From: an uncultured bacterium
GTDB taxonomy: Bacteria; Patescibacteriota; Minisyncoccia; Phycocordibacterales; GWA1-40-21
NCBI GenBank assembly: GCA_963716205.1
Contig: OY970290.1
Coordinates: forward strand, 30,411 to 94,410
Direction of reading: 5' to 3'
Length of the DNA stretch: 64,000 nucleotides
The position numbers and the translations under genes are program-made. Positions 1 through 64,000 of the stretch are shown one piece after another (positions within the stretch are counted from its first letter, which is position 1; the number at the start of each line of letters is the position of its first letter). The notes beneath the pieces are model-generated. The model was not told where the DNA came from, ran no database searches, and saw only the letters and a list, made by a program, of their open reading frames with translations.

Positions 1-120
1 TCTCGAAACTTTTGCGTACAAAAAATTTTCGGAAATTGTCATTCCGCTTTTGATTGCGTCTTCTATATCTTTCCGGCTTGCCCGATATTTCCTTTTCAGC
101 ATGGCACCACTATAACGCAT
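1..120 (-). CDS. rnpA: RNase P protein component RnpA, N-terminal part (gene runs off the window start)
   Basis: The reverse complement of 1-120 translates to MRYSGAMLKRKYRASRKDIEDAIKSGMTISENFLYAKVSR. This matches the RnpA N-terminal pattern (LKKRNRLKKNEDFQKVF.HG.S..N..F.LY). It lies downstream of rpmH in the classic rpmH-rnpA arrangement. It is not in the ORF track because it is truncated. Confidence 0.55.
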   Translation of the reverse strand, partial: MRYSGAMLKRKYRASRKDIEDAIKSGMTISENFLYAKVSR

Positions 121-123
121 AAA

Positions 124-152
124 ACAAAAATCCGCGATATGCGGATTTTTGT
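124..152 (-). terminator. Hairpin plus T-run between rpmH and rnpA (aaaaatccgc-gatat-gcggattttt); terminator or attenuator
   Basis: Perfect 9-bp stem flanked by an A-run and a T-run, seen in the sequence. Confidence 0.45.
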
Positions 153-302
153 TTATTTTCTTTTTTTGGAAACAGTGAGCTTTGCTCGTCCTTTCTGTCT
201 TCTTCGTTTAATAGTGTTTCTGCCGTATTTGCTCTTACTTCGCGATAGAAAACCGTGGGTTTTTGCCCGCTTTCTTTTATTTGGTTTGTATGTGAATGAC
301 AT
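153..302 (-). CDS. rpmH: 50S ribosomal protein L34
   Basis: Translation ...[42 protein letters not shown] aligns with the L34 consensus TFQPS.[35 protein letters not shown]. Start chosen at the internal Met (MSFTYKPN). Divergent from dnaA. Confidence 0.8.
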
Positions 303-476
303 GAGAAAAGCATACATCAAAGTTGAAAAAATGTAAAGCATATTTTTCAAATTTTTTCTGTATAATGGTGGTGTCTCGTTTCAAAAAATTAATTTTTCTC
401 TGTCAACGTTTTATACACAGTTTGTGCACAAAAATAAATTTTCATGTATCAGCATATCAACCTATAATTGAAACAC

Positions 477-1808
477 ATGACGGACAACAAAACTCTTTGG
501 AACAATCTTCTCGCCCAGATAGAACTCGATATTTCGAAAGCAAATTTCAGTATGTGGTTCAAAGACACCTATATCATCAAACAGGAAGACGGCACCGTCT
601 ATCTTGGTGTTCCGAATATTTTTGTCAAAGACTGGTTGATGAACAAGTATCACAAAGACATCATGAAAAATCTTAGGAATTTCGGCGAGCATATACGAAA
701 TGTTGAATACATCGTATCAAAAGAGGAAAACAAAAATCACACAAAAGAGCCGGTGAATGTGAATGAGCTTCCGCTGAATGATTTTTATATCAACAAAGAA
801 GACAATTTGAATCCGAAATATACATTCAAAACATTTGTCATTGGTCCGTTTAACGAACTCGCTCATGCCGCCTCGCAGGCGATTTTGAAAAGAACCGCGA
901 CATACAACCCTCTTTTTATTTTCGGCTCGACCGGTCACGGCAAGACGCATTTGATCCAGGCAATCGGTAATCAATTCAAAGAGGATGATCAAAACAAGAA
1001 AATTTATTATATGACGAGCGAGCGGTTTGCAAATGATTATTTGAATTCCCTCAACAGCGGGGAAATAAACACCTTCAAAGAAAAATACAAGAAATACGAT
1101 GTTTTGATTATTGACGATATCCAATTTTTGTCCGCAAAAACAAAAACCCAGGAAGAATTTTTTCATTTGTTCAACAGCTTTCACGACAGCGGCAAGCAAT
1201 TGATCTTTTCCTCGGACAAACACCCGAACTTCATTACCGATATTGAAGATCGCATCAAATCAAGATTCAATGCCGGAATGATCCTTGAAATCCAAAAGCC
1301 TGAATTTGAATCAAGAATCCAAATTTTCAGAAAAAAAGCGTCTTTGATGAACCTGCTTCTTTCAAATGAAATGGTTGAGTTTCTGGCATCGTCTGTTGAT
1401 GGCAATATCCGTGAGCTTGAAGGCATCCTAAACCTTATTTTGTGCCAAACACAGCTGAAAAACAAGGAGTTGAACATAAATGAGGTTAAAGAACTGCTAA
1501 AAAACACTTCGAAACCGAAAAAAAATGTGTCTGCAAAAGATGTTATTCGTGTCGTTTCTGAATTTTACGGAATCGACGAGTCTACGGTATCGGAAAAAGG
1601 GAGAAAAAAAGAGGTTATCAAACCACGACAAGTGATTATGTATATTTTGCGTGAGGATTTTGATATTTCCTTTCCTTCAATTGGTGACAAAGTGGGAAAC
1701 CGTGATCATTCGACGGTTATTCATTCATATGAGAAAATCAAAAATGATTTAAAAACAAATCCTGAACTCGTCCAAGAAATAGACAGGATCCGATCGATGT
1801 TGAAATGA
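477..1808 (+). CDS. dnaA: Chromosomal replication initiator DnaA
   Basis: N-terminal LW..L..I...IS...F..WF pattern, AAA+ Walker A GSTGHGKTHL and Walker B LIIDDIQFL. C-terminal DnaA box-binding HTH (IGDKVGNRDHSTVIHSYEKI). ATG at 477 preferred over the upstream TTG. Confidence 0.92.
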   Translation: MTDNKTLWNNLLAQIELDISKANFSMWFKDTYIIKQEDGTVYLGVPNIFVKDWLMNKYHKDIMKNLRNFGEHIRNVEYIVSKEENKNHTKEPVNVNELPLNDFYINKEDNLNPKYTFKTFVIGPFNELAHAASQAILKRTATYNPLFIFGSTGHGKTHLIQAIGNQFKEDDQNKKIYYMTSERFANDYLNSLNSGEINTFKEKYKKYDVLIIDDIQFLSAKTKTQEEFFHLFNSFHDSGKQLIFSSDKHPNFITDIEDRIKSRFNAGMILEIQKPEFESRIQIFRKKASLMNLLLSNEMVEFLASSVDGNIRELEGILNLILCQTQLKNKELNINEVKELLKNTSKPKKNVSAKDVIRVVSEFYGIDESTVSEKGRKKEVIKPRQVIMYILREDFDISFPSIGDKVGNRDHSTVIHSYEKIKNDLKTNPELVQEIDRIRSMLK

Positions 1809-2003
1809 TTGTTTATAATATATGGAAAAGATATGGAGAATTTATTTGAAAACATGTTGAGAAATTATGGATAAAAAATCAAGAAAAAATAAATAACAAA
1901 CAATACACACTATAAATACACAAGAAATTAAATTTAAAGTTATAAAATAAAGATTATAAACATATAAACATATAAACAAGTATAATAAAAATAAAGATAT
2001 ATT

Positions 2004-3104
2004 ATGAAAATAGAATGTATAAAAGAAAAACTTCATGTCGCGGTGTCGAAAGCGGAAAAAATCGTAGGAAGAAATTCCAACATCCCTATATTATCTTGTT
2101 TATTATTTGAAACAAAAGGGAATAATCTAGTTATTAAATCAACAAATTTGGATTTAGGTTTGGAAATAACTATTCCGGTAAAAATACTCGAGCAAGGAAA
2201 GGTGGCTGTTCCAGCAACTATTTTAAGTAGTTTTTTGAATAATATTAATGACGATAAAAATGTTTTTTTGGAAACAAAAGAAAATATTTTGAATATCCAC
2301 ACCCAAAACAGTGAGGTGAATATAAAAACAATATCATTTGAAGATTTTCCAACCATTCCATATATTGAGAATGGAAAAATAATAAAAATACACTCAAAAG
2401 ATTTTATAAATGGCATCAAATCCGTAATTTACAGTGCGTCATTATCATCCGTCAAACCGGAACTTTCCAGTGTATACATGTACTCTATTGAAGATCAGTT
2501 ATTTTTTGTCGCAACCGATTCATTCCGTCTTGCTGAAAAAACAATAAAAACAAAGAAAAATACAGCAATCCACGGAATTCTCATGCCATTTAAAAATGCA
2601 GCTGACACACTAAAAATTATTGATACCATTGACGAAGAAATAGAAATAAATTCAACAAAAAATCAAATTTCCCTGACTTTTAACGGGATGTATTTGGTCT
2701 CAAGGGTTATTGACGGCGTATTCCCCGATTATAAACAAATAATTCCCAAAGAAGAAAAAACAAAGGTGACGGTTTTGAAACAAGATCTGATCAATACATT
2801 GAAAATATCAAGTATTTTTTCCGATAATTTCAACCAAATAAATATAAGTATTGCTGCAGGCGAAAAATATGTCGAAATCAAAACAAAAAATGCGAATATT
2901 GGCGAAAATACGAATAAAATAGAAGCGACGGTGGAAGGTGAGAGTGTCGAAGTGAATTTCAATCACCGATACATTGTTGACTGTCTTAATTCGATTTCCT
3001 CGGACAGTATTTCCTTATTTTTCAACGGTATTAACAAGCCGCTTGTCATTCGTGGAACTTCCGACAAAACATTCATGTATCTGGTAATGCCGATGAATAG
3101 ATAA
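2004..3104 (+). CDS. dnaN: DNA polymerase III beta sliding clamp
   Basis: Three-domain ~366 aa protein directly downstream of dnaA. N-terminus MKIECIKEKLHVAVSKAEKIV..NIPILSCLLFE is typical of DnaN. Confidence 0.9.
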   Translation: MKIECIKEKLHVAVSKAEKIVGRNSNIPILSCLLFETKGNNLVIKSTNLDLGLEITIPVKILEQGKVAVPATILSSFLNNINDDKNVFLETKENILNIHTQNSEVNIKTISFEDFPTIPYIENGKIIKIHSKDFINGIKSVIYSASLSSVKPELSSVYMYSIEDQLFFVATDSFRLAEKTIKTKKNTAIHGILMPFKNAADTLKIIDTIDEEIEINSTKNQISLTFNGMYLVSRVIDGVFPDYKQIIPKEEKTKVTVLKQDLINTLKISSIFSDNFNQINISIAAGEKYVEIKTKNANIGENTNKIEATVEGESVEVNFNHRYIVDCLNSISSDSISLFFNGINKPLVIRGTSDKTFMYLVMPMNR

Positions 3105-3107
3105 ACC

Positions 3108-3362
3108 ATGTTTGATATTGCCCGCTATCTGGAAAAGTTCAAAAAATTCTCCCAATCCAGGGATTTTTTGAGAAATTCCGTGGCGGAAAGCATAGAAGAA
3201 ATCTGCAATATAGAAATTGATCCAAAAAAGATTGTTGTGAAGGATGGTGTTGCCTGGATCAGCGAACGACCCATTGTAAAAAGCGAAATTTTCCTGAAAA
3301 AAACTAAGATTTTGGAGCTTTTAAACAAAAAACTTGAAAATAAAATCAGTGAGATTTTATAA
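3108..3362 (+). CDS. DUF721 / DciA-like small protein
   Basis: 84 aa, 3 nt after the dnaN stop. Pattern ...DGVAWISERPIVKSEIFLKK..ILELL resembles DUF721 proteins, which are commonly encoded next to dnaN. Confidence 0.45.
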   Translation: MFDIARYLEKFKKFSQSRDFLRNSVAESIEEICNIEIDPKKIVVKDGVAWISERPIVKSEIFLKKTKILELLNKKLENKISEIL

Positions 3363-3867
3363 CCCTGTAATGTAATTGCACCGTATCTTTATTCATTTTA
3401 TTTATTTCTAGAAGTTCCAAGTCGTATTCAAAATTATCATCATTGAATATTTTTATTCCCTTACCAAACAATAAAGGTTCGATATCAAGATATATTTCAT
3501 CTATCAGCCCTTCTTTCATGAAAGAACTATTTAATTGACCTCCGCCAGCCAAAAAAGCAGTTTTGAAACCTCTATCTTCAAGTAATTGAATAATATCCTT
3601 TGGGGATTTGTTTGTAATCAATACTTTATCACCCCACGTATTTTTTATTGATTCGTGAGAGACAACAATATTCAAAGCGTCGGGAAATGGGAAAAATTCC
3701 TTCTCAATAATATATAAATGAGTATTTTTTCCCATGATAACATTTCCAACTTTTTTACTCAGCTCATAAAAACCTTTCAGATCTTCGTCGGAAGTAAATT
3801 CCGAGTCACCGTTTTGTTTGGCAATATATCCATTTGCCGAAATACCCATGTAAAGAATTAATTTCAT
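3346..3867 (-). CDS. Dihydrofolate reductase family protein (RibD C-terminal domain-like)
   Basis: MKLILYMGISANGYIA...GDSEFTS..D...VIMGKNT... is the characteristic RibD_C / DHFR-like fold signature. Length 173 aa. Confidence 0.7.
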   Translation of the reverse strand: MKLILYMGISANGYIAKQNGDSEFTSDEDLKGFYELSKKVGNVIMGKNTHLYIIEKEFFPFPDALNIVVSHESIKNTWGDKVLITNKSPKDIIQLLEDRGFKTAFLAGGGQLNSSFMKEGLIDEIYLDIEPLLFGKGIKIFNDDNFEYDLELLEINKMNKDTVQLHYRVIKSH

Positions 3868-3878
3868 ATAAAATATAT

Positions 3879-6428
3879 TTATTGATTAATCGTAATCGGT
3901 ATCGTAATGTCGCCTTCGTTATATACACTGTCGGTTACCGCGACTTTTAAATTATTTACTCCGGGAAGAAGCGATTGAAAAGAGGACGGAATAAAACTGA
4001 ACACAAACGGCGCGGTGTCTGATGTGCCGATAAGCTGGTTGTTCAGGTAAAAATTTGCGCTCGCCACCGGATATGTTGAGTGCGTAGTAAACGCTATCAT
4101 GATGCGGCTGCTCGAGCCGTAAGTTCCGTTTTGTGTCGGCGAAACAAGGTTGATAGTAGGTATATTTGCCGGTATATGAACATTATCATACATAGTCGGT
4201 TCAACGACTGCCGGTTGCGGATGGGTCAAGAGCCATTGCTGAATCGGATATTCCCAGAGATTGTATTGCGGGTCGGTCGTCGGGTCTGACGGCTGTGGTC
4301 CATTCGGATCATCTTTGTCCACCCAATAAAGAATCGAGTGGATATTTGGTATCGCAATTTCTTCTTTTGTTTCGGGCGGCGTGGAGCTTGTTGCAAGCAA
4401 TCCTGAAACTTTATCGATGAAAAAAGTATCATCCCCCTGCCAAATTCCGCGAAGCACCGGTTTGAGTGTTGGATCAATCGGCAAGGGCTTGTTAAAATCA
4501 TCAACACTGGTGCTTGCGAGCGCAACAGCCATGAGTTGCTGCCAAAGTGGTGCAACGATCAGTCCAGCGACATTTTTTACCATTGGTGTGTTGTCATTAT
4601 TGCCCGCCCACGTGCCGACGACGACGTCCGGTGTGTAGCCGATTGTCCATGCATCTCGGGAATCATTCGTCGTGCCTGTTTTTGCGGCAACTTCTCTTCC
4701 AGGAAACATAAATACGGAATTTGCACCGTATTCCGGCGCTTTGGCAACATTGTCTGAAAGAACATCATTCATCAGATCTGCAATGTTTGGTTGCAGTATC
4801 CGCGTGCTGCTTGTCGCGTATTGTTCAACAACATTTCCTTGACCGTCCGTTACCGAAAGAATTCCCGTGTAAGGGTTTCTGACGCCATCATTTGCGAAGA
4901 CACCGTATGCACTTGTCATATCAAGCAAAGAAACTTCTCCTCCGCCAAGAACGAGCGTCAGGCCGTATTGATTTGGATCATCGGAAAGACTGGTAATACC
5001 CATTGCTTTTGCAGTGTCGAGCGAATCTTGCTGTCCGGCGAGATAAAAAAGCTGAATGGAAGGAATATTCAAAGATAAATCGAGCGCTGTACGCAGAGAT
5101 ACTGGGCCGCGGTAGAGCCCGTCAAAATCTTGGGGCATATAGCATGCGGTTGAAGAAGAGACAACCATGTTCGGATCGATTTCCTGCCCTTGCGGATTGC
5201 AGGTGGTTTGAAATTCAGTCGGCAGATCAAAAAGAACCGTATCTGGTGTGTATCCTTTTTCAAAAGCGGTCGCATAAATGAACGGCTTGAATGTCGATCC
5301 GGGTTGTCGGTAGGCGAGCGCCACATTGAACTGACCGTCTGTTGTTGTGGAGAAATAATTTTCCGATCCGATCATGGCGAGAATTTGTCCCGTCTTCGGA
5401 TCGATTGCGACCGCCGCGGTATTTGATGCGTTGAAATTTTTCTGAAGTGTCGGCGCATAATTTGTCACGATTTTTTCCATTTGCGACTGCAAGCTGTAAT
5501 CAAGCGTCGTGATAACTTTATATCCATTTTCCTCCACCGCATCCTCGCCGTATTTATTGACCAGATATTGCTCTATGAATTCGACAAAGTGGGGAGCAAG
5601 AATACCATTTGGCGACGGGGGTTCAAACTGGACATTTTCTGCTGCCGCTTCATTGTATTGGTTTTGAGTGATGAATTTATTATCGAGCATTTTTTGTAGC
5701 ACGAGATTTTTCCTGGCGTCAAGCTCTGTTTTATTTTGTCCATAGGGAGAATAATAGGTCGGTGCATTTGCAATCGCGGCGATATATGCAGCTTGAGCAA
5801 GATCAACATTTGCCGAGCTTGTCCCGAAGAATTTCTGGCTGGCTTCCTCGACGCCGTAGGTATTTCCGCCGTACGGATTTCCATTAAGATATAGGGAAAG
5901 AATATCATCCTTGCTCATTTGCTTTTCAAGTTCCATTGAGAGTACAATTTCTTTTAATTTTCTTGAAATGCTTTTTTCATTTGTCAGAACGGAATTTTTA
6001 ATGACTTGCTGGGTGATGGTGGAGCCGCCCTGGCTGAAACTGCCGGAAAAAACATCGACGAGAAGCGATCGTACGATCGATGTTATTTTTATAGCTCCCT
6101 CCGAATAAAAACTCGGATCCTCAATGGCAACGGTTGCATCTTTAATATATTGGCTGATTTCGTCAAACGGCACGACAGTTCTATTTTGATCCTGATGAAT
6201 ACTGTAAAGCAAAACCGTTCCCGTACGGTCATATATATTTGTTGACTGGGCGACTTTAATCGTATTGAATGATGAAAGATCCGGAAGCTTGAAAGTGGAA
6301 ATCCATAACGCAATGCAGCCGAAGAAAATCAAAATAAGCGCGGCGATGCCGATAAAAATCGCTTTTTTGTCGTGTTTCCAGGTATGTCTTATTGAATGAA
6401 CGATTCTTTTGGTGTGTTTTTGAACCAT
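3879..6428 (-). CDS. Class A penicillin-binding protein (transglycosylase/transpeptidase, PBP1A-like)
   Basis: N-terminal TM anchor, a GT51 motif (EDPSFY), and transpeptidase motifs STFKPF (SxxK), SLN and KTGTT. There is a long C-terminal extension. Confidence 0.88.
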   Translation of the reverse strand: MVQKHTKRIVHSIRHTWKHDKKAIFIGIAALILIFFGCIALWISTFKLPDLSSFNTIKVAQSTNIYDRTGTVLLYSIHQDQNRTVVPFDEISQYIKDATVAIEDPSFYSEGAIKITSIVRSLLVDVFSGSFSQGGSTITQQVIKNSVLTNEKSISRKLKEIVLSMELEKQMSKDDILSLYLNGNPYGGNTYGVEEASQKFFGTSSANVDLAQAAYIAAIANAPTYYSPYGQNKTELDARKNLVLQKMLDNKFITQNQYNEAAAENVQFEPPSPNGILAPHFVEFIEQYLVNKYGEDAVEENGYKVITTLDYSLQSQMEKIVTNYAPTLQKNFNASNTAAVAIDPKTGQILAMIGSENYFSTTTDGQFNVALAYRQPGSTFKPFIYATAFEKGYTPDTVLFDLPTEFQTTCNPQGQEIDPNMVVSSSTACYMPQDFDGLYRGPVSLRTALDLSLNIPSIQLFYLAGQQDSLDTAKAMGITSLSDDPNQYGLTLVLGGGEVSLLDMTSAYGVFANDGVRNPYTGILSVTDGQGNVVEQYATSSTRILQPNIADLMNDVLSDNVAKAPEYGANSVFMFPGREVAAKTGTTNDSRDAWTIGYTPDVVVGTWAGNNDNTPMVKNVAGLIVAPLWQQLMAVALASTSVDDFNKPLPIDPTLKPVLRGIWQGDDTFFIDKVSGLLATSSTPPETKEEIAIPNIHSILYWVDKDDPNGPQPSDPTTDPQYNLWEYPIQQWLLTHPQPAVVEPTMYDNVHIPANIPTINLVSPTQNGTYGSSSRIMIAFTTHSTYPVASANFYLNNQLIGTSDTAPFVFSFIPSSFQSLLPGVNNLKVAVTDSVYNEGDITIPITINQ

Positions 6429-6496
6429 TGCGGCACATTATACCATATTTGTGGGTATTCAGTGCAAAAAAATGCGGATTATGCTACATTTTGAGC

Positions 6497-7696
6497 ATGA
6501 TAAACACTGATCCGAAGAAAATAGAGGAATTTCTCACTCGTGGTGTTGAAAATATTTTTCCAAACAAAGTATTTGTCCAAAAAGAGCTTCAAAGCGGAAA
6601 AAGATTGAAAATGTATCTTGGCATCGATCCGACCGGACCAACGCTTCACATGGGCCATGCGGTTCAATTGAAAAAATTAAAAGAATTCCAGGATCTCGGG
6701 CATGAAGTCGTCATGCTTATCGGAGATTTTACCGCAATGATCGGCGATCCGACGGATAAAGCGGCAACTAGAAAACAGCTTACTCGAAAACAGGTGATGC
6801 TTAATGCGAAGCTCTACAAAAAACAAGCATCAGTGTTTTTAAAATTTGGTTTTGGCGGAGCAAAAATAAAATACAACTCAAAATGGCTTGAGAAAATGAA
6901 ATTTCAGGATGTCGTCAACCTTGCTTCAAAAACAACCGTTGATCAATTACTGAAAAGAGAAATGTTTCAAAAAAGAATGGGTGAAAACAAACCCATCTAC
7001 AACCATGAATTTTTATATCCGCTGATGCAAGGATACGATAGCGTTGTTCTAAAAGTAGACGGCGAGATCGGCGGGAATGACCAGATGTTCAACATGCTTG
7101 TCGGGCGAGATCTTGAAAAAAATATTTTGAATAAAGAAAAATTTGTCATCGCTACAAAACTTTTGGCTGATAATTCCGGAATCAAAATGGGAAAGACGGA
7201 AGGAAATATGGTCGCTTTGAATGATTCGCCGGAAGAAATGCTCGGTAAGGTGATGTCATGGACGGACGGAATGATTTTGCCGGCATTTGAAATTTGCACC
7301 TATGCGCCGATAGAAGAAATTGAGAAAATAAAAATGAAAATAGAGAACGGAGCAAATCCTCGCGATCTCAAGATGCGATTGGCAAAAGAGATTGTGACCA
7401 TCTATCACGGAGCTGAAAAAGCAAAAAAAGCGGAGGAAAATTTCATTGAAACTTTCAAAAAAGGCGGTGTGCCGGAAAATATTGAGCAAGTGAAAGGTGG
7501 AAATAACAGACTTCTTTCTGAAGTTTTACTCGGCGCAAAAATTGTCGAGTCAAAATCCGATTTCAGAAGATTGGTGCTTGAAGGCGCGGTATCCGATGCA
7601 GTATCAGGTGAAAAAATTACCGATCCAAATTATAAAGTTGAAAAAGAAATTACTCTCAAAATAGGGAAGAAGAGGTTTGTAAAGATAAATTTATAA
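6497..7696 (+). CDS. tyrS: Tyrosyl-tRNA synthetase
   Basis: HIGH-type motif HMGH, KMSKS-type motif KMGKT, and a C-terminal S4-like domain. Internal ATG chosen to avoid overlap with the divergent PBP start. Confidence 0.9.
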   Translation: MINTDPKKIEEFLTRGVENIFPNKVFVQKELQSGKRLKMYLGIDPTGPTLHMGHAVQLKKLKEFQDLGHEVVMLIGDFTAMIGDPTDKAATRKQLTRKQVMLNAKLYKKQASVFLKFGFGGAKIKYNSKWLEKMKFQDVVNLASKTTVDQLLKREMFQKRMGENKPIYNHEFLYPLMQGYDSVVLKVDGEIGGNDQMFNMLVGRDLEKNILNKEKFVIATKLLADNSGIKMGKTEGNMVALNDSPEEMLGKVMSWTDGMILPAFEICTYAPIEEIEKIKMKIENGANPRDLKMRLAKEIVTIYHGAEKAKKAEENFIETFKKGGVPENIEQVKGGNNRLLSEVLLGAKIVESKSDFRRLVLEGAVSDAVSGEKITDPNYKVEKEITLKIGKKRFVKINL

Positions 7697-7699
7697 TTT

Positions 7700-8180
7700 A
7701 TGAGAATCATCGCAATCGACCCCGGATATGAAAGAATGGGTGTGGCAATCATAGAAAAAAATTCAAATAAAGAGAATTTAGTTTTTTCCGAGTGTTTCAA
7801 AACGTCCGCGAAAATTCCGCATGAAGAAAGATTAAAACTCATTGGGCAGGAAATAGAAAAATGTATCAAAAAATACGAGCCGCAAGCGATGGCGATTGAA
7901 ACGCTTTTTTTTACCAACAATCAAAAGACTGCGATGCATGTCTCGGAAGCTCGCGGAGTGATGCTCTATGTCGCGTCAGTTACGAGACTTTCTGTCGCAG
8001 AATTTTCCCCCATGGCGATTAAAGTTGCAGTGACCGGATACGGAGGCAAGCGATAAAGAGCAGGTGACGGCTATGGTGCAGAAACTCATTCAAACAAAAA
8101 CCGATATTAAATATGACGACGAATACGATGCGATAGCGGTCGGACTGACTTTTTTTGCTACGAATTCAAATAGAAAATAA
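7700..8180 (+). pseudogene. ruvC: Holliday junction resolvase RuvC, interrupted by an apparent +1 frameshift near 8046-8053 (the annotated ORF ends at 8056)
   Basis: Frame A gives MRIIAIDPGYERMGVAII...VAVTGYGGKR*. The +1 frame continues from 8040 as TEASDKEQVTAMVQKLIQTKTDIKYDDEYDAIAVGLTFF* to 8180. That is the conserved RuvC C-terminus (GYG-A-KEQVQ.MV..LL.......DAADALAIA). Total length 481 nt, which is 160 codons plus 1 nt. Confidence 0.7.
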
Positions 8181-8183
8181 TTT

Positions 8184-8438
8184 TTACCACTCGGCAGGAT
8201 TGTAATCCAAATCTTCTTCGTCCTCATCGTCATCGCCGTCAACGGTACCTTCATCATCAACAAGAAGCGGATCAATGGGTTCAACAGCTGCCGGTTCCTC
8301 AAACGCATCGAGAACACCATCGGAAATAACTCCGGTTTCTTTCACCTCTTCTTCTTCTTTTACTTCCTCTTTTGGAATTTCTTTTTTAACTTCCTTCAAT
8401 TTTTTTTCCGGTTTTGTGCTTTTACCTTTCGCTTTCAT
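8184..8438 (-). CDS. Small highly acidic hypothetical protein
   Basis: 84 aa with a K-rich N-terminus and a D/E-rich C-terminus. Convergent with ruvC, abutting but not overlapping the extended ruvC frame. No recognisable family. Confidence 0.4.
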   Translation of the reverse strand: MKAKGKSTKPEKKLKEVKKEIPKEEVKEEEEVKETGVISDGVLDAFEEPAAVEPIDPLLVDDEGTVDGDDDEDEEDLDYNPAEW

Positions 8439-8544
8439 GGTGTATATCTTTTATTAATTGCTCTTTTTGAGCTAATGAAGATATTCTCCAAAATTATAAA
8501 AAATTTGCAAGCAAATAAGACTGTTGACAACTTTTCGAATGCAA

Positions 8545-9075
8545 TTACTCCGCGTTCGTATATATTTCCTGTACTTCCTCGTTGTTTTCGAGATCATCAA
8601 TAAGCTTTTCGAGCGCAGGTGCATCGGCATCGCCGACTTGCACCATTGTTTTTGGCATCCAGCCTTCGGGTGTTTTCTCAAACGCCCATGATGCACTTCC
8701 GGAGGTTGCGAGCGAAGTGCCGTTCTCGGAAAGAATATGCTTAATTTCCGCAGCTGCTTTATTTTTATTGGAAGTCAAAGCTTCAATGATAAGCGCCACG
8801 CCGGCAGGACCGTATGCTTCGTAAGTAATGAGTTCCATTTGTTCTGCACTGGCTCCCGTGGCTTTTTTGATTGCTCGCTCGATATTGTCGTTTGGCATGT
8901 CAAAAGAACGAGCTTTTTCAATCGCGGCTCGCAACCCAGGGGAGAGCATATTGCCGTTGGCTTTTTTTGCTTCAATCTGAAGTATCTTTGCCATTTTGGT
9001 GAAGACGGCACTTTTCTGCGCATCGGTCTTGGCTTTCAATCGTTTTATTTTTGAAAATTTATTATGTCCAGACAT
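8545..9075 (-). CDS. YebC/PmpR-family transcriptional regulator, short form
   Basis: MSGHNKFSKIKRLKAKTDAQK..FTK...I...GNMLSPGLRAAIEKA is the YebC N-terminal signature (MAGHSKWANIKHRK...). It sits in the conserved yebC-ruvC-ruvB neighbourhood. At 176 aa it lacks the middle domain of the canonical ~240-aa protein. Confidence 0.75.
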   Translation of the reverse strand: MSGHNKFSKIKRLKAKTDAQKSAVFTKMAKILQIEAKKANGNMLSPGLRAAIEKARSFDMPNDNIERAIKKATGASAEQMELITYEAYGPAGVALIIEALTSNKNKAAAEIKHILSENGTSLATSGSASWAFEKTPEGWMPKTMVQVGDADAPALEKLIDDLENNEEVQEIYTNAE

Positions 9076-9120
9076 ATTTTTATATTGAAGAATATACCAT
9101 CAGATAGAAAAAAATAAAAG

Positions 9121-10161
9121 CTATAAAAGTTTTCCTGAATTTTTAATATTCAAATGTTTTCTCGCTCTGTCTGTCACAATTCTTCCTCGCGAGGTTCGTT
9201 CAATGAATCCAAGCTGCAAAAGATACGGCTCGTAGACATCTTCGATAGTTGCCTGCTCTTCCGAAAGGGAAGCGGCAAGCGTATTGAGCCCAACAGGACC
9301 GCCGGCGAATTTTTCCTCTATCATGGTCAGCACTGCTCTGTCCTCCGGATTGAGCCCAACCTCGTCAATATTGAGCATTTGCAAGGCATCTTTGACAATT
9401 TCACTAGTTAAATTTTGTTTTTTTATCTGGGCGAGGTCACGGGCGCGTTTGAGAAGATAATTTGCAGTTCGCGGCGTGGAGCGGCTGCGTTTGGCGATTT
9501 CTTTTTTCGCTTCGGGGTCTATTTCAACGCCGAGAATTTTTGCAGAGCGTTCAATAATTTTTTCTATTTCTTCCGGCGAATAAAATTCAAGCTTGTAGAC
9601 TCCACCGGAAAAACGGCTTCGCAAAGGAGCGGAAAGCATGGCGATGCGAGTCGTTGCGGCGATCAATGTGAACGGCGGAAGGTCGAGTTGTATGGTGCGG
9701 GCGGACGGACCTTTGCCGATAATAATATCGAGTGAGCCGGACTCCATCGCAGGATATAAAATTTCCTCGATTGTTTTGTTGAGACGGTGGATTTCGTCAA
9801 TGAAAAGAATATCACCGGGTGAAAGATTGGTTAGGATTGATGCAAGGTCGCCGACTTTTTCTATCGCCGGACCTGAAGTGGCTTTCAATTGTGCGCGAGT
9901 TTCTTTTGCAATCAGATTTGCCAGCGTTGTTTTGCCGAGTCCCGGGGGACCGTAAAAAAGAAGATGCTCCGGCGGATGTTTTCTCTGTTCGGCGGCTTTC
10001 AATAAAATTTGCAAATTTTCTTTGATGTTTTTCTGTCCGATGTATTCGTTCCATGAGGATGGACGCAGTGTCTGGTCAAGGAATATTACATCGCTATTTT
10101 TGGGGCTTGAATTATGAATATTTTGCGAAGGAGTCGTTTTTTTGCCATTTTTGCTTGACAT
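9121..10161 (-). CDS. ruvB: Holliday junction branch-migration helicase RuvB
   Basis: AAA+ Walker A LLFYGPPGLGKTTLA, Walker B ILFIDEIHRL, and the RuvB C-terminal winged helix. Confidence 0.92.
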   Translation of the reverse strand: MSSKNGKKTTPSQNIHNSSPKNSDVIFLDQTLRPSSWNEYIGQKNIKENLQILLKAAEQRKHPPEHLLFYGPPGLGKTTLANLIAKETRAQLKATSGPAIEKVGDLASILTNLSPGDILFIDEIHRLNKTIEEILYPAMESGSLDIIIGKGPSARTIQLDLPPFTLIAATTRIAMLSAPLRSRFSGGVYKLEFYSPEEIEKIIERSAKILGVEIDPEAKKEIAKRSRSTPRTANYLLKRARDLAQIKKQNLTSEIVKDALQMLNIDEVGLNPEDRAVLTMIEEKFAGGPVGLNTLAASLSEEQATIEDVYEPYLLQLGFIERTSRGRIVTDRARKHLNIKNSGKLL

Positions 10162-10240
10162 AGTGTTATTTCATGCTAAACTCTTTCCAGGGCCTGTGCA
10201 AGGGCTTTTTATTTGACTCAAGTTTTATGTTCCGGTTCTG

Positions 10241-10394
10241 AATATAAATCTCTAAACAATTATTCTCGCAAGAGGTTACGAGTTTTTCTTCAAGGACGTC
10301 TTGGTTTATTTCTTCGGAAATATTGCTGAGGTTATCCTTAAAGGCTAATTTAACTTTTTACCGCCAGGTTTAAAGTATTGTTTAGAGATTTATG
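10241..10394. repeat. 17-bp perfect inverted repeat (ATAAATCTCTAAACAAT / ATTGTTTAGAGATTTAT) enclosing ~120 nt in the 308-nt pilB-ruvB spacer
   Basis: Seen directly in the sequence: 10241-10257 is the exact reverse complement of 10378-10394. Confidence 0.5.
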
Positions 10395-10469
10395 TTTTGA
10401 ACCATCTCTTAGTTTTTATGCTATCCCAGTTTGAAACTTTTGCAAGTACTCCAATTTTTTACAACACGT

Positions 10470-12152
10470 TTAATTTTCTGATTCAAGATCTATGACCGAG
10501 CCGAGCTCTTCAAGCGTGCTAACGCCCCGAAGCACTTTGAGCACGCCGTCCTGTTTCATATCGAGGATGTTCTGGGATCTGGCAACCTCTTTGATTTCCC
10601 GTTCGCTTGAATTCGCCATAATGACACTTTCCATCTCTCGTGTCGAAAGGATGGCTTCAACAATGGCTATTCTGCCCTTGTAGCCGGTATCGTTGCACTT
10701 GTCGCAGCCGACGGCTTGCCAGATTTTTTCCGTCTGAACGCCCGTCAGATATGTTTTGTCCGAAATGCTTTCAAGGGTTTTTTGAATAATCTTTTTTTCC
10801 GCATCAGTCGGAATTTTTTCTTTCTTGCAATACGGACAGAGCTTTCTCAAAAGCCGCTGCGCCATTGAAACGTTGAGCGCCGAGGGGATCGTTTTCGGAT
10901 TGACTTTCAGATCGATCAATCGTGGAAATGCTCCAGCTGCGGAGTTTGTGTGCAGAGTGGAAAATACCAAATGTCCGGTGAGTGCCGCCTGAATGGCGGT
11001 TCCCGCAGTTTCATCATCTCGGATTTCTCCGACCATGATGACGTCTGGATCCTGCCTCATCGCGGCGCGAAGTCCGGCAAGAAATGTGTATCCTTTTTCA
11101 TCTTCCACCTGCGTTTGAACGATGCCATTTAAATGATATTCAATTGGATCTTCAATCGTGATGATTTTTATCTCGGGACTGTAGATTTTTTTCATGAATG
11201 CATACAATGTAGTGGTTTTTCCGCTGCCGGTCGGTCCGGTGATGAGAAGCATGCCGTTTGGCCTATTGATTTGTTCAATGAGGATGTCGAGAGTTCTTTT
11301 TTCAATACCAAGCTCTTCGAGCGGCACCGAGATGGATTTCGGATTGAGAAGCCGCATGACGATGGATTCGCTGTATGCGCCCGGCAAGATGGAAGTTCTG
11401 ATTTCAATTTCGCTGTCTTTTATTTTGATGCTGAATCTGCCGTCCTGCGCTTCGTCTTTGATATTCAATTTCAAACCCGAAAGTAATTTTATGCGGGAGA
11501 GCAAAAGATTATATGTTGCCATATCAAATTGATATGTATCGATAAGAATGCCGTCTATCCTAAATCTCATACGTACACCTTCTTCTTGCGGTTCGATGTG
11601 CACATCGGAAGCTCCGAGTGCAAGAGCGCCGGCGAGCATGATTTCCAATATTTTTGAAATGCGGTAGGTTTGCTTGACACCGAGCAGATCATCCATCAAT
11701 TTTTTGATATCCTTAATATGTCCAACTTTTGACATCAGCGTGACGACTTGATCGCTTGAAATATCAAAAGTGCCGGCGACGCTTTCCGATGAATACGACA
11801 AATCTTTATATCGCTCCCACGCTTTCTCTAAACTTTTTTTTGATACCATAAAAACAGTCGGCAAGTAGCCTTCGTCCGAAAGTTTATTTAATATAGAAAC
11901 AGTTTTTTCATTGTTCGGAGACGTAATAGCCACTTCAAGTTTCTTACCAGTCATATCAAAGATAGCGACGCTGGATTCTCGCGCTTCATCTTCATTTACA
12001 ATACGGAGCGCATCGGTATTGATGCGTATCGGTCCGAGATCAAGATAATTAAAGCCGTATCGGGAAGCAAGAATCTTTACAACGTCCTCTTCTTCGCTTT
12101 TACGCATTTCTTCAAGACGCTTTTCTTCTTTTGAATCATCGAAGGTCACCAT
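10470..12152 (-). CDS. GspE/PilB-family type II/IV secretion ATPase (copy 1, with C-terminal tetracysteine)
   Basis: Walker A LITGPTGSGKTTTLY and Asp/His boxes. C-terminal CPYC...CDKC zinc motif typical of PilB/GspE. Start set at the internal ATG (MVTFDD). Confidence 0.85.
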   Translation of the reverse strand: MVTFDDSKEEKRLEEMRKSEEEDVVKILASRYGFNYLDLGPIRINTDALRIVNEDEARESSVAIFDMTGKKLEVAITSPNNEKTVSILNKLSDEGYLPTVFMVSKKSLEKAWERYKDLSYSSESVAGTFDISSDQVVTLMSKVGHIKDIKKLMDDLLGVKQTYRISKILEIMLAGALALGASDVHIEPQEEGVRMRFRIDGILIDTYQFDMATYNLLLSRIKLLSGLKLNIKDEAQDGRFSIKIKDSEIEIRTSILPGAYSESIVMRLLNPKSISVPLEELGIEKRTLDILIEQINRPNGMLLITGPTGSGKTTTLYAFMKKIYSPEIKIITIEDPIEYHLNGIVQTQVEDEKGYTFLAGLRAAMRQDPDVIMVGEIRDDETAGTAIQAALTGHLVFSTLHTNSAAGAFPRLIDLKVNPKTIPSALNVSMAQRLLRKLCPYCKKEKIPTDAEKKIIQKTLESISDKTYLTGVQTEKIWQAVGCDKCNDTGYKGRIAIVEAILSTREMESVIMANSSEREIKEVARSQNILDMKQDGVLKVLRGVSTLEELGSVIDLESEN

Positions 12153-12285
12153 ATAGGGAATATCATACCATAGAAAGCACAAAAGCCATATTTAAAGCCA
12201 CCATAAAGCTCCAAAGTGAGGAGATAGAGAAAGTACTTGACTTTTTTGTAGTTTAATATATAATATCCAGGTTAATAAATTTGAT

Positions 12286-13524
12286 ATGAAATATATGAAA
12301 AACACAAATATTATAAATAAATATACATTGCTCTTCGCAACACTTTTGCTTGCCGTTGTTTTTTCTATTGCAATGCCATTTGCAGCGAAGGCACAAGATG
12401 ATACTGACTACACTGGAACAGGATACACTGACTATTCTGGAACGGGCTATACTGATGGCACTGATTACACCGGAACAGGTTATACCGATTACACCGGAAC
12501 AGGTTATACCGATTACACGGGAACCGGCTATACTGATTATACTGGAACGGGTTACACAGAGCCAACTTCAAATGATACTCAAACAATCGTTCCTTACGAT
12601 AATTCATCTGTTGGTATTATTGGAGGCATATATTCCGGAGGATACTATGGCGGCTATTATTATCCTGGTTCAACAGTTTCTTCAGGAAGTTTTACTGGCG
12701 GTACTCTTTATGAACCGGTTCCAACGGCTGGACAATATCCGGGTTCAACAGTTACCACTTCAAGTTTTGGCGGCGGTACCGCGTATAACGGATATTATGG
12801 ATATAATAATTACAACTACGGACAGCTTACCGGTTCATGTTCAGGTCAAGTTTCAACCAATCCGTCAGGAACTTCAATTGTCTGGACCGCTCTTGCTTCA
12901 GGCGGAAACGGAGTCTATTACTACACATGGACTGGTGACAGCGGACTTTCAGGAACGGGGCAATATATTTCTCAGATCTATCCGTCCTCAACTGGCGTAG
13001 AAAATGCGTATTTGAGAATTAATTCAGGTGATGGACAAACAACCACCGAAGCGTGCTCTGTTACTCTCGGAAATCCAAACGAGGTTTTGGCTTACAGTGC
13101 TACCAATCCAAACTTGCAATCAGTCTACTTGAGTAATGTTCCATATACTGGCGCGGGAGATTTTGCAAAAGTTGTCGGATTCCTTTCAATGCTTTTGCTC
13201 TGGAGCGCGGGACTTTCCTACATCTTCTTGAAGAGAAAAGAAAAAATGGAAAATCCAATCACTGTTACACCTGAAGCATCGAATTCGTCTGAAAGTTCTG
13301 ATTATCTTCAAAATTTCAGAATGGAAACTAATTCCGATATTCAAGCGATAGAAAGTATTGAAACGTACGCTCGGATGAATCAAGTATTGCTTTCAAGCGA
13401 TGCTGTAAAAGAACTTGCCAAACTTTCTCGATTGAACAAAATTAATCCGAAAGAAGCTATCAAGAAAATGTCAAAAGGAGAATGGATCACGATAGGTGAG
13501 AACGATTTATCAAAATTTATCTAA
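12286..13524 (+). CDS. Secreted/membrane-anchored hypothetical protein with tandem Y/G/T-rich octapeptide repeats
   Basis: Signal peptide, then about six copies of (TGTGYTDY) encoded by a 24-nt tandem repeat at 12400-12570. A G/Y-rich low-complexity region follows, then a TM segment plus KRKEK. A TTGACT-17-TATAAT promoter lies at about 12235-12262. Confidence 0.6.
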   Translation: MKYMKNTNIINKYTLLFATLLLAVVFSIAMPFAAKAQDDTDYTGTGYTDYSGTGYTDGTDYTGTGYTDYTGTGYTDYTGTGYTDYTGTGYTEPTSNDTQTIVPYDNSSVGIIGGIYSGGYYGGYYYPGSTVSSGSFTGGTLYEPVPTAGQYPGSTVTTSSFGGGTAYNGYYGYNNYNYGQLTGSCSGQVSTNPSGTSIVWTALASGGNGVYYYTWTGDSGLSGTGQYISQIYPSSTGVENAYLRINSGDGQTTTEACSVTLGNPNEVLAYSATNPNLQSVYLSNVPYTGAGDFAKVVGFLSMLLLWSAGLSYIFLKRKEKMENPITVTPEASNSSESSDYLQNFRMETNSDIQAIESIETYARMNQVLLSSDAVKELAKLSRLNKINPKEAIKKMSKGEWITIGENDLSKFI

Positions 13525-13526
13525 CA

Positions 13527-13551
13527 AAAAACCGCCTTTTGGCGGTTTTTT
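13527..13551 (+). terminator. Rho-independent terminator (aaaaaaccgcc-tttt-ggcggtttttt)
   Basis: Perfect GC-rich stem plus T-run immediately after the 12286-13524 CDS. Confidence 0.7.
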
Positions 13552-13600
13552 GTTAGGAAAAGAAGCCTTGTTTAAAGCCGAAATAAAATAAGTGAAAGTA

Positions 13601-13628
13601 TTGACAATATTATAGAGTCATGTATAAT
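13601..13628 (+). promoter_or_regulatory. Near-consensus sigma70-type promoter (TTGACA-16 nt-TGTATAAT)
   Basis: TTGACA at 13601-13606 and TG-TATAAT at 13621-13628. A GAGGTG Shine-Dalgarno sits before the ATG at 13690. Confidence 0.5.
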
Positions 13629-13689
13629 ATTGAGGAAGCTAGCAGTAACCCTTTAATGGGAATAAAAATAAAATTTGTGAGGTGTGCTC

Positions 13690-14298
13690 ATGGACTTTTC
13701 CTTTGTTTACAAAATGGGCATGGGAAAGATTCTTTTACTGGTCGTTCCTGTGTTCATCGTAATGGTGATTGTGCTCTGGAATCGGTGGGATGCTTATCTC
13801 AAACCGGCTACGGAGCAAGTCAGTGGGAATAACTGGGACAGATGGCGGCATACATTCAGACCGCTATTTTGGATACTGGTATGCTGGATTTTTCTTGCAG
13901 GTATCAGTGCCACCATCTGGCTGATTTGGAGCGAAACTGAAATGGTTGTCGGTCATGGATACGGGAGCATTGAAACTCCGGTTCCGACACCGATCCCAAC
14001 TGTTGTTCCGCAAGTCCCAGCTCCAAGTGCAGAACTTTCGTACAAAGAAAAGCATTACTGTGGAGTCGTTATTGATAACACGGGAAAGCCATCTTTTACG
14101 ATCACGGAGTTGTCCAAAGAAGGCAAGACCATCGGTACTTTTCCAGTCAAGGAAAATGGAAAGGTAGTGATTGGGTTTAACAATCCAATCACTGGAGCGA
14201 TTTTGTCGGACGGTATTCACACCCAAAATTTTAAATTTGAAAGTCAAAAGGTGTGGTACACGTGGGATCCTTCAACGAATACGTACATTCCGGGATGA
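13690..14298 (+). CDS. Hypothetical membrane protein (2 TM plus extracytoplasmic domain)
   Basis: Two hydrophobic helices, a P/T/V-rich linker and a beta-rich C-terminal domain. Flanked by its own promoter and tandem terminators. Confidence 0.55.
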   Translation: MDFSFVYKMGMGKILLLVVPVFIVMVIVLWNRWDAYLKPATEQVSGNNWDRWRHTFRPLFWILVCWIFLAGISATIWLIWSETEMVVGHGYGSIETPVPTPIPTVVPQVPAPSAELSYKEKHYCGVVIDNTGKPSFTITELSKEGKTIGTFPVKENGKVVIGFNNPITGAILSDGIHTQNFKFESQKVWYTWDPSTNTYIPG

Positions 14299-14315
14299 GG
14301 ATGAAAATCCTCAAG

Positions 14316-14394
14316 ACCCCATTTCTCGTAACAACGGGAGGTGGGGTTTTTTTATTTGGCGGGATTTTCGTGAAGCGAAAATCCCGCCTTTTTG
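14316..14394 (+). terminator. Two tandem rho-independent terminators
   Basis: accccat...gtggggttttttt followed by ggcgggattttcg-tgaagcg-aaaatcccgccttttt. Confidence 0.65.
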
Positions 14395-14411
14395 TATGTT
14401 AAAATTAACTG

Positions 14412-14846
14412 ATGAAAATAATCAGCAAGAGTTTAAATGACACGGAAAAAATTGCGGAGGATTTTGTAAAAAAATTATCTTTTTATACGCCCGAAGGCGC
14501 GCTTATTATCGGCTTATATGGAGATCTCGGTTCCGGCAAAACGACGTTTGCACAGGACGTTGCGGAGATTTTTGGCATCGATGAAACCGTGACGAGTCCG
14601 ACGTATGTCATTGAAAAAATTTATCCCATCCTTCACGCAAAATTTAAAAATCTGATTCATATTGATGCCTATCGCTTGAACTCCGCAAAAGAGCTTATCG
14701 TTCTCGGCTGGCAGAACATATCATCCGATCCGCAAAACATTATTCTGATAGAATGGCCCGAAAAAGTCTCAGAAATTTTGCCGGAAAATCACGTAAAAAT
14801 TAATTTCAGATTCATCTCGGATACCGAGCGGGAAATTGAGATATAA
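14412..14846 (+). CDS. tsaE: tRNA threonylcarbamoyladenosine biosynthesis protein TsaE
   Basis: P-loop GDLGSGKTTF and the conserved ...IHIDAYRL motif. About 144 aa. Confidence 0.85.
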   Translation: MKIISKSLNDTEKIAEDFVKKLSFYTPEGALIIGLYGDLGSGKTTFAQDVAEIFGIDETVTSPTYVIEKIYPILHAKFKNLIHIDAYRLNSAKELIVLGWQNISSDPQNIILIEWPEKVSEILPENHVKINFRFISDTEREIEI

Positions 14847-14853
14847 TAGAAAC

Positions 14854-17325
14854 ATGGCAAAAAAATCTGGTGATAAAAAAATACTTGTCCTCCTCGATGT
14901 TCATGCAATTATTCATCGCGCATATCATGCGCTGCCGGAATTTGCCACAAGCTCCGGCGTGCCGACGGGCGCTCTCTACGGGCTTTCAACCATGCTTCTC
15001 AAAATCATTTCCGATTTGAAGCCAGATTATATCGCCGCTTGCTACGACTTGCCGAAGCCGACATATCGTCATATTGCCTACAAGGATTACAAAGCGGGCA
15101 GAGCAAAAGCAGACGAAGAGCTCATCGAACAGATCAAAAAATCCTACGACATCTTCCGCGCGTTCAATATCCCCATTTATTCAAAGGAAGGGTTTGAGGC
15201 GGATGATATGATTGGCACGATTGTCGAGAAAGAGAAGAAAGAAAAAAATCTTGATATCGTTATTGCGTCCGGTGATATGGATACGCTTCAGCTCGTTGAT
15301 GACGATCGCGTGCGGGTTTATACTTTGAAAAAAGGAATCAAGGATACGATTATTTATAATGAAAAAGGAGTTTTAGAACGATACGGATTCGGACCGAAGC
15401 TGTTGCCCGATTTCAAAGGTCTTCGAGGAGATCCGTCTGACAATATCATCGGCATCAACGGCATCGGCGAGAAAACGGCGACGGATTTAATAAAAAATTT
15501 CGGTTCGATCGAGGAAATGTACAAGAAATTAAAAAAAGCCGGCGGAAAAGAACAATTTGAAACAGCCGGCATCAAGGAAAGAATCGTCGGGCTGCTTGAG
15601 AATGGCGAAGAGGAAGCGAAGTTTTCCAAAATGCTCGGCACTATAAACAGAGCCGCACCGATTAATTTTTCGCTTCCGGAAAAAAGCTGGAAAGAAAGTG
15701 TTGATCTCGAAAAAGTGAATGCAGTGTGGAGCGAGCTTGAATTCAGGACTTTGGGTCAAAGATTAAAAGATGTTTTGTACGGCAACAATAGAAAAACTGA
15801 GGAAAAAAAATCAAAAGAAAATACCGAAACAAAAAAAGAGAAAAAAGAACGTGAGGAAAAAATAGAATATCAATACGAAAATATCAAAGAACTTTCGGTC
15901 ATACTTTGGCTTGTCAATTCGAGCATCACGAGTCCGAAAGGGGAAGACATTTTTAATTTTACGAAGACGAAAGATTCAAAAGAAGCAAAAAGAATTTTGC
16001 TTGCTGAACTTGAGAAAAGGGAATTGACGCGAGTCTGGGAAACGATAGAAAAGCCGCTTATTTCGGTTATCGAAGCTATGGAAAAAACTGGAGTGAAGAT
16101 CGACAAGAAAGAATTAGCGCGGTTGTCAAAGGATTATCATGCGAAACTTGCTACGCTTGAAAAGAAAATTTGGGATCATGCTGGTGATGAATTCAATATC
16201 AATTCGCCGAAGCAGCTGGGAGAAATACTTTTTATGAAGCTCGGACTGAAACCGAAAAATCAAAAGAAGACTGGTAGCGGCGCGCTTTCCACCAAAGAAA
16301 GTGAGCTTGAAAAAATGCGCGAAATGCACCCGATTATTGATCTGATCATTGAATACCGCGAATTCCAGAAACTTCTTTCCACCTATATCGATGTCATACC
16401 GGAACTTTTGGATGTAGATGGACGGCTTCATGCAAAATTCTTGCAGGCGGGAACGACGACAGGCAGAATGGCATCATCAAATCCGAATCTGCAGAATATT
16501 CCAAATGAAAGCGAGCTTGGCAGGAATATCCGCGCAGCATTTGTTGCCGACAATGGAACGAAACTTTTGTCATTTGATTATTCGCAGGCGGAGCTCCGCA
16601 TTGCGGCATTTCTCTCGGATGATAAAAAGCTGATCGAGATTTTCAAAAACAACGAAGACGTGCACACTGCGGTCGCCTCGGAAGTGTTCAATGTTCCACT
16701 AGATCAAGTGGACAAGGAAATGCGCCGACGGGCAAAGGTCATCAACTTTGGAATTATGTACGGTATGGGGGTGAACGCCCTGCGGGTAAATTTGAGCGGA
16801 GGTCAGACGATCATCACGGAGGCTCGCCCGGCATATTCCGGCGCCGTCAGCAGAGAAGAAGCGCAGAAATATCTGAACGCATATTTTGAGAAATTTTCCG
16901 GCCTTGCAAAATATTTGGAATGGATCAAAAATGACGCAAAAGAAAAAGGCTACACCCAGACGCTTTTCGGCAGACGAAGATATTTTGAAGGATTGCGATC
17001 CAAAGTGCCGTTTATCAAAGCGATGTCTGAGCGCATGGCGATCAACGCACCGATCCAAGGCACAGAAGCCGACATGATCAAACTTGCGATGATCCATATT
17101 GATAAATATTTAAAGGAAGAAAAACTGTCCGACAAAGTAAAATTGATCTTGCAGATTCATGATGAACTAGTCTATGAAGCGGATGAGACAATCGCAGAAA
17201 AAATTGCTCCGAAAATTGAAAAAATTATGGAAAATGTCATTCCTCTGAAAGATTCAAAAGGGATTGTCATGAAAGCATCGAGTATGGAAGGGGAGAATTG
17301 GAAGGAGATGGAAAAAATAAAATAA
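14854..17325 (+). CDS. polA: DNA polymerase I (5'-3' nuclease plus polymerase; the 3'-5' exonuclease domain appears vestigial, Taq-like)
   Basis: N-terminal FEN-like domain (LLDVHAIIHRAYHA). Polymerase motif A (DYSQAELR), motif B (RRRAKVINFGIMYGMG) and motif C (LQIHDELVYE). There is a K/E-rich low-complexity linker after the nuclease domain. Confidence 0.92.
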   Translation: MAKKSGDKKILVLLDVHAIIHRAYHALPEFATSSGVPTGALYGLSTMLLKIISDLKPDYIAACYDLPKPTYRHIAYKDYKAGRAKADEELIEQIKKSYDIFRAFNIPIYSKEGFEADDMIGTIVEKEKKEKNLDIVIASGDMDTLQLVDDDRVRVYTLKKGIKDTIIYNEKGVLERYGFGPKLLPDFKGLRGDPSDNIIGINGIGEKTATDLIKNFGSIEEMYKKLKKAGGKEQFETAGIKERIVGLLENGEEEAKFSKMLGTINRAAPINFSLPEKSWKESVDLEKVNAVWSELEFRTLGQRLKDVLYGNNRKTEEKKSKENTETKKEKKEREEKIEYQYENIKELSVILWLVNSSITSPKGEDIFNFTKTKDSKEAKRILLAELEKRELTRVWETIEKPLISVIEAMEKTGVKIDKKELARLSKDYHAKLATLEKKIWDHAGDEFNINSPKQLGEILFMKLGLKPKNQKKTGSGALSTKESELEKMREMHPIIDLIIEYREFQKLLSTYIDVIPELLDVDGRLHAKFLQAGTTTGRMASSNPNLQNIPNESELGRNIRAAFVADNGTKLLSFDYSQAELRIAAFLSDDKKLIEIFKNNEDVHTAVASEVFNVPLDQVDKEMRRRAKVINFGIMYGMGVNALRVNLSGGQTIITEARPAYSGAVSREEAQKYLNAYFEKFSGLAKYLEWIKNDAKEKGYTQTLFGRRRYFEGLRSKVPFIKAMSERMAINAPIQGTEADMIKLAMIHIDKYLKEEKLSDKVKLILQIHDELVYEADETIAEKIAPKIEKIMENVIPLKDSKGIVMKASSMEGENWKEMEKIK

Positions 17326-17332
17326 AACAGAG

Positions 17333-17366
17333 CGGCACCGAAGGCACCGCTCTGTTTTATTTTATT
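17333..17366. terminator. Bidirectional terminator hairpin between polA and tig (acagagcggcaccgaaggcaccgctctgt, A-run before, T-run after)
   Basis: Seen in the sequence. A closely related hairpin sequence recurs at 47199-47228. Confidence 0.65.
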
Positions 17367-18417
17367 TTTGATTTTCTAAAAATTGAATCACTACTTCATT
17401 AACCAAAATCATTTCCACATAGGCGCGAACGCGTTCCGGGTCGGCTTCTTTGTAATGTTCCATCAAATGTTTGATTTCTTTTTCTACATCTTCTTTTTTC
17501 GGTTCAATCTTTTCCTCAAGTGAAATCTTTTGCAAGACGAGCTGGGTTTTGGCGCGCTTTTCCGCATCGGGCTGCCATTCTTTGCGCAAATCTTCCCAGG
17601 ATTTCCTGATGTGTTTCAAATATTCTTCCGGCTGAAGTCCCATCTGAGCAATGTCGGCTTTGAACTGACCCTCCATTTTGTCGAGCTCGCTTTCGATAAG
17701 AATTTTCGGCATTTCTATCTTTGAATCTGCGGTGATTTTTTCCAAAATCTCAATTCTTTTTTTATCTTTTGCTTTTTGTTCTTTTTCTTTTGCGATATTG
17801 TCTTTGAGCTTTGCTTTGAAATCCGCGATGTCTTTGAATTCGCCGAGCTTTTTGACGAATTCATCCGTGATTTCCGGTAGTTCTAGTTTTTCATCATCAG
17901 TATGCTTTTCTCCTTCTTTATGAACATGATTTTGTTGCGCATACATTTTTCTGATCTGCTCGATCGTCTCCTCGATTTGTTTTTCAGATACTTCCTCGAC
18001 TTTCACTTCTTTTTTATTTTCATTTTTAGAGATTTTTTTGTAATCACCAAGCTTGATCTCCGGCATGACGGTGACGGTAATCTTGAATTCAATCGGTGAA
18101 TCAAGAGCGATTTTTATTATGGAAATATTAGGTCTACCGAGAAAATTCACTTTTGATTCAAGAAGAATTTCCGCAGCGCAATCGTTGATCGCCGCTTCCG
18201 CCGCTTCTTCCAGAATTCCAAGATCGCCGATCTTTTCTCGTAATGTTGCATCTGGAACATGTCCTTTGCGGAAGCCGGGCAGCTCCGTCATATCCTTGAT
18301 TTTCTTGAAAGCTTTGTCTTTGTAGGTCTCAAGCGCTTCCTTCGTGATTTCAGAAGTGATTTCCACGACTGAGTCGGGAAGTTTTTTTGTTCCTTTGATG
18401 GTGTATATTTTTATCAT
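17362..18417 (-). CDS. tig: Trigger factor
   Basis: Ribosome-binding signature GFRKGHVP in the N-terminal domain, and a helical C-terminal arm. At 351 aa it is a short form. Confidence 0.82.
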   Translation of the reverse strand: MIKIYTIKGTKKLPDSVVEITSEITKEALETYKDKAFKKIKDMTELPGFRKGHVPDATLREKIGDLGILEEAAEAAINDCAAEILLESKVNFLGRPNISIIKIALDSPIEFKITVTVMPEIKLGDYKKISKNENKKEVKVEEVSEKQIEETIEQIRKMYAQQNHVHKEGEKHTDDEKLELPEITDEFVKKLGEFKDIADFKAKLKDNIAKEKEQKAKDKKRIEILEKITADSKIEMPKILIESELDKMEGQFKADIAQMGLQPEEYLKHIRKSWEDLRKEWQPDAEKRAKTQLVLQKISLEEKIEPKKEDVEKEIKHLMEHYKEADPERVRAYVEMILVNEVVIQFLENQK

Positions 18418-18542
18418 TTTGAGAGTCTAGCTGAAAATGGAGAAAAATGCAAAACAACTGGCGGCATACAAAAATTTTCTTCTCAGAAAACTCGCTGCGC
18501 TCAAACAGTTCCTCGCAGAAAATTTTTGTATGCCGCTAGTTG

Positions 18543-18800
18543 TTATTTCAAATTATCGACGCCGTTTCCGAGATTTTGGAAATCAAGCGATGCGGCATCG
18601 TTTTGAATACTGTTCAAGTCCTCTTGTGATGAAGAAGCAATCTGCTGCCTTAATGCTTCAATTTGTTTTTGTTTCTGGACGCTTTGCTCGAAGAAATAAA
18701 ATGCACCGACAATGAGCATGACGATAATGATCAATATCCCCGAAGTCGTTCCTATTTCATTTGTTTCTTCGTTTTTTTGCATAATATTTTTTTCCATCAC
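18543..18800 (-). CDS. Small single-TM hypothetical protein
   Basis: 85 aa, one TM, then a Q-rich coiled-coil-like tail. Confidence 0.4.
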   Translation of the reverse strand: MMEKNIMQKNEETNEIGTTSGILIIIVMLIVGAFYFFEQSVQKQKQIEALRQQIASSSQEDLNSIQNDAASLDFQNLGNGVDNLK

Positions 18801-18802
18801 AC

Positions 18803-19321
18803 TTATTCTTGAGAAGAAGTCGTTGCTTGTTGCATTTCATCCGAACTTGTCGCAGATGACGATTCCTGTTTGAGCATATCTATCAAATTCAATATTGATT
18901 TGTGGGAAGTTTCAATAGATATTTTTGCCGCGATACTCTCCGTTTTAATACGAGAGATGATGACGTTTCGGGTGCTTGTCGAAGTCGGAACTGCCAATGC
19001 ATTTTCCAAATCGAGCACATTATTTGCGGAATTCGCAATCTCGGATTTTGTTTCATCAAAAAGCGCGCTTGAAGAGGCTACATCGTCTCCCGCTGCCTGC
19101 ATTTTTGAAATGCATGAACCGATCCTTTCAATGAGGTTGTTCAAGCTTGCAATTGCATTTTCAAAACCTTGCGCCACTTCAAGCCGCTCTCCATCAAGGG
19201 AATGTTTGACCACATCAGTTTTTGTCTTTGTCGAGGCGAGAAAATCTTGGGCATACGAAATACTGGACGCGCCAAGCGCGAAAACAGTGATGATTGCCGA
19301 TAAGTAAAATATCTTTTTCAT
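18803..19321 (-). CDS. Secreted hypothetical protein
   Basis: Signal peptide (MKKIFYLSAIITVFALGASSISYAQD). Helical low-complexity S/A-rich protein of 172 aa. Confidence 0.5.
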   Translation of the reverse strand: MKKIFYLSAIITVFALGASSISYAQDFLASTKTKTDVVKHSLDGERLEVAQGFENAIASLNNLIERIGSCISKMQAAGDDVASSSALFDETKSEIANSANNVLDLENALAVPTSTSTRNVIISRIKTESIAAKISIETSHKSILNLIDMLKQESSSATSSDEMQQATTSSQE

Positions 19322-19348
19322 AATGCGATTCTACAATACTTTTATCTT

Positions 19349-20554
19349 TTATTCAATTCCTTTGTCATTTTCCGCATATTCCGTCTCGACATATTCTCCA
19401 TCGACGGAAACAATGTCTATTTTCCAGCCGGTAAGCTTTGCCGCAAGGCGCACATTTTGTCCGCCTTTGCCGATGGCAAGCGATTGCTGATCCCGGGCGA
19501 CTTCCACCGTCGCTTTCTTTTCCGTTTCATCGATATTGATGGACAAAATTCTGGCAGGAGAAAGAGCTTCCTCGATGAATTTTTTCGGATCGGCTGACCA
19601 TTCAATAATGTCGATTTTTTCTCCGCCCAACTCCGACATGACCGTCGTCACGCGAACACCTCTTTGTCCGACAAGCGAGCCGACCGGATCAATATGATTA
19701 TCTTTTGACGCAACGGCGATTTTGGATCTCGAACCCGCTTCTCGCGCGATGGATTTCACTTCAACTGTTCCCGCACCGAGTTCCGGAGACTCCGTTTTAA
19801 AAAGTTCTTCCAAGAATTTCGGATGGGATCGAGAAAGTCTAAGAAAAATTCCTTTTGGTGTTTCTTCCACACGATACAAATATCCGCGGATTCTTTCTCC
19901 CGGCTTATATTTTTCTCCCGGAATCTGTTCTTCATAGGGAAGGATGGCGGTCGCTCTGCCCATATCGACAAAAAGATTTCCCCGTTCAAGTCTTTGCACA
20001 GTGCCGGTGACAATTGTTCCTTCCTTTTCGCCGTATTCATTGAATACCGAAACCTTTTCCGCCTCGCGGATTTTTTGGACAATGACCTGCTTTGCCGTCT
20101 GCGCGGCGATTCTGCCGTAGTCACTTTTTTCTTCAAGCGGAAAGACGAGCTCGTCGCCGATTTTCACGTCTTTTTTTATTTTTTTCGCGTCTTCAAGGAA
20201 AATATGATGCTCCGGATTGTAATAGACGACTTTTTCGCCTTTTTCATTTAATTCTTCTTTTTCTTCTTCAATCCTGCGGGATTTTTTGAACCGCTCGTCT
20301 GCTTCCTTATCCTCATTTTTCTCTTCGCGCATGACGACGCTGTTTTTATCCACAACGGTTTTAACTTGGATGAATTCCATTTTGCCGCTGGTAAGGTCGA
20401 CTTTTGCCTTTATAATCTGTCCTCTTTTTCCATATTCTTTTTTGTAGGCGGTGGCAAGCGCCATTTCAATAGCCTCGATCATTTTCGCTTTCGGTATACC
20501 TTTTTCCTGCTCCATTTGTTCGATGACTGAGTTGATGACTTTGAGATCTATCAT
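19349..20554 (-). CDS. nusA: Transcription termination/antitermination factor NusA
   Basis: N-terminal domain, S1 domain and two KH domains. A K/E-rich insertion is present. Start set at MIDLKVINS; the upstream extension in the track is read-through. Confidence 0.85.
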   Translation of the reverse strand: MIDLKVINSVIEQMEQEKGIPKAKMIEAIEMALATAYKKEYGKRGQIIKAKVDLTSGKMEFIQVKTVVDKNSVVMREEKNEDKEADERFKKSRRIEEEKEELNEKGEKVVYYNPEHHIFLEDAKKIKKDVKIGDELVFPLEEKSDYGRIAAQTAKQVIVQKIREAEKVSVFNEYGEKEGTIVTGTVQRLERGNLFVDMGRATAILPYEEQIPGEKYKPGERIRGYLYRVEETPKGIFLRLSRSHPKFLEELFKTESPELGAGTVEVKSIAREAGSRSKIAVASKDNHIDPVGSLVGQRGVRVTTVMSELGGEKIDIIEWSADPKKFIEEALSPARILSINIDETEKKATVEVARDQQSLAIGKGGQNVRLAAKLTGWKIDIVSVDGEYVETEYAENDKGIE

Positions 20555-20712
20555 ATATTTATTGATTATTTTGTTATTATTTAAAAAAATGAGCTCGCCT
20601 CGCGGCGAACTGCACACCCTCATCATACACGGTTGTTATTTATTGTCAATCTTTGCTATAATTATGCCTGCTTATCAATTATTTATTTTAATTTAACAAA
20701 TTTAAAAACTCC

Positions 20713-23700
20713 ATGAAAAAAACATTATTCATTGCGGCAACATGCATCGCATGCCTTCTCCCGTTCAATTCCGTTTTTGCTCAAACTGCTTCTTCATCCG
20801 CAGGTTTTATTGTCGCAACGGTTGATATCAATAATACAAAAATTGTTTCAGAAAACGGCAGAAACTTTGTTTTATCCTTCACTTTGGCGAATGAAAGCGG
20901 AGCACAGCCGCAGATACAATATGCCGTTAAATTGACCAATGCATCGGGCAACAGCCCAATCATCTACGATGAGCATGTGTATAATGAAATGCTTTCAATC
21001 GGACAGAACGAACATGTCAATGAGACGATCAATTATTCGATCCCAGATGCATTACCTGCCGGAACGTATCAATTATGGATTGAAGTGAAAAATGAAAGCG
21101 GTCTTCCGCTCGGCTCGGCATACGCTGGCAAAGCGATAATTACGGACAATGTTTCGAACACCGTTGAAATCATTCCGAATTCTTGCAGTTTCAATAACCA
21201 AACATTTATTGCAACATGCTCGATCAACAGTTCTTTCCAGACAACCGTAACTTTTGTTCCGACGTTTGTCACAAAACAATATTCAATTTTTGGCACAGTT
21301 ATTCCACAAACAGGAGGTGGAAATTCAAATATCACCATTCAAACAGGTTCGAGCACCATATCTGTCAGCGTGCCGAAAGCAGAGAATTCCGGAAATGACA
21401 ATGTAACTTTTTCACTTGTTTCAGCAGATGGAAGCACAACCTCAAATGAAGTGAATTTTATGTATACGCTCGGCACAGAGCTTGGTATTATACGAAATGT
21501 CATTTTTGATAAGACGTTTTATAAAGCGGGCGATACAGCCAATGTGCAAATCTTTTCAAATCAGAATGTGGCGAGCACGCTTACTCTCTCTGTCGTCGAT
21601 AGTTTTGGAAATTCCTGCGCAAGCCCAGTCAATGTTACTGCCACAAATGCCGCCGTTACAAAATTGCAAGTCCCAATAATAAAAGACTGCGTCAATCCGA
21701 CAGCAAATGTTACTTTGTTCACAGTAAGTGCAACAGGCGCAAAGACAATTCTGGATTCGAATAATTTCAAGATAAACAGCCCGCAAAATATCGTAGCGCA
21801 GGAAGCGGCGCAAGCATCAAGCGCGACGAATACGATTATTATCATTGTTATTGTCATTATCATTTTGATTATCCTTTTAAGCGTCGCGTTCCGCAAAAAG
21901 AAAAATCAGACAATCGTTGTTATCATTGCCGGATTGTTTATTTTTGGACTTGCACATTCTGCAAAAGCATTGACGATAGATTATCCGATCAACGACAGTA
22001 GTGGCTGGCAGGGATCGATTGATTTTACTTTGTCTGGAGTACCGACAACAGTTTCTCCCGAATCAGGAATTGCAGTGGGGGTAGATGCTTACATAAACCA
22101 AGGTCCATTTTCTCTCGATCAACTTAATTTTTCTGTGAACGGTAATGTATTGCACATGATCGCCGGTGCGGGAAGTTGTCAGTTTCCAAGTGTCGGTCAG
22201 AGCGGTCAGAGCGTATCTTTTTTTGCACCTTCAACTGTTGGTGCTGCTACCCTTAACCTTTCTTACTACATATCTGATATTTATGATTGCGGCAAAGGCG
22301 GAGAGAAAATTTCTGTTTCACAAACGTTCAATAACCCGGTTACTTACGATGTTGTAACTCCGCCGACATTTACCTCGCCAGCTCCAGGATTTACAATTTC
22401 ACAAGGCGCCTCAACAACTTTGTCGTGGACTTCAGGCGGTTACAATTATTGTTCGATAGCACAAGAGCCGCAAGATGGAAGTGCTTCTTCCACAATTGTC
22501 GTCGGATCCCCGATTGTTCCCCCCATTTATCAATTTACCGGATTCAATAATCCGAGCGGAGTGGCGTATGATTCACTCGGTAATATTTTTGTTGTCGACA
22601 CGGGAAATAATGTTGTCTATAAATTTGATGCTTCAGGAAATAAAACTACGATCGGCAACGGCCAGCTGAATAGTCCGACGGGAATAGCTGTGGATTCCTC
22701 AAATGATCTTTATGTGTCGGATTCCGGGAACAATCGCATTGAAAAATTTACCCTTTCAGGCGACACATATACTTCAAGTGTGTTTGGAAATGCGAATGGT
22801 GAATTTGTTTCAGTCGATTCAAACTCCGATGTTGCCACTTCACCGAATGGAACCACATGGACAGTAAAATCAAAAGCGTTAGGTTCGAGCAATACTTGGA
22901 ACTCGGTAACTTACGGAAATGGAACATTCGTTGCTGTCGATTCAAACTCCGATGTTGCCACTTCACCGAATGGAACCACATGGACAGTAAAATCAAAAGC
23001 GTTAGGTTCGAGCAATACTTGGAACTCGGTAACTTACGGAAATGGAACATTCGTTGCTGTCGATTCAAACTCCGATGTTGCCACTTCACCGAATGGAACC
23101 ACATGGACAGTAAAATCAAAAGCGTTAGGTTCGAGCAATACTTGGAACTCGGTAACTTACGGAAATGGAACATTCGTTGCTGTCGATTCAAACTCCGATG
23201 TTGCCACTTCACCGAATGGAACCACATGGACAGTAAAATCAAAAGCGTTAGGTTCGAGCAATACTTGGAACTCGGTAACTTACGGAAATGGAACATTCGT
23301 TGCTGTCGATTCAAACTCCGATGTTGCCACTTCACCGAATGGAACCACATGGACCGTAGGTACCGGTGCTATTAGCGGGGGCAGTAACAATGTGTGGAAT
23401 TCCGTAACCTACGGAAATGGAACATTCGTTGCGGTTAATTCAGGATCAAGTGTTGCAACTTCAAGCAATGGTAGCAATTGGGCAAAAGAAATCGGCACTC
23501 TCTTGGTCAGCGGAAATAGCAGAGTTTGGAACTCGGTAACTTACGGAAATGGAACATTCGTTGCTGTCGATTCAAACTCCGATGTTGCCACTTCACCGAA
23601 TGGAACCACATGGACAGTAGAATCCACCGCTTTTGGAACTAGTGAAAGTTGGAATTCCGTAACCTACGGAAACGGAATAATACCTTTTCCGTTCAATAAT

Positions 23701-25335
23701 CCGACAGGTATATCCATTGATTCTTCCGGCAATGTATATATCGCCGATACAGGAAATAATGTTATTGAAAAATTTAATTCTTCCGGAAATTATATTTCCA
23801 GTATTTCTGGATATTCAATAACAACGACAAGTCATGGCCACCAAACAACAACCGGTTATACATTCAATAATCCTACAGGTGTAGCAGTAAATTCTTCCGA
23901 TGCCGTTTATGTGGCTGATGCAGGCAATGATCTTATTGAAAAGCTTGATTCTTCCGGCAATTATATTTCTGAAACGAGTATTCCGGGAAATACAAAATAT
24001 GGCGCTACTGCTTCTTCAGAGATTGCCATCGATTCTTCCGGCAATGTTTATGTCGCCACCAATGTGAGCGGCGGTTTTGTCACGGAATTTAATTCCTCTC
24101 TTAGCGAACAGCTTGCCCAGCTTAGTGCCAGCGCTTATTATCCTGGTATTGCTGTCAATTCAAATGATGCCGTATCGGGTGGTGAAGCTGTATATATTGA
24201 AAAACAGGGCACAGGTCTTGTAAAATACAATTCTTCACTCAATACTGCTTTGAATCTCGTACCGCAAACAGGCAATCCAGAATTCTCTGGTGCCACATCA
24301 ACGCTTCCGATAAATGCCAATACCAATTTTGTGCTTTCATGCACGGATATGTTTGGAAATATTGCGACAAGCAGTTTGCTGATAAATTTGAGTGGCGCCC
24401 CGACTGCAGATATAGAAGTTTCTTCGAGCACAATCACTTCCCAAAATCCCGGCGGCACGACAACGGCAGTGAATGCCGGAGATCCAGTATATCTCTCATA
24501 TAGCGGATCTGGTTTGAGTTCATATACTGTTTCTTCAAATCCTGATATTGTCGCAGTGTCATCAAAAGGATCAAATAATGTTGCTACGGTGTTGGATAGT
24601 GAAACTGGAATTGCTCCATTTGGTAATACGAAAGTCGTTAATATTACTCAAAAAACAACATTCACTATTCAAGGTACAGGAACAAATGGATCTCCGGTGA
24701 TAAAAACTGCAACTGCTTACATAAAGCCGATAGCTCCAAGTGGTCTTTCTGCAACATCTTCTTGTGGTGGAGTAAGTCTATCTTGGACACCTGTTTCAGG
24801 AGAGGGAATAACATACAATATATACAGAACTGATACAGCGGGATCAATTGCTTCAACTGTGAATACTTATTATACTGATACCACTGCGGCAAACGCTTCC
24901 GAAAAATATACCTATTATGTTACTGCAGTAGAGGATAGTGTAGCTGAATCAAATCCATCGGGAACTGTCTCGGCAACTATTCCGGCTTATTGTAACCAGC
25001 CGCCAGCAACATCAGGAGCCACTTCTTGTTCGGCAAGCCAGGTGAATTCAACTAATCCGACGGGGACTCCTGGAGGAATCATTTACGTAAACCAACAGAT
25101 GACATGGACTATGAATAATATTGACCCATCAACGGTGATAGGTACTATCTGGAGCGGCACAGGCTTGCCATTGTCCGGCATAAATACAAGTGGAATATCA
25201 TTAAGTAATATTTACACTACAGTCGGTCCAAAAACAATAAATGCTACAACAACCTACGGAACAAACGGGAGTATTTATACGGCGACGTGTTCGACAACAG
25301 TGAGATTGGCACCGGGAACGAATCAGGAAATATAA
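20713..25335 (+). CDS. Giant (1540 aa) cell-surface protein: signal peptide, Ig-like N-region, internal two-helix TM hairpin, NHL repeats, about 8 copies of a ~41-aa WNSVTYGNGTFVAV repeat, C-terminal FN3-like domain
   Basis: Signal peptide cleavage around AQT. Hydrophobic hairpin at aa ~375-420, with RKKKNQ between the two helices. NHL-type motifs (NNPSGVAYDSLGNIFVVDTGNNVVYKF). FN3-like segment (PSGLSATSSCGGVSLSWTPVSGEGITYNIYRT). Confidence 0.8.
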   Translation: MKKTLFIAATCIACLLPFNSVFAQTASSSAGFIVATVDINNTKIVSENGRNFVLSFTLANESGAQPQIQYAVKLTNASGNSPIIYDEHVYNEMLSIGQNEHVNETINYSIPDALPAGTYQLWIEVKNESGLPLGSAYAGKAIITDNVSNTVEIIPNSCSFNNQTFIATCSINSSFQTTVTFVPTFVTKQYSIFGTVIPQTGGGNSNITIQTGSSTISVSVPKAENSGNDNVTFSLVSADGSTTSNEVNFMYTLGTELGIIRNVIFDKTFYKAGDTANVQIFSNQNVASTLTLSVVDSFGNSCASPVNVTATNAAVTKLQVPIIKDCVNPTANVTLFTVSATGAKTILDSNNFKINSPQNIVAQEAAQASSATNTIIIIVIVIIILIILLSVAFRKKKNQTIVVIIAGLFIFGLAHSAKALTIDYPINDSSGWQGSIDFTLSGVPTTVSPESGIAVGVDAYINQGPFSLDQLNFSVNGNVLHMIAGAGSCQFPSVGQSGQSVSFFAPSTVGAATLNLSYYISDIYDCGKGGEKISVSQTFNNPVTYDVVTPPTFTSPAPGFTISQGASTTLSWTSGGYNYCSIAQEPQDGSASSTIVVGSPIVPPIYQFTGFNNPSGVAYDSLGNIFVVDTGNNVVYKFDASGNKTTIGNGQLNSPTGIAVDSSNDLYVSDSGNNRIEKFTLSGDTYTSSVFGNANGEFVSVDSNSDVATSPNGTTWTVKSKALGSSNTWNSVTYGNGTFVAVDSNSDVATSPNGTTWTVKSKALGSSNTWNSVTYGNGTFVAVDSNSDVATSPNGTTWTVKSKALGSSNTWNSVTYGNGTFVAVDSNSDVATSPNGTTWTVKSKALGSSNTWNSVTYGNGTFVAVDSNSDVATSPNGTTWTVGTGAISGGSNNVWNSVTYGNGTFVAVNSGSSVATSSNGSNWAKEIGTLLVSGNSRVWNSVTYGNGTFVAVDSNSDVATSPNGTTWTVESTAFGTSESWNSVTYGNGIIPFPFNNPTGISIDSSGNVYIADTGNNVIEKFNSSGNYISSISGYSITTTSHGHQTTTGYTFNNPTGVAVNSSDAVYVADAGNDLIEKLDSSGNYISETSIPGNTKYGATASSEIAIDSSGNVYVATNVSGGFVTEFNSSLSEQLAQLSASAYYPGIAVNSNDAVSGGEAVYIEKQGTGLVKYNSSLNTALNLVPQTGNPEFSGATSTLPINANTNFVLSCTDMFGNIATSSLLINLSGAPTADIEVSSSTITSQNPGGTTTAVNAGDPVYLSYSGSGLSSYTVSSNPDIVAVSSKGSNNVATVLDSETGIAPFGNTKVVNITQKTTFTIQGTGTNGSPVIKTATAYIKPIAPSGLSATSSCGGVSLSWTPVSGEGITYNIYRTDTAGSIASTVNTYYTDTTAANASEKYTYYVTAVEDSVAESNPSGTVSATIPAYCNQPPATSGATSCSASQVNSTNPTGTPGGIIYVNQQMTWTMNNIDPSTVIGTIWSGTGLPLSGINTSGISLSNIYTTVGPKTINATTTYGTNGSIYTATCSTTVRLAPGTNQEI
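22810..23350 (+). repeat. About 4.4 perfect tandem copies of a 123-bp coding repeat, then degenerate copies to about 23690
   Basis: Identical nucleotide units (gctgtcgattcaaactccgatgttgccacttcaccgaatggaaccacatggacagtaaaatcaaaagcgttaggttcgagcaatacttggaactcggtaacttacggaaatggaacattcgtt). The tandem repeats also generate the mirror antisense ORFs in the track. Confidence 0.9.
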
Positions 25336-25340
25336 AAAAT

Positions 25341-25372
25341 AAGGGCTTCGCTAAAAATAGCGAAGCCCTTTT
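25341..25372. terminator. Bidirectional terminator hairpin (aagggcttcgc-taaaaata-gcgaagccctt)
   Basis: Perfect 10-bp stem with flanking A and T runs, between convergent genes. Confidence 0.65.
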
Positions 25373-25390
25373 CGAAACAAAACCTATTTT

Positions 25391-25843
25391 TTAAGGAATT
25401 GTGTATGGCCCAGTTGTGTGCGTATCTCCCCCACAACATCCAACATGATGATCTATGTTTGATCCGGAGACATAAACATCTTCCTCGTCCGTAGTCGATC
25501 CATTTCCATTAAAGTTGACTATCATATGGACCACACTACCCGAGTGCCCGATGCAAGTCACAGCCCAAGAAATTCCACCGATGGGTATTGTGACATTTTG
25601 TTCCACCCCATTGCCATCCCAGTAATTTATTAATCCTGTTGGGGCAATGTTGTTGGCAACGGTAACAGCGTAAGAAAAGGTTACTGTTGGTATTGCTGTC
25701 GGTGATGGTGTTACCACTGGCGTGACGATCGGTGTTGGCGATGAGCCCCCACCCAATGACGGATCCGTCGGAGACTTGCTGCATGACTGAAGCAACAAAG
25801 TTCCAATGAAAGCAAACATCACGACAAAAAATAAATTTCTCAT
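25391..25843 (-). CDS. Putative lipoprotein / secreted hypothetical protein
   Basis: Signal peptide ending LLLQSC (lipobox-like), a P/T-rich linker, and a beta-rich domain of 150 aa. Confidence 0.5.
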   Translation of the reverse strand: MRNLFFVVMFAFIGTLLLQSCSKSPTDPSLGGGSSPTPIVTPVVTPSPTAIPTVTFSYAVTVANNIAPTGLINYWDGNGVEQNVTIPIGGISWAVTCIGHSGSVVHMIVNFNGNGSTTDEEDVYVSGSNIDHHVGCCGGDTHTTGPYTIP

Positions 25844-26042
25844 GACACACCTCCCGATGTGATTAAGTTTTGGTTTCTAACTATTTGATTTGAAGGGTAT
25901 CAGGTCTCTTGCGAGAACCCTTTACTAACGTTCCTTTTCATGTTACACTATTTACGATATTTTGTCAAGTGGTGGAATATTCAACTGAAATTGAGGCTTT
26001 TTGTTCACACATCATCATTTTTTCTGATATAATAATCAGCAA

Positions 26043-27797
26043 ATGCAGCTTGAACCGAAACAACTGAAAGATTTTTTGATCGATACCGGACTTATCACAC
26101 GGAGTGAATATGACGATATCGAAAATCAAATAAAAGCCGGCGAATTCAAAGATACTATCGACAAAGTGCTGGTCTCTTTGGGGAAAATTTCAGAGGATGA
26201 TTTGCGGCGGGCGCAGGCGCACACCTTCGGCATACCGTTTGTGGATTTGAGAGATCAGAAAATAGAGCCGGAAGTTCTTTCTCTCATTCCGGAGCCGGTG
26301 GCGCGAAAGAATAACATCATTGCGTTCAAGAAAAATGCCGATTCGCTCGAAGTGGCAATGCTTGATACCAACGATCTCGCCTCGATCGAATTTATCAAAA
26401 AGAAAACCGGAATGAAAATCCTGACGCGACTGACCGATACCGAATCCATCAAGAATGGAATCTTGCAATATCAGAAAAGTTTGAAAGCGGAATTCGGCGA
26501 CCTGATACAAAAAGATCTTCTTGCCATCAAAAATGTCGGCGCAGCGGGCGAGGAGCTTGAAGAGGAAACGCTGAAAAAAATCGCGGAAGATTTGCCGGTC
26601 GTCCGCATTGTCGAAACGCTTTTGAAGCACGCGATTCTGCAGAATGCATCCGATATTCACATTGAGTGCATGGAAAACAATGTACTCATACGCTACCGCA
26701 TTGATGGCATTTTGCACGATGCGATGGTTTTGCCGAAAATCGCGGCGACATCCATCACGGCGAGGATCAAAGTCCTTTCAAATCTGAAGCTCGATGAAAA
26801 ACGGCTTCCGCAAGACGGGCGATTCAATATCGATCTAAACGGAGAAAAAGTTTCTTTCAGAGTTTCAATCATTCCGACGTATTTCGGAGAAAAAACAGTC
26901 ATGCGGCTTTTGCGGGAGAGCGTCGGCAATTATTCCTTGGAGTCGACCGGTTTTCACGGCATCAATCTCGAAAGAATTCATGAAGCGATGCGCCGGGCAA
27001 ACGGCATGATATTGACCACCGGTCCGACCGGAAGCGGAAAGACCACGACACTCTATACGATACTTGAAATTTTAAACACGCCGAACGTGAACATAGCGAC
27101 GATAGAAGATCCTATCGAATACCAAATGATGAGAGTCAATCAGACTCAGGTCAAGCCGGACATCGGATTTACGTTTTCAAACGGTTTGCGGTCTCTCGTC
27201 AGGCAGGATCCGGATATCATCATGGTTGGAGAAATCCGTGACAACGAAACTGCATCGCTTGCCGTCAACGCGGCTTTGACCGGACATTTGGTCCTCTCGA
27301 CGCTTCATACGAATTCCGCTTCAGGCGCGATACCGAGATTAATCGATATGAAAATAGAGCCGTTTCTTTTAGTTTCCACGATCAATATTGTCATGGGACA
27401 AAGGCTGGTGAGAAAACTTTCAAAAGAAAAACAAAAATACATGCTTTCAAAAACGGAGCTTGCGTCGCTTGCGAAGATTGTCGATCTGGACCGCGTCCTT
27501 TCTATTCTCAAATCCGAAAATATTATCGGCAAAGACGATGAATGGGCAAAAATTCCTTTTTACAAGGCGGTGGAATCTGCGGATGCCAAAGACGGCTATT
27601 CTGGCAGAATCGGAATCCATGAAGTGATGAAAATTTCTCCAGCAATACGTGATCTCATCATGAAAGGCGGCACGTCGCAGGATATTGAAAATCAATCGCG
27701 CAAAGAGGGGATGATTACCATGGTTGAAGACGGAATTTTCAAATGCGTTCAGGGTCTGACAACGATTGAAGAAGTGCTCCGTGTTGTGACAGAATAA
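26043..27797 (+). CDS. pilB: Type IV pilus assembly ATPase PilB (GspE family, with N-terminal T2SSE_N domain; copy 2)
   Basis: Walker A LTTGPTGSGKTTTLY and an N-terminal GspII_E_N-like domain. Immediately upstream of pilC. Confidence 0.9.
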   Translation: MQLEPKQLKDFLIDTGLITRSEYDDIENQIKAGEFKDTIDKVLVSLGKISEDDLRRAQAHTFGIPFVDLRDQKIEPEVLSLIPEPVARKNNIIAFKKNADSLEVAMLDTNDLASIEFIKKKTGMKILTRLTDTESIKNGILQYQKSLKAEFGDLIQKDLLAIKNVGAAGEELEEETLKKIAEDLPVVRIVETLLKHAILQNASDIHIECMENNVLIRYRIDGILHDAMVLPKIAATSITARIKVLSNLKLDEKRLPQDGRFNIDLNGEKVSFRVSIIPTYFGEKTVMRLLRESVGNYSLESTGFHGINLERIHEAMRRANGMILTTGPTGSGKTTTLYTILEILNTPNVNIATIEDPIEYQMMRVNQTQVKPDIGFTFSNGLRSLVRQDPDIIMVGEIRDNETASLAVNAALTGHLVLSTLHTNSASGAIPRLIDMKIEPFLLVSTINIVMGQRLVRKLSKEKQKYMLSKTELASLAKIVDLDRVLSILKSENIIGKDDEWAKIPFYKAVESADAKDGYSGRIGIHEVMKISPAIRDLIMKGGTSQDIENQSRKEGMITMVEDGIFKCVQGLTTIEEVLRVVTE

Positions 27798-27808
27798 ATT
27801 TTAATACC

Positions 27809-29026
27809 ATGGACAAATTCAAATTCAAAGCGATCGGAAAAGACGATAAAGTTTATGAAGGAATTCGCGAATCCCAAAATAAATTTTCTTTATACAACGA
27901 ACTCAAGGCGGAGGGCAGCACGCTTGTTTCTGCGGTGGAAATAAATCGCAAATCTCACTGGTTTGATTCTTTGACTGCGCTTTTTGGAGGAGTTCCGGAA
28001 GATCAGAAAATAATGTTCACCAAAAATCTCGGCTATATGATCGCCGCTGGGTTGCCGATCGCAAAGAGTCTTTCCGTTTTGGAAAGGCAGATCAGTAATG
28101 CCAAATTCAAGAGCATCATCGTTTCTCTCGAATCGGAAATCAGGAAAGGCCAGACGCTTTCCGATGCGGCATCGGCGTATCCGAGCATTTTTTCAAACCT
28201 GTTCGTATCAATGGTCAAGGCGGGAGAGGAAAGCGGCAAACTTTCCGAATCGCTTGAAATCGTCGGCGATCAGATGGACGGAATGCACAAACTGAAACAG
28301 AAAATTACCGGCGCGATGATTTATCCGGGCATTATTGTTTCCCTGATGATTATTATCGGAGTGCTGATGCTTATCTACGTCGTGCCATCGATCACCGCGA
28401 CATTTACCAGTTTGAACGAAACCTTGCCCATCTACACGCAGATATTGATAGGAACGAGTAATTTTTTGAAAAACAACATATTGCTTTCTCTTGTTATCGT
28501 AGTCGCGGCCGTCCTTTTCTATTATCTTTTCTCAATCTCGAAAATCGGAAAGCGATCAATCGATTTTATTTCGCTGAAATTGCCGGTTGTCGGCGAGCTT
28601 GTCCGTGAGACAAATTCTGCACGTATTGCGCGGACACTTTCGTCACTTCTTTCTTCCGGAGTGGCTTTTGACAAGGCGATTTTGATCACAGGTGATGTCA
28701 TCGGCAACAGTTATTTCAAAAAGATTTTGAGTGATGCCTCCATGCGCGTGCAGAAAGGCGAGACAATCTCGAGCGTTTTTTTGGCGAATACGAAAATTAT
28801 GCCGGATTTTGTCGGAGAAATGATGAATGTCGGCGAAGAAACCGGCCAGCTGCCGCAAATGCTCATGGAAGTTGCCACGTATTATGAAAATTCCGTTGAT
28901 CAAAAAACAAAAGACATGTCCACTATCATTGAGCCCGTGCTGATGATTATCATTGGCGTCGTGGTTGGATTTTTTGCCCTTGCTATCATCAAGCCGATTT
29001 ATTCCGTCATGGACAACATCAGCTAA
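27809..29026 (+). CDS. pilC: Type IV pilus platform protein PilC (GspF family)
   Basis: Two T2SS_F repeats and three TM helices. 405 aa, downstream of pilB. Confidence 0.85.
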   Translation: MDKFKFKAIGKDDKVYEGIRESQNKFSLYNELKAEGSTLVSAVEINRKSHWFDSLTALFGGVPEDQKIMFTKNLGYMIAAGLPIAKSLSVLERQISNAKFKSIIVSLESEIRKGQTLSDAASAYPSIFSNLFVSMVKAGEESGKLSESLEIVGDQMDGMHKLKQKITGAMIYPGIIVSLMIIIGVLMLIYVVPSITATFTSLNETLPIYTQILIGTSNFLKNNILLSLVIVVAAVLFYYLFSISKIGKRSIDFISLKLPVVGELVRETNSARIARTLSSLLSSGVAFDKAILITGDVIGNSYFKKILSDASMRVQKGETISSVFLANTKIMPDFVGEMMNVGEETGQLPQMLMEVATYYENSVDQKTKDMSTIIEPVLMIIIGVVVGFFALAIIKPIYSVMDNIS

Positions 29027-29028
29027 AA

Positions 29029-29391
29029 TTATTTTTCTTTTTTAATATTCCAAAAAATAATTCCGCCAACGACTGCAAGCAGTACAATGATAAACCAATA
29101 CCAAAGGTTATTGGCTGAATTCGCCGGATTCGTTTGAGTGGCGTTTGTTTGCGGATTGGAAGCAGGTAGAGCATTTGCTGAAGCGATATTGGAAGAATTT
29201 TGAGCGGCGACATTTGCATTATAGACGGAGATATCAAAATTTTTGGACATATTTGAAGTAACACTTGCCGGCACGGGCTGGACAGAATGATTATTTGTCG
29301 ACCAATTTTCAAGTATGACAGCGGAAGAACGCGTCGCGAAAGCGAAACTGAATGAAAATAACATTAATGCGGTTATAAATTTTTTAGACAT
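29029..29391 (-). CDS. Small secreted protein with C-terminal TM anchor
   Basis: Signal peptide, then an N/S/A/T-rich region, then a TM helix (WYWFIIVLLAVVGGIIFW) plus NIKKEK. Last gene of the convergent pilin operon. Confidence 0.45.
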   Translation of the reverse strand: MSKKFITALMLFSFSFAFATRSSAVILENWSTNNHSVQPVPASVTSNMSKNFDISVYNANVAAQNSSNIASANALPASNPQTNATQTNPANSANNLWYWFIIVLLAVVGGIIFWNIKKEK

Positions 29392-29394
29392 TTT

Positions 29395-30810
29395 TTAATT
29401 GCTTATCCAATTTATCTGCTGGTAACCGGAAGCGGAAAAAGGGAAACTCGGCGGCGGACTGTATAAAAGATTATTGTCATAGGTGTAATACGAATTGGTA
29501 TAACCGGATAAAACATCAGTGCTGATGCCGCTTGTCCAGACAAAATTATCAAACCACCAGCCGAACTCAATTATTGCTCCGTAAATATTGAGATTGTTTT
29601 TTATATCACCTGGATAATAGAAAAACTGGAAACTGGTATTTTGAGAAATGACCGCCGCATCAACCTCGAGATTATTCGGAGCATAATATGTCGGAATGAT
29701 ATCTTTCTGTCCTATCAATCCCAAAACATCCGATCCATCTTTTACTTTGTAGATGATATTGTTCGGAATATATATTGTCGGGGCCGTTTGCGGATTGTAG
29801 GGAAGCTGTGCGGCTGCTACCGTTACTCTTCCGTTCACGGTGCCTTCAACCCACACATTATCTTCGACATAAATAATTCCATTTGCCGGAATAGCCTCGG
29901 TATATTGGAGTGTCCGATTATTATAATCGGTATAATTATTTTCGGCGATCCAATTCATATTGACATCATATGTGCCGCCTGCGGGATTGGAAAGCAAACT
30001 AGTGACTTTATATACACTGACGGTTCCGTTACTTTGAAATACAAGGGAATATCCGTCCGCATTTGAGGGCGGAAGATAAATTCCTCCACTTTGGGCAAGG
30101 CTTTTTATGGAAGCCAGATTGGAAGTGAAAGCGGAAAAATCAATTGCGGGCACAGGGAACTGCCAGAAACTTGAATTTCCCGATCCCCAAACACCTGGCA
30201 TCGTTTGCGATGTGCAGTCTTGCCACGACGGACAGGTATATGTCGCTTCCGCGGAACTGATGGGAGCATTTCCGATAACGTCAAAACGCACGCCGTTATT
30301 CGACTGGACTTGCCCGCTGAATACTGACGGGGAATAATAAATCCAGACCGGACCGTTGTTCAATATTGAATACTGGGCAAGCGATGGAATTCCGTATTGT
30401 GCGGTGACCGTTCTCGTGATCTTCGGATTGGCAATGGTAGAGCCGGTGGATTGTATCGTGACGATTGTCGAGCCGACTTTCGGCGGAGTGATCTGCAGAC
30501 TGAATTGTCCTATTATTTGCTGCGTATCAAAATCAACATACGAATGCACATACGGACCGGTCGACGTTGAGCCGTCCTGATAATCGTTTGGAAAATATGC
30601 CAAATGCCATTGATAATAATTGATTCCCGCATCGGCGATCTGTAACGCCTGCTCGCGGTCAATGGAAGAATTAATCACCCCGACCCTGACAACGAGGGAT
30701 TGTATCAGCGGATAGATGATTACGGACATGAGAAAAATAATGACCATCAGATAAATGAGCGCATATCCTTTATTTCCCCCGCACATTTTTTGATACATTT
30801 TTTTCATCAT
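29395..30810 (-). CDS. PilX-like / minor pilin-like protein
   Basis: N-terminus GNKGYALIYLMVIIFLMSVII resembles a PilX_N / prepilin-like hydrophobic segment in which Tyr replaces the +5 Glu. Large beta-rich extracellular part of 471 aa. Confidence 0.5.
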   Translation of the reverse strand: MMKKMYQKMCGGNKGYALIYLMVIIFLMSVIIYPLIQSLVVRVGVINSSIDREQALQIADAGINYYQWHLAYFPNDYQDGSTSTGPYVHSYVDFDTQQIIGQFSLQITPPKVGSTIVTIQSTGSTIANPKITRTVTAQYGIPSLAQYSILNNGPVWIYYSPSVFSGQVQSNNGVRFDVIGNAPISSAEATYTCPSWQDCTSQTMPGVWGSGNSSFWQFPVPAIDFSAFTSNLASIKSLAQSGGIYLPPSNADGYSLVFQSNGTVSVYKVTSLLSNPAGGTYDVNMNWIAENNYTDYNNRTLQYTEAIPANGIIYVEDNVWVEGTVNGRVTVAAAQLPYNPQTAPTIYIPNNIIYKVKDGSDVLGLIGQKDIIPTYYAPNNLEVDAAVISQNTSFQFFYYPGDIKNNLNIYGAIIEFGWWFDNFVWTSGISTDVLSGYTNSYYTYDNNLLYSPPPSFPFSASGYQQINWISN

Positions 30811-30811
30811 A

Positions 30812-31453
30812 TTAATCTCCCAAATTGGTTTTTAAGTTTCGTATTGAAGCCCCGGCGCTTACCGAGAATGTGCTTGTAGAAAGGGCGGTGGTCTTTTTGA
30901 GAATATTCATGGTAATGAGAACGTATTTTACTTGGGTTACATTTACCGGCTGAACGAGCGGGAGGGTTGAAGAGATGCCGGCATAATTGCCATCGTAATA
31001 ATAAAAAATCGGCGCTCCCGTATTCGCAATATTATTTTGCACAGGAATGATTTTTTCGGAAGCGGAATTATAGGTAAGCGGACTGCCGGTCGGAATGATA
31101 ATACCTTCGTAGAGAGTACCTCCGTTTACATAATAGCGGATCTTGGCGAGAATTCCCGAACTTTGTCCATAGCTTGAATAGAAAATAATCTGAGTTGTGC
31201 TTGCTTGATTGATCGGATATCCGCCGTCATTGCCAACCGAGGCATTTCGAATCTGATTTACAAAATTTCCGGCGACAATGCCGGCACTGTCCACCGTGCC
31301 GATCGAAGCCGAGCTGTTGTTTGCATTCATAAACAAATTAGTGACAAGCGCGTTGACGCCAAGAGCCAAGATAGTGAAAATGACTATCACCATCATTGTT
31401 TCAACGAGAGTGAATCCTGTTTTAAATTTTTTTTTGTTGTGAATAGATCGCAT
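30812..31453 (-). CDS. Type IV pilin / pseudopilin (minor pilin)
   Basis: Classic prepilin N-terminus KTG|FTLVETMMVIVIFTILALGV (G-F-T-L-V-E). Confidence 0.72.
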   Translation of the reverse strand: MRSIHNKKKFKTGFTLVETMMVIVIFTILALGVNALVTNLFMNANNSSASIGTVDSAGIVAGNFVNQIRNASVGNDGGYPINQASTTQIIFYSSYGQSSGILAKIRYYVNGGTLYEGIIIPTGSPLTYNSASEKIIPVQNNIANTGAPIFYYYDGNYAGISSTLPLVQPVNVTQVKYVLITMNILKKTTALSTSTFSVSAGASIRNLKTNLGD

Positions 31454-31456
31454 ATG

Positions 31457-33238
31457 TTAATGGCTCAATGAAACTTGAAACGATTGATAGCCGGAAATGC
31501 TCAAAGGGCTGATTGTTTGCGTCGCGTATCCAGGTGCACTGACGGTGATTTGATAGTTGCTGTCTTTTTGCAGGCCGGGGAAGAAAACTTGTCCAGGCGT
31601 AAAGCATCCGGAAACATAATTTATATTGACGCTCGTCAGAACCGGCGTTTCCGTGTCGTCCGTCGTGCTCAAAAATACTTCATAGCGAAGATAGCGTGCG
31701 GACGGACTATTGATGGTCGTTCCAGGAGTCGTATAATAGCTTGCGTTTGTGCCGTCCGGACCGATGAAGTTCCATGTCGTTGTGGCAGTATCCGTATTGC
31801 TCGTTGCAATTTGAAATTGTATTAATGTCGCAGGATTTTGCGAGGTCGGCTGCCAATCCAAAGTCGTGTAGGTCGTCGAAGCCGTGCCGGTATCAAAGGT
31901 GGAAGAAATCAATGAACCGTTTGAAGTATACGTCACGCCGCCATCATAACTCAATAAGCGCAAAGCCGTCGGTATGACATTGGTGCTGACGTGTCCGTCG
32001 TCTGAAAAATATTTCGTATCGTCCGACCAGTCGGCCTGGCCCGATCCGCCGGACCAATCATTGCTACTCCAGATATTGCCACCGGTGAATCCTTCGAAAT
32101 TCGTTTGCGTGTCTGTCGCATCCTCAAGCTGGACATCGGCATTTTCAATCGGATTGTTCGTGGTCGAATCTTTGACGATTACCAAAAGACTGTTTGTCGT
32201 TTTTGGCCCGAGGATGAGCGTAAAACTTTGTGCCGTATCGGGAAGGACGGTTACGACTTGGATGGGTGAAGAGCCATAGACCATTTTTGTTGGATCAGTC
32301 AAAATGGGAGTGTAATTGTCCCATTCAATGGAACCGAGAGAAATATTTCCGTTACTGTCCGATGTGTAATCATGATCGAATTTCAATATATTCGGGCTGC
32401 CGATAAGCTTTGCACCTTGCACTTCCATGCCGATGTTTGGCAGTACACTACAGAGTTGATCGAGGGTGCTGAAAGACAATGAACTCAATTGGTCGATGGA
32501 AAAACTGATTTGAGTGACCTGTCCGTTTGCAATAGTGGAATCTGGTTTGATCGGATTCGGATTGCTGGCCGAGCTCGTATATGTTTGGTCGCTCGAATAT
32601 CCGTTTTTGGTAACAACAATGTGATATCCGTTGACACTGTCCGGCAAGCCGACTTCAATCCAATCGCCGCTTGCATTCGTTGTTCTGGTCAAATTTATGT
32701 TTGGCGTGATGTCGGTATTTGTAATATTTATTGTCGCATCTGGCACCGGCTGTCCGACTGCATTAAAAACTTCTATCGACAATGCCCCGGTGTTTGGCAG
32801 GCTTTCCAGGTCTTTCGGCACTATGGTAGTGACAAAATCATATATTTTTCCCGAAGTGATATTTTTTATATAAAGTTTTACCTGTTTGTAATCAGGACTC
32901 GACGAAGGATCGGCAGGGTCGCTGATATAATTGACCACATAATAAATTTGGTATGTTGAGCCATTGAGATTTATTTGCGTTGCATTCGGCAGATCCGGCA
33001 AGCTGCCGTGCGGATTTCCGCTGAGCGTGCCTACCGTGGAATAGGGCAAATTATGCACGACTTCCATATATTCGTCGGCAAGATTGGAAAGAGCGACATT
33101 GTCCCGATAGGCACTGATGCCTTTGACCATCAACGCCGAAGTTTGATAAATGACCATGGCAATCACAACAAAAATCGCAAGAGCAACCAAGCTTTCCACA
33201 AGTGAAAATCCTCCCTTTTTTGCCTCATTTTTTAACAC
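31457..33238 (-). CDS. Large (593 aa) type IV pilin-like protein
   Basis: Prepilin N-terminus KKG|FSLVESLVALAIFVVIAMVIY, followed by repeated beta-sandwich (prealbumin/CarboxypepD_reg-like) segments such as YHIVVTKNGYSS and YQITVSAPGYATQ. Confidence 0.7.
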   Translation of the reverse strand: MLKNEAKKGGFSLVESLVALAIFVVIAMVIYQTSALMVKGISAYRDNVALSNLADEYMEVVHNLPYSTVGTLSGNPHGSLPDLPNATQINLNGSTYQIYYVVNYISDPADPSSSPDYKQVKLYIKNITSGKIYDFVTTIVPKDLESLPNTGALSIEVFNAVGQPVPDATINITNTDITPNINLTRTTNASGDWIEVGLPDSVNGYHIVVTKNGYSSDQTYTSSASNPNPIKPDSTIANGQVTQISFSIDQLSSLSFSTLDQLCSVLPNIGMEVQGAKLIGSPNILKFDHDYTSDSNGNISLGSIEWDNYTPILTDPTKMVYGSSPIQVVTVLPDTAQSFTLILGPKTTNSLLVIVKDSTTNNPIENADVQLEDATDTQTNFEGFTGGNIWSSNDWSGGSGQADWSDDTKYFSDDGHVSTNVIPTALRLLSYDGGVTYTSNGSLISSTFDTGTASTTYTTLDWQPTSQNPATLIQFQIATSNTDTATTTWNFIGPDGTNASYYTTPGTTINSPSARYLRYEVFLSTTDDTETPVLTSVNINYVSGCFTPGQVFFPGLQKDSNYQITVSAPGYATQTISPLSISGYQSFQVSLSH

Positions 33239-33327
33239 CAGACAAATTTTATCATGTTTCTGGGCACAATTCTAATGAAAGCAGCGGCTGCTTTCAAAAA
33301 TTTTCCCTGCATGCTATCATTCGCATT

Positions 33328-34494
33328 ATGGAAGCAAAAGAAAACAACAAATTTGTTGTGAACATTACTCCGGGTTCTTTTTTGAAGGGAATTTTGCTTG
33401 TCCTTCTTTTTTGGTTTTTGTTTTATATCAAGGATGTCGTGCTTGTCGTTTTGACCGCAGTCGTTCTTGCTTCCGGCATCGAGCCTTTGATCGGTTGGTT
33501 CAAAAGATTCAAAATCAAACGGCTTCCGGCGGCGATTATCTCTTATGTATTTTTATTCGGAGCTTTTGCCGGACTGATGTTTTTTTTCGTTCCGGCTGTT
33601 TTGAATGAGACATCTTCATTCCTTTCAGACTTGCCGCAATATCTTGATTCGACGACTCTGTGGAATCCGCTCAGTATTTCAAGCACCGATATTTCAACAT
33701 CGCAAAAAGTTGTTCAAAACGTATCAGAAGGTCTTAACAATCCGAGTCAGCTGGTAAAAGCTGCGGGTCAACAAGTAAATCCTACCGGTAATTCAAATTT
33801 TGGTATCGGAGACCTGATACAAAGTGTTCAGAGCATCACTTCAAATGTTACTGGCGGATTCGTCAAAATTGTTAGCGCAGTATTCGGAGGATTTCTTTCA
33901 TTTATTTTAATTATCGTTTTGTCTTTTTATCTTGTCGTTCAGGAAGACGGTATTGCTAAATTCTTGGGTCTTGTCACTCCCGTCAAACAGGAAAAATATG
34001 TCGTCGATCTCTGGAAACGGTCGCAAAGGAAAATCGGACAGTGGATGCAAGGACAATTGTTACTCGGTGTACTTGTCGGTGTCCTATTGTTTCTCGGTTT
34101 GACGATTCTCGGCGTGAACAACGCACTTTTGCTCGCAGTCGTTTCCGGACTGCTTGAAATTATTCCAGTTTTCGGTCCGATCATTGCTTCCATTCCCTCC
34201 ATCATTATGGCGTTTGTCGGCGGAGGAGTGACCGCGGCGCTCTTAGTTGTCGGTCTGTATATCATTGTCCAGCAATTTGAGAGCAATCTCATCTATCCGC
34301 TCGTCGTCAGAAAAATCATCGGTGTTTCGCCGATACTTGTCATTCTCGCACTCATTATCGGCGCAAAGCTTGCCGGCTTTTTGGGAATCGTCCTTGCCGT
34401 GCCGACCGTTTCGGTCCTCATGGAATTCATGGAAGATGTCGAACGGAGAAAAATTCTCTTTTGGAAAAAAGCCGAGGAACTGGAAAAAATCTGA
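33328..34494 (+). CDS. AI-2E family transporter (PerM-like)
   Basis: About 8 TM helices and the conserved C-terminal LLEIIPVFGPIIASIP motif of the AI-2E/UPF0118 family. Internal ATG chosen, since the upstream part of the track ORF overlaps the pilin gene. Confidence 0.85.
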   Translation: MEAKENNKFVVNITPGSFLKGILLVLLFWFLFYIKDVVLVVLTAVVLASGIEPLIGWFKRFKIKRLPAAIISYVFLFGAFAGLMFFFVPAVLNETSSFLSDLPQYLDSTTLWNPLSISSTDISTSQKVVQNVSEGLNNPSQLVKAAGQQVNPTGNSNFGIGDLIQSVQSITSNVTGGFVKIVSAVFGGFLSFILIIVLSFYLVVQEDGIAKFLGLVTPVKQEKYVVDLWKRSQRKIGQWMQGQLLLGVLVGVLLFLGLTILGVNNALLLAVVSGLLEIIPVFGPIIASIPSIIMAFVGGGVTAALLVVGLYIIVQQFESNLIYPLVVRKIIGVSPILVILALIIGAKLAGFLGIVLAVPTVSVLMEFMEDVERRKILFWKKAEELEKI

Positions 34495-36005
34495 TGAAGG
34501 AAAAATCAAACTCAAATAAATTTTATATCACGACGACCTTGCCGTATGTGAATTCGGACCCGCATATTGGTTTTGCGATGGAACTTATCAGAGCGGATAT
34601 GATTGCACGATACAAAAAACTCCAAGGATTCGATGTCTTTTTCAATACCGGCACGGATGAGCATGGATTGAAAATTTTCCGTAATGCAGAAAAACTCGGC
34701 ATTAGCACGCAAAAATATGTTGATGATTACGCCGCAAAATTCAAAGCATTGATCCCACTTCTCGGTATATCGGATGACGTAGTGTTTACGAGAACGACGG
34801 ATGCACATCACATCAAGTCCGCGCAGGAATTCTGGAAACTCTGCGTCAAAAACAGCTATATTTATAAAAAGAATTATACGATCAATTATTGTGTCGGCTG
34901 CGAGCTCGAGAAATCCAATTCCGAATTGGTGGACGGCAAATGTCCGCTCCATCCAAATTTAGAAATTGAGTATATTGAAGAAGAAAATTATTTTTTCAAA
35001 TTTTCGGAATTTCAGCAACAGCTTTTGGATTTGTATAAAAAGAATCCTGAATTTGTCATTCCTGCGCATCGACTCAATGAAATAAAAGCTTTTGTCGAGC
35101 GGGGACTTTCAGATTTCAGCATTTCTCGGTTGAAAGAGAAAATGCCGTGGGGGATAGAAGTGCCGGGTGACAAAGACCAAGTGATGTATGTCTGGTTTGA
35201 CGCGCTCGTTAATTATATTTCCGCGATCGGCTGGCCGGATGATATGAAAAAGTTTGAAATGTGGCACAACAAAGAGAACGGAATGACTCAATACTGTGGT
35301 AAAGACAATCTCCGTCAGCAGGCTTCCATGTGGCAGGCAATGCTCATGGCAGCAGATTTGCCACCCTCCAAAACTATTGTGATAGATGGTTTCGTGACGG
35401 GTGAAGGTGGTGTGAAAATGTCCAAATCGCTCGGTAATACGATCGAGCCAGGTGAACTCGTTGCTGAATATGGAACTGATGCTCTACGACTGTATGTTGC
35501 AAAAGAAATCGCTCCGTTTGAAGACACTCCATTTACCAAAAAAAGTTTTCATGACGCGTACAATGCCAATCTCGCGAATGGGCTGGGGAATTTGGTGAGC
35601 AGGATTATGACTCTTTCTGAAAGAATTATAAAAAATCCACGCGTCGTTGAACTTATCGTGGAAGACGTTAAAAAAAGAGGACTTACTCTTTTTATCCAGC
35701 AGGATTTTGATAATTTTAACCTTCAGATGGCATGTCTTGGAATATGGAATCAAATAGCAAAACTTGATAAAAAAATAGCAGAAGAAGCCCCGTTTAAAGT
35801 TATCAAAGTTGATGAGAAAAAAGCAGAAGAAATGTTTGTAAAAAAACCAGTCGATGACCAACGTGATAATATTGGATATTTATGGGATTTGGCTACCATT
35901 GCTTACGAACTAGAACCAATTTTACCGGATACATCCCGAAAAATTATTGAAATCATGAAGAGAAACAAAAAACCTGAAACTCCTCTTTTTGTTCGCAAAG
36001 ATTGA
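34494..36005 (+). CDS. metG: Methionyl-tRNA synthetase
   Basis: Class I motifs PHIGFA (HIGH) and VKMSKSLGN. The ATG overlaps the AI-2E stop (TGATG). Confidence 0.9.
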   Translation: MKEKSNSNKFYITTTLPYVNSDPHIGFAMELIRADMIARYKKLQGFDVFFNTGTDEHGLKIFRNAEKLGISTQKYVDDYAAKFKALIPLLGISDDVVFTRTTDAHHIKSAQEFWKLCVKNSYIYKKNYTINYCVGCELEKSNSELVDGKCPLHPNLEIEYIEEENYFFKFSEFQQQLLDLYKKNPEFVIPAHRLNEIKAFVERGLSDFSISRLKEKMPWGIEVPGDKDQVMYVWFDALVNYISAIGWPDDMKKFEMWHNKENGMTQYCGKDNLRQQASMWQAMLMAADLPPSKTIVIDGFVTGEGGVKMSKSLGNTIEPGELVAEYGTDALRLYVAKEIAPFEDTPFTKKSFHDAYNANLANGLGNLVSRIMTLSERIIKNPRVVELIVEDVKKRGLTLFIQQDFDNFNLQMACLGIWNQIAKLDKKIAEEAPFKVIKVDEKKAEEMFVKKPVDDQRDNIGYLWDLATIAYELEPILPDTSRKIIEIMKRNKKPETPLFVRKD

Positions 36006-36009
36006 TGAA

Positions 36010-36498
36010 ATGAAAATAAATATTTTTACAACAGGTGGAACAATAGATAAAACCTACGCTACTAACAAAGGTACGGTTAATTTTTCTTTTGGTGACCCAG
36101 CGATAAAAGAATTATTCGATAAAAAATTAAAAGTAGGATTTACTTTTAATATCAAAAATATTTTATCAAAAGATAGCACTGAAATGACAGATGAAGATAG
36201 AATTTTGGTTAAGAAAGCCTGTGAAAAATCTGACGTTTCCAAAATATTGATTACTCATGGCACTGATACCATGATTGATACGGCAAAAGTTTTAGCTGGT
36301 ATAAAAGATAAAATTATTATTTTAACGGGTTCATCTTTACCTTATATATTTAAAGATTCAGATGCTGATTTTAATATTGGAGTTGCTATTGGAGCACTGA
36401 ATGTTTTGGAAAATGGTGTTTATATCGCTATGAACGGAAGAATTTTTCCTTGGAACAAATGCCAAAAAACACAAGACGGAAGATTTATTGAATTGTAA
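36010..36498 (+). CDS. L-asparaginase N-terminal-domain-only protein
   Basis: Motifs IFTTGGTIDK and ITHGTDTM are the catalytic-Thr motifs of asparaginase/GatD N-domains. There is no C-terminal domain (163 aa). Confidence 0.6.
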   Translation: MKINIFTTGGTIDKTYATNKGTVNFSFGDPAIKELFDKKLKVGFTFNIKNILSKDSTEMTDEDRILVKKACEKSDVSKILITHGTDTMIDTAKVLAGIKDKIIILTGSSLPYIFKDSDADFNIGVAIGALNVLENGVYIAMNGRIFPWNKCQKTQDGRFIEL

Positions 36499-36501
36499 TT
36501 T

Positions 36502-37275
36502 ATGCAGATCAAATACATCGATATCCATTCGCACCTTGGTTTTGCTGATTATGGGAAAGATCAGGATGAAGTAGTGAAACGGATGCAGGATAATGGCGTC
36601 TCGACGATCACCGTCGGTACGGATTTGGAAAGCTCGCGCGAGGCGGTGAAAGTTGCCGAAAAATATGAAAATGTTTTGGCATGCATCGGCGCGCATCCGC
36701 ATGATGATACACATTTCGTATTTGTTGAGGAAGATTTTGCTGAGCTTGTGAAAAATCCGAAAGTGGTGGCAATAGGGGAATGCGGATTGGATTATTTTAA
36801 GCTGACGGAGAATATCAAAGCGGAAAAATCCCGTCAGAAAAAAGAATTTATAAAACAAATTGAGTTTGCCATTAAATATCAAAAACCTTTAATGCTTCAT
36901 GTCCGCGAAGCATACGAAGATGCGTATGAAATTTTGAAAAATTATCCGAAAGCGCGCGGTAATGTTCACTTTTTCACGGGTACTACCGAATGGGCGGAGA
37001 AGTTCATTGATCTGGGATTTACCATTTCATTTCCGGGAGTGATAACTTTTGCCAAGGAAACACAAGACGCAGTGAAAAATATTCCGCTCAATATGATGCA
37101 TGCCGAGACGGACTCGCCGTTTGCGGCACCGACTCCGTATCGCGGAAAGAGAAATGAACCAACCTATGTTATTGAAGTGGTGAAAAAAATCGCCGAACTT
37201 CGCGGCAATGATTTGGAAACCATCCAAAAACAGCTTTTGGAGAATGCGAAGAGGGTGTTTGGAATAAATATATAA
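36502..37275 (+). CDS. tatD: TatD-family metal-dependent hydrolase (DNase)
   Basis: DIHSHL metal-binding motif at the N-terminus, TIM-barrel length of 257 aa, and the conserved metG-tatD linkage. Confidence 0.85.
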   Translation: MQIKYIDIHSHLGFADYGKDQDEVVKRMQDNGVSTITVGTDLESSREAVKVAEKYENVLACIGAHPHDDTHFVFVEEDFAELVKNPKVVAIGECGLDYFKLTENIKAEKSRQKKEFIKQIEFAIKYQKPLMLHVREAYEDAYEILKNYPKARGNVHFFTGTTEWAEKFIDLGFTISFPGVITFAKETQDAVKNIPLNMMHAETDSPFAAPTPYRGKRNEPTYVIEVVKKIAELRGNDLETIQKQLLENAKRVFGINI

Positions 37276-37282
37276 AAGTAGG

Positions 37283-37310
37283 CTTCACGGTTGACCGTGA
37301 AGCCTTTTGT
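37283..37310. terminator. Terminator hairpin (aggcttcacgg-ttgac-cgtgaagcct plus T-run)
   Basis: Seen in the sequence directly after the tatD stop. Confidence 0.6.
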
Positions 37311-37608
37311 ATTCTTTGAGTCTTATCCGTGCTTCTTTTAATTTTGCTTTTTGATAGGTGATACTTTCCGCCAATTTTTTCTTTTGTTTTGGTCCAAGAG
37401 GAGCAGCTTCAAGATGTTGCACGTCCGCCTTAATAGAATTTGCTAGGTCCCTTATAGTACTATAAAATCCGTGAATAAAAGGTTTCTCCATTTCCATCTC
37501 ATTTCTCCTTGAATGTATTCAAATCTATTTATTATATTAGCTACATTGAAGTAAATGTCAAATTGAAGAAGTCTTTTTATTTATCTTATATTTTGCTAGA
37601 GTATCAGG

Positions 37609-38475
37609 ATGGAACCGAAAACTCTTATCACCAAACCAAGCGCGGATTACGAGCTGATCGACAGCGGAAACGAAGAGAAGCTCGAGCGCTATGGCAAATA
37701 TGTACTACGAAGACCGGACCCACAAGCCCTGTGGCAGAAAACATTGCCGGAAAGCGAATGGAAAAATGCGGACACGGTTTTTGATGCGAATAAAAAAACT
37801 TGGAAAAAGAGAAACGGGCAAATGCAAAATGAATGGCAGATCGGATTTGGCGAAATAAAATTCAACATCAAGCCAACCGCGTTCAAGCACACCGGAGTTT
37901 TCCCGGAGCAAAAGCCGAATTGGAATTGGATACAAGAAAAAATAAAAAATTCTGGCAGAACATTGAAAGTTTTGAATTTATTTGGTTACACCGGCGGAGC
38001 AACACTTGCTGCACTTTCTGCCGGAGCGGAAGTGACACATGTGGACGGTTCAAAATCTGCAGTGAGTTGGGCAAAAGAAAATGCCGAGTTGAGTGGTCTT
38101 GATAAAAAGCCGGTGCGGTGGCTCGTCGATGATGCGAGGAAATTCGTCATGCGGGAAATAAAAAGAGGAGGGAAATACGACGCCATCATCATGGACCCGC
38201 CGTCGTTTGGCAGGGGAGGCAAAGGCGAAATTTGGAAAATAGAGGATAATTTTCTTCCACTTCTCACTGAATGCGCAAAAATTCTCTCCGACAATCCGGC
38301 GTTTTTCTTGATCAATGGCTATGCGGCTGGATATTCTGCCATCGCGTACTACAACGCACTCAAACCGTTTGTCGAAAAATACGGTGGACAATTTGAGTTT
38401 GGTGAATTGACAATCGAGGAATCAAAAGGGAAAAAATTATTACCATGTGGAATTTTTGTAAGATGGTCAAAATAA
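37609..38475 (+). CDS. Class I SAM-dependent RNA methyltransferase (RlmI/RlmK-like)
   Basis: LNLFGYTGGATLAAL....V..VD.S..A...A..N and IIMDPPSFGRG motifs, typical of the PF10672-type methyltransferase core. Confidence 0.78.
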   Translation: MEPKTLITKPSADYELIDSGNEEKLERYGKYVLRRPDPQALWQKTLPESEWKNADTVFDANKKTWKKRNGQMQNEWQIGFGEIKFNIKPTAFKHTGVFPEQKPNWNWIQEKIKNSGRTLKVLNLFGYTGGATLAALSAGAEVTHVDGSKSAVSWAKENAELSGLDKKPVRWLVDDARKFVMREIKRGGKYDAIIMDPPSFGRGGKGEIWKIEDNFLPLLTECAKILSDNPAFFLINGYAAGYSAIAYYNALKPFVEKYGGQFEFGELTIEESKGKKLLPCGIFVRWSK

Positions 38476-38480
38476 AATAA

Positions 38481-39323
38481 ATGAAAATTTTAGATGGAAA
38501 AAAAGTTCGCGACATACTCGCGGAGAAAATAAAAAAAGAATTAAAAAAACTCAAGGCAAAGCCAACACTTGCTATTGTGCAAGTCGGCAATAATCCCGCT
38601 TCGGCAGTTTATATACAGCAGAAAAAACTTTTCGGAGAAAAACTCGGCTGTAACGTCCGACACATTCATTTTTGGGAAAAAACATCTGAATCCGCATTGT
38701 TGTTAAAGATAAAAAAATTGAATGCCGACAAAAAAGTGAATGGTATCATCGTCCAGCTTCCGCTTCCAAATCATATTGATGAAATGAAAATAATAGAGCA
38801 TATTTCTCCCGGAAAAGATGTTGATGGACTGAATTCTAAAAATCTACACTTTCTTTTGGAAAATATTCCCGGCGGTTTTACTCCCGCAACGACGAAAGGC
38901 ATTGTATCGCTTTTGGATTTTTACAAAATTCTGATTGAAGGGAAAAAAGTCACTGTTGTCGGCAGATCGCTTCTTGTCGGCAAGCCGACCGCGCTTGCAT
39001 TCTTAAATCGAAACGCGACGGTAACCGTCTGCCACAGCAAGACGAAAGATATCAAAAATGAAATCAAGCGGGCAGATATCATCGTTTCAGCAATCGGAAA
39101 ACCAAAATTCATCAAGAAAAATTTTGTGAAATCAGGACAAATAATTATCGATGTCGGCATTACGAAGACCGGCGAGAAATTCTTTGGCGACGTTGATTTC
39201 AAGCCGGTTTCAAAAATTGTAAGGGCGATAACGCCTGTTCCGGGAGGTGTGGGCCCGATGACTGTCGTTTCTCTTTTTGAGAATATTTTGCTATCATACA
39301 AGAGACAGAAAGGTCTCAGATAA
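38481..39323 (+). CDS. folD: Bifunctional methylenetetrahydrofolate dehydrogenase/cyclohydrolase
   Basis: Full-length collinear similarity to FolD (ILDGKK....I.....L......P.LAIVQVG.NPAS..Y.....K), with a Rossmann GRS..VGKP motif. Confidence 0.9.
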   Translation: MKILDGKKVRDILAEKIKKELKKLKAKPTLAIVQVGNNPASAVYIQQKKLFGEKLGCNVRHIHFWEKTSESALLLKIKKLNADKKVNGIIVQLPLPNHIDEMKIIEHISPGKDVDGLNSKNLHFLLENIPGGFTPATTKGIVSLLDFYKILIEGKKVTVVGRSLLVGKPTALAFLNRNATVTVCHSKTKDIKNEIKRADIIVSAIGKPKFIKKNFVKSGQIIIDVGITKTGEKFFGDVDFKPVSKIVRAITPVPGGVGPMTVVSLFENILLSYKRQKGLR

Positions 39324-39348
39324 TTTATCAAAATTTAATTTTATCATT

Positions 39349-40149
39349 ATGGAAGATAAAAAAGTTTGTTGTGCGGAATGGAAAAATCACAAGTGCGCGC
39401 ATATTGCGGTCAGCATTATTGTTATTCTGCTCGCTATTTTTTTGATCAAGGAAATATTTCAGGGCAACGATCGGGGAAATAAAAATGCAGATCAGAACAC
39501 TGTCGTGGTGACAGGAAAAGGCGAGCTTACGGTCAAGCCGGATATTGCCGAAGTTTCTTTCTCGGTGACCGATGAAAACATGGATGTTTCAAAGGCATCG
39601 GATGCGGTCAATACGAAAATTGCGGCGATTGTTTCTAAGCTTGAAGTCGATGGCATTGCCGATGCGGACATCAAGACGACTGGCTATGATATTGAACCTC
39701 AGTACAATTATGTAAATGAACCGACACCGATGAACGGTTTGTATATGCCCGCTGGAAAACAAGTACTTGCCGGATATAATGTGACCGACAGTATTGATAT
39801 AAAAATCCGCGACCTGACGAAAGCGGGAAGCATTGTGACTGATCTCGGCACGCTTGGCGTGACCGACATGAGTGGACTTACTTTCACAGAAGACAAATAC
39901 GATGATTTGGTTTTGCAGGCTCGGGATGCGGCAATCGCTGATGCGAGGACGCAGGCGCAGGATCTTGCGAAAGCACTCGGCGTGAAGCTCATCAAAATTG
40001 TCGCGTATTCGGATCAATCGCAGCCGATCTATTATCCCGTTGCAATGGCGGCAACTTCCATGGGGGCAAATGCCGCTGTACCAGCAACTTTGCCGACAGG
40101 TCAGAATACAATCACCTCAAATGTGAGTGTGACATATGAGATACAATAG
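39349..40149 (+). CDS. SIMPL-domain (DUF541) periplasmic protein
   Basis: N-terminal TM, then VVVTGKGELTVKPDIAEVSFSV...DA......KI..I...L, characteristic of the SIMPL / 26-kDa periplasmic immunogenic protein family. Confidence 0.72.
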   Translation: MEDKKVCCAEWKNHKCAHIAVSIIVILLAIFLIKEIFQGNDRGNKNADQNTVVVTGKGELTVKPDIAEVSFSVTDENMDVSKASDAVNTKIAAIVSKLEVDGIADADIKTTGYDIEPQYNYVNEPTPMNGLYMPAGKQVLAGYNVTDSIDIKIRDLTKAGSIVTDLGTLGVTDMSGLTFTEDKYDDLVLQARDAAIADARTQAQDLAKALGVKLIKIVAYSDQSQPIYYPVAMAATSMGANAAVPATLPTGQNTITSNVSVTYEIQ

Positions 40150-40183
40150 GGCTTGCATTTTTCGGGCGTTTTGTGCTATTCTA

Positions 40184-40204
40184 TAAAAGCCCCCGACGGG
40201 GGTT
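40184..40204 (+). terminator. Terminator (gcccccg-acg-ggggg plus T-run)
   Basis: Seen in the sequence. Confidence 0.55.
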
Positions 40205-40218
40205 TTTATATAAAACAT

Positions 40219-40401
40219 ATGTCAAAATTATCAAATTACATCAAGGAAACGAGGGAGGAAATGAAGCATGTGAGCTGGCCGACGCGAAGACAGACGATTA
40301 TTTTTATGACACTTGTCATTATTATTTCAGTCGTCGTATCAGCATATCTCGGACTTTTTGACTATATATTTTCCACAGGATTAAAAAGTGTTCTTTTTTA
40401 A
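40219..40401 (+). CDS. secE: Preprotein translocase subunit SecE
   Basis: ETREEMKHVSWPTRRQTIIFMTLVIIISVVVSAYLGLFD matches the SecE C-terminal core (E.RKV.WPTR.ET...T..V). Upstream of nusG. Confidence 0.85.
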   Translation: MSKLSNYIKETREEMKHVSWPTRRQTIIFMTLVIIISVVVSAYLGLFDYIFSTGLKSVLF

Positions 40402-40410
40402 AAATACATT

Positions 40411-40956
40411 ATGGCAAAGCAAACAATAGAACAGGGAAGACATTGGTATGCGATCCACACCTATGCGGGATATGAAAATGCCGTTGCGAGAAATTTGAAG
40501 CAAAGAATCGATTCACTCAACATGAATGACAAGATTTTCAATGTCGTTGTTCCTGTCGAGAAAAAAATAAAAATCAAAGGTAATAAAAGAGTTGAGGAAG
40601 AGGAAAAAATATATCCCGGCTATATTCTCGTTGATATGATTGTGACCGATGAATCCTGGTTTGTTGTCCGAAATACTCCTCGTGTTACCGGCTTTGTCGG
40701 TGCGGGTGTCTATCCGGTGCCACTGACACAAAAAGAAATCGATTTTCTTTTGGGAAGAATGGACAACAGCACAGTCACCCATGCGGTGGATTTTTCTGTC
40801 GGAGAGTCGGTGAAAATCGTAGACGGACCGTTTAAAGATTTGGAAGGTAAAATCAGCGAGATCGATGGCGAAAAAGGAAAGGCACGGGTGATGGTTTTGA
40901 TGTTCGGCAGAGAGACATCCGTCGAGCTTGACCTTTTGCAGATTCGAAAAGCATAA
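40411..40956 (+). CDS. nusG: Transcription antiterminator NusG
   Basis: NGN domain (WYAIHTYAGYENAV) plus a KOW domain (GESVKIVDGPFKDLEGKISEID). Confidence 0.92.
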   Translation: MAKQTIEQGRHWYAIHTYAGYENAVARNLKQRIDSLNMNDKIFNVVVPVEKKIKIKGNKRVEEEEKIYPGYILVDMIVTDESWFVVRNTPRVTGFVGAGVYPVPLTQKEIDFLLGRMDNSTVTHAVDFSVGESVKIVDGPFKDLEGKISEIDGEKGKARVMVLMFGRETSVELDLLQIRKA

Positions 40957-41019
40957 CTTTACTTTCAGCAGTTTTTCTGTTAGCTTGAATGAGCCTCTGG
41001 TTACTAAATTAAAAAAGAA

Positions 41020-41442
41020 ATGGCAAAAAAAATATCAAAAAAATTAAAACTTCAGATTCCAGCAGGCAAAGCTGTTCCGGCGCCGCCAGTTGGACCTGTG
41101 CTCGGTCAGGCAGGTATCAATATCGGTGATTTTATCAACAAGTTTAATACGGCGACCAAAGCAATGATCGGCGATATTCTTCCAGTTGTCATTACGGTGT
41201 ATGAAGACAGATCGTACGATTTTGTTCTCAAAACCCCTCCGACAGCAGCACTTATTTTGAAAGCGATAGGAAAAGAAAAAGGTTCAGGCAAGCCGAATAC
41301 TCAAAAGATTGGCACGTTGACAAAAACCCAAGTCAAAGAAATTGCAGAGCGAAAGCTTGTAGACATGAACGCTTACGATATCAATGCGGCAATGAAAATG
41401 GTGGAAGGCGCAGCGCGATCGATGGGAGTGGAAGTGAAATAA
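41020..41442 (+). CDS. rplK: 50S ribosomal protein L11
   Basis: [23 protein letters not shown] plus the C-terminal domain. Confidence 0.92.
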
Positions 41443-41465
41443 AATAAATAAATTTAAAATAAAAA

Positions 41466-41499
41466 AAGGGCTTTTCCGTAAAACGGAAAAGCCCTTTTG
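41466..41499. terminator. Bidirectional terminator (aaagggcttttccg-taaaa-cggaaaagccctttt)
   Basis: Perfect 12-bp stem between rplK (+) and the thyX-like gene (-). Confidence 0.7.
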
Positions 41500-41509
41500 A
41501 AAACTAAAT

Positions 41510-42889
41510 TCACACTTTCCTTTCTTTGAAATCAAAAGTTTCGATGACGACTCCGCAATACCTTTGACCTTCTCCGCAGCCACCATCTTTTACACACGGT
41601 GGAGCGAAAACCCAATCCAACTGCGGGTGCAACTTGAGGACCTGTTCTCGCATTTGGGTACCCAAGTGATAAATTTCCTCTTGAGCAAGCCAGCAGCAAC
41701 GCTTCGCCATTTCATGCGCGATAGCGTTCAGATCGCCTTTCTTGCGATACTTGACCATTGCCCCATACGGAGCAAGAACAGTCGCAAGAGTTTTTGGCAA
41801 TCCCAAAGAAAGATCTGCCCACAGGGTCAAAACCGATTTGAGTTGCTTACCTAGACCCATCTCTGCAAGAAGTGGAGGTAAATATGCGAAACCAGTAAAT
41901 TCCGGTTCGCTTCTCCTGATCGTGCGATGACGTTGGTCTTGGCCCATAGTAGCAACAGAAAGAATAATTTCCGCCGTGAAAGTCGTATCGGAATTGTCCA
42001 TGTACTTCGGTTTGAAGTGAAGCACATCGATTGGATGCATGTCATCGGGATGAGGAATCACGATGTTATCCCCAAGAACGACTCTCTCGAGGCGATATTC
42101 CGGTTTCGTCCGACAATCACCGATCTCAATGACTGGTAATCCTTTCGGGAAATAATCTTCCCCGAAGCGCAATTTCGGATCGAACATGTAAGAAATTTCC
42201 GGGAACTTTTCCAAGATCAAATCTCGCATGACATCCGTAATCGCACGCATGGTCGGATTTGGAGCACTCTTCCAGAGCGAAAACAAACCCGAAAGATTGA
42301 CGGTAAAATCAAAACCGGTCGGAAAAATGATGGGAATGAATGCCCTCATTTGTTCTTGAGCAATCTTTCCGCAGTTTGCGTCGATCGATTTTTCCGGAAG
42401 TTTCGGCCTTTCAATCGTCATATGCTTTTTGGAAAAAGCCGTGGCTGCTTCCAAATTGTTTTTGTAGTGGCCGATTGCAACGACAAGATAATTCATAATA
42501 TCGGCAATTTGCTTCTCGGTTGTTTCCGGCCAAAACTCCATGACGTAACGCTTGAGTTCATCAAAATTCGGATTGGCGAACATCGCGGAACAAAATCTTC
42601 CGCTGCGCTGGTCCGAATTGTAGAACGGACTCGCAAGATGCATTCCGAAAGTGATGTCACCAACGCAAATACCCTCGATGTTGAAAGTGGCTGACCAATG
42701 CTGAAGCGTGGTGTGGTGACCAACATTGAAAAGCCGACCTTTGATATCCATCGACTTCCCCCATTCCGGAGGTTCAGCCTGATAACATTCTTGTGCTGCA
42801 TGCGAAGCCGAATCTGTCGGTTTCGCACTGGTAAGTGTCAACAGTTCAACACTGATACTGCCTCCATTCGTAAACTTTTTCGAATTCAT
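41510..42889 (-). CDS. thyX: Flavin-dependent thymidylate synthase ThyX-like, tandem-duplicated (two ThyX-like halves in one 459-aa chain)
   Basis: The first half has ThyX motifs GHHTTLQH and SDQRSGRF, but MHL stands where RHR is expected. The second half has RHRTIRRSE and a ThyX-like C-terminus (AHEMAKRCCWLAQEEI). Genomic context with dcd, tmk and dut supports the call. Confidence 0.6.
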   Translation of the reverse strand: MNSKKFTNGGSISVELLTLTSAKPTDSASHAAQECYQAEPPEWGKSMDIKGRLFNVGHHTTLQHWSATFNIEGICVGDITFGMHLASPFYNSDQRSGRFCSAMFANPNFDELKRYVMEFWPETTEKQIADIMNYLVVAIGHYKNNLEAATAFSKKHMTIERPKLPEKSIDANCGKIAQEQMRAFIPIIFPTGFDFTVNLSGLFSLWKSAPNPTMRAITDVMRDLILEKFPEISYMFDPKLRFGEDYFPKGLPVIEIGDCRTKPEYRLERVVLGDNIVIPHPDDMHPIDVLHFKPKYMDNSDTTFTAEIILSVATMGQDQRHRTIRRSEPEFTGFAYLPPLLAEMGLGKQLKSVLTLWADLSLGLPKTLATVLAPYGAMVKYRKKGDLNAIAHEMAKRCCWLAQEEIYHLGTQMREQVLKLHPQLDWVFAPPCVKDGGCGEGQRYCGVVIETFDFKERKV

Positions 42890-43003
42890 GCTGTCCTACC
42901 TTTCCGTATACTTTTTATGTGAATTTAAAATAACTGCTGATTCCTTTAAAAATCTACTTCATTTAAAAATAAAGTCAAATCCTTTATTTATTTGCAAATA
43001 AAA

Positions 43004-43041
43004 AAGTCGATGCAGCATACAGCGTGTTACATCGACTTTTT
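43004..43041. terminator. Bidirectional terminator (gtcgatg-...-catcgac flanked by A and T runs)
   Basis: Seen in the sequence. Confidence 0.55.
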
Positions 43042-43042
43042 G

Positions 43043-43714
43043 TTATTTCTGAATTTCCCGATCCTTGTGAAGTTTCGGAAGCATCATGGAAGGATCCCAG
43101 GATTTCATAATGGTTTTTAGATCTGTCGAGCTCTGATATTTCCCGAGCTTTGCATAATCTGCACCCAAAATTGGTCCGGTCTCCTCAAAAATGATCTGCG
43201 CAATGCGTCTTCCAACAACGAGCGGAATCGTATAAGATTTCGAACCGTTCGTAATTTCCATGGTCCAGCGATTGATGAAGCCGACATCACCCCAGCCCGC
43301 ACACTTACAGACTGTGATAAAACTTCTTCCCATCGATGAACGCGCTTGCATGCTAGTCGTGATGTGTCCTCGCCCACCAATAAATTCTTCGGTGTGTGCG
43401 AGAATCATTTCACCTGGCTCGAGCATAATGACCAGATCATTTGGATTGATACCCTCATGATCGAGTCCCATCTCCCCGAATCTGCAACCTGCCCGTTCCG
43501 CCTGAAGTGCTCTTTTGCCCCAAACCTGCTTGACGTGCTCCTCATTGTATATGTTGTAAAAGCGCTGGTTGTACGCGGGATTGCGCGCCCGATAAAAGTA
43601 CCTGCCCAGTGTTACATCATAACTTGAAGTTGCGAGATTGGCTCTATTGAAAGGTTCAATAACAATATACCCTTTCTTTTTTTCCTGCAGAATGCGCCTA
43701 TCCGACAAAGCCAT
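43043..43714 (-). CDS. dcd: dCTP deaminase family protein
   Basis: ILQEKKKGYIVIEPFN....TSSYDVTLG is the Dcd N-terminal signature; dUTPase-like fold. Start set at the internal ATG (MALSDRRILQE). Confidence 0.8.
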   Translation of the reverse strand: MALSDRRILQEKKKGYIVIEPFNRANLATSSYDVTLGRYFYRARNPAYNQRFYNIYNEEHVKQVWGKRALQAERAGCRFGEMGLDHEGINPNDLVIMLEPGEMILAHTEEFIGGRGHITTSMQARSSMGRSFITVCKCAGWGDVGFINRWTMEITNGSKSYTIPLVVGRRIAQIIFEETGPILGADYAKLGKYQSSTDLKTIMKSWDPSMMLPKLHKDREIQK

Positions 43715-43840
43715 GATTTTCCTCCATAAAATGGATTGAACGAATTCTTCTAAATTAAATAATACATTGTTATATGAAAAAGTAAATATACAAGATAAAG
43801 AATATTCTTCATTTTTATATATGATACAATCATTCGTACT

Positions 43841-44395
43841 ATGGCAAAAATAATTTTTGGACTTGTCGGACCGCTCGCAGGCGGCAAAGGCGAGATAAAA
43901 AAATACATTGAAGAAAAATATCACGGAAAAGATTGCCGTTTTTCCACGCCACTCCGCAATGTTTTAAATCAGCTCGATATTACGACAAGCAGAGAAAATT
44001 TGCAAAAAGTCTCGACGGTCCTGCGCCAGACATTTGGCGAGAATTTGCTTTCGAAGACAATTGCAAAAGAAGCCGAAGGATTCGATGCTGATATCGTGGT
44101 CGTTGATGGCGTAAGACGAGTGACTGATGTCGATTATTTGCTTTCCAAGGAAAATTTTGTTCTTGTTGCTGTCGATGCCGATCCGAAAATTCGATTTGAT
44201 CGGCTCGTATCACGAAACGAAAATGTTGGTGATGATAAAAAGACTTTTGAGCAATTTTTGGAAGATCAAAATAAAGAGTCGGATCGGCAGATTCCCGAAG
44301 TGATGAAATCTGCAAAAGAAATTATTAACAATGACGGAAGTTTGGAAGATTTATATAAGCAAGTTGATTCTTTGGTGAAAAAATATTTGAAATAA
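43841..44395 (+). CDS. T4-type deoxynucleoside monophosphate kinase-like P-loop kinase
   Basis: P-loop GLVGPLAGGKGE. The C-terminus IINNDGSLEDLYKQV matches the ITNDGSLEELFSKI end of phage T4 dNMP kinase (gp1). Encoded between dcd and tmk. Confidence 0.55.
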   Translation: MAKIIFGLVGPLAGGKGEIKKYIEEKYHGKDCRFSTPLRNVLNQLDITTSRENLQKVSTVLRQTFGENLLSKTIAKEAEGFDADIVVVDGVRRVTDVDYLLSKENFVLVAVDADPKIRFDRLVSRNENVGDDKKTFEQFLEDQNKESDRQIPEVMKSAKEIINNDGSLEDLYKQVDSLVKKYLK

Positions 44396-44471
44396 AATCC
44401 TTGCAATTTCCTGGCTTGGCGCTAGGATACGGACAGAAAAGGTCTTTATCTAAAAAACAAGAGGGTGATCC

Positions 44472-45116
44472 ATGATGGAACACAAAGGTCGTTTTATTGC
44501 TGTCTCGGGAGGCGAAGGCGCAGGCAAGACCAGCCAGATCGAGCATGCCAAAATCGAATTTGGCGATCGAATAGTATGCACGCGTGAGCCGGGCGGCACG
44601 CCGTCCGCAGAAAAAATCCGGGAATTTTTCTTGTCTGAAGAAATACAGAATTCAGATGTGCTGACAAGGATGCTCTTGATGTTTGCCATGCGGCGTCTGC
44701 ATGCGGAGGAAAAGATTCGCGGTGCGCTCAAAGGTGGTAAGCTTGTCATCTGCGATCGCAGCGATTCGGACACTTTTGCATATCAGATCCGGGCTGAAGA
44801 CGGAAAACAGTACGAGAAACTTTTCTGGCAACTGCGCGAAAGCGTTTATGACGATATCAAGCCGGATCTCTATGTGCATTTTGACATTGAGCCGTCCGTC
44901 GGTATCTTTCGTAAGCTCGATCAAAGCAGTTCGGAACAGAATACGTACGATCAAAAGCCACTCGGATTTCACGACAAGGTTCATGAAGGACTTAAAGAAT
45001 TTATGGGCCTCAAAGATATCTTGAGTACTCGTATCGATGCGAGCCAAGGCAAGGAGGAAGTCTGGCATGCATTTCGAGAAATTATTGAAGGTCAGTTGCG
45101 CTTTCTCGGCCACTGA
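44472..45116 (+). CDS. tmk: Thymidylate kinase
   Basis: FIAVSGGEGAGKTSQ P-loop and the DRSDSDTFAYQ (DRH/Y..S..AYQ) motif. Confidence 0.87.
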   Translation: MMEHKGRFIAVSGGEGAGKTSQIEHAKIEFGDRIVCTREPGGTPSAEKIREFFLSEEIQNSDVLTRMLLMFAMRRLHAEEKIRGALKGGKLVICDRSDSDTFAYQIRAEDGKQYEKLFWQLRESVYDDIKPDLYVHFDIEPSVGIFRKLDQSSSEQNTYDQKPLGFHDKVHEGLKEFMGLKDILSTRIDASQGKEEVWHAFREIIEGQLRFLGH

Positions 45117-45186
45117 TATTTCAAAAGGGTTTGGACGCAAGTTCAAACCCTTTTTATTTTTTCTCTGAGTCTGTTATTATGGCTCT

Positions 45187-45609
45187 ATGCTTCTCAAAAT
45201 CAAAAAACTCCATGCAGATGCAAAGATGCCAAGTTATGCACATCATGACGATGCGGGATTTGATCTCTATGCGGTAGAAAATACCACGGTCAAAGTCGGC
45301 GAGCGAGTTGCGATGCCGACGGGGATTGCGATGGAGATACCAGAAGGATTCGTCGGACTCGTCTGGGACAAAAGCGGTATTGCGGTCAAACACGGAATCA
45401 ATACGATTGCCGGCGTGGTGGATTCGAGCTATCGGGGCGAAGTAGTTGTCGCTCTCGTGAATAATGGTGAGAATGATTACACTTTTGAAAAAGGGCACAA
45501 AGTCGCGCAGATGATCGTCCAGAAGAAAGAAACTGTTCAATTTGAAGAAGCGAAAGAACTTTCAGATACTCTGCGTGGCGCGGATGGCTTTGGCAGCACG
45601 GGGAAATAA
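45187..45609 (+). CDS. dut: dUTP diphosphatase
   Basis: dUTPase motifs AGFDLYA, GLVWDKSGIA, and the C-terminal RGADGFGSTG (motif V). Confidence 0.9.
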   Translation: MLLKIKKLHADAKMPSYAHHDDAGFDLYAVENTTVKVGERVAMPTGIAMEIPEGFVGLVWDKSGIAVKHGINTIAGVVDSSYRGEVVVALVNNGENDYTFEKGHKVAQMIVQKKETVQFEEAKELSDTLRGADGFGSTGK

Positions 45610-45626
45610 TTATAATAATAAAAATC

Positions 45627-46838
45627 ATGTCAGAAAATAAATTTCCAAAAGGATTTTTCTGGGGCGCGTCGACTGCAAGCCATCAAGTCGAGGGAAACAC
45701 GCACAATCAATGGAGCGAATGGGAAAAATCCCCAGCTCGTTTGGCGGAGCTCGAAAAAGACGGACGTATTGCGAAATACGGCAAGGAAAATTATATTTCA
45801 GGACGTGCGGCGGATCATTACAATCGTTTTGAAGAAGATTTCAAATTGGCAAAAGAACTTGGTCACAATGCGACGCGCATCTCTATTGAATGGTCGCGTA
45901 TCGAACCTCGCGAAGGAGAATTTGATGTGAAAGAAATCGAGCACTATCGCCGCGTCATCGCTTCGATACGGCAAAATGGAATGGAACCTTTTGTCACGCT
46001 GTGGCATTGGACATCGCCGATCTGGTTTTCAGAGATTGGCGGATTTGAGCGCAGAGAAAATGCAAAATATTTTTCAAGATATGCCGAAAAAATGGCAAAG
46101 GAACTTTCCGATGTGAAATTCTGGCTGACATTGAACGAACCGGAAGTTGTCACGAGCCACAGCTATCTGAATGGCATTTGGCCGCCGCAAAAGAAAAATT
46201 TGTTTTTGACAATTTCGGTATATCACAATCTTATCTATTCTCATCAAGTGGCATACTGCTCTATGAAATCAGTAAACAAAAATCTACAAATTAGTGTCGC
46301 TAAACACAATATTTATTATGAAGCGTACGAAGGCAGATGGTGGAATATTCTTGTGAAAAAATTCATGGATTGGACCGTCAATTTTTATTTTCTCAACCGT
46401 ATTAGGAATTATCAGGATTTCATCGGACTTAATCATTATTTTCATAATCGTATCAGGAATTTCAAGCTGAATCAGAATGAAAATAAAAAGGTGAGTGACA
46501 TGGGCTGGGAATTGTATCCAGAAGCTATCTATCATGCGCTTATGGATTTAAAAAAATACAAAATGCCAATTTATATTACCGAGAACGGCTTGGCAGATGC
46601 CAAAGATTTCCAAAGAGCGTGGTTCATTGAGGAAAGTTTAAAAAATGTGCATCGGGCGATTGCCGATGGAGCGGATGTGCGAGGATATTTGCATTGGTCG
46701 CTCATGGATAATTTTGAATGGGACAAAGGATTCTGGCCGCGTTTCGGACTAATCGAGATAGATTACAAAACTTTGGAACGAAAAATACGACCAAGCGCGC
46801 TTGTCTACAAAAAGATACTTGAAAATAATGGATTTTAA
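45627..46838 (+). CDS. Glycoside hydrolase family 1 beta-glucosidase (compact, 403 aa)
   Basis: N-terminal FFWGASTASHQVEG, acid/base TLNEP, and nucleophile YITENG. Confidence 0.85.
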   Translation: MSENKFPKGFFWGASTASHQVEGNTHNQWSEWEKSPARLAELEKDGRIAKYGKENYISGRAADHYNRFEEDFKLAKELGHNATRISIEWSRIEPREGEFDVKEIEHYRRVIASIRQNGMEPFVTLWHWTSPIWFSEIGGFERRENAKYFSRYAEKMAKELSDVKFWLTLNEPEVVTSHSYLNGIWPPQKKNLFLTISVYHNLIYSHQVAYCSMKSVNKNLQISVAKHNIYYEAYEGRWWNILVKKFMDWTVNFYFLNRIRNYQDFIGLNHYFHNRIRNFKLNQNENKKVSDMGWELYPEAIYHALMDLKKYKMPIYITENGLADAKDFQRAWFIEESLKNVHRAIADGADVRGYLHWSLMDNFEWDKGFWPRFGLIEIDYKTLERKIRPSALVYKKILENNGF

Positions 46839-46910
46839 GATTATGGAAGAATTACCTTATTTGTGATACAGTAAACAGGTTCAATTACTAATAATTAATG
46901 CAATAAAAAT

Positions 46911-47165
46911 ATGGCAGAAAAAGGTTCAGCGTTTATGAAGCCGCTCAACGTGAGCGCAGACTTGGCGAAAGTGGTCGGCAAAGGTCCGATGCCTCGCTCT
47001 GAAGTCGTGAAAGCTCTGTGGGTGTATATCAAAAAGAATAATCTTCAGGATCCGCAGAAAAAGAGAAATATTATCGCTGATGCGAATCTAAAAGCGGTTT
47101 TCGGAGGCAAAGCGGTCGTCGACATGTTTGAGATGACGAAACTTGTTTCAAAGCACCTTTCATAA
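46911..47165 (+). CDS. SWIB/MDM2-domain protein
   Basis: 84 aa; PLNVSADLAKVVGKGPMPRSEVVKALWVYIKKNNLQDP is the SWIB domain core. Confidence 0.75.
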   Translation: MAEKGSAFMKPLNVSADLAKVVGKGPMPRSEVVKALWVYIKKNNLQDPQKKRNIIADANLKAVFGGKAVVDMFEMTKLVSKHLS

Positions 47166-47198
47166 AATAGTTTTTAAGAAAATACAAAATCATAAAGA

Positions 47199-47228
47199 GC
47201 GGCGCCGAAGGTGCCGCTCTTTATGATT
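47199..47228 (+). terminator. Terminator hairpin agagcggcgccgaaggtgccgctct. This is the same stem-loop family as 17333-17366.
   Basis: 10-bp stem with one G.U pair, a GAAG tetraloop, and a T-rich tail. Confidence 0.65.
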
Positions 47229-47343
47229 TACAAAGTCAATCTGGTGAAGTATACTCAAACTCGAATTAAGACAAAAAACGGTCTTTTGCAGGTTCTTTCA
47301 AAAATAAAATCCTATTTAAAATAGGTAGAAAAGGAAGTGCGCT

Positions 47344-47724
47344 ATGACAAGGAAATGTGTCATGATGGTAAGGAGCAGAAAATCTTTCTTAAAACCCTTC
47401 AAGAAGGGTATTTCTGGTCAAGAAGTTATGAGACGGCTGAAGAAAGCCAATCCGAAGGTTTATGGTCTTTTGAAAAATCCTACGGCGGAAGTGAATTTAG
47501 CTTTCAACACAAAGATACTGCGCAATAAAAAAGGTTTGTCGCCAGAGGCTTTAGCGGCACAAGCTCAGATTTTTATTGAGCGATTTGATGGAATTGAGAA
47601 TTATCTATGTGATTCGGAACGTGGTCCAACCGTGACCGAAGCCGAGCAAATAGCAAAAGCTTTGGGTGTTAGAATAGAAACGCTTTTCAAAAGTCGCGAT
47701 TGGATAAAATATTTTCTAGCATAG
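47344..47724 (+). CDS. XRE-family helix-turn-helix transcriptional regulator
   Basis: LRNKKGLSPEALAAQAQI.....GIEN...PTVTEAEQIAKALGVRIETLF is a cro/C1-type HTH. The N-terminal start is uncertain. Confidence 0.5.
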   Translation: MTRKCVMMVRSRKSFLKPFKKGISGQEVMRRLKKANPKVYGLLKNPTAEVNLAFNTKILRNKKGLSPEALAAQAQIFIERFDGIENYLCDSERGPTVTEAEQIAKALGVRIETLFKSRDWIKYFLA

Positions 47725-47809
47725 GAAGTCATCGACAAATAAAACCTCTGAAGTGATTCGGAGGTTTTTATTTTTAGCAGATTTAAATTTTTTGTGCTAA
47801 CCTTTTCTT

Positions 47810-49108
47810 ATGGTGAAAAAATCTCAAGGAAAAAATACCGATATTGCCGATGTCATTGTCATCGGTGGCGGACCGGCAGGGCTCATGGCGGCAGGTATTG
47901 CGGCGAAAAATGGTGCAAAAGTAACACTTATCGAAAAGAATGAGATTATGGGTAAGAAACTGCTTATCTCGGGCGGAGGCAGATGCAATATGACGAATGC
48001 TGAACCTGATGAAAGAATTTTACTTTCCAAATTCGGCAAGAAAGGCAATTTTCTTTTTACCCCTTTTTCTCTGTTTGATAACAATGACGCAATTCGATTT
48101 TTTGAAAAGCTTGGCGTGAAAACCAAAGTGGAAAATAATTTCCGCATTTTTCCGATTTCCGACAAGTCCGCAGATGTTTTGGAAGCATTGGTAAAATATG
48201 CAAAAGAAAATAAAGTGGAATTCAAGCTCGGTGTCGGCGTTGCCCATATCAAAAAAATAAAAAATAAAATCGAGTCAGTTATTTTGGAAAATAATGAAGA
48301 AATTAAAGCAAAAAATTTCATCCTTGCGACGGGCGGGAAGTCGCATCCGGAAACAGGCTCGACAGGAGATGGCTTCAAATGGCTCAAAGAAATTGGACAT
48401 AAAGTTGCCGAGGCAAATCCATCGCTTGTGCCGATCCAAACAAAAGAAAAATGGGTCAGCGACCTCGCTGGAATTACGCTAACAGATGTCGGTGTATCAG
48501 TTTGGTATGATAGCAAAAAAATTATTTCCAAAATCGGCCGCGTACTTTTTACACACAATGGGCTTTCCGGCCCGACCATCATCAATATGAGCAAGATTAT
48601 TTCTGATTTGCTTGAAGGTAATGATTACGAGGATGCAAAAGCGGTAAAAGTAGCGATTGATTTCTTTCCCGGTGTCGGGCTCGATGTCATGCATGAAAAC
48701 ATGATCAAAATATTTGAAGCAAATCCGAAAAAGAAAATTAAAAATCTTGTGTTTAAAGAAGTGCCGGAAAAAGTCTATGCGAAAATTCTTGAAACTATGG
48801 GAATGGACGGCGAATGGTTCGCCAATGAGGTGAAGCGGGCAGAACGGATGGCGATCGTGGATAAATTTAAGAAATTTGAATTCATGGTGGAAAAATTACT
48901 CGGCTATGATAAGGCGATTATTTCAAGTGGAGGAGTAGATTTAGAAGAAGTAGATTTCAAGCATATGCAATCAAAACTTTTTGAGAATTTATTTCTTGTT
49001 GGCGATATTTTAGATTTTGATCGTCCGAGTGGCGGCTATTCACTCCAACTTTGCTGGACGACGGGATATGTTGCCGGTAAAAGTGCTACAGAATTTTTCA
49101 AAAAATAG
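47810..49108 (+). CDS. HI0933-like / BaiN-family FAD-dependent flavoprotein (aminoacetone-oxidase family)
   Basis: VIVIGGGPAGLMAAGIAAKNGAKVTLIEKN..GKKLLISGGGRCNMTN is the family signature. Confidence 0.85.
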   Translation: MVKKSQGKNTDIADVIVIGGGPAGLMAAGIAAKNGAKVTLIEKNEIMGKKLLISGGGRCNMTNAEPDERILLSKFGKKGNFLFTPFSLFDNNDAIRFFEKLGVKTKVENNFRIFPISDKSADVLEALVKYAKENKVEFKLGVGVAHIKKIKNKIESVILENNEEIKAKNFILATGGKSHPETGSTGDGFKWLKEIGHKVAEANPSLVPIQTKEKWVSDLAGITLTDVGVSVWYDSKKIISKIGRVLFTHNGLSGPTIINMSKIISDLLEGNDYEDAKAVKVAIDFFPGVGLDVMHENMIKIFEANPKKKIKNLVFKEVPEKVYAKILETMGMDGEWFANEVKRAERMAIVDKFKKFEFMVEKLLGYDKAIISSGGVDLEEVDFKHMQSKLFENLFLVGDILDFDRPSGGYSLQLCWTTGYVAGKSATEFFKK

Positions 49109-49111
49109 TTT

Positions 49112-49140
49112 TGACAATATTTTTGGTAGGTGTAATATCG
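49112..49140 (+). promoter_or_regulatory. Sigma70-like promoter (TTGACA-16-TAATAT)
   Basis: Seen in the sequence upstream of a GGAGG Shine-Dalgarno and the 38-aa ORF. Confidence 0.4.
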
Positions 49141-49173
49141 AAATAGGAAGTTCAAAAAATAACGGAGGTTCAC

Positions 49174-49290
49174 ATGTTTACAACATGGACGATTTATACC
49201 ATAAGTACGGATCCACTTCTTTATGTTTTTCTGACTGCTTTTATTGGAATCGGACTTTGGGCTATCTGGTCTATATATAGATTAAAATAA
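49174..49290 (+). CDS. Small (38 aa) single-TM membrane peptide
   Basis: MFTTWTIYTISTDPLLYVFLTAFIGIGLWAIWSIYRLK. It has a GGAGG 7 nt upstream, its own promoter, and a terminator at 49291-49318. It is below the 60-aa cut-off of the track. Confidence 0.4.
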   Translation: MFTTWTIYTISTDPLLYVFLTAFIGIGLWAIWSIYRLK

Positions 49291-49314
49291 AAAACGGATC
49301 TAAACACTCCGTTT

Positions 49315-50262
49315 TTATTTTTCTGGCGAAATAATTTTATACAAACTTGGATCTATATTTCTTGTGAAGCAGACATTTCCGATGCCATGTTGCCAGTTTT
49401 GGTTTGTGGTTGGGTCTGGATAAAGTGTCGGTACAGGAACATTTTCATTTTCCGTGCTTGTACTTGCTACTGTTTCAAATGTTGCGCAGAGCTCAAAGCT
49501 ACTGCTTGAAATTTTGCTGTATTCGTATGATGCGCCGGTTTCAGGATCTGTTGGAACAGTGAATCCGCTGATAGGATCATTCAACACAGATAAATTTTCC
49601 GGTACGGTGCCTTTATTTTGCCATTGCGTATACACGATTTGATTTTGAATACTTTCCAAATCACTTACCCTCTGGTCATCAAACATTTTTGCTCTCTGGA
49701 ATGCAGGCGAACCGATGAGAATGATACCGATAACGATTGCCGAAACTCTGACGATAGCCATGAGCCAAATACGAAGTTTCATTATTTTTGAATATTCCGC
49801 GACATTTCTTTTGAGTTCATAAAAACACAATCTAAATGCCATACCAGCAGAACCGAATACCAAGAAAACTTTCAGCAGAAATCGGAGCGTCAAATCTTCC
49901 GCACCGAGAAATTGATAAATCAAAGTTACTAGATCAATAGCGATGGTTAATCCGGCCACAAAAAGTGTCAGATAAATCATCCATTTTCTGATCCAGATTT
50001 CCTTTTTCTCAGGGTGCGCTTTCAAATCTTGAAACGTGAGGTGCGAAGTATAAAGAAGCGCGGGGAAAAAGATTATGAGTGTCGCAATAGAAGTTCTGAT
50101 TGTGCCGTCAAAACCTGCTGTGTATTCGTTAGCGAGCGGCAAAAGTTTATTAATAATTGCAAATGCGAGTGCAAGGAAACTGACGGTGCTGACATAGAGC
50201 CCGATCACTATTGCCAAATAAAGAAAGAAATCCTTCGCAGTTATTTTTGGTTTGTTGTCCAT
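49315..50262 (-). CDS. Polytopic membrane protein of unknown function
   Basis: About 5-6 TM helices and an extracytoplasmic C-terminal domain. No recognisable catalytic motif. Confidence 0.6.
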   Translation of the reverse strand: MDNKPKITAKDFFLYLAIVIGLYVSTVSFLALAFAIINKLLPLANEYTAGFDGTIRTSIATLIIFFPALLYTSHLTFQDLKAHPEKKEIWIRKWMIYLTLFVAGLTIAIDLVTLIYQFLGAEDLTLRFLLKVFLVFGSAGMAFRLCFYELKRNVAEYSKIMKLRIWLMAIVRVSAIVIGIILIGSPAFQRAKMFDDQRVSDLESIQNQIVYTQWQNKGTVPENLSVLNDPISGFTVPTDPETGASYEYSKISSSSFELCATFETVASTSTENENVPVPTLYPDPTTNQNWQHGIGNVCFTRNIDPSLYKIISPEK

Positions 50263-50304
50263 GCTAATGGAATTATACCATGATTTTATGCTAGTATTAT
50301 AGGC

Positions 50305-52044
50305 ATGATTCGCGAAATACTTGAAAAATCAATACAGACGACGTTGAAAAAACTCAATATAAATATTACTGATGTAAAAATAACTTTGGAACATCCGGAT
50401 GAATTAACACATGGGGATTATTCGACGAATATTGCAATGGTACTGGCAAAACAAGAGACACAAAACCCTAGAGTACTTGCAGAGAAAATCGTTGCGGAAA
50501 TAAATAAAAATCTGCCGAAAGAAGTTTCAAAAGTGGAAGTTGCCGGTCCGGGATTTATCAATTTTTATTTATCTGATGGCTATTTTATAAAAAGCATCGC
50601 GGAAATTTTGAAAGAAAAGGAAAAATTTGGTGCGAATAAAAATTTGAAAGGTCAGAAAACCATCATTGAATATACTGACCCGAATCCTTTTAAAGAATTT
50701 CATATTGGTCATCTAGTGCCGAACTCAATTGGTGAATCAGTCTCAAGAATTCTTGAAGCAAGCGGAGCGAAAGTCAAACGTGTCTGCTACCAAGGCGATC
50801 TCGGTCTGCATATAGCAAAGGCTATTTATGGCATGCGTCTCCTTGAACTTAATAAGGAAATAATACCAACTGAAAAAGATTCACTTGCACTACGTGCTGC
50901 TTTTTTGGGAAAGGCCTACGCCGCTGGGGCACAAGAACCGGGATCCGGTATTGATAACTGGAAAGTCCAATTGGCTGATCTCAATAAATTGATCTATAAT
51001 CGCTCAAACACTAAAGTGAATCATCTTTATAATATGGGACGAAGATGGAGTCTGGAATATTTTGATACGATTTATAAAGTATTAGGAACGAAATTCGACC
51101 ATTTATTTTTTGAAAGTGAGACACAAGAGCTCGGGAAAGAAATTGTAAAGAAAAATATCGGTAAAGTTTTTGAAAAAGGCGACAATAATTCAATTATTTT
51201 CAAAGGAGAAAATTATGGCTTGCATACGCGCGTGTTCATCAATTCCGAGGGAATCCCGACATACGAAGCAAAAGACCTTGGTCTGGCGAAAAAGAAATAT
51301 GAATATTATCATTACGACAAATCAATCATCGTGACCGGTAATGAGCAGAAAGAATATGCAAAAGTGATGCTGAAAGCTTTGGGTCTGATCTATCCGGAAC
51401 TTGCGGAAAATACTCAGGTAGTTACCAATGGTTTTCTGAGTCTCTCAACCGGAAAAATGTCTTCGAGAACCGGGCAGGTTGTTACGGCGACCTTGTTGAT
51501 TTCTGATACGGAAAAAAAGGTTTTAGAAAAAATGTCAGGCCGGGAATTGACTGACAACGAGAAAAAAGAAATTGCGGAACAGATTGCGGTCGGAGCGATA
51601 AAATATTCCATTCTCAAACAAGTCAATGGCAAAGATATTATTTTCGATTTTGACAAATCACTTTCGTTTGAAGGCGACTCGGGACCGTACCTGCAATATT
51701 CGTATGCTCGTGCAAAATCTATTTTACGAAAAGCGAAAGATGCAAAGATAAAAGGAAATGTGAAAATAAAATCCGGAGAGAAAAAAGAAATAACGGAGCT
51801 GGAAAAAATATTGTATCGATTTCCAGAAGTGGTGGAACGAGCGGGAAGTGAATATTCGCCACACTACATCGCGACATATTTGATCGAGCTTGCATCGTCA
51901 TTCAATGCTTTTTATGCGAAAAATAAAATTGTGGATGAAAAAGACGCTCTCTCGCCGTACAAAGTCGCACTGACGGAAGCATTTTCCATTGTGGTCAAAA
52001 ATGGATTGAATTTGTTGGGGATTCAGGCACCTGAAAGAATGTAA
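50305..52044 (+). CDS. argS: Arginyl-tRNA synthetase
   Basis: Arg_tRNA_synt N-domain, HIGH-type motif FHIGHL, and the DALR anticodon-binding domain at the C-terminus. Confidence 0.9.
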   Translation: MIREILEKSIQTTLKKLNINITDVKITLEHPDELTHGDYSTNIAMVLAKQETQNPRVLAEKIVAEINKNLPKEVSKVEVAGPGFINFYLSDGYFIKSIAEILKEKEKFGANKNLKGQKTIIEYTDPNPFKEFHIGHLVPNSIGESVSRILEASGAKVKRVCYQGDLGLHIAKAIYGMRLLELNKEIIPTEKDSLALRAAFLGKAYAAGAQEPGSGIDNWKVQLADLNKLIYNRSNTKVNHLYNMGRRWSLEYFDTIYKVLGTKFDHLFFESETQELGKEIVKKNIGKVFEKGDNNSIIFKGENYGLHTRVFINSEGIPTYEAKDLGLAKKKYEYYHYDKSIIVTGNEQKEYAKVMLKALGLIYPELAENTQVVTNGFLSLSTGKMSSRTGQVVTATLLISDTEKKVLEKMSGRELTDNEKKEIAEQIAVGAIKYSILKQVNGKDIIFDFDKSLSFEGDSGPYLQYSYARAKSILRKAKDAKIKGNVKIKSGEKKEITELEKILYRFPEVVERAGSEYSPHYIATYLIELASSFNAFYAKNKIVDEKDALSPYKVALTEAFSIVVKNGLNLLGIQAPERM

Positions 52045-52123
52045 AAATACTATTGCTTTTTTAATAAGAAGGAATAGAATTCTATTTAGTTCAGTTGTAC
52101 CATCAACTCTTGAGGAGTTTCAA

Positions 52124-52426
52124 ATGAAAAGGTTAACAAACTGTTTTGTCTGCAAAACAGCGGGAATGATCGATAGCAAAAATGGCGTTACTTGTGGTGA
52201 TCCGAAATGCGACAATAATCTGTCCAGTTGCATCGAGGATTTTGAAATCTGGAAAAAGAAAGAGGCCATTGAGGAAGAAGAACGGATAAAAGAGGAGCTT
52301 AGAGATCTTCAAAAACAAAACAAGGAATTACAGGAAAGCCTTGAGGAAGCAGAGGAAAAGTTCTCTAAATCTAAGAAAGAATTCTTCGAAAATTTGAGAA
52401 AAAAAGTCGAGGAACTCTTTCCGTAA
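52124..52426 (+). CDS. Zinc-ribbon plus coiled-coil hypothetical protein
   Basis: CFVCK...CGDPKC cysteine pairs, then a charged heptad-rich helix. A terminator follows at 52443-52472. Confidence 0.5.
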   Translation: MKRLTNCFVCKTAGMIDSKNGVTCGDPKCDNNLSSCIEDFEIWKKKEAIEEEERIKEELRDLQKQNKELQESLEEAEEKFSKSKKEFFENLRKKVEELFP

Positions 52427-52508
52427 GAACGCATAATTATGAAGGGCGGTACACTTTGTACTGCCCTTTTTCTTTTCTCAAAAATTGCTACAATGAGAAC
52501 TCAAATAT

Positions 52509-55500
52509 ATGGCTGAAAAAGAAGAGAAAAAACCAGTAACAAAGAGCAAAATTGCCGAACGAGAAGAGGAAATACTGCAGTTTTGGCAGGAAAAGGATAT
52601 CTTCAAAAAAAGTTTGGACAGCGAAAAGCATCCGAAAGGTGAGTTCATATTTTACGATGGTCCGCCGTTTGCGAGCGGTCTTCCGCATTACGGGCATATT
52701 CTCGCCGGCACGATGAAGGATTATGTCGGCAGATACCAGACGATGAACGGTAAGCATGTGCCGCGCCGATGGGGCTGGGATTGCCACGGATTGCCAATAG
52801 AAAACCTAGTCGAAAAGGATCTTGGCTTGAAGTCGAAAAAAGACATTGAGGATTTTGGCATAGAAAAATTCAACGATCTGGCGCGGGAAAAAGTGATGAT
52901 GTACGCCGATGACTGGAAACTAGTCATTCCGCGCATGGGCCGTTTTGTCGATATGGAAAATGATTACCGGACGATGAACCCAACATTTACCGAGACGGTC
53001 TGGTGGATATTCAAGGAGCTTCACAAAAAAGGTCTGGTGTACGAAGGTTTCAAAGCGATGCATCTCTGCCCGCACTGCGGAACAACGCTTTCCAACAATG
53101 AAGTGAACCAGGGATACAAAGATATCACGGATATTTCGGTCGTCGGCAAATTTGAAATGATTGATGAACCCGGCACGTATTTTCTCGCATGGACGACGAC
53201 GCCGTGGACATTGCCCGGCAACGTCGCGCTTGCGGTCAATCCGGATATTGATTATGTGAAAATAAAAATCGGCAACGAGAAATTTATTTTAGCTGAGTCT
53301 CGACTCAGTGTTGTAAAAGAAAAATACGAAGAATTAGAAAAAATTCCTGGTACGGCACTTATTGGACTTTCCTACAAACCGCTGTTTGATTATTACAAAA
53401 ATGTTGACATCAAGGACAAGGAAAACGGTTGGAAAGTATATGGTGCGGATTTCGTGACCATAACGGATGGTACTGGCATTGTGCATATTGCGCCGGCATT
53501 CGGCGAGGACGATATGAAGCTCGGGAAAGAAAAAAAGCTTCCGTTCATCCAGCATGTCGGCATGGACGGCACATTCAAAAAAGAGGTGAAGGATTTTGCC
53601 GGTCAAAAAGTCAAACCGATCGAGAATCCGCAGGCAGCCGATATCGAGATTATCAAATTCCTCGCAGGCAAGGGGACGCTTTTTGCGAAAGAAAAATTCA
53701 CCCACTCGTATCCGCATTGCTATCGGTGTGATACACCGCTTCTCAACTACGCGGCAAGCTCATGGTTCGTCGAGATCGCAAAATTCAAAGACAAGCTGAT
53801 CGAGGTGAATAAAAAGATCACGTGGGTGCCGAATGATTTGGGCGAAGGACGTTTCGGCAAACTTCTCGAATCCGCGCCGGATTGGGCGATCTCACGCAGC
53901 CGTTTCTGGGGGGCACCGATGCCAGTCTGGCGATGTCAGAATGAAAAATGTAAAGAAACCGAATTCATTGGTTCGGTGGATGAGATCAAAAAACATACGA
54001 CGAGAAATAATACTTTTCTCGTTGTTCGTCACGGCGAAGCGGAAAGCAATGTGCTGAAAATTTTAAGCTCAAATCCAAAGGCAATCAATCATCTGACAGA
54101 AAATGGCAGGGAACACGCAGTTGTTGCTGCACAAAATCTGAAGGGAAAGAAAATTGATGCCATCTATTGTTCGCCATTCATGCGCACTAAAGAGACCGCG
54201 GAGATTATCGCTGAAAAAATTGGTTTTCCGAAAGATAAAATTATTTATGATGAGCGATTGCATGAACTTTTCGGCGGAATACTTGACGGAAAGCCGGACT
54301 CGGAGTATCAGGCATTTTTCGGCTCGCGATTTGAGAAATTCTGGAAAACACCGGAAGGCGGGGAAAATTATACGACGGTTAAAAACAGAATGACGGAATT
54401 TTTATATGAAATTAACGGCAAACATGAAGGGAAACACATTCTGATTATCAGCCACAATACGCCAATCTGGCTTCTCTTTTCCGGCGCGGCAGGACTTGAT
54501 CAAAAACAGACTGTGAGAACCCGAACAAAACTCAATTTCATAGAAAATTCCGAGATTCGCGAGCTTTCTTTTGCACCCATTCCGCACAATCGTAATTATG
54601 AGCTCGATTTGCACCGCCCATTTATTGATGAGGTCACACTGAAATGCAAATGTGACGATATTATGAAGAGAATTCCGGAAGTGTTTGATTGCTGGTTTGA
54701 ATCCGGATCGATGCCATACGGCGAAATGCACTATCCATTTGAAAATCTGGATAGATTTGATCCGAAAAAACATCTTGGTTTTCCGGCAGATTTTATTGCA
54801 GAAGGGATTGACCAGACGCGAGGATGGTTCTACTCCATGCTTGTCGTTTCCGTTGCACTTTTTGGCGAAGCATCATACAAAAGCGTTATTGCCAACGGCA
54901 TTGTTCTTGCCGAGGATGGTTTGAAAATGGCGAAAAAATTGAAAAATTATACCGACCCGGTGCTTCTCGCTGACAAATATAGTGCTGATGCCATCAGATA
55001 TTATCTGCTGTCTTCTCCCGCGGTCCATGCAGAGGATTTAAAATTTTCCGACAAGGGGGTTGATGAAGTTTTGAAAAAAGTCATCATGCGGTTTTCCAAT
55101 GTCTACTCATTTTTTGAAATGTATGCTGGTTTTGATGCGGATTTCAGCAAAAAAGTCGAGTCAAAGAATATTCTCGATATTTGGATTCTTGCCAGACTGA
55201 AAGAAACGGCGTTTCAAATCACGAAAGCGACGGATGCGTATGAGCTTGATCGTGCTACGCGGCCGATCGCGGATTTTGTCGATGATATTTCCACGTGGTT
55301 TTTGAGAAGATCCCGGGACAGGTTCAAATCCGAAGATGCGGAAGATAAAAATTCCGCTATGCAGACAACGCGGACAATTATTCTGGAATTTTCCAAGCTT
55401 CTTGCGCCGTCCATGCCATTTATCGCCGAAGATTTGTATTTGAAAATCACCGGTGGGCTTGAAAAAGAAAGCGTGCATTTGGAAAATTGGCCGGAATATT

Positions 55501-56015
55501 TGCTCAGTGAATTGACCGAGGAAGAAATAAAAATTCTGGAAAATATGAAAGAAGTCAGAAGCACTGTTTCTTTAGGGCTTGAAGCAAGGGCAAAAGCCGG
55601 AATAAAAGTCCGCCAGCCGCTTTCAAGTTTGAAAGTCAAAAATGAAAAATTAAAAAATAATGAGAAGTATCTTGAACTCATTCAAGATGAAATCAATGTC
55701 AAAGAAATTATTTTTGGTACGGATATCACAGGAGATGTCGAGCTTGATTTGAATATGACAACTGAATTAAAAGAGGAGGGAATGATGCGCGATATTATCC
55801 GGGCGATCCAAGAATTGAGAAAAAATAACAAACTCAATCCGGGAGATATCGTGAGCTTGGCGGTTGAAGCTGATGAGACGGGCAAAAATTTGATTAAAAA
55901 ATTTGAGGAGGATATTTCAAAAGCTGCCGGATTGAAAAAAATCAGTTTTGAAAAAACGGAAAATGGTAGTAGAATTGCATTTGAAAATATAACAATTTTA
56001 TTGGCAATCAAATAA
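52509..56015 (+). CDS. ileS: Isoleucyl-tRNA synthetase (type 2, HYGH) carrying an inserted histidine-phosphatase (PGAM/SixA-like) domain
   Basis: HYGH motif, DWAISRSRFWGAPMP (IleRS-specific), KMAKK (KMSKS variant), and an anticodon-binding C-terminus. Residues ~497-697 match His_Phos_1 (RHGEAESN, SPFMRTKETAEI, ISHNTP). Confidence 0.9.
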   Translation: MAEKEEKKPVTKSKIAEREEEILQFWQEKDIFKKSLDSEKHPKGEFIFYDGPPFASGLPHYGHILAGTMKDYVGRYQTMNGKHVPRRWGWDCHGLPIENLVEKDLGLKSKKDIEDFGIEKFNDLAREKVMMYADDWKLVIPRMGRFVDMENDYRTMNPTFTETVWWIFKELHKKGLVYEGFKAMHLCPHCGTTLSNNEVNQGYKDITDISVVGKFEMIDEPGTYFLAWTTTPWTLPGNVALAVNPDIDYVKIKIGNEKFILAESRLSVVKEKYEELEKIPGTALIGLSYKPLFDYYKNVDIKDKENGWKVYGADFVTITDGTGIVHIAPAFGEDDMKLGKEKKLPFIQHVGMDGTFKKEVKDFAGQKVKPIENPQAADIEIIKFLAGKGTLFAKEKFTHSYPHCYRCDTPLLNYAASSWFVEIAKFKDKLIEVNKKITWVPNDLGEGRFGKLLESAPDWAISRSRFWGAPMPVWRCQNEKCKETEFIGSVDEIKKHTTRNNTFLVVRHGEAESNVLKILSSNPKAINHLTENGREHAVVAAQNLKGKKIDAIYCSPFMRTKETAEIIAEKIGFPKDKIIYDERLHELFGGILDGKPDSEYQAFFGSRFEKFWKTPEGGENYTTVKNRMTEFLYEINGKHEGKHILIISHNTPIWLLFSGAAGLDQKQTVRTRTKLNFIENSEIRELSFAPIPHNRNYELDLHRPFIDEVTLKCKCDDIMKRIPEVFDCWFESGSMPYGEMHYPFENLDRFDPKKHLGFPADFIAEGIDQTRGWFYSMLVVSVALFGEASYKSVIANGIVLAEDGLKMAKKLKNYTDPVLLADKYSADAIRYYLLSSPAVHAEDLKFSDKGVDEVLKKVIMRFSNVYSFFEMYAGFDADFSKKVESKNILDIWILARLKETAFQITKATDAYELDRATRPIADFVDDISTWFLRRSRDRFKSEDAEDKNSAMQTTRTIILEFSKLLAPSMPFIAEDLYLKITGGLEKESVHLENWPEYLLSELTEEEIKILENMKEVRSTVSLGLEARAKAGIKVRQPLSSLKVKNEKLKNNEKYLELIQDEINVKEIIFGTDITGDVELDLNMTTELKEEGMMRDIIRAIQELRKNNKLNPGDIVSLAVEADETGKNLIKKFEEDISKAAGLKKISFEKTENGSRIAFENITILLAIK

Positions 56016-56025
56016 TCAAAAATAT

Positions 56026-56421
56026 ATGAATTTTGAAAATTATAATGCAACATTGGAAAGACCAGTTACGCCCGAATGGAGTGCTGTCGCAAAAAAATTG
56101 TCACGAGCGAATATTGCCCTTGAAGAATTTGGTAAACTGAATCAGCATTTTGATGCAAAAGAACTTCCAAACATGCATGATTTTGTCGATTTTAAAAACG
56201 CTCTTCAGCTTGCTATCAAAGCATGCGAACAAACAAAAGACGAAACTTTGCAAAAACTTGGAAGAAATCTTATTGAATTTCGCACGCTTTATTTCGCTAA
56301 AAAGTTTGATGAATTTTCCCAATTAAAAGCCACATATGAAGAGCTGTCATCAATACCCGAAATAGATGGACTTGTGAAGATGGAAATAGAAAAGATACAA
56401 GGAGATGCTATTGTGGCATAG
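56026..56421 (+). CDS. Hypothetical all-helical protein
   Basis: 131 aa with no recognisable motif. Co-directional between ileS and the recO-like gene. Confidence 0.45.
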   Translation: MNFENYNATLERPVTPEWSAVAKKLSRANIALEEFGKLNQHFDAKELPNMHDFVDFKNALQLAIKACEQTKDETLQKLGRNLIEFRTLYFAKKFDEFSQLKATYEELSSIPEIDGLVKMEIEKIQGDAIVA

Positions 56422-56433
56422 GTAAAAAATATT

Positions 56434-57018
56434 GTGCACCATATCTACACCACGAGAGCCATTATTATAAAAAGTCTGCCGCACGGCGAGGCGAATAAGA
56501 TATATTTTCTTTTGACCAAAGATCTCGGATTCATCAGGGCGAGCGCGCAAGGTGTGCGGCTCGACAAATCAAAACTCAAAGGTCATCTGGAAGATTTTTC
56601 CGTTATTTCTCTTTCTGCCGTCCGCGGCAAAGAAATCTGGCGCGTAACGAGCGCGGAGACGATATGCCGGAGTACTTTTTTGAAAAATCCGGAGAAACTT
56701 TCCATTGCAAAAAATATTTTTTCCCTGCTTCTCCGCCTGCTTGCTGGCGAAGAAAAGAACGAAATCCTTTTCAATTGCATCGATTCGTTTTTTATTTTTT
56801 TGGCGGAACAGCAACTTTCAGTTAAGCAGTTGAAAAATTTGGAAATATTGACCGTACTCCGCGTACTGCATCATCTTGGATATTTGAAAGAGTCTTCGGA
56901 TTTGTCGCCGTTTGTCTCAGATGATGCGTTGTCGGAAGAGTTTCTCGCTGAAGTAAATGAAAAAATGAGAATCGCACTGTATCAAATAAACGAAGCCCTG
57001 AACAATACAAATCTGTAA
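56434..57018 (+). CDS. recO: RecO-like DNA repair protein (short, lacks the zinc motif)
   Basis: N-terminal OB-fold pattern (IIIKSLPHGEANKIYFLLTKDLGFIRASAQGVR...S) and a helical domain (LTVLRVLHHLGYL) resemble RecO. Confidence 0.55.
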   Translation: MHHIYTTRAIIIKSLPHGEANKIYFLLTKDLGFIRASAQGVRLDKSKLKGHLEDFSVISLSAVRGKEIWRVTSAETICRSTFLKNPEKLSIAKNIFSLLLRLLAGEEKNEILFNCIDSFFIFLAEQQLSVKQLKNLEILTVLRVLHHLGYLKESSDLSPFVSDDALSEEFLAEVNEKMRIALYQINEALNNTNL

Positions 57019-57056
57019 TTTTGCCATCCCGTTGTGGTATAATATCTTGCACGAGT

Positions 57057-58973
57057 ATGGAAGAGCCGCAGGAGAAAAAAAATAAAATAGAAGAGCTCGA
57101 GGACACATTGTATTCAAGGAATGCAGACAATGTGTTTTTCAAAAAAAGGCACTCACTTTCAAGCGAGCCCGTGGCGAAAAACATTTCTTCCGCATGGTCA
57201 GATGATGAAGAAAAGCCGTCGGACATGATTCATATCCCTTTCACCAAAATTTTCATCGGAGCGCTTATTTTTTTCATCATTGCCGCAGGATTTGCATTCT
57301 ATGAATTTTTCGGCGGATCAAATACCGTGTCGGGAGACAATATTGCCATTCTTGTCAGCGGTCCGGTATCAGTTTCCGGCGGGGAGGCTTTTCCGCTTGA
57401 TATCAAAGTAGAAAATAACAATGCTGTGGCGCTCAATAATGTCAGCTTATTGGTTGAATATCCGGACGACACGCGCGACCCGAATGATTCATCGGTTGCC
57501 TTGCCCCGATATACGCAGACGATCGGGACGATTGATGCGGGCAAAAATATCGATCAGATTGTAAAAGCTGCCATGTATGGACAAGAAAATACTCCCGAAG
57601 TTATAAAAATAACGATTCAATACAACATTGCCGGTTCAAATGCCGTTTTCACCAAAGAAAAAGATTACAATCTTGTCATCAGTTCTTCGCCGGTCAATAT
57701 CGCCGTCACCGGAGATTCCGAAGTCAATGCAAATCAGCAGACGAGTTTTTCAGTCAACATCACTTCGAATTCTTTGACAACGGTCAAGGGAATGATTTTG
57801 AAAGTAGATTATCCGTTCGGATTTAATTTTACTTCCGCCAATCCGGCGCCAACATCTTTAAACAATGATGTTTTTGCCATTGGAGATCTTGCACCCGGAG
57901 CACAAAGGACGATTAACATTACCGGTTCTATAAACGGTCAAAATGGCGACGAGCAGGTTTTGAAATTTACTGTCGGCACTCCGACATCAGACAATACTGA
58001 TGTAGCGACACCGTTTGCGGTTTACTCGATGGACGTTTCTGTCAAAAAACCGTCAGTCGGAGTCACTGTCTCTGTCAATCAGAATTCGAACAGTCCGATT
58101 CCAATCGATATTGGCGATAAAAATAGCGTGGCTATTGCGTGGCAAAACAATTTACCTCAGCAGATAAACGACATGAGCGTCAATGTAAAATTTACTGGGC
58201 AAGCGCTCGATGAGCAGTCGGTCAATGTGGATAATGGATTCTATAATTCATCGGATAACTCCATCACTTTCGACAAAACCGAAATTTCCGATCTTGAGAC
58301 CGTCAATCCGTCTGATCAAGGCACGATGACATTTGATTTTTCAACACTTCTTCCTTCTTTGAATCCGAGTATACCGTTCGCCAATTCGCAGATTGCCATG
58401 GACATTACTGTTACCGGCACACCAGCAGGCGGCAACAATACGGTGCAAACGCTGTATTCCGGCGAAACCGTTTTGAAAATATCATCTGGCATTAATCTTC
58501 TTTCCCAAGGATTCAGAACAGTTGGACCATTTGAAAATAGCGGACCATTTCCGCCGCAAGTCGATAGCACAACTACATACACCGTTACTTTGACCGCGAC
58601 AAATTCTTTCAACAATGTGAACAATGCAAAAGTTACCGCCGCGCTCGCTCCGGGTGTTATCTGGACCGGATTCACAAGCCCGTCAAGCGAACAAATCAAT
58701 TACGATCAGGCGAGCGGTCAGGTCGTTTGGAATATCGGCACTATGGCGGCAAATACCGGAGTCAATTCTTCACCGAGACAAGTTTCTTTCCAAGTCGCAG
58801 TCATTCCGAGCATTACAGAAGTCGGTTCCATCATGACTCTGGTAAACGATGCGACCTTGACCGGCACGGATACCTTTTCCGGAGAAAACCTGAATGCAAC
58901 GCAGCCGCCGGTAACGACCGATATCACGTCCGATCCCGCGTATCAGGATGGTATCGGAATCGTGGCGCAATAA
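57057..58973 (+). CDS. TM-anchored large extracellular protein with repeated beta-sandwich (DUF11-like) domains
   Basis: Cytoplasmic N-terminus and a single TM (IFIGALIFFIIAAGFAFY). Then about 550 aa of repetitive T/S/N-rich beta domains (..YTVTLTATNSFNNVNNAKV..). Confidence 0.6.
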   Translation: MEEPQEKKNKIEELEDTLYSRNADNVFFKKRHSLSSEPVAKNISSAWSDDEEKPSDMIHIPFTKIFIGALIFFIIAAGFAFYEFFGGSNTVSGDNIAILVSGPVSVSGGEAFPLDIKVENNNAVALNNVSLLVEYPDDTRDPNDSSVALPRYTQTIGTIDAGKNIDQIVKAAMYGQENTPEVIKITIQYNIAGSNAVFTKEKDYNLVISSSPVNIAVTGDSEVNANQQTSFSVNITSNSLTTVKGMILKVDYPFGFNFTSANPAPTSLNNDVFAIGDLAPGAQRTINITGSINGQNGDEQVLKFTVGTPTSDNTDVATPFAVYSMDVSVKKPSVGVTVSVNQNSNSPIPIDIGDKNSVAIAWQNNLPQQINDMSVNVKFTGQALDEQSVNVDNGFYNSSDNSITFDKTEISDLETVNPSDQGTMTFDFSTLLPSLNPSIPFANSQIAMDITVTGTPAGGNNTVQTLYSGETVLKISSGINLLSQGFRTVGPFENSGPFPPQVDSTTTYTVTLTATNSFNNVNNAKVTAALAPGVIWTGFTSPSSEQINYDQASGQVVWNIGTMAANTGVNSSPRQVSFQVAVIPSITEVGSIMTLVNDATLTGTDTFSGENLNATQPPVTTDITSDPAYQDGIGIVAQ

Positions 58974-59015
58974 AATAGGCTGGAAAAATAATTCATTTTG
59001 GAGTAGATTAGATAA

Positions 59016-60335
59016 ATGGCAAAAAACGAATCAAACAAAAGGATGGAAGAAATCATTTCTCTTTGCAAAAGGAGGGGATTTGTCTATCCAGGATCGGAAA
59101 TCTACGGCGGGCTTGCCGGCACATGGGATTACGGCCCGCTCGGTATTACGCTGAAAAATAATATTAAAAATCTGTGGTGGAAAACATTCGTGACTGATCG
59201 CGAGGATATGTATGGTATTGACGCGGCGATTTTGATGAATCAAAAAGTCTGGAAAGCGTCAGGGCACGTTGCCACGTTTTCCGATCCGCTCGTTGAATGC
59301 AAGAAGTGCAAAAAGCGTTTTCGTGCGGACCAGCTTGAAAATGACAAGAAATGTCCGGAATGCGGCGGCGAGCTTGGCGAAGCGCGCCAGTTCAACATGA
59401 TGTTTCAAACACACGTGGGACCTGTCGCAAATGACGAATCAATTTCATATTTGAGGCCGGAGACCGCGCAGGGTATGTTTGTAAATTATAAAAATGTTCT
59501 CGACAGTTTCCATCCGAAACTCCCGTTTGGTCTGGCGCAGATCGGCAAAGCGTTCAGAAATGAAATTGCGCCCAGAGATTTTACGTTCCGCTCGCGCGAG
59601 TTCGAACAGATGGAAATCGAATATTTTCTGAAAGGGGAGAATTGGAAAAAAGTTTTTGAATATTGGAGAGGCGAAATGTGGACATGGATGGAATCGCTTG
59701 GCCTGCCGAAAAATCATATTCATGAGCTTGAAGTTCCTGCGGAAAAATTGGCGCATTATTCAAAGAGAACGATTGATTTCGAATATGATTTTCCATTTGG
59801 TCTCAACGAGCTTTATGGTTTGGCGTATCGAACAGATTTTGATTTGAAGAACCACTCAGAAGCAAGCGGAGTCGAGCTCAATTATCTCGATGAAGAAACA
59901 AAAGAGCGCTTTACACCGCACTGCGTCGAGCCGACATTCGGCGTAGATCGGAGTATTCTTGCTGTTATCTGCGAAGCATATACCGAGGATGAGCTTGGCG
60001 GAGAAAAAAGAATATTCATGAAATTCAAGCCGGCGCTTGCACCGGTGAAGATTGCCGTCTTTCCGCTTTTGAAAAATAAGCCGGAGCTTGTAAAAAAAGC
60101 ACGGGAAGTGTATTTGAGTTTAAAAAAAGAATTTGGCGCAGTCATGTTCGATGATAATGGCAATATTGGCAAACGATACCGCCGGCAGGATGAGATCGGT
60201 ACGCCATACTGCGTGACGGTGGATTTCGAGACAATTGAAAAAGATAACTGCGTGACCGTGCGGGATAGAGACACAGGGAATCAAGAACGGGTGAAAATCG
60301 AAGATTTAACAAAGCATTTCAAAAAAGCACTTTAA
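59016..60335 (+). CDS. glyQS: Glycyl-tRNA synthetase (alpha2 dimeric type)
   Basis: RRGFVYPGSEIYGGLAGTWDYGPLG N-terminus, class II motifs, a zinc-knuckle (CKKCKKRF..CPECGG), and an anticodon-binding C-terminus. Confidence 0.9.
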   Translation: MAKNESNKRMEEIISLCKRRGFVYPGSEIYGGLAGTWDYGPLGITLKNNIKNLWWKTFVTDREDMYGIDAAILMNQKVWKASGHVATFSDPLVECKKCKKRFRADQLENDKKCPECGGELGEARQFNMMFQTHVGPVANDESISYLRPETAQGMFVNYKNVLDSFHPKLPFGLAQIGKAFRNEIAPRDFTFRSREFEQMEIEYFLKGENWKKVFEYWRGEMWTWMESLGLPKNHIHELEVPAEKLAHYSKRTIDFEYDFPFGLNELYGLAYRTDFDLKNHSEASGVELNYLDEETKERFTPHCVEPTFGVDRSILAVICEAYTEDELGGEKRIFMKFKPALAPVKIAVFPLLKNKPELVKKAREVYLSLKKEFGAVMFDDNGNIGKRYRRQDEIGTPYCVTVDFETIEKDNCVTVRDRDTGNQERVKIEDLTKHFKKAL

Positions 60336-60336
60336 T

Positions 60337-61602
60337 ATGCAATACACGAAAAAAGTTTTGAAAAATGGTCTGCGAATTATTACCGTACCAATGAAGAGCA
60401 ACCCGACCGTGACGGTGCTCGTGCTTGTCGAAGCTGGATCGAAATATGAAAATAAAGAAAATAACGGCATATCGCATTTTCTTGAGCACATGTGTTTCAA
60501 AGGAACGACGAAACGGCCGACGGCGGGAGACATCAGTCGGGAGCTTGACGGCATCGGATCTGTCTACAATGCGTTCACCTCGCATGAATACACCGGATAT
60601 TATGCAAAAGCGGATTATAAAAACACCGATAAAATTATTGACGTGGTTTCGGACTTGTATTTGAATCCGATTTTTCCGGAAAAAGAAATCGAAAAAGAAA
60701 AGGGAGTGATCATTGAAGAGATCAACATGTATAACGATTCGCCGCGAAGCATCGCTATTAAAGAATTTTTCAAACTTCTCTATGGCGATCAACCGGCAGG
60801 ATGGCCAGTGGCCGGATTAAAAAATAATATTCACAAGATGGCGCGGACGGATTTTATCGATTACCGCAACAAGCATTATGTTGCATCGGCGACAACCATT
60901 ATCATCTCCGGCAAGATACATGAAAAAGAAATTATCCAGAAAATTTCAAAGATTTTCAAAGATGCCGGCACTTGGAAAAAAGAAGGAAAAAGAAAAGTGA
61001 TTGAATCGCAAGTGGCACCAGAGGCAGTCGTTTTTTACAAAGACACCGATCAAACGCATATTATTGTTGGCAGCAGGTCTTTTGACGTCTATAACAGATA
61101 CAATCCGATTATCCGCGTTCTTGACGGTATTCTTTCTGGCATGTCCGGACGCTTGTTCCAGAAAATGCGCGAAGAGCTGGGGATTTGTTATTATGTTTCT
61201 GCTGACAATGATGTCTTTACCGATCACGGCGTGTTTTCAGTTTCGGCGGGAGTCGACAGCACGAGAGTTAAAGAGGGAATCAGTGCAATCCTTTCGGAGC
61301 TGAAAAAATTAAAAACTGAACTTGTAAAAAAAGACGAGCTCGACAAAGTCAAACAGTATTTGATCGGAAGGATGAATCTCGGACTTGAATCGTCCGATGC
61401 AGTCGCCAATTTTTACGGCGGACAGGAAATACTGAAAGAAAAAATAAAAACTCCGGAAGATATCGTAAAGGAAATAAAAGCGGTGACAGCGGAAGAAATA
61501 AAATTCGTCGCTGAGCGAATATTCAAAAATGAAGGACTGAACCTCGCCATCGTCGGCAAATTCAAAGACAAAAAAGAGTTTTTGGAAGTGCTGAAATTCT
61601 GA
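60337..61602 (+). CDS. M16-family (pitrilysin/insulinase-like) zinc peptidase
   Basis: Inverted zinc motif HFLEH (HxxEH) with downstream E. Two-domain length of 421 aa. Confidence 0.85.
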   Translation: MQYTKKVLKNGLRIITVPMKSNPTVTVLVLVEAGSKYENKENNGISHFLEHMCFKGTTKRPTAGDISRELDGIGSVYNAFTSHEYTGYYAKADYKNTDKIIDVVSDLYLNPIFPEKEIEKEKGVIIEEINMYNDSPRSIAIKEFFKLLYGDQPAGWPVAGLKNNIHKMARTDFIDYRNKHYVASATTIIISGKIHEKEIIQKISKIFKDAGTWKKEGKRKVIESQVAPEAVVFYKDTDQTHIIVGSRSFDVYNRYNPIIRVLDGILSGMSGRLFQKMREELGICYYVSADNDVFTDHGVFSVSAGVDSTRVKEGISAILSELKKLKTELVKKDELDKVKQYLIGRMNLGLESSDAVANFYGGQEILKEKIKTPEDIVKEIKAVTAEEIKFVAERIFKNEGLNLAIVGKFKDKKEFLEVLKF

Positions 61603-61639
61603 TTGCATCCGGCAAAATAATGTGCTAATCTCTATTTCT

Positions 61640-62152
61640 ATGAGTAAAAAAGCAGGAGCGCCAAAAGTAAGCGGAGAGAAGATATACGAAATCGGATATC
61701 ACATTATTTCCTCTGTCGCCGAAGAAAATATTCCAAAAGAAGTCGCGAAAGTGAAGGAATATTTGGCGAAAGAAAACGCCATTATTATTTCCGAAGAAAC
61801 ACCGGCACTTCGACCGCTCGCATACCCTATTAAAAAAGCTACCGGCGGAGTTTATAAAACATACGACAAAGCATATTTCGGCTTCATCAAATTTGAATTG
61901 TCCGAAGGTGGAGATGTTATCAAAATTGACGAGAAAATGAAAGCGGATGAAAATATTCTCCGATTCATTGTTGTCAAAACCGTTAGAGAAAACACCATGT
62001 ATTCCCCGAAAATCACCGTATTTTCCGATAAAGAAGCAAAGATAAAAATTCCTGCAAAAGCGGAAAAAATCGAAAAAGTTGCAGAAACCTCCGCATCTGC
62101 CGAAGAAATCGACGCGGGGATCGACGCTCTTATCTCAAAAGAGGAAATATAG
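61640..62152 (+). CDS. rpsF: 30S ribosomal protein S6 (with long charged C-terminal tail)
   Basis: YEIGYHI....E......V....I...GG.I.....G.R.LAYPI motif, and the rpsF-ssb-rpsR operon context. Confidence 0.8.
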   Translation: MSKKAGAPKVSGEKIYEIGYHIISSVAEENIPKEVAKVKEYLAKENAIIISEETPALRPLAYPIKKATGGVYKTYDKAYFGFIKFELSEGGDVIKIDEKMKADENILRFIVVKTVRENTMYSPKITVFSDKEAKIKIPAKAEKIEKVAETSASAEEIDAGIDALISKEEI

Positions 62153-62164
62153 TATACTGTTGTT

Positions 62165-62620
62165 ATGAACATCAACAAAGCATTTTTGTTCGGAAATTTA
62201 ACAAGGGATCCGGAATTAAAATCGCTACCAAGCGGCACGAAAGTCGCTTCCTTTGCCGTGGCGACGAACAGGACATGGAAAGATAAAAACGGTGCAAAGC
62301 AGGAAGATGTAACATTTCATAATGTCGTTGCGTTCGGCAAACAGGCGGAAGTCATTACTCAATATTTAAAAAAAGGAAACAGTATTTTTGTCGAAGGAAG
62401 AATTGCCAACAGATCCTGGGATGACAAAGACGGCGTGAAGAAATATCGTTCGGAAATTATCCTTGAAAATTTCCAATTTGGTCCGAGCGCAAAGGGAGGA
62501 ACATTTTCAGGAAGTTCAACATTGACAAATACGGAAGCTCCCGCAAAAGGAAAAATGCCGGAGATGGATACCATCGAATATCCTTCAGAGGAGATCAATC
62601 CGGACGATATTCCGTTTTAG
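62165..62620 (+). CDS. ssb: Single-stranded DNA-binding protein
   Basis: OB-fold (FLFGNLTRDPELK......VASFAVATNR.W), a G/S-rich tail, and the C-terminal DDIPF protein-interaction tip. Confidence 0.9.
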   Translation: MNINKAFLFGNLTRDPELKSLPSGTKVASFAVATNRTWKDKNGAKQEDVTFHNVVAFGKQAEVITQYLKKGNSIFVEGRIANRSWDDKDGVKKYRSEIILENFQFGPSAKGGTFSGSSTLTNTEAPAKGKMPEMDTIEYPSEEINPDDIPF

Positions 62621-62661
62621 TTGCAATAAATAATAAATTATAGTAGTATCGAGCTTCAAAT

Positions 62662-62862
62662 ATGAAACAGTGCTTTTTTTCGCAAAATAATATCAAATAC
62701 GTGGATTACAAGGATATTGCGCTCCTCAAGCAATTTCTCAATCCGCATGCGCGTATTCAGGGCAAAAAGAAAACTTTTGTGAATGCAAAGAGTCAGCGAC
62801 AGCTTTCTCAAGCCGTCAAACGAGCCAGATTTATGGCACTCCTTCCATTTGTTGCAAAATAG
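62662..62862 (+). CDS. rpsR: 30S ribosomal protein S18
   Basis: IDYKD...L..F......I......T...AK.QR.L..A.KRAR..ALLPF consensus. Confidence 0.88.
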   Translation: MKQCFFSQNNIKYVDYKDIALLKQFLNPHARIQGKKKTFVNAKSQRQLSQAVKRARFMALLPFVAK

Positions 62863-62871
62863 TTCTTGCTT

Positions 62872-63447
62872 ATGGCAACGCTTAACTACAACGAAATCAC
62901 TCCGAGAAAGACGATCATTTACGATGGTCAGCCGTGCGAAGTTTTGACCAGCAAAACTGGTTCAAAAGGTGGCTACAAAGCGGTCAATGTCGCCAAACTG
63001 AAAAATATCATTACCGGCAAAGTGGTGGAAATTTCATTCCATCAGTCCGAGCGCGTGGAAGAAGCTGATATCGAATACAAAGACGCGAAATTTTTATACA
63101 AAGACAACAAAGGCGAGCTGTGGTTTTGTGATCCAAAAAATCCCGCGAACCGTTTCAAGCTTGAAGAAGAAGTCATTGGTATGCCGGCAAAATTCATGAA
63201 GGCGAATTCCATCGTGGAGACCATGATTTATGATGAAAAAGTCATCGGCGTGCACTTGCCAATTAAAGTTGACCTTAAAGTAACTGAGGCAGCTCCGGCA
63301 GTGAAGGGAAATACCTCCGGCAATGCGACGAAGCAAATTACGCTTGAGTCCGGTGCTATTATCAACGCTCCGATGTTTATTACCGAAGGCGAAGTTGTCA
63401 CGGTGAATACCGAGGACGGACAATATGTTTCGCGAGCAGGGAAATAA
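62872..63447 (+). CDS. efp: Elongation factor P
   Basis: Three OB/KOW-like domains. The N-terminus MATLNYNEI...IIYDGQPCEVL...TGSKGGY fits EF-P. Confidence 0.9.
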   Translation: MATLNYNEITPRKTIIYDGQPCEVLTSKTGSKGGYKAVNVAKLKNIITGKVVEISFHQSERVEEADIEYKDAKFLYKDNKGELWFCDPKNPANRFKLEEEVIGMPAKFMKANSIVETMIYDEKVIGVHLPIKVDLKVTEAAPAVKGNTSGNATKQITLESGAIINAPMFITEGEVVTVNTEDGQYVSRAGK

Positions 63448-63494
63448 ATTTGAATACAAAAGGGCGGCTCGCGAAGCGAGCCGCCCTTTTTTAA
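63448..63494. terminator. Bidirectional terminator (aaagggcggctcgc-gaa-gcgagccgccctttttt)
   Basis: Perfect 14-bp GC-rich stem with A and T flanks. Confidence 0.75.
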
Positions 63495-63638
63495 CTAATT
63501 ACTAAACAAGCTTTTGATCAATCCCAAAATACCGACGACAAGAAGAAGTTCGGAAAGCGAAAAAGTAAAATTGATTTTTGGATCATAGATCATGACGACA
63601 CCGAGTATGATGAGAAATATCCATCCAAGTTGTTTCAT
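63495..63638 (-). CDS. Hydrophobic micro-protein (47 aa), apparently translationally coupled to recA
   Basis: MKQLGWIFLIILGVVMIYDPKINFTFSLSELLLVVGILGLIKSLFSN. Its ATG begins 1 nt after the recA stop codon, and the bidirectional terminator follows it. Confidence 0.3.
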   Translation of the reverse strand: MKQLGWIFLIILGVVMIYDPKINFTFSLSELLLVVGILGLIKSLFSN

Positions 63639-63639
63639 A

Positions 63640-64000
63640 TTATATTTCTTTTAGCTTTGCTCTTATAACTTTTAATATTTCATTGGCGACTTTCGGATTT
63701 TCTTTCAAATAGGTGCGGGCACTATCATATCCTCGGCCGATTTTTTCACCGTTGTATTCATATGATGAGCCGGATTTCTTGATAATATCCATTTTTTCTC
63801 CGAGCGCCAGCATTTCGCCTTCTTTTGAAATACCCTCGTTATACATCAAATCGAATTCTGTCTGCTTGAACGGCGCCGCAACTTTATTTTTGACGACCTT
63901 GACCCGCACGCGTCCGCCCATAATTTCTTCACCCTTCTTTATTTGTGCAATTCTGCGGATATCAAGTCTCACTGAAGTATAAAATTTCAATGCTTTTCCT
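63640..64000 (-). CDS. recA: Recombinase RecA, C-terminal part (gene continues beyond the window end)
   Basis: ...[54 protein letters not shown]... is the conserved RecA C-terminal core ([12 protein letters not shown]...VKVVKNK.APPFK.AEF). Confidence 0.88.

Follow-up and report, generated by a model that had tools for sequence, protein, structure and literature searches.

Beta-propellers described as highly repetitive or "locally repetitive" contain blades whose identity can reach 100%, in the DNA as well as in the protein, and repetitive blades found amid more diverged ones in the same domain have been read as the product of recent amplification (PMC9218822). The prototype of the propellers described by Pereira and Lupas is WRAP (Npun_R6612; PDB 2ymu). 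The 123-bp tandem array reported here is a fresh example of this known phenomenon of recently amplified propeller blades, as it likewise has identical consecutive blades among diverged ones. However, its blades are EPTP/Ycf48-like and not of the WD40/WRAP type, its host lineage is Patescibacteria, as judged by relatives in MAGs of that group, and the amplified propeller appears to be nested inside an NHL propeller. The text of the earlier study says nothing of EPTP, NHL, or Patescibacteria (PMC9218822).

The EPTP/EAR propeller of LGI1 (PF03736) is an extracellular protein-binding domain. The array resembles it in having an above-cutoff score and seven repeats of ~41 to 45 aa, but EPTP/EAR was established from animal proteins in which an LRR domain is the partner, whereas the context here is prokaryotic. 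Ycf48 is in a group that Pereira and Lupas assigned to the Asp-box propellers (PMC9218822). The Ycf48/HCF136 Asp-box propellers are the best structural matches to the array (5ojr, 5oj5, and 2xbg; TM 0.64 to 0.67 over ~285 columns), and the blade end here, S-x-(D/N)-G-x-x-W, resembles the Asp-box. However, the sequence identity is 12 to 16%, the motif of the array has one residue fewer and Asn in place of Asp, and the propeller has no link to photosystem II.

Streptococcal surface proteins of the alpha C/Rib type carry identical tandem repeats that vary in number. These repeats are independently folding domains in an open-ended stalk, and therefore any copy number is viable. The array shares with them in-frame, nucleotide-identical repeats in a surface protein that are a substrate for recombination, but its units are blades of a closed ring instead. 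The Pfam RibLong match was weak and below the cutoff (24 versus 27 bits). In integrin alpha, the I-domain is a complete folded domain placed in the linker between propeller blades 2 and 3. Our locus has an insertion at the same position, as read from the sequence; its guest is a propeller, its host is a six-bladed NHL propeller, and there is no homology to integrin.

The window, which is the whole 64-kb stretch of DNA that was analyzed, contains no other large tandem array. Exact period-123 identity extends from 22813 to 23354, for a total of 542 bp and 4.4 units (419 consecutive self-matches at lag 123), and this bears out the perfect 123-bp repeats of about 4.4 copies in the original prediction. 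Diverged copies do follow the identical units, as was also claimed there. The wider array found by TRF covers 22813 to 23624 with a period of 123, 6.5 copies, and 84% matches. Such an array is not producible by chance. The repeat is in frame within the ORF of a 1,540-aa protein, and the gene and its surroundings have the following features.

19349..20626, minus strand: nusA, the conserved upstream neighbor
20713..25335, plus strand: ORF of the 1,540-aa surface protein (identical to P0001)
21805..21984, plus strand: two adjacent hydrophobic helices split by RKKK, aa ~365 to 424 (Kyte-Doolittle, alignment)
25030..25335, plus strand: conserved C-terminal domain of ~100 aa that ends in ...QEI (family conservation; without a Pfam match)
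26043..29026, plus strand: pilB-like (T2SSE) ATPase and pilC-like (T2SSF) platform genes, the conserved downstream neighbors

The protein has a signal-peptide-like N terminus, a conserved N-terminal region, a membrane hairpin, the NHL propeller with the nested propeller, Ig/FN3-like regions, and the conserved C-terminal domain. The second hydrophobic helix ends in A-K-A, like a signal-peptidase site, and the helix pair is kept in all family members. The protein is predicted to be membrane anchored, with both propellers in its putative extracellular part. It belongs to a small Patescibacteria-specific family that is encoded between nusA and pilB-pilC and has a highly variable middle region. Conservation of the neighbors in related loci (nusA in L001, L003, and L005; pilB/pilC) refers to ORF size and order only. 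Type IV pili are reported to mediate host association in Saccharibacteria (PMC9894109). We suggest a binding or adhesin role for the propeller protein, because the propeller recurs in phage proteins that have tail-fiber-type chaperone domains and the gene adjoins type IV pilus genes.

The expected NHL repeats do flank the array, with two blades before it and four after it. The Pfam NHL family (PF01436) scored 101.9 bits against a gathering cutoff of 20, with four significant stretches. The two propellers and their units are arranged as follows.

22531..22773, plus strand: NHL blades 1 and 2, aa ~607 to 687 (Pfam NHL, AlphaFold pLDDT 76 to 91, BLAST)
22774..23676, plus strand: nested seven-bladed propeller, predicted, aa 688 to 988 (HMM and motif counts, AlphaFold, Foldseek)
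22774-22896, plus strand: unit 1, chimeric with the NHL linker FGNANGEF
22897-23019, plus strand: unit 2 of the nested propeller
23020-23142, plus strand: unit 3 of the nested propeller
23143-23265, plus strand: unit 4 of the nested propeller
23266-23394, plus strand: unit 5 of the nested propeller
23395-23526, plus strand: unit 6 of the nested propeller
23527-23649, plus strand: unit 7 of the nested propeller
23650-23676, plus strand: terminal strand fragment of the nested propeller
23677..24240, plus strand: NHL blades 3 to 6, aa ~989 to 1176 (Pfam NHL, BLAST across the junction, sequence reading)

When aa 693 to 988 were deleted in silico, BLAST aligned the remaining NHL segment, without a break at the junction, to 49 NHL propellers that are themselves uninterrupted, including P0003 with 35.6% identity over 284 aa. 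These alignments point to a six-bladed NHL propeller that is interrupted, at the linker joining its second and third blades, by the nested one. All six NHL blades (two plus four) are readable in the sequence. Blades 3 to 6 have low confidence in the 3-D model (pLDDT 31 to 71) because the alignment left them uncovered. That 556-aa two-propeller model was built from an alignment of nested-propeller homologs only, because MAFFT put the NHL homologs onto the insert; in local tests it did so whether they were supplied whole or split in two pieces. Foldseek searches with the 556-aa model gave low-TM double-propeller matches, 2ymu among them, which do not inform the nested geometry.

The original prediction took the repeat unit for a beta-propeller blade and proposed a structure prediction of the region. 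AlphaFold folded the insert alone into a closed propeller (mean pLDDT 86.1, pTM 0.85), in which six four-stranded blades have a pLDDT of ~85 to 98 and the closure blade is weaker (pLDDT 39 to 68). The best PDB matches in Foldseek were seven-bladed: Ycf48 (TM 0.65 to 0.67), G-beta, DAIP, and beta-TrCP. LGI1 was not among the top 50 Foldseek matches. The repeat region scored 56.1 to 56.4 bits against Pfam EPTP (gathering cutoff, 21), a total summed over weak matches in which zero to one stretch was significant on its own. Precomputed PF03736 matches are present in most of the close homologs. Together, the EPTP score, the closed model, and the seven-bladed fold matches support the unit as a beta-propeller blade and the seven repeats as a seven-bladed propeller, with a closure blade of low confidence. 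By sequence, the repeat region had only marginal matches in the PDB (E ≥ 0.01), and a PHROGs scan returned only weak matches, to families of unknown function.

The blade consensus is W-x-x-V-x-Y-G-x-G-x-F-V-A-V ... S-x-D/N-G-x-x-W. The blade-end motif reads S-P-N-G-T-T-W here and S-P-D-G-I-T-W in homologs, one residue shorter than SxDxGxTW. The 41-aa unit is part of a very large family with 24,577 representative clusters. Kindred propellers occur in phage proteins with tail-fiber-type intramolecular chaperone domains (for example, M1PQ47, with 44% identity and a TM of 0.74). The module class is very widespread in bacteria and phages and is uncharacterized; Pfam scores it as EPTP, and its nearest structural matches are Ycf48-type propellers.

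Eight module copies had been claimed, but both the HMM and the motif gave seven, so that count was off by one. The S-x-N-G-x-x-W motifs are at aa 710, 751, 792, 833, 874, 917, and 961. The array consists of six full units, an N-truncated first unit (aa 688 to 728) fused to the NHL linker, and a terminal fragment of 9 to 10 aa, WNSVTYGNG (aa 980 to 988). Together, the incomplete unit at the start and the fragment at the end are plausibly the two halves of one closure ("velcro") blade. Among 120 close homologs, 84 have seven blades, 30 have six, 5 have five, and 1 has eight. The usual blade number of the 41-aa module family is therefore seven. Identity between blades averages 75%, the upper end of what the family shows; three blade pairs reach at least 90%, and the maximum is 100%. 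Highly repetitive propellers are those whose consecutive blades exceed 60% pairwise identity, a level passed here by the mean, with 4.4 units identical in DNA. The array is also locally repetitive, since the loops of units 5 to 7 diverge and unit 6 diverges throughout.

The nucleotide pattern inside the array is a mosaic, and two stretches define it.

22813..23354, plus strand: exact 123-bp periodicity block of 4.4 nucleotide-identical units, the finding of the original prediction
23526..23619, plus strand: 94-nt stretch in unit 7 that matches the main unit (from 22896) exactly (Fisher test of core versus loop)

Units 1 to 4 are nucleotide identical, and so is the start of unit 5. The cores of units 5 and 7 differ from the main unit by 0 to 1 nt, whereas their loops are ~40% different. 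In unit 7, there are 0 differences in the 93 core nucleotides and 13 in the 30 loop nucleotides (Fisher P of about 1e-9). The 94-nt match of unit 7 is separated from the main units by the diverged unit 6, and the loop with 13 of 30 differences comes right after it. In unit 6, 23 of the 93 core nucleotides depart from the main unit, and 8 of these changes lie in synonymous codons. In the 42 nt of unit 6 that encode the identical peptide WNSVTYGNGTFVAV, five differences are synonymous and none is nonsynonymous. The terminal fragment has the synonymous variants of unit 6, with one difference from unit 6 and four from the main unit. The 94-nt match has the look of a footprint left by gene conversion. 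Identical cores beside differing loops, in units that are not adjacent, set this array apart from the propellers of Pereira and Lupas and point to gene conversion in addition to tandem duplication. This mosaic suggests that an older array of seven blades has recently undergone duplication or gene conversion, and the identity of the DNA supports the very recent duplication or recombination that was originally proposed.

Could the whole propeller instead be newly born, with all seven blades copied from one recent blade and units 5 to 7 the first to diverge? This is the global amplification model of Lupas and coworkers, and amplification from a single blade is documented in the literature for many propeller lineages. 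A 31-aa core common to all seven units and the high mean identity of the blades would fit it. However, the differences in the unit 6 core, with their synonymous component, and the diverged loops of units 5 and 7 next to nearly unchanged cores do not. Such sharp mosaics would not come from a single recent amplification with uniform divergence. In addition, L002, a family member in another Patescibacteria MAG, already has an ordinary, old and diverged seven-blade copy of the module. We consider birth from a single blade most improbable.

Other sources for the pattern were also considered. No second donor copy of the module was found elsewhere in the 64-kb window. We rejected loop diversification of the DGR type: where the loops of unit 7 and the main unit differ, the changes are not confined to adenines (G>T, T>A, and C>T besides A changes). 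The GC content is 45% in the insert, 40% in the NHL flanks, and 41.5% in the window, a difference that is too small and too confounded by the repeat to indicate a horizontal origin of the insert.

We favor, as the probable explanation, that the 123-bp repeats encode a closed seven-blade ring in an NHL propeller that has recently recombined while its count was held at seven. Very recent intragenic recombination would account for the identity of units 1 to 4, of the first part of unit 5, and of the unit 7 core. The recombination may have been tandem duplication or unequal exchange together with gene conversion, in a seven-blade array that was older and had diverged beforehand. The blades would then be in concerted evolution and not in open-ended repeat expansion. 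Gene conversion is read here from one sequence, and a different succession of duplications and deletions could also have produced the mosaic. Both the recombination mechanism and the selection on blade number are our interpretation of this pattern. The outcome would be a quasi-symmetric propeller, five of its seven blades exposing almost identical surfaces, and this would suit multivalent ligand binding.

The copy number is probably structurally constrained, because each unit is one blade in a closed ring, and their number matches the family mode. A perfect direct repeat of 542 bp is an efficient substrate for recombination, so copy-number variants must arise. Under our preferred explanation, ring closure would keep the blade number at seven, and most variants made by slippage or recombination would probably be selected against. 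Six- or eight-bladed versions might be tolerated.

The original prediction envisaged a length-variable surface protein. In such a contingency locus, RecA-dependent or slipped-strand changes in unit number would continually yield functional surface variants, and these would be selected, for example, for host range or evasion. Several observations fit: the 542 bp of perfect direct repeats are in frame, the protein is predicted to be surface exposed and comes from an episymbiont-type lineage, the middle region of its family is highly variable, and 36 of the 120 module homologs have 5-, 6-, or 8-bladed propellers. However, that reading takes the modules to be independent and the array to be open-ended, like beads on a string, whereas a change of one unit alters the closure of a ring whose count equals the mode of seven. 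The array is thus not clearly a length-variable contingency gene, and we regard continual variation as unlikely. No copy-number variants were found in the collections searched, but this is weak evidence because the gene is known from one assembly. The cluster of the 1,540-aa protein is a singleton, a degenerate DNA pattern for FVAVDSNSDVATSPNGTTW had 0 matches in JGI metagenome contigs, and the gene is absent from GTDB representatives. In a bolder version, the identical units would recombine as a working blade-number switch, giving six-, seven-, eight-bladed, or otherwise re-closed nested propellers. We think this very unlikely. If true, the switch would change or turn off the ligand specificity of an episymbiont adhesin beside type IV pilus genes, and it would be contingency variation on a closed-ring fold, caught alongside gene conversion between blades.

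An artifact of assembly or polishing was weighed as well. The true number of units may be another one, or units that differ by SNPs may have been homogenized by multi-mapped reads during polishing. Nucleotide-identical repeats longer than a short read are not countable from short reads, and the source is one contig, 681,747 bp long, from a metagenome. The warning of assembly collapse in the original prediction was reasonable; the same caveat is stated explicitly for nucleotide-identical propellers by Pereira and Lupas (PMC9218822). However, the array as assembled keeps the reading frame, contains exactly the canonical number of seven blades, and forms a closed propeller in silico. Random collapse or expansion would rarely give such an array. 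The block of identity also ends at sharp, codon-consistent boundaries beside clearly diverged units, and a 682-kb contig for a genome of ~0.7 Mb suggests long reads or a well-resolved assembly. An artifact is quite unlikely in our judgment.

These findings do not overturn current understanding. They add a clean prokaryotic case of blade homogenization, in a propeller class and a phylum that the text of PMC9218822 does not mention, and the mosaic inside the array allows older and newer events to be told apart in a single gene. In practical terms, the fixed blade number of a family can serve to check the copy number of repeats that are otherwise unresolvable. The analysis also flagged a small family of modular surface proteins that is specific to Patescibacteria and encoded beside pilus genes and a module family of >24,000 clusters without a studied member. 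Any of these, the homogenization, the surface-protein family, or the module family, could guide work on how episymbionts bind to their hosts.

The 123-bp array lies in frame within an ORF at 20713-25335 (+) encoding a 1540-aa predicted surface protein. Database protein P0001 has the identical sequence; it is a singleton cluster in NCBI and ENA, seen on a single 681,747-bp contig. A lag-123 self-comparison gave 419 consecutive matches from 22813, and exact 123-nt periodicity runs from 22813 to 23354 (542 bp, 4.4 units). The perfect repeats described in the original prediction are therefore real. In Tandem Repeats Finder the array continues, in diverged form, as far as 23624 (6.5 copies, 84% matches), and a separate repeat search concurred. 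The window contains no other large tandem array. Two off-frame ORFs over the array, 22748-23350 (-) of 200 aa and 22857-23375 (+) of 172 aa, are both periodic and are almost certainly artefacts of the periodicity, in which a stop-free unit is propagated. A second, small in-frame tandem repeat occurs at 12403-12554 in an ORF at 12286-13524 (+) that encodes a 412-aa protein without a Pfam match; it has periods of 24 and 57 nt, 77-88% matches, and a 'DYTGTGYT'-like sequence.

The 41-aa unit was correctly predicted to be a beta-propeller blade. Pfam EPTP matched the array at 56 bits (gathering cut-off 21), a total built up from individually weak repeats, and DUF6242 scored below its own cut-off. 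An AlphaFold2 model of aa 683-993, built with 45 homologues, had a mean pLDDT of 86.1 and a pTM of 0.85. It comprises six four-stranded blades (pLDDT ~85-98) and a weaker closure blade (39-68). The top Foldseek matches in the PDB were seven-bladed propellers, namely Ycf48 (TM 0.64-0.67, ~285 columns), followed by G-beta, DAIP, and beta-TrCP; a PDB sequence search with the array region found nothing significant. Close matches in BFVD (TM 0.72-0.78, identity up to 44%) were caudoviral proteins with tail-fibre-type intramolecular chaperone domains and a giant-virus collagen-repeat protein.

Eight copies of the module had been counted, and we correct this to seven. The array contains seven S-x-N-G-x-x-W motifs and six complete GNGTFVAV cores. 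A unit HMM made from homologues gave seven substantial matches (aa 695-721, 729-762, 770-803, 811-844, 852-885, 895-925, and 939-973), plus an extra 10-residue fragment at aa 980-989. Unit 1 lacks its first strand and starts within an NHL-type linker (…SSVFGNANGEF/VSVDSNSD…). The missing strand (WNSVTYGNG) is found at the array end, followed by IIPFPFNNPTGISID…, where the next NHL blade begins. The truncated first unit and the terminal strand together would form the usual 'velcro' closure signature of a propeller. At the insertion junction (22783-22812), the NHL linker G-N-A-N-G-E-F shows micro-similarity to the blade motif Y-G-N-G-T-F, so the first blade is chimeric, part host linker and part guest blade. 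This similarity may be a trace of the route by which the propeller was inserted.

The array was also correctly described as flanked by NHL repeats. The sequence shows six recognisable NHL blades: aa ~607-687 comprise the two that precede the array, and aa ~989-1176 the four that follow. Pfam NHL scored 101.9 bits on the protein. We excised aa 693-988 in silico and joined the flanks. Over the junction, the joined segment aligned contiguously to uninterrupted NHL propellers, 49 in all; one of them is P0003, matched at residues 832-1105 with 35.6% identity over 284 aa. This contiguity suggests that the seven-blade propeller was inserted in the linker between blades 2 and 3 of a six-blade NHL propeller. 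In a 556-aa model, pLDDT was 88-98 for the insert and 76-91 for NHL blades 1-2. The alignment lacked coverage of NHL blades 3-6, whose modelling was poor as a result, and we therefore infer the nested geometry from sequence.

The module belongs to a large family. With the array as query, 2,496 of the scored candidates from a word-indexed search reached E <= 1e-3, and the best of them show 45-52% identity across >80% of the array region. Searched exhaustively with HMMER, 1.84 billion representatives yielded 24,577 matching clusters, defined at 50% identity, at E <= 1e-3 (15,900 at <= 1e-10 and 4,169 at <= 1e-30). Many of these are giant proteins that match over several stretches; P0005 (1397 aa) has 17 blades and P0178 (3130 aa) has 16 matched stretches. 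No source gave an informative protein name for the family, and no characterised member was found. Among the 120 best homologues, 84 have seven blades, 30 have six, 5 have five, and 1 has eight, where some six-blade counts will reflect fragments or overlooked divergent blades. Blades within one protein of this family tend to resemble one another: the median of mean blade-to-blade identities was 55% among the top hits, which are a biased sample. The window protein alone has 100%-identical blades there; in five others, a pair of blades reaches >= 90%.

We then aligned the unit nucleotides in a W-first register. Units 2-4 are identical, and unit 1 has 0/84 differences from the main unit from nucleotide 40 on. 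Unit 5 has one synonymous difference in the 93-nt core and diverges completely beyond it, in the loop (GTGAISGGSNNV versus KSKALGSSNT). Past the diverged unit 6, the unit 7 core again has 0/93 differences while its loop has 13/30 (Fisher p about 1e-9). Compared with the main array, this downstream region has a longest exact match of 94 nt (23526-23619). The unit 6 core has 23 differences, five of which are synonymous and lie within the 42-nt stretch coding for the unchanged peptide WNSVTYGNGTFVAV. These unit 6 synonymous variants recur in the terminal fragment, which has 1 difference from unit 6 and 4 from the main unit. Thus, one core peptide has two nucleotide 'haplotypes', and perfectly identical blocks lie directly beside others that are about 40% diverged. 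A single amplification with gradual divergence afterwards would not leave such a mosaic. A DGR origin of the loop differences was rejected, since the changes are not adenine-specific. No further module copy was found in the window.

The mosaic fits recent duplication or unequal exchange combined with at least one conversion event in an older array. Units 1-5 would have arisen by tandem duplication or unequal exchange, and the unit 7 core by non-adjacent conversion. A history in which three units were added implies a four-blade ancestor, below the minimum of the family census. Therefore, number-preserving processes (conversion, or duplication offset by loss under selection) are more likely. The original prediction read the array as a contingency-type, length-variable surface-protein locus. 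However, the units form a closed ring with a canonical blade number, so the anatomy does not support that reading, which is a less likely alternative. An assembly or polishing artefact is possible, and a survey by Pereira and Lupas (PMC9218822) cautions that the number of identical units is difficult to assemble; against an artefact, the array is in frame with a canonical seven blades.

That survey lists 9,919 proteins with highly repetitive propellers, with blade identity up to 100% at the protein and DNA levels. Its 'locally repetitive' class (8%), in which some blades are near-identical in an otherwise degenerate propeller, fits the window propeller. The array is thus a further case of an already documented kind. 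Particular to it are the EPTP/Ycf48-like blade family, the lineage, the nesting within an NHL propeller, and the conversion-type mosaic.

Relatives of the window protein are four proteins (P0002, P0003, P0004, and P0017) and five genomic loci (L001-L005) from Patescibacteria MAGs, one of them labelled Candidatus Saccharibacteria. They share the N-terminal ~420 aa at 30-47% identity (tblastn 39-44% for the five loci), and all aligned members have a signal-peptide-like N terminus. The middle regions vary. These variants and one conserved feature are as follows.

P0002 (881 aa): middle with neither propeller
P0003 and L003: middle with an uninterrupted NHL propeller
L002: ordinary diverged seven-blade copy of the module, without an NHL domain
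Remaining members: middle without a Pfam match
21805-21984 (+), aa ~365-424 of the window protein: predicted membrane hairpin, a hydrophobic helix, RKKK, and a second hydrophobic helix ending A-K-A (small-x-small)

The hairpin is kept across the aligned members and resembles a C-terminal anchor with an internal signal peptide after it. Both large parts of the window protein may be extracellular, or the protein may be cleaved into two polypeptides. The C-terminal ~100 aa (25030-25335; …IYVN..MTW…IYTTVG.K…VKL..G…EI) are conserved and end, in …EI/EF, every relative inspected at sequence level: P0002-P0004, the proteins encoded by the five loci, and two tandem paralogues. L003:14656-18954 and L002:4701-7409 are among the places where the domain occurs. 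This domain has no match in Pfam and could be a sorting or anchoring signal.

By Pfam, the gene order at 14836-29026 is polA, tig, a hypothetical gene, nusA (-), the window protein (+), a hypothetical gene, pilB, and pilC. L001, L003, and L005 have a comparable layout as judged by ORF sizes and orientations alone, their neighbours being unannotated, sometimes with a tandem surface-protein paralogue. Reports on cultivated Saccharibacteria describe type IV pili as driving host association (PMC9894109, PMC11623550). The family could plausibly take part in host attachment.

Follow-up and report, generated by a model that had tools for sequence, protein, structure and literature searches.

Can a single polypeptide with two divergent ThyX-like halves still work as a thymidylate synthase, and how are the catalytic residues distributed between the halves? 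This question is raised by an open reading frame at 41510..42889 on the minus strand of the window, the 64,000-nucleotide stretch of DNA analysed here, whose product was proposed in the initial annotation to be a fused pair of ThyX-like halves that have lost complementary motifs. An ordinary ThyX has four identical subunits and four active sites, with three subunits per site. In the enzymes of M. tuberculosis (Mtb), H. pylori and PBCV-1, three subunits contribute the active-site residues: subunit A gives the RHR motif, Gln75 and the uracil-activating Arg (R174 in T. maritima ThyX, Tm), subunit C gives the Ser-x-Arg-Tyr loop, and subunit B gives a Ser/Thr beside a conserved His (PMC6514825; PMC3498832).

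The reading frame starts with ATG and encodes 459 aa and a stop codon in the ORF list, in agreement with the length annotated initially. The whole protein scores 60.3 bits with Pfam Thy1 (PF02511; gathering score 24.8 bits), with two stretches matched, and its best homologue, named FAD-dependent thymidylate synthase, shares 71% identity across 100% of the length. When the halves were scanned separately, half 1 (aa 1-247) gave 35.2 bits (E = 1.4e-8; profile positions 7-190) and half 2 (aa 248-459) gave 29.2 bits (E = 9.5e-7; profile positions 58-191). Both scores are far beyond chance and each half alone passes the gathering score, so the match to Thy1 is not confined to one half. The N-terminal ThyX domain (aa 1-240; 42170..42889, minus strand; Thy1 35.2 bits) bears the residues with the roles of subunits B and C, and the C-terminal ThyX domain (aa 263-428; 41606..42103, minus strand; Thy1 29.2 bits) bears those with the role of subunit A. 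Between them is a linker (aa 241-262; 42104..42169, minus strand), delimited by the secondary structure of the predicted model, and the chain ends in a Cys-rich tail (aa 429-459; 41513..41605, minus strand) with the pattern PPCx5CxEGxRYCG and a pLDDT of 76-79.

The divergence of this protein is considerable. It scores 56.2 bits with the NCBIfam thyX equivalog TIGR02170, a profile built on single-domain ThyX, which is under the cut-off of 87.9. Run directly on PDB chains, phmmer returned no ThyX match, and a family profile gave marginal matches to solved ThyX structures (best E = 0.0065). Because sequence searches against PDB ThyX were nil or marginal, we turned to Pfam and to the comparison of folds. 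When the profiles of the two halves were aligned with each other, no significant similarity emerged either (probability 4.4%), indicating that the duplication is too old for direct detection; the mutual homology of the halves follows from the match of each to Thy1 and to the ThyX fold.

The full-length AlphaFold2 model has a pLDDT of 92.3 and a pTM of 0.90, and half 2 modelled separately (aa 251-459) has a pLDDT of 90.2. Using Foldseek against PDB with the full-length and half-2 models, all of the matches listed are ThyX structures, with target-normalised TM-scores of 0.57-0.69 for the full-length model, and a best E of 8e-9 and a TM-score of about 0.6 over about 200 columns for half 2. Identity in the structural alignments with single-domain ThyX is 15-21%. 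In the predicted models both halves thus take the alpha/beta fold of ThyX, which bears out, together with the separate Thy1 scores, the reading of the protein as two fused ThyX-like halves.

A position check on the translation found all motifs quoted in the initial annotation in place, and the residues were mapped to Tm ThyX. In half 1, which aligns with Tm ThyX at a probability of 91.6% in hhalign, GHHTTLQH (aa 57-64; 42698..42721, minus strand) supplies H58, T60 and H64, corresponding to Tm His53, Thr55 and His59. SDQRSGRF (aa 92-99; 42593..42616, minus strand) contains S96-G97-R98-F99, the counterpart of the Tm Ser88-Gly89-Arg90-Tyr91 dUMP loop, and AQEQMRAF (aa 177-184; 42338..42361, minus strand) contains E179 and R182, the counterparts of Tm Glu144 and Arg147. 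In the region of the canonical RHR, half 1 has MHL (aa 83-85; 42635..42643, minus strand), with G82, M83 and H84 at Tm R78, H79 and R80; Tm R74, Q75, R165 and R174 are substituted in half 1 as well.

In half 2, QDQRHR (aa 317-322; 41924..41941, minus strand), which overlaps RHRTIRRSE (aa 320-328), provides Q317 and R320-H321-R322, whose equivalence to Tm Gln75 and Arg78-His79-Arg80 comes from the RHR motif as anchor and not from a computed alignment. The segment AHEMAKRCCWLAQEEI (aa 391-406; 41672..41719, minus strand) contains C399 and an AQEEI that corresponds to Tm AQWEI, and places R397 at Tm Arg174. The local hhalign alignment of half 2 with Tm ThyX that gives this last equivalence is weak alone (E = 0.57), and the assignment is made because of the R-x4-AQxEI signature and the Pfam match. 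As annotated initially, half 2 is poor in the half-1 motifs, with replacements at S88, G89, R90, E144 and R147 (Tm numbering). From the above, the ThyX motif RHRxxS...SxRY is complete in neither half and only appears when both domains are combined. No conserved counterpart was found in either half for Tm R165 (Mtb Arg190, from subunit B) or for Mtb Arg87 (from subunit C).

The pattern was followed through 198 short and 142 long homologues, 340 full-length proteins in all. H58, H84, S96, R98, E179, R182, Q317, Q319, R320, R322 and R397 are invariant, T60 is nearly so, and H321 is kept in 339 of 340. The counterparts of the folate/flavin-side Tm H53, the dUMP-phosphate Tm R147 and the uracil-activating Tm R174 (H58, R182 and R397, the last identified by the weak alignment and the AQxEI signature) are therefore all present and invariant. 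Exactly one RHR occurs in 335 of 340 homologues, at a relative position of about 0.69, that is, in half 2. Four cysteines, C399 (two residues past Arg397), C432, C438 and C445, are also invariant. The window protein shows the whole signature: one RHR in domain 2, an SxR(Y/F) loop and a GHxT block in domain 1, RxCxxAQEEI, and a C...CxEGxR(Y/F)CG tail. The division of A residues from B and C residues between the halves is common to all 340 relatives. As a separate observation, an intein interrupts the half-1 dUMP loop motif (the SDQRSGRF region) in one homologue (P0263); inteins tend toward functionally critical sites.

The complementary motif loss of the two halves is the pattern predicted from the quaternary structure of ThyX. 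The earlier proposal of a subfunctionalised duplication is supported by this, with one refinement: the residues are split by subunit role, and not simply as RHR versus SGR. We consider that the protein is probably a functional FAD/methylene-tetrahydrofolate thymidylate synthase (dUMP to dTMP), with two very divergent ThyX domains joined in one chain as a pseudo-dimer. In the proposed mechanism, the C-terminal domain would supply the subunit A set, with the RHR motif holding the FAD phosphates and dUMP, Gln317, and Arg397 polarising the uracil. The N-terminal domain would give the subunit C set (the Ser96-Gly97-Arg98-Phe99 dUMP loop, Glu179 and Arg182), and the subunit B residues His58 and Thr60 would likewise come from it. 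Two chains may pair into a pseudo-222 tetramer, in which each C-domain would nucleate one complete site with both N-domains and the two reciprocal sites would be dead. We infer this dimer with two working and two dead sites from the residue pattern, because the residue roles are split between the halves.

The genes around thyX are consistent with such a function. Upstream of it is a dCTP deaminase-like gene, dcd (43043..43714, minus strand; Pfam DCD 107.7 bits from aa 73 of a longer ORF), whose likely start is the ATG at 43714. Beyond dcd lies a divergent cluster on the plus strand, which consists of a putative nucleotide kinase of the AAA_17 family (43841..44395), the thymidylate kinase gene tmk (44472..45116; Pfam 98.2 bits) and the dUTPase gene dut (45187..45609; Pfam 111.5 bits). 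The window also contains folD (38481..39323, plus strand; Pfam 198.7 and 124.3 bits) for methylene-tetrahydrofolate dehydrogenase/cyclohydrolase; FolD takes part in supplying the one-carbon donor. Similar neighbourhoods recur in relatives. For example, one (L001) has dCMP deaminase-kinase-tmk-dut by thyX, one (L003) has a DCD gene by thyX, one (L005) has the order mazG-tmk-thyX, and one (L008) has glyA-dCMP deaminase-kinase-tmk-thyX-dut, all co-directional; the AAA_17 kinase gene also adjoins thyX in L001 and L008. Overall, 38 of 80 genome loci have at least one dTMP-pathway neighbour no more than 6 kb away. These gene neighbours argue for real dTMP synthesis. As for the transcription unit, a terminator-like hairpin (41464..41498, minus strand; 16-bp stem and T run) lies just past the thyX stop codon, and a consensus scan placed a promoter-like site (42951..42978, minus strand; TTGACT, 16 nt spacer, TAGATT) upstream of the gene; shuffled sequence contains at least as many such sites. 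Scans of the 64-kb window for Rfam families and tRNAs found nothing.

Several other explanations were weighed against this one. The initial annotation had allowed that the protein is a divergent paralogue with a different activity, and a neofunctionalised ThyX might act on another pyrimidine nucleotide or carry out other reactions at C5, for example methylating or hydroxymethylating UMP or dCMP, while the cell gets dTMP another way. ThyX homologues with other substrates do exist, and the strong divergence from canonical ThyX seen in the TIGR02170 and phmmer searches, the extra invariant Cys4 motif and the invariant His84 in the degenerate motif all fit such a history. However, no variation is seen in the residues that contact dUMP at its uracil, deoxyribose and phosphate, the linkage to dUMP-producing deaminases, dut, tmk, glyA and folD is repeated, and tblastn with ThyA and single-domain ThyX found no second thymidylate synthase (thyA or single-domain thyX) within the 64-kb window. 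With the dUMP contacts kept and dTMP-pathway genes recurring nearby, a different activity is disfavoured and we regard it as improbable.

Another possibility concerns the number of sites: all four pseudo-sites of the dimer could be active, if the half-1 site without RHR used His84, Arg95, Arg161, Lys175 and Arg326 instead to bind FAD and dUMP. The invariant His84 does stand at the canonical Arg80 position and the short family conserves several further basic residues, but in the reciprocal site half 1 would offer no counterparts of R78, R80, R174 and Q75, and half 2 none of S88, R90, Y91 and R147, and the long form does not conserve the putative substitutes R95, R161 and R326, so that four active sites per dimer seem very unlikely. 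The frame itself might not be genuine, if a sequencing error had joined two neighbouring thyX genes or if the gene were a pseudogene in decay, and some database entries indeed contain half 1 only or half 2 only. Among them are proteins of about 236 aa which begin at the equivalent of M221. Two of these were inspected as possible split half-2 genes and both were rejected as artefacts: one (P0171) sits at the end of a 1-kb contig, and the other (P0188) is preceded by a 190-aa half-1 ORF with a frameshift between. The two entries give no evidence of a naturally split two-gene version forming a heterotetramer. Moreover, the model is confident throughout, and the fusion is not an assembly artefact because 340 full-length homologues from many assemblies share its frame, motifs and length; the chance of an artefact is negligible.

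The four invariant cysteines C399, C432, C438 and C445, the last three of them in the tail, may bind a redox-active iron-sulfur cluster near FAD, a suggestion that we hold as a rather long shot, and a structural zinc site is equally allowed by the evidence. If the cluster is real, two-domain ThyX enzymes would take electrons from ferredoxin or some other low-potential donor and not directly from NADPH; to our knowledge, neither an iron-sulfur cofactor nor such an electron route is known for thymidylate synthases. Literature searches for a connection of ThyX with iron-sulfur or with zinc returned nothing relevant.

The active site of ThyX, an antibacterial drug target, is hard to study since three identical subunits share it. 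A natural single-chain form sorts the residues by subunit role and shows directly which of them act in trans, and it is a clean example of subfunctionalisation following internal duplication; the number of sites per domain predicted for it is half that of ordinary ThyX. To judge from the gene and its neighbours, Patescibacteria still make dTMP de novo despite reduced genomes. The protein also belongs to a very large two-domain family with an invariant four-Cys motif beside a catalytic arginine.

The two-domain architecture is neither rare nor new. The short form of about 455 aa, to which the window protein belongs, comprises 616 proteins mostly from Patescibacteria, and the long form of about 530 aa comprises at least 4,950 clusters; both already carry the name thymidylate synthase. 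The long form (about 520-540 aa) is found in Nitrospirota, Planctomycetota, Saccharimonadales, Bacteroidota, Thermoplasmatota and Woesearchaeota. The window protein shares with it the domain order, GHHTTxQH, the invariant His in place of RHR, SxRY, QDQRHR, RxCxxAQEEI and the three-Cys tail, and both forms trace back to one evolutionary origin. Unlike the long form (median 531 aa), however, the window protein with its 459 aa falls in the short branch (median 455 aa) and is about 75 residues shorter, mostly around aa 235-290 between the domains. Short and long forms share about 23-28% identity over half 2 and differ at the branch-specific positions D78, G82, R95, G97, R161, R326 and Y375. Two-domain ThyX has no structure solved so far, and in the literature searched it has one passing mention only; a domain-duplicated, uncharacterised ThyX in Chloroflexi was noted by Valas and Bourne (2009).

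Compared with canonical ThyX/FDTS, such as T. maritima TM0449 (1O26), M. tuberculosis (2AF6, 3GWC) and PBCV-1 (4FZB), the window protein has the same fold in both halves, the Thy1 domain, the pathway context and, if the halves are pooled, the residue set for FAD, dUMP and the folate side. The differences are that it has two domains per chain, that the catalytic residues are divided and not present in every subunit, that a dimer with two sites is predicted instead of a tetramer with four, that the Cys-rich tail is extra relative to T. maritima ThyX, and that Tm R165 and Mtb Arg87 are without counterparts. The ThyX of Chlamydia trachomatis, which we take to be about 529 aa, may be a long two-domain ThyX, and text searches of the literature returned nothing on a two-domain status or characterisation of the chlamydial protein. 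This enzyme has biochemical activity and served in NADPH-oxidase assays (PMC3498832). Should it prove to be two-domain, a characterised member of the family already exists and the present case is less novel still.

Outside the family, the archaeal tRNA-splicing endonuclease is a case of subfunctionalisation of fused repeats. Its types include an alpha4 homotetramer, an alpha'2 tandem-repeat homodimer and an (alpha-beta)2 heterotetramer (PMC3239211). As is proposed for the window protein, a shared-site homotetramer has given way to fused repeats that dimerise and divide the roles, but the fold is unrelated and the chemistry is different, so the likeness is one of analogy only.

The thyX gene of the window (41510..42889, minus strand, ATG start) encodes 459 aa, the length given in the initial annotation, and each motif quoted there is found at its place: GHHTTLQH at aa 57-64, MHL at aa 83-85, SDQRSGRF at aa 92-99, RHRTIRRSE at aa 320-328 and AHEMAKRCCWLAQEEI at aa 391-406. 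A separate Thy1 (PF02511) search of each half had been proposed as a check, and both halves exceed the Pfam gathering score of 24.8 bits. Half 1 (aa 1-247) reaches 35.2 bits (E 1.4e-8) over profile positions 7-190 of 191, and half 2 (aa 248-459) reaches 29.2 bits (E 9.5e-7) over positions 58-191; the Pfam scan found no sequence match for positions 1-57 in half 2. The AlphaFold2 model of the full-length protein is confident (pLDDT 92.3, pTM 0.90), and solely ThyX structures are among its PDB matches listed by Foldseek. Half 2 modelled alone (aa 251-459; pLDDT 90.2) also matches only ThyX, with a best E of 8e-9 and a TM of ~0.6 across ~200 columns. Both halves are ThyX.

Judged by sequence comparison, the window protein is very divergent from canonical ThyX. 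It matches no ThyX chain when searched by phmmer against PDB, the family profile reaches solved ThyX structures at E 0.0065 and no better, and the NCBIfam thyX equivalog gives it 56 bits, below the cut-off of 87.9. Profile-profile comparison of half 1 with half 2 gave no significant similarity, indicating that the duplication is old.

Residues were mapped by alignments to T. maritima ThyX (Tm numbering), and the half-2 assignments from R74 to Y91 use the RHR as anchor in place of a computed alignment. Half 1 keeps H53, T55 and H59 (as H58, T60 and H64), S88-G89-R90-Y91 (S96-G97-R98-F99), E144 (E179) and R147 (R182), while R74, Q75, R78-H79-R80 and R165 are replaced (D78, I79, G82-M83-H84 and S200) and no arginine stands for R174. 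Half 2 keeps Q75 (Q317), R78-H79-R80 (R320-H321-R322) and R174 (R397, followed by AQEEI, compare AQWEI in T. maritima); its H53-T55-H59 block is not recognisable, S88-G89-R90-Y91 is lost, and R74, E144, R147 and R165 are replaced by G316, T367, T370 and N388. Conservation was read from an alignment of 340 full-length homologues, in which 198 sequences belong to the short form (the ~455-aa branch that includes the window protein) and 142 to the long form (~530 aa). Invariant positions are C35, H58, H84, S96, R98, E179 and R182 in half 1, and Q317, Q319, R320, R322, R397, C399, C432, C438, E440 and C445 in half 2 and the tail; T60, H321 and H392 are almost invariant. A single RHR, at a relative position of ~0.69, occurs in 335 of the 340.

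In solved ThyX tetramers, three subunits contribute to each active site (PMC6514825 section 3.1). Subunit A gives the RHR motif (M. tuberculosis, Mtb, 95-97) and Arg199 (Tm R174), subunit B gives Ser71 and Arg190 (Tm T55 and R165), and subunit C gives Ser105, Arg107, Tyr108 and the Gln103 backbone (Tm S88, R90, Y91 and E86) together with Arg87 (PMC6514825). A PBCV-1 inhibitor structure agrees: one monomer supplies Gln75 together with Arg182, which is strictly conserved and corresponds to Tm R174, and the other supplies Ser88 and Gln89 (PMC3498832 section 4.4). Set against the residue map, these assignments make half 2 exactly the A-role set and half 1 the B-role and C-role sets, and Mtb Arg190 (subunit B) and Arg87 (subunit C) have a conserved counterpart in neither half. 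The complementary loss and subfunctionalisation suggested earlier are thus supported and become more precise, as the halves are sorted by subunit role (A versus B/C). A 222 tetramer leaves one subunit out of each site, so a pair of chains whose C-domains are related by the true two-fold axis could build one complete site from each C-domain and both N-domains. In the two reciprocal sites the A role would fall to an N-domain; these would wholly lack the required residues and be dead, and the dimer would then carry two live and two dead sites.

Thymidylate synthesis is the best reading of the function and a probable one, given the retained dUMP-contacting residues and the gene context. In the window, a dCTP deaminase-like gene (dcd) adjoins thyX on the same strand, a divergent cluster of AAA_17 kinase, thymidylate kinase and dUTPase genes faces it, and FolD lies 2 kb away; neither ThyA nor a single-domain ThyX was found within the 64 kb. 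In relatives, thyX stands beside dCMP deaminase, kinase, tmk and dut (locus L001, 71% identical), is adjoined by a DCD gene (L003), or lies in the orders mazG-tmk-thyX (L005) and glyA-dCMP deaminase-kinase-tmk-thyX-dut, the last in one direction throughout (L008). At least 38 of 80 genome loci have one or more such neighbours within 6 kb of thyX, a lower bound because a single-query tblastn was used. After the dcd stop codon and ahead of thyX, the minus strand holds a hairpin, AAAAAGTCGATG...CATCGACTTTTT, with a T run behind it (43003-43043). Together with a promoter-like site upstream of thyX (42978..42951), this suggests that thyX is transcribed alone; a strong hairpin and T run (41498..41464) also follow the thyX stop codon. 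As mechanically listed, the dcd ORF has a GTG start at 43924, whose extra stretch (43715-43924) would overlap the AAA_17 kinase gene (43841-44395). Its Pfam match starts only at aa 73, and the true start is likely the ATG at 43714.

Elsewhere in the window, a glycoside hydrolase family 1 gene (45627-46838) lies between dut and a SWIB-domain gene. It looks like a local insertion, since dut directly adjoins SWIB in L001, the closest relative. No tRNA genes (ARAGORN, 1-64000) and no Rfam families at gathering score were found in the whole 64 kb. The G+C content is 0.32-0.35 in the first 4 kb versus ~0.42 elsewhere.

Four cysteines are invariant in 340 of 340 two-domain homologues. C399 (41693-41695) stands two residues past the uracil-activating R397, and C432, C438 and C445 (41552-41602) form the C-terminal tail motif PPCx5CxEGxRYCG. 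Both the tail and a cysteine at the C399 position are missing from T. maritima ThyX. Cysteines arranged in this way typically mark a metal site, probably zinc or an iron-sulfur cluster, and the literature searches made found nothing on this motif in two-domain ThyX.

The nearest homologue (71% identity) comes from a Patescibacteria MAG. At E <= 0.001, 616 proteins matched, of which the best 120 are ~440-490 aa, and the named entries among these are called FAD-dependent thymidylate synthase, ThyX or hypothetical protein. When 1.84 billion cluster representatives were searched exhaustively, 377 matched (E <= 0.001), and a second tier of ~485-560 aa with two matched stretches also emerged. With one of these second-tier proteins, P0250, as query, at least 4,950 clusters of ~520-540 aa were retrieved, from Nitrospirota, Planctomycetota, Saccharimonadales, Bacteroidota and others; archaeal long-form members come from Woesearchaeota and Thermoplasmatota. 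In species-representative genomes, the short form is chiefly found in Patescibacteria. Short forms at 38-44% identity also occur in MAGs labelled Rickettsiales, Alphaproteobacteria, proteobacterium and Candidatus Enterousia (loci L062, L064, L067, L072, L074, L078-L084 and L086-L088), a distribution that horizontal transfer or mislabelling of bins could explain. One long-form protein, P0263 (840 aa), carries a 309-aa intein (PF14890) in the half-1 motif HPYYN|SEQASQRY, within the dUMP-binding loop, and P0272 (531 aa), from the same 90% cluster, has none. Two stand-alone half-2 entries (~236 aa, from the M221 equivalent) were considered as natural split genes and rejected as gene-calling artefacts: one lies downstream of a frameshift in L005 (2460-2545) and the other at a contig end in L004.

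The long form has the same motifs and cysteine tail as the window protein, and the short form has ~75 residues fewer, chiefly around aa 235-290. Chlamydial ThyX, of ~529 aa, is biochemically characterised. Of ThyX in Chloroflexi, Valas and Bourne (2009) wrote that it 'contains a domain duplication' and 'has not been characterized' (PMC3224940). The literature searched yielded no other reference to a duplicated ThyX, and two-domain ThyX is absent from the solved structures in the profile search and the Foldseek matches listed. The two-domain architecture is common and previously noted, and the window protein is a further member of this known family, named in databases and experimentally neglected, whose role-sorted active site, missing structure and invariant cysteine motif deserve specialist attention.

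What the first reader, a model, noticed from the sequence alone, without database searches (positions are those of the whole stretch)
53997..54599. Histidine-phosphatase (PGAM/SixA-like) domain inserted in-frame inside isoleucyl-tRNA synthetase
Between the IleRS-specific WCISR-type motif (DWAISRSRFWGAPMPVWRC, aa ~458-476) and the conserved ...DLHRPFIDEV...VFDCWFESGS segment, canonical IleRS have only a few tens of residues. Here there are about 200 extra residues. They carry the branch-1 histidine phosphatase motifs: RHGEAESN (catalytic His), then ...LTENG...KGKKIDAIYCSPFMRTKETAEII (near-collinear with SixA RHGDA...LT.NG...KG......SPF.RA.QT.E), and a second His in ILIISHNTP. The reading frame is continuous, and IleRS HYGH and KMSKS-type motifs lie on either side, so this is a domain insertion, not a gene fusion artefact. 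I know of no aaRS with a phosphoglycerate-mutase-family phosphatase module. It could act on a phosphorylated tRNA 3' end, a nucleotide, or a regulatory phosphoprotein, but that is speculation.
Basis: partly seen in the sequence, partly recalled or inferred. Interest (0 to 1): 0.85.

Follow-up and report, generated by a model that had tools for sequence, protein, structure and literature searches.

The report
Phosphatase nested inside isoleucyl-tRNA synthetase
A complete, apparently active histidine phosphatase sits inside a surface loop of the enzyme that charges tRNA with isoleucine in a Patescibacteria (CPR) genome; in sister lineages the same phosphatase is a separate gene right next to that enzyme's gene, so the two look like long-standing partners whose joint function nobody has tested.

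Summary
ORF 52509-56015 (1168 aa) is a genuine type-2 IleRS with a 201-aa His_Phos_1 domain (Pfam E=2.8e-34) nested in its CP3 subdomain, between the two Cys pairs of a Zn knuckle. It is not an artefact: all 120 closest homologues and 39 species-representative Patescibacteria genomes share it, and the catalytic R-H...R...E...H set is about 100% conserved. It is PhoE/PspA-like, not SixA-like and not a dPGM. It is not new as an architecture: Kantor et al. 2013 noted a CPR IleRS interrupted by PGAM domains, and databases hold hundreds. New here: the nearest free-standing relatives (37% identical, end-to-end) are encoded argS-phosphatase-ileS beside insert-less IleRS (55/80 loci within 400 nt, 68/80 within 3 kb). 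On an IleRS tree the nested and adjacent states interchange at least twice (nested monophyletic in 0/100 bootstraps). Patescibacterial ValRS independently carries 1-4 copies at the homologous site. Best reading: a dedicated, catalytically active partner enzyme of class Ia synthetases. The substrate is unknown; a cis-acting role on synthetase-bound tRNA or nucleotide is inferred, not shown.

The parts
52509..56015 (+). ileS: type-2 isoleucyl-tRNA synthetase, 1168 aa, with nested phosphatase
   Evidence: Continuous ORF; TIGR00392 ileS 860 bits vs cut-off 621.4; Pfam tRNA-synt_1 split around the insert, Anticodon_1 aa 890-1039, DUF5915 aa 1077-1167
52686..52697 (+). HIGH-type signature (HYGH, aa 60-63)
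   Evidence: H60, G62 invariant and H63 at least 90% in 43-sequence alignment
53190..53513 (+). CP1 editing-domain signatures (WTTTPWTLP aa 228-236; GTGIVHIAPAFGEDD aa 321-335)
   Evidence: residues invariant or nearly invariant
53880..53936 (+). CP2-CP3 linker / WCISR-type motif DWAISRSRFWGAPMPVWRC (aa 458-476); equivalent yeast segment lines the pocket for the tRNA 3' end
   Evidence: PMC7955072
53934..53951 (+). First Cys pair of the CP3 Zn knuckle (C476, C481)
   Evidence: Invariant in 121/121 sequences; aligns with the first Cys pair region of T. thermophilus IleRS; Tt CP3 contains a zinc-binding motif (PMC7191050)
53997..54599 (+). Nested histidine phosphatase domain (aa 497-697; Pfam core aa 504-671 = nt 54018-54521)
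   Evidence: PF00300 E=1.6e-35; AlphaFold model of aa 472-722 pLDDT 95.1, pTM 0.90; Foldseek top hits PspA, TIGAR, PhoE; aligns end to end with free-standing P0191, aa 4-195 of 195
54027..54035 (+). Catalytic R507-H508-G509 (phospho-acceptor His)
   Evidence: Invariant; R and H in 101/101 ungapped deep embedded copies
54183..54185 (+). R559, second phosphate-binding Arg
   Evidence: 106/106 embedded copies
54264..54266 (+). E586, general acid
   Evidence: E in 102 and D in 4 of 106 embedded copies
54453..54455 (+). H649, second catalytic His (SHNTP)
   Evidence: 105/106 embedded copies
54645..54653 (+). Second Cys pair of the CP3 Zn knuckle (C713, C715)
   Evidence: Invariant in 121/121; aligns with the C-x-C pair of T. 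thermophilus IleRS
54924..54938 (+). KMSKS-type loop (KMAKK, aa 806-810)
   Evidence: K806 and K809 invariant; position 808 is S in 103 and A in 18 of 121
50305..52044 (+). argS (ArgRS, no insert), conserved upstream neighbour
   Evidence: Pfam Arg_tRNA_synt_N, tRNA-synt_1d, DALR_1; upstream of ileS in 28/39 loci; upstream of the free-standing phosphatase gene in most of 80 loci
52045..52508 (+). argS-ileS spacer: the position occupied by the free-standing phosphatase gene in sister lineages. Here it holds only a non-conserved 100-aa ORF (52124-52426)
   Evidence: ORF found in 1 of 39 loci; no His_Phos remnant
56434..57018 (+). recO, conserved downstream neighbour
   Evidence: Pfam RecO_N; present in 33/39 loci and in L040

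Best explanation
The gene encodes a fully equipped type-2 isoleucyl-tRNA synthetase. Its peripheral CP3 subdomain carries, between the two Cys pairs of a zinc knuckle, a complete PhoE/PspA-type branch-1 histidine phosphatase. The phosphatase is not a random passenger. It is an old genetic partner of IleRS in this part of the Patescibacteria: in sister lineages it is a separate ~195-aa gene wedged between argS and an insert-less ileS; in this lineage the whole gene-sized unit is nested in CP3; and the two states have interchanged at least twice. The polypeptide is therefore a two-enzyme machine. SHOWN in silico: the IleRS part keeps its catalytic, editing and anticodon-binding signatures. The phosphatase part keeps the full catalytic set (R507, H508, R559, E586, H649) under strong purifying selection, and it is predicted to be held on CP3 by short linkers. 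INFERRED: the phosphatase hydrolyses a phosphomonoester connected with tRNA charging. My leading candidate is that it acts in cis on a substrate held by the synthetase: a 2'/3'-phosphorylated or pyrophosphorylated tRNA 3' end, or a nucleotide product. This would parallel the CP1 editing domain, which is also a hydrolase inserted into the Rossmann fold that receives the flexible CCA end. Rough probabilities: identity and architecture 0.97; active phosphatase 0.85; dedicated functional partnership with IleRS 0.7-0.8; substrate is tRNA end or synthetase-bound nucleotide about 0.3.
For: Identity. Active-site conservation: invariant R507/H508/G509/R559/E586/H649 in 43 sequences. In 106 deep embedded copies whose inserts are only ~35% identical: R and H 101/101 ungapped, R559 106/106, E586 102 (+4 D), H649 105/106. 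The insert is as conserved as the C-terminal half of IleRS (0.72 vs 0.72). Fold: pLDDT 95.1, pTM 0.90 for the insert plus knuckle; nearest structures are small-molecule phosphatases PspA, TIGAR, PhoE, Rv2419c, HFP and CobC. Partnership: free-standing P0191 is 37% identical over its whole length and lies argS-phosphatase-ileS(984 aa, no insert)-recO. Two further free-standing families are also next to ileS. In 80 metagenome loci, ileS starts <400 nt downstream on the same strand in 55, and 0.6-2.9 kb downstream in 13 more. On an IleRS tree with the insert masked, nested and adjacent states are interleaved, with 2-3 state changes and nested forms never monophyletic in 100 bootstraps. Recurrence: 71/120 patescibacterial ValRS carry 1-4 copies, mostly ~26 residues after WCISR (the homologous CP3 site), and their domains form a separate group. 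Site: CP3 is peripheral, structurally variable and a known protein-docking surface; the linker just before it lines the pocket for the tRNA 3' end.
Against: No experiment exists, and no substrate is indicated by homology: every NCBIfam equivalog model is below its cut-off. The insert is not basic (net +3 here; family median -1 to -2.5). In yeast IleRS-tRNA complexes the acceptor stem makes only a few contacts, all with the catalytic domain, and no CP3-tRNA contact is described, so a cis action on tRNA is not supported structurally. Gene fusion is promiscuous in these genomes: TsaC is fused to MGMT, TruB, NUDIX, GNAT and CPDase domains. So fusion alone is weak evidence, and the conserved argS-phosphatase-ileS order could partly be inherited synteny; the 80 loci come from one free-standing family. 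Two more distant free-standing relatives are not next to ileS. There is no match to known defence-system components.
Confidence: 0.5

Rival explanations
1. Autonomous housekeeping phosphatase that merely rides with ileS. A small-molecule phosphatase (sugar phosphate, phospho-amino acid or nucleotide salvage) with no mechanistic link to aminoacylation. Its position in the argS-ileS operon and its nesting in a permissive loop serve only co-expression and genome compaction.
For: The nearest characterised relatives are all small-molecule phosphatases. Patescibacteria fuse housekeeping genes promiscuously, e.g. TsaC with MGMT, TruB, NUDIX and GNAT, and IleRS with GNAT. CP3 is a permissive, variable surface element. 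The domain works as a free-standing gene in sister lineages, and some relatives are not linked to ileS.
Against: The association survives at least 2 switches between the adjacent and nested states, and holds across IleRS that are only ~34% identical. It arose separately in ValRS at the homologous site, with tandem arrays of up to four or more. An interior insertion into an essential enzyme is a costly way to obtain co-expression compared with a terminal fusion.
Confidence: 0.27
2. Product removal: the domain hydrolyses pyrophosphate or AMP released by adenylate formation and transfer, relieving product inhibition locally.
For: All three host enzymes (IleRS, ValRS, TsaC) make an acyl-adenylate plus PPi. 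PhoE-type enzymes accept nucleotides (own knowledge of the PhoE literature; not tested here).
Against: No branch-1 family member is known to me as a pyrophosphatase. Tethering gives little advantage for a freely diffusing small product. Other adenylating synthetases in the window (MetRS, ArgRS, a class II enzyme) lack the domain. TsaC fusions are rare, only 4 clusters.
Confidence: 0.08
3. Cryptic glycolytic phosphoglycerate mutase: the domain supplies the PGM reported as missing from some Parcubacteria.
For: Jaffe et al. [quoted passage not shown] The best NCBIfam hit is the short archaeal dPGM model, and the short S. pombe PGM is among the PDB hits.
Against: dPGM_arch scores 98 bits against a cut-off of 225, and pgm_1 scores 25.5 against 81.7. 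The dPGM substrate-binding signatures (ERHYG, WRR, HGNS, the ~30-aa insertion and the C-terminal tail) are absent when aligned with E. coli GpmA, whose sequence was recalled from memory. The closest folds are phosphatases.
Confidence: 0.05
4. Protein phosphatase that reverses inhibitory phosphorylation of the synthetase itself, for example HipA/HipT-like phosphorylation of the KMSKS-loop serine.
For: The superfamily includes protein phosphatases (SixA, PGAM5, Sts-1), and toxin kinases that target the KMSKS region of other synthetases are known (own knowledge).
Against: The KMSKS serine is Ala in 18/121 close homologues, including this protein (KMAKK), while the phosphatase stays intact. The SixA model is not met.
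Confidence: 0.04
5. Non-catalytic role: the domain is a structural, dimerising or ligand-sensing module, and the conserved pocket only binds a phosphorylated effector.
For: About a quarter of ValRS copies have lost the general-acid Glu, and 8/74 the second His, so not every copy needs catalysis. Tandem arrays hint at a scaffold.
Against: In IleRS the complete catalytic set, including the general acid and both His residues, is retained in about 100% of copies across ~35% sequence identity.
Confidence: 0.05
6. Assembly or annotation artefact (chimeric join or frameshift).
For: The window is probably a metagenome-assembled sequence; a few related MAG loci (L016, L032, L033) have frameshifts in ileS.
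Against: Continuous ORF; the same architecture in 120/120 homologues from independent samples and in 39 species genomes; no compositional break.
Confidence: 0.01

Closest known systems
[quoted passage not shown] 2013, mBio, PMC3812714)
   Same: A Candidate Phyla Radiation IleRS interrupted in frame by PGAM-superfamily (His_Phos_1) domains; function not addressed.
   Different: This protein has one phosphatase domain and no NUDIX domain, uses the standard code, and belongs to the Paceibacteria/Parcubacteria side rather than SR1. The 2013 note gave no insertion site, no catalytic-residue analysis and no link to a neighbouring free-standing gene.
PhoE (YhfR) of Geobacillus stearothermophilus and PspA phosphoserine phosphatase of Hydrogenobacter thermophilus (PDB 1EBB/1H2E, 4IJ5/4IJ6)
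   Same: Size (~200 aa), fold, RHG...R...E...H catalytic set, and absence of the dPGM-specific insertion and tail. Best sequence hits (E=1.4e-15, 2.6e-14) and best fold hits (E~1e-13, TM 0.73-0.78 on the target).
   Different: Only 24-28% identical. They are free-standing enzymes with known small-molecule substrates, and the NCBIfam equivalog cut-offs are not met (PspA 73 vs 350; PRK13463 76 vs 277). Here the domain is nested in a synthetase or encoded next to it.
CP1 editing domain of class Ia aminoacyl-tRNA synthetases
   Same: A hydrolase domain inserted into a connective polypeptide of the Rossmann fold. It is the precedent for a cis-acting second active site that receives the tRNA 3' end (analogy, not homology).
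   Different: Unrelated fold and chemistry (aminoacyl-ester hydrolysis versus phosphomonoester hydrolysis); universal in IleRS/ValRS/LeuRS; different insertion point (CP1, not CP3). No evidence yet that the phosphatase sees tRNA.
IleRS with inserted GNAT domain (NCBIfam NF040702 ileS_w_GNAT)
   Same: IleRS used as host for an accessory enzyme domain; P0118 carries both the GNAT and the phosphatase.
   Different: Different guest fold and a different site (aa 285-415, in the CP1 region). The window protein scores 319 vs cut-off 1999 and has no GNAT.
Rv2228c-type bifunctional RNase H / acid phosphatase (NCBIfam PRK07238)
   Same: A CobC/PhoE-like His_Phos_1 domain covalently joined to a nucleic-acid enzyme; second-best NCBIfam hit for the insert (83.5 bits).
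   Different: A terminal fusion, not a nested one; a different host enzyme; cut-off 326 not met.

Membership tests
Isoleucyl-tRNA synthetase (class Ia, type 2 / eukaryote-like) | Equivalog profile TIGR00392 above its curated cut-off | tested here: met
   860 bits vs 621.4 despite the insertion
Isoleucyl-tRNA synthetase (class Ia, type 2 / eukaryote-like) | HIGH and KMSKS class I signatures | tested here: met
   HYGH aa 60-63; KMAKK aa 806-810 with K806 and K809 invariant (Ser to Ala variant shared by 18/121 relatives)
Isoleucyl-tRNA synthetase (class Ia, type 2 / eukaryote-like) | CP1 editing domain signatures and anticodon-binding domain | tested here: met
   WTTTPWTLP and GTGIVHIAPAFGEDD present and conserved; Anticodon_1 E=2.5e-28
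Isoleucyl-tRNA synthetase (class Ia, type 2 / eukaryote-like) | Collinearity with solved type-2 IleRS once the insert is removed | tested here: met
   1ILE 382-585 E=5e-69; human IARS1 E=6.4e-65; P. megaterium IleRS2 E=2.6e-64; type-1 S. aureus IleRS only 7e-23
Isoleucyl-tRNA synthetase (class Ia, type 2 / eukaryote-like) | Ile-specific aminoacylation of tRNAIle; sole IleRS of the genome | not testable with these tools
   Needs an enzyme assay and the complete genome; only 64 kb are available
Histidine phosphatase superfamily, branch 1 (Pfam PF00300) | Profile match above the gathering threshold | tested here: met
   123 bits vs 21.7, covering profile positions 2-170 of 194
Histidine phosphatase superfamily, branch 1 (Pfam PF00300) | Catalytic core: RHG His nucleophile, second Arg, general-acid Glu, second His | tested here: met
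   R507, H508, R559, E586 and H649 invariant and about 100% conserved in 106 deep copies
Histidine phosphatase superfamily, branch 1 (Pfam PF00300) | Alpha/beta PGAM fold | tested here: met
   AlphaFold pLDDT 95.1, pTM 0.90; Foldseek probability 1.00 to PspA, TIGAR and PhoE
Histidine phosphatase superfamily, branch 1 (Pfam PF00300) | Phosphomonoesterase activity | not testable with these tools
   Needs a biochemical assay
Cofactor-dependent phosphoglycerate mutase (dPGM) | Equivalog or subfamily profile above cut-off | tested here: not met
   dPGM_arch 98 vs 225; pgm_1 25.5 vs 81.7; GpmB 53 vs 261
Cofactor-dependent phosphoglycerate mutase (dPGM) | Substrate-binding signatures (ERHYG, WRR, HGNS), the dPGM insertion and the C-terminal tail | tested here: not met
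   ELFGG, WKT and HNTP in their place; the insertion and tail are absent (GpmA reference sequence recalled from memory)
SixA phosphohistidine phosphatase | TIGR00249 above cut-off over the full length | tested here: not met
   37.5 bits vs 74.5; only residues 9-81 of the insert match
CPR IleRS interrupted by PGAM domains (Kantor 2013) | PGAM-superfamily domain nested in frame in the IleRS of a CPR/Patescibacteria organism | tested here: met
CPR IleRS interrupted by PGAM domains (Kantor 2013) | Two PGAM domains plus a NUDIX domain | tested here: not met
   One His_Phos_1 and no NUDIX in the window protein; two-copy relatives exist (P0185, P0215, P0222)

The most novel reading that the evidence does not exclude
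The phosphatase is a previously unrecognised accessory activity of class Ia synthetases in Patescibacteria. It would be a second cis-acting hydrolytic site, docked non-covalently or nested at CP3, that removes a blocking 2'/3'-phosphate or pyrophosphate from the 3' end of the bound tRNA (damage left by tRNA-cleaving or CCA-pyrophosphorylating toxins), or from a synthetase-bound nucleotide. tRNA-end repair would then be built into IleRS and ValRS in the way editing is built in through CP1.
Probability: 0.2. Interest if true: 0.85.

Novelty: new member of a known kind. Interest (0 to 1): 0.55.

Why it matters
Accessory domains of aminoacyl-tRNA synthetases have repeatedly revealed new biology, such as editing, signalling and complex assembly. 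Here an apparently active phosphatase is tied to IleRS, and independently to ValRS, across a large part of the Patescibacteria. It appears as a nested domain, as tandem arrays, or as the adjacent gene, yet it has only a one-sentence mention in the literature and no proposed function. If the phosphatase acts on tRNA or on a product of aminoacylation, it would define a new kind of synthetase-associated activity in organisms with minimal genomes. If it is autonomous, it is a clear natural example of a whole gene repeatedly moving into and out of a surface loop of an essential enzyme, which is useful for protein engineering and for understanding how CPR genomes compact. There is also a practical point: NCBI's pipeline names these proteins only 'class I tRNA ligase family protein', so IleRS or ValRS can appear to be missing from these genomes.

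Tried and rejected
- SixA-likeness: rejected.
- dPGM / hidden glycolytic mutase: profile cut-offs and substrate motifs are not met.
- RNA-binding basic surface: the insert is near neutral.
- Self-dephosphorylation of the KMSKS serine: the serine is Ala here and in 18/121 relatives.
- TsaC-phosphatase fusion as functional evidence: only 4 clusters, and patescibacterial TsaC is fused to many unrelated domains, so I gave it little weight.
- Defence-system link: no PADLOC hit; PHROGs gives only an unannotated generic family, phrog_12933.
- Insertion mechanism: no meaningful direct or inverted repeats flank the insert, and no remnant of a phosphatase gene lies in the argS-ileS spacer.
- Regulatory RNA leader (T-box or similar): no Rfam match in 49000-57500 at E<=0.1.
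- Geometry of the two active sites: not obtainable. The full-length model (pLDDT 76.7, low in parts of the Rossmann core because the alignment was shallow) is returned without coordinates.
- The search for related loci with diverse alignments failed twice for lack of conserved stretches and had to be rerun with closer sets, so the genome and metagenome scans sample only close relatives.
- P0142, at first counted as free-standing, proved to be a mis-called embedded copy.
- Cluster look-up for taxon names of deep branches gave only 'Parcubacteria group' and 'Patescibacteria group'.
The recount is 55 / 13 / 12; it is corrected in notebook entry 7 and used throughout this report. The conclusion does not change.
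Full report
**1. Observation**

The window holds one uninterrupted ORF at 52509-56015 (+), 1168 aa.
- HYGH, aa 60-63
- DWAISRSRFWGAPMPVWRC, aa 458-476
- RHGEAESN, aa 507-514
- SPFMRTKETAEII, aa 555-567
- ILIISHNTP, aa 644-652
- DLHRPFIDEV, aa 700-709
- VFDCWFESGS, aa 725-734
- KMAKK, aa 806-810

Pfam places His_Phos_1 (PF00300) at aa 504-671 with E=2.8e-34. The segment 53997-54599 alone scores 123 bits, against a gathering score of 21.7. When aa 497-697 are removed, the remainder aligns without a break to T. thermophilus IleRS (1ILE residues 382-585, E=5e-69), human IARS1 and P. megaterium IleRS2. The junction falls in a loop of about ten residues. Base composition shows no discontinuity.

**2. 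The host**

The protein passes NCBI's IleRS equivalog model despite the insertion: TIGR00392 scores 860 bits against a cut-off of 621.4. It keeps the CP1 editing signatures, the anticodon-binding domain and the C-terminal DUF5915 typical of type-2 IleRS. Its best solved relatives are type-2 or eukaryote-like enzymes. Whether it is the only IleRS of the genome cannot be told from 64 kb.

**3. The guest**

By sequence the insert is closest to these enzymes:
- PhoE/YhfR broad-specificity phosphatase (1EBB/1H2E, E=1.4e-15)
- PspA phosphoserine phosphatase (4IJ5, 2.6e-14)
- TIGAR (3DCY)

An AlphaFold model of aa 472-722 (insert plus zinc knuckle) has pLDDT 95.1 and pTM 0.90. Its Foldseek neighbours are the same short phosphatases, plus Rv2419c, the riboflavin-pathway HFP and CobC. 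No NCBIfam equivalog cut-off is met:

| Model | Score (bits) | Cut-off (bits) |
|---|---|---|
| dPGM_arch | 98 | 225 |
| pgm_1 | 25.5 | 81.7 |
| CobC | 76 | 163 |
| PspA | 73 | 350 |
| SixA | 37.5 | 74.5 (N-terminal 73 residues only) |

So it is a PhoE/PspA-like phosphatase of unknown specificity. It is neither SixA-like nor a phosphoglycerate mutase. The dPGM substrate-binding signatures, the dPGM insertion and the C-terminal tail are absent (the GpmA reference was recalled from memory).

The catalytic set R507-H508-G509, R559, E586 and H649 is invariant in 43 relatives. In 106 deeply diverged embedded copies, whose inserts are only about 35% identical, it is essentially complete:
- R and H: 101/101 ungapped
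- R559: 106/106
- E586: 102, plus 4 Asp
- H649: 105/106

The insert is as conserved as the C-terminal half of the synthetase. This is the signature of an enzyme under selection for catalysis.

**4. Where it sits**

Published domain maps put the site inside the CP3 subdomain: C. albicans IleRS 473-534 and S. cerevisiae 459-526. What those papers say about CP3:
- It is a peripheral element whose topology already differs between IleRS structures, and in T. thermophilus it contains a zinc-binding motif.
- In human IARS1 it is the docking surface for LARS1.
- The preceding CP2-CP3 linker, here APDWAISRSRFWG, lines the pocket for the tRNA 3' end in yeast IleRS.
- In yeast IleRS-tRNA complexes the acceptor stem makes only a few contacts, all with the catalytic domain; no CP3 contact is described.

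In this protein the four knuckle cysteines (C476, C481, C713, C715) are invariant in 121/121 sequences and bracket the insert. The domain therefore hangs from the zinc site by short linkers.

**5. Distribution and prior knowledge**

- All 120 best homologues (58-85% identity) carry PF00300. Where a source names them they are Paceibacterota, Minisyncoccia or 'Patescibacteria group', usually labelled only 'class I tRNA ligase family protein'.
- A scan of species-representative genomes found 39 loci with the insert, all Patescibacteria where a taxon is named, in a conserved argS-ileS-recO neighbourhood.
- A search of 1.84 billion cluster representatives with the insert alone gave 54 hits at E<=1e-30 and 1,360 at E<=1e-10.
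- Of the best 150, 107 have IleRS flanks, with flanking IleRS identity down to about 37-40%. The junction is at the same place in all of them.

The architecture is not new to the literature. Kantor et al. [quoted passage not shown] Six further full-text searches found nothing else.

**6. A partner gene: the main new result**

About 30 of the best 150 representatives look like complete free-standing proteins of 185-205 aa, 33-42% identical to the insert. P0191 (195 aa) aligns with the insert from its residue 4 to its last residue: 37% identity, E=8e-41. So what is nested in CP3 is a whole gene-sized unit.

The gene contexts of the free-standing relatives are as follows.

| Protein | Context |
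|---|---|
| P0191 | argS, ~55 nt gap, phosphatase, 1 nt gap, ileS (984 aa, no insert), small ORF, recO: the synteny of the window |
| P0186 | phosphatase directly upstream of an ileS 59-60% identical to ours (contig ends before CP3) |
| P0229 | between argS and a convergent, insert-less ileS |
| P0239, P0260 | more distant relatives, not next to ileS |
| P0142 | a mis-called embedded copy |
| P0170, P0195, P0270 | contigs too short to show neighbours |

A metagenome scan seeded with the P0191 family returned 80 loci. In one search:
- ileS begins within 400 nt downstream on the same strand in 55.
- ileS begins 0.6-2.9 kb downstream in 13 more.
- Of the 12 without a detected ileS, 7 have less than 1 kb of downstream sequence, and only L054 has more than 2 kb.
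- In the adjacent IleRS the N- and C-halves lie about 17 residues apart, so there is no insert.
- These IleRS fall into two groups, about 34-37% and about 47-57% identical to ours.

(An interim tally of 55 / 12 / 13 in notebook entry 6 was a miscount. Entry 7 corrects it to 55 / 13 / 12.)

I then built an IleRS tree with the insert masked: 45 nested, 48 adjacent and 3 ValRS outgroups, over 942 columns. The two states are interleaved. In 100 bootstrap replicates the minimum number of state changes is 2 (37 replicates) or 3 (63 replicates), and the nested forms are never monophyletic.

Caveats: these are NJ trees; the loci derive from one free-standing family; and inherited synteny contributes to the adjacency counts.

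**7. The same theme in ValRS**

One representative, P0137, proved to be a ValRS with four tandem His_Phos_1 domains. Of the 120 best ValRS relatives, 71 carry one to four copies. Where named, these are Ca. Gracilibacteria or Peregrinibacteria.
- Most copies lie about 26 residues after the WCISR motif, the site homologous to the IleRS one.
- Some lie about 40 residues before it (CP2).
- Some proteins have both sites filled.

The ValRS domains form their own sequence group, 29-30% identical to the IleRS inserts, which suggests a separate capture. They always keep R and H, but about a quarter have lost the general-acid Glu and 8/74 the second His.

Two- and multi-copy IleRS also exist. In P0215 one copy sits at a third site, before the anticodon-binding domain. 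P0118 carries a GNAT in the CP1 region as well as the phosphatase.

A fusion to TsaC (L-threonylcarbamoyladenylate synthase) also exists but is rare, with 4 clusters. Patescibacterial TsaC is fused to many unrelated domains, so I give that case little weight.

**8. How it most likely works**

Shown in silico:
- a complete IleRS
- a complete, confidently folded phosphatase with a strictly conserved active site
- a fixed position on CP3
- a persistent genetic association with ileS that has survived at least two changes of arrangement
- an independent, parallel association with ValRS

Inferred:
- The two activities are functionally coupled.
- The phosphatase acts on something presented by the synthetase.

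Tethering, or docking at CP3, pays off mainly for a macromolecular or enzyme-bound substrate. The class Ia precedent is the CP1 editing domain, a hydrolase inserted in the Rossmann fold that receives the flexible CCA end. My leading specific candidate is therefore removal of a blocking phosphate or pyrophosphate from the tRNA 3' end, or from a bound nucleotide. I put this at only about 0.3 given partnership (about 0.2 overall), for these reasons:
- The domain is not basic.
- No CP3-tRNA contact is described.
- I could not measure the distance between the two active sites.

Rivals:
- Autonomous housekeeping phosphatase that merely shares an operon or polypeptide with ileS: about 0.27.
- Local PPi or AMP removal: about 0.08.
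- Cryptic PGM: about 0.05. This was prompted by the reported PGM gap in some Parcubacteria but is contradicted.
- Non-catalytic module: about 0.05.
- Phosphatase for the KMSKS serine: about 0.04, contradicted by Ser-to-Ala in 18/121 relatives including this protein.
- Artefact: about 0.01.

There are no defence-system matches, no RNA leader and no flanking repeats.

**9. Comparison with what is known, and verdict**

The protein is a member of IleRS (type 2) and of the branch-1 histidine phosphatase superfamily; the defining features were tested and met. It is not a member of dPGM or SixA; those features were tested and not met. As an architecture it belongs with the interrupted CPR IleRS noted in 2013. 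It differs from that example in having one phosphatase copy and no NUDIX domain.

I therefore rate it a new member of a known, uncharacterised kind, not a categorically new thing. Its family nickname and its implied uniqueness were not.

The finding still deserves moderate-to-high interest, because the phenomenon is broad, unexplained and now directly testable:
- The phosphatase is nested, adjacent or in tandem arrays across IleRS and ValRS.
- It appears to be a dedicated partner.
- Simple assays with H508A and insert-deletion variants would discriminate between the explanations.

Noticed in passing
related proteins P0137, P0271-P0389 (not in window): Patescibacterial ValRS (where named: Ca. 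Gracilibacteria, Peregrinibacteria) carry 1-4 His_Phos_1 domains in 71 of the 120 best hits. Most lie ~26 residues after WCISR (CP3), some ~40 residues before it (CP2), and some proteins have both. Part of the tandem copies have lost the general-acid Glu or the second His.
   Followed up: partly
related proteins P0118 and NCBIfam NF040702: Some IleRS carry a GNAT acetyltransferase domain in the CP1 region (P0118 aa 285-415) in addition to the CP3 phosphatase. NCBI maintains a dedicated 'ileS_w_GNAT' model, so IleRS is a recurrent host for accessory enzyme domains.
   Followed up: partly
related protein P0215 (1419 aa; members on contigs up to 1.06 Mb): An IleRS with two phosphatase domains. 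One is in CP3; the other is at a third site, after the KMSKS/SC-fold region and just before the anticodon-binding domain.
   Followed up: no
related proteins P0207, P0390-P0506: Patescibacterial TsaC/Sua5 (L-threonylcarbamoyladenylate synthase) is fused to a striking variety of domains: very often PF01035 (O6-methylguanine-DNA methyltransferase DNA-binding domain), and also TruB, CPDase/2'-5' RNA ligase-like, NUDIX, GNAT, a purine DNA glycosylase and, in 4 clusters, this His_Phos_1 family.
   Followed up: partly
window 52124-52426 (+): A 100-aa ORF with a Cys-rich N-terminus and a coiled-coil-like, Glu/Lys-rich C-terminus lies in the argS-ileS spacer, exactly where the free-standing phosphatase gene sits in sister lineages. 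It was found in only 1 of 39 related loci and has no His_Phos similarity.
   Followed up: partly
window 468-1808 (+): dnaA (DnaA_N, Bac_DnaA, Bac_DnaA_C) lies at the very start of the window, so the window probably begins near the chromosomal replication origin.
   Followed up: no
window 10470-12182 (-) and 26043-27797 (+); 20713-25335 (+): Two T2SSE/PilB-type secretion ATPases (type IV pilus machinery, typical of CPR episymbionts) and a 1540-aa NHL-repeat protein lie between them.
   Followed up: no
window 41510-42889 (-): A ThyX-like protein of 458 aa in which the Thy1 domain covers only aa 21-229. The C-terminal half has no Pfam match.
   Followed up: no
window 34461-36005 (+), 50305-52044 (+), 59016-60335 (+): Three other aminoacyl-tRNA synthetase genes lie in the same 64 kb: MetRS (514 aa), ArgRS, and a class II enzyme with an HGTP anticodon domain. 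None has an inserted phosphatase.
   Followed up: yes
loci L016, L032, L033: In these MAG contigs ileS is broken by frameshifts within or near the insert. This is probably assembly error (L033 comes from a long-read-style assembly) rather than pseudogenisation.
   Followed up: partly
PHROGs phrog_12933: Both the insert and the free-standing P0191 match a phage protein family of unknown function (E~1e-24), so His_Phos_1 proteins of this general type also occur in phage genomes.
   Followed up: no
public annotation of homologues: NCBI's pipeline names the insert-bearing IleRS and ValRS only 'class I tRNA ligase family protein'. Automated metabolic reconstructions may therefore score these genomes as lacking IleRS or ValRS.
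   Followed up: no
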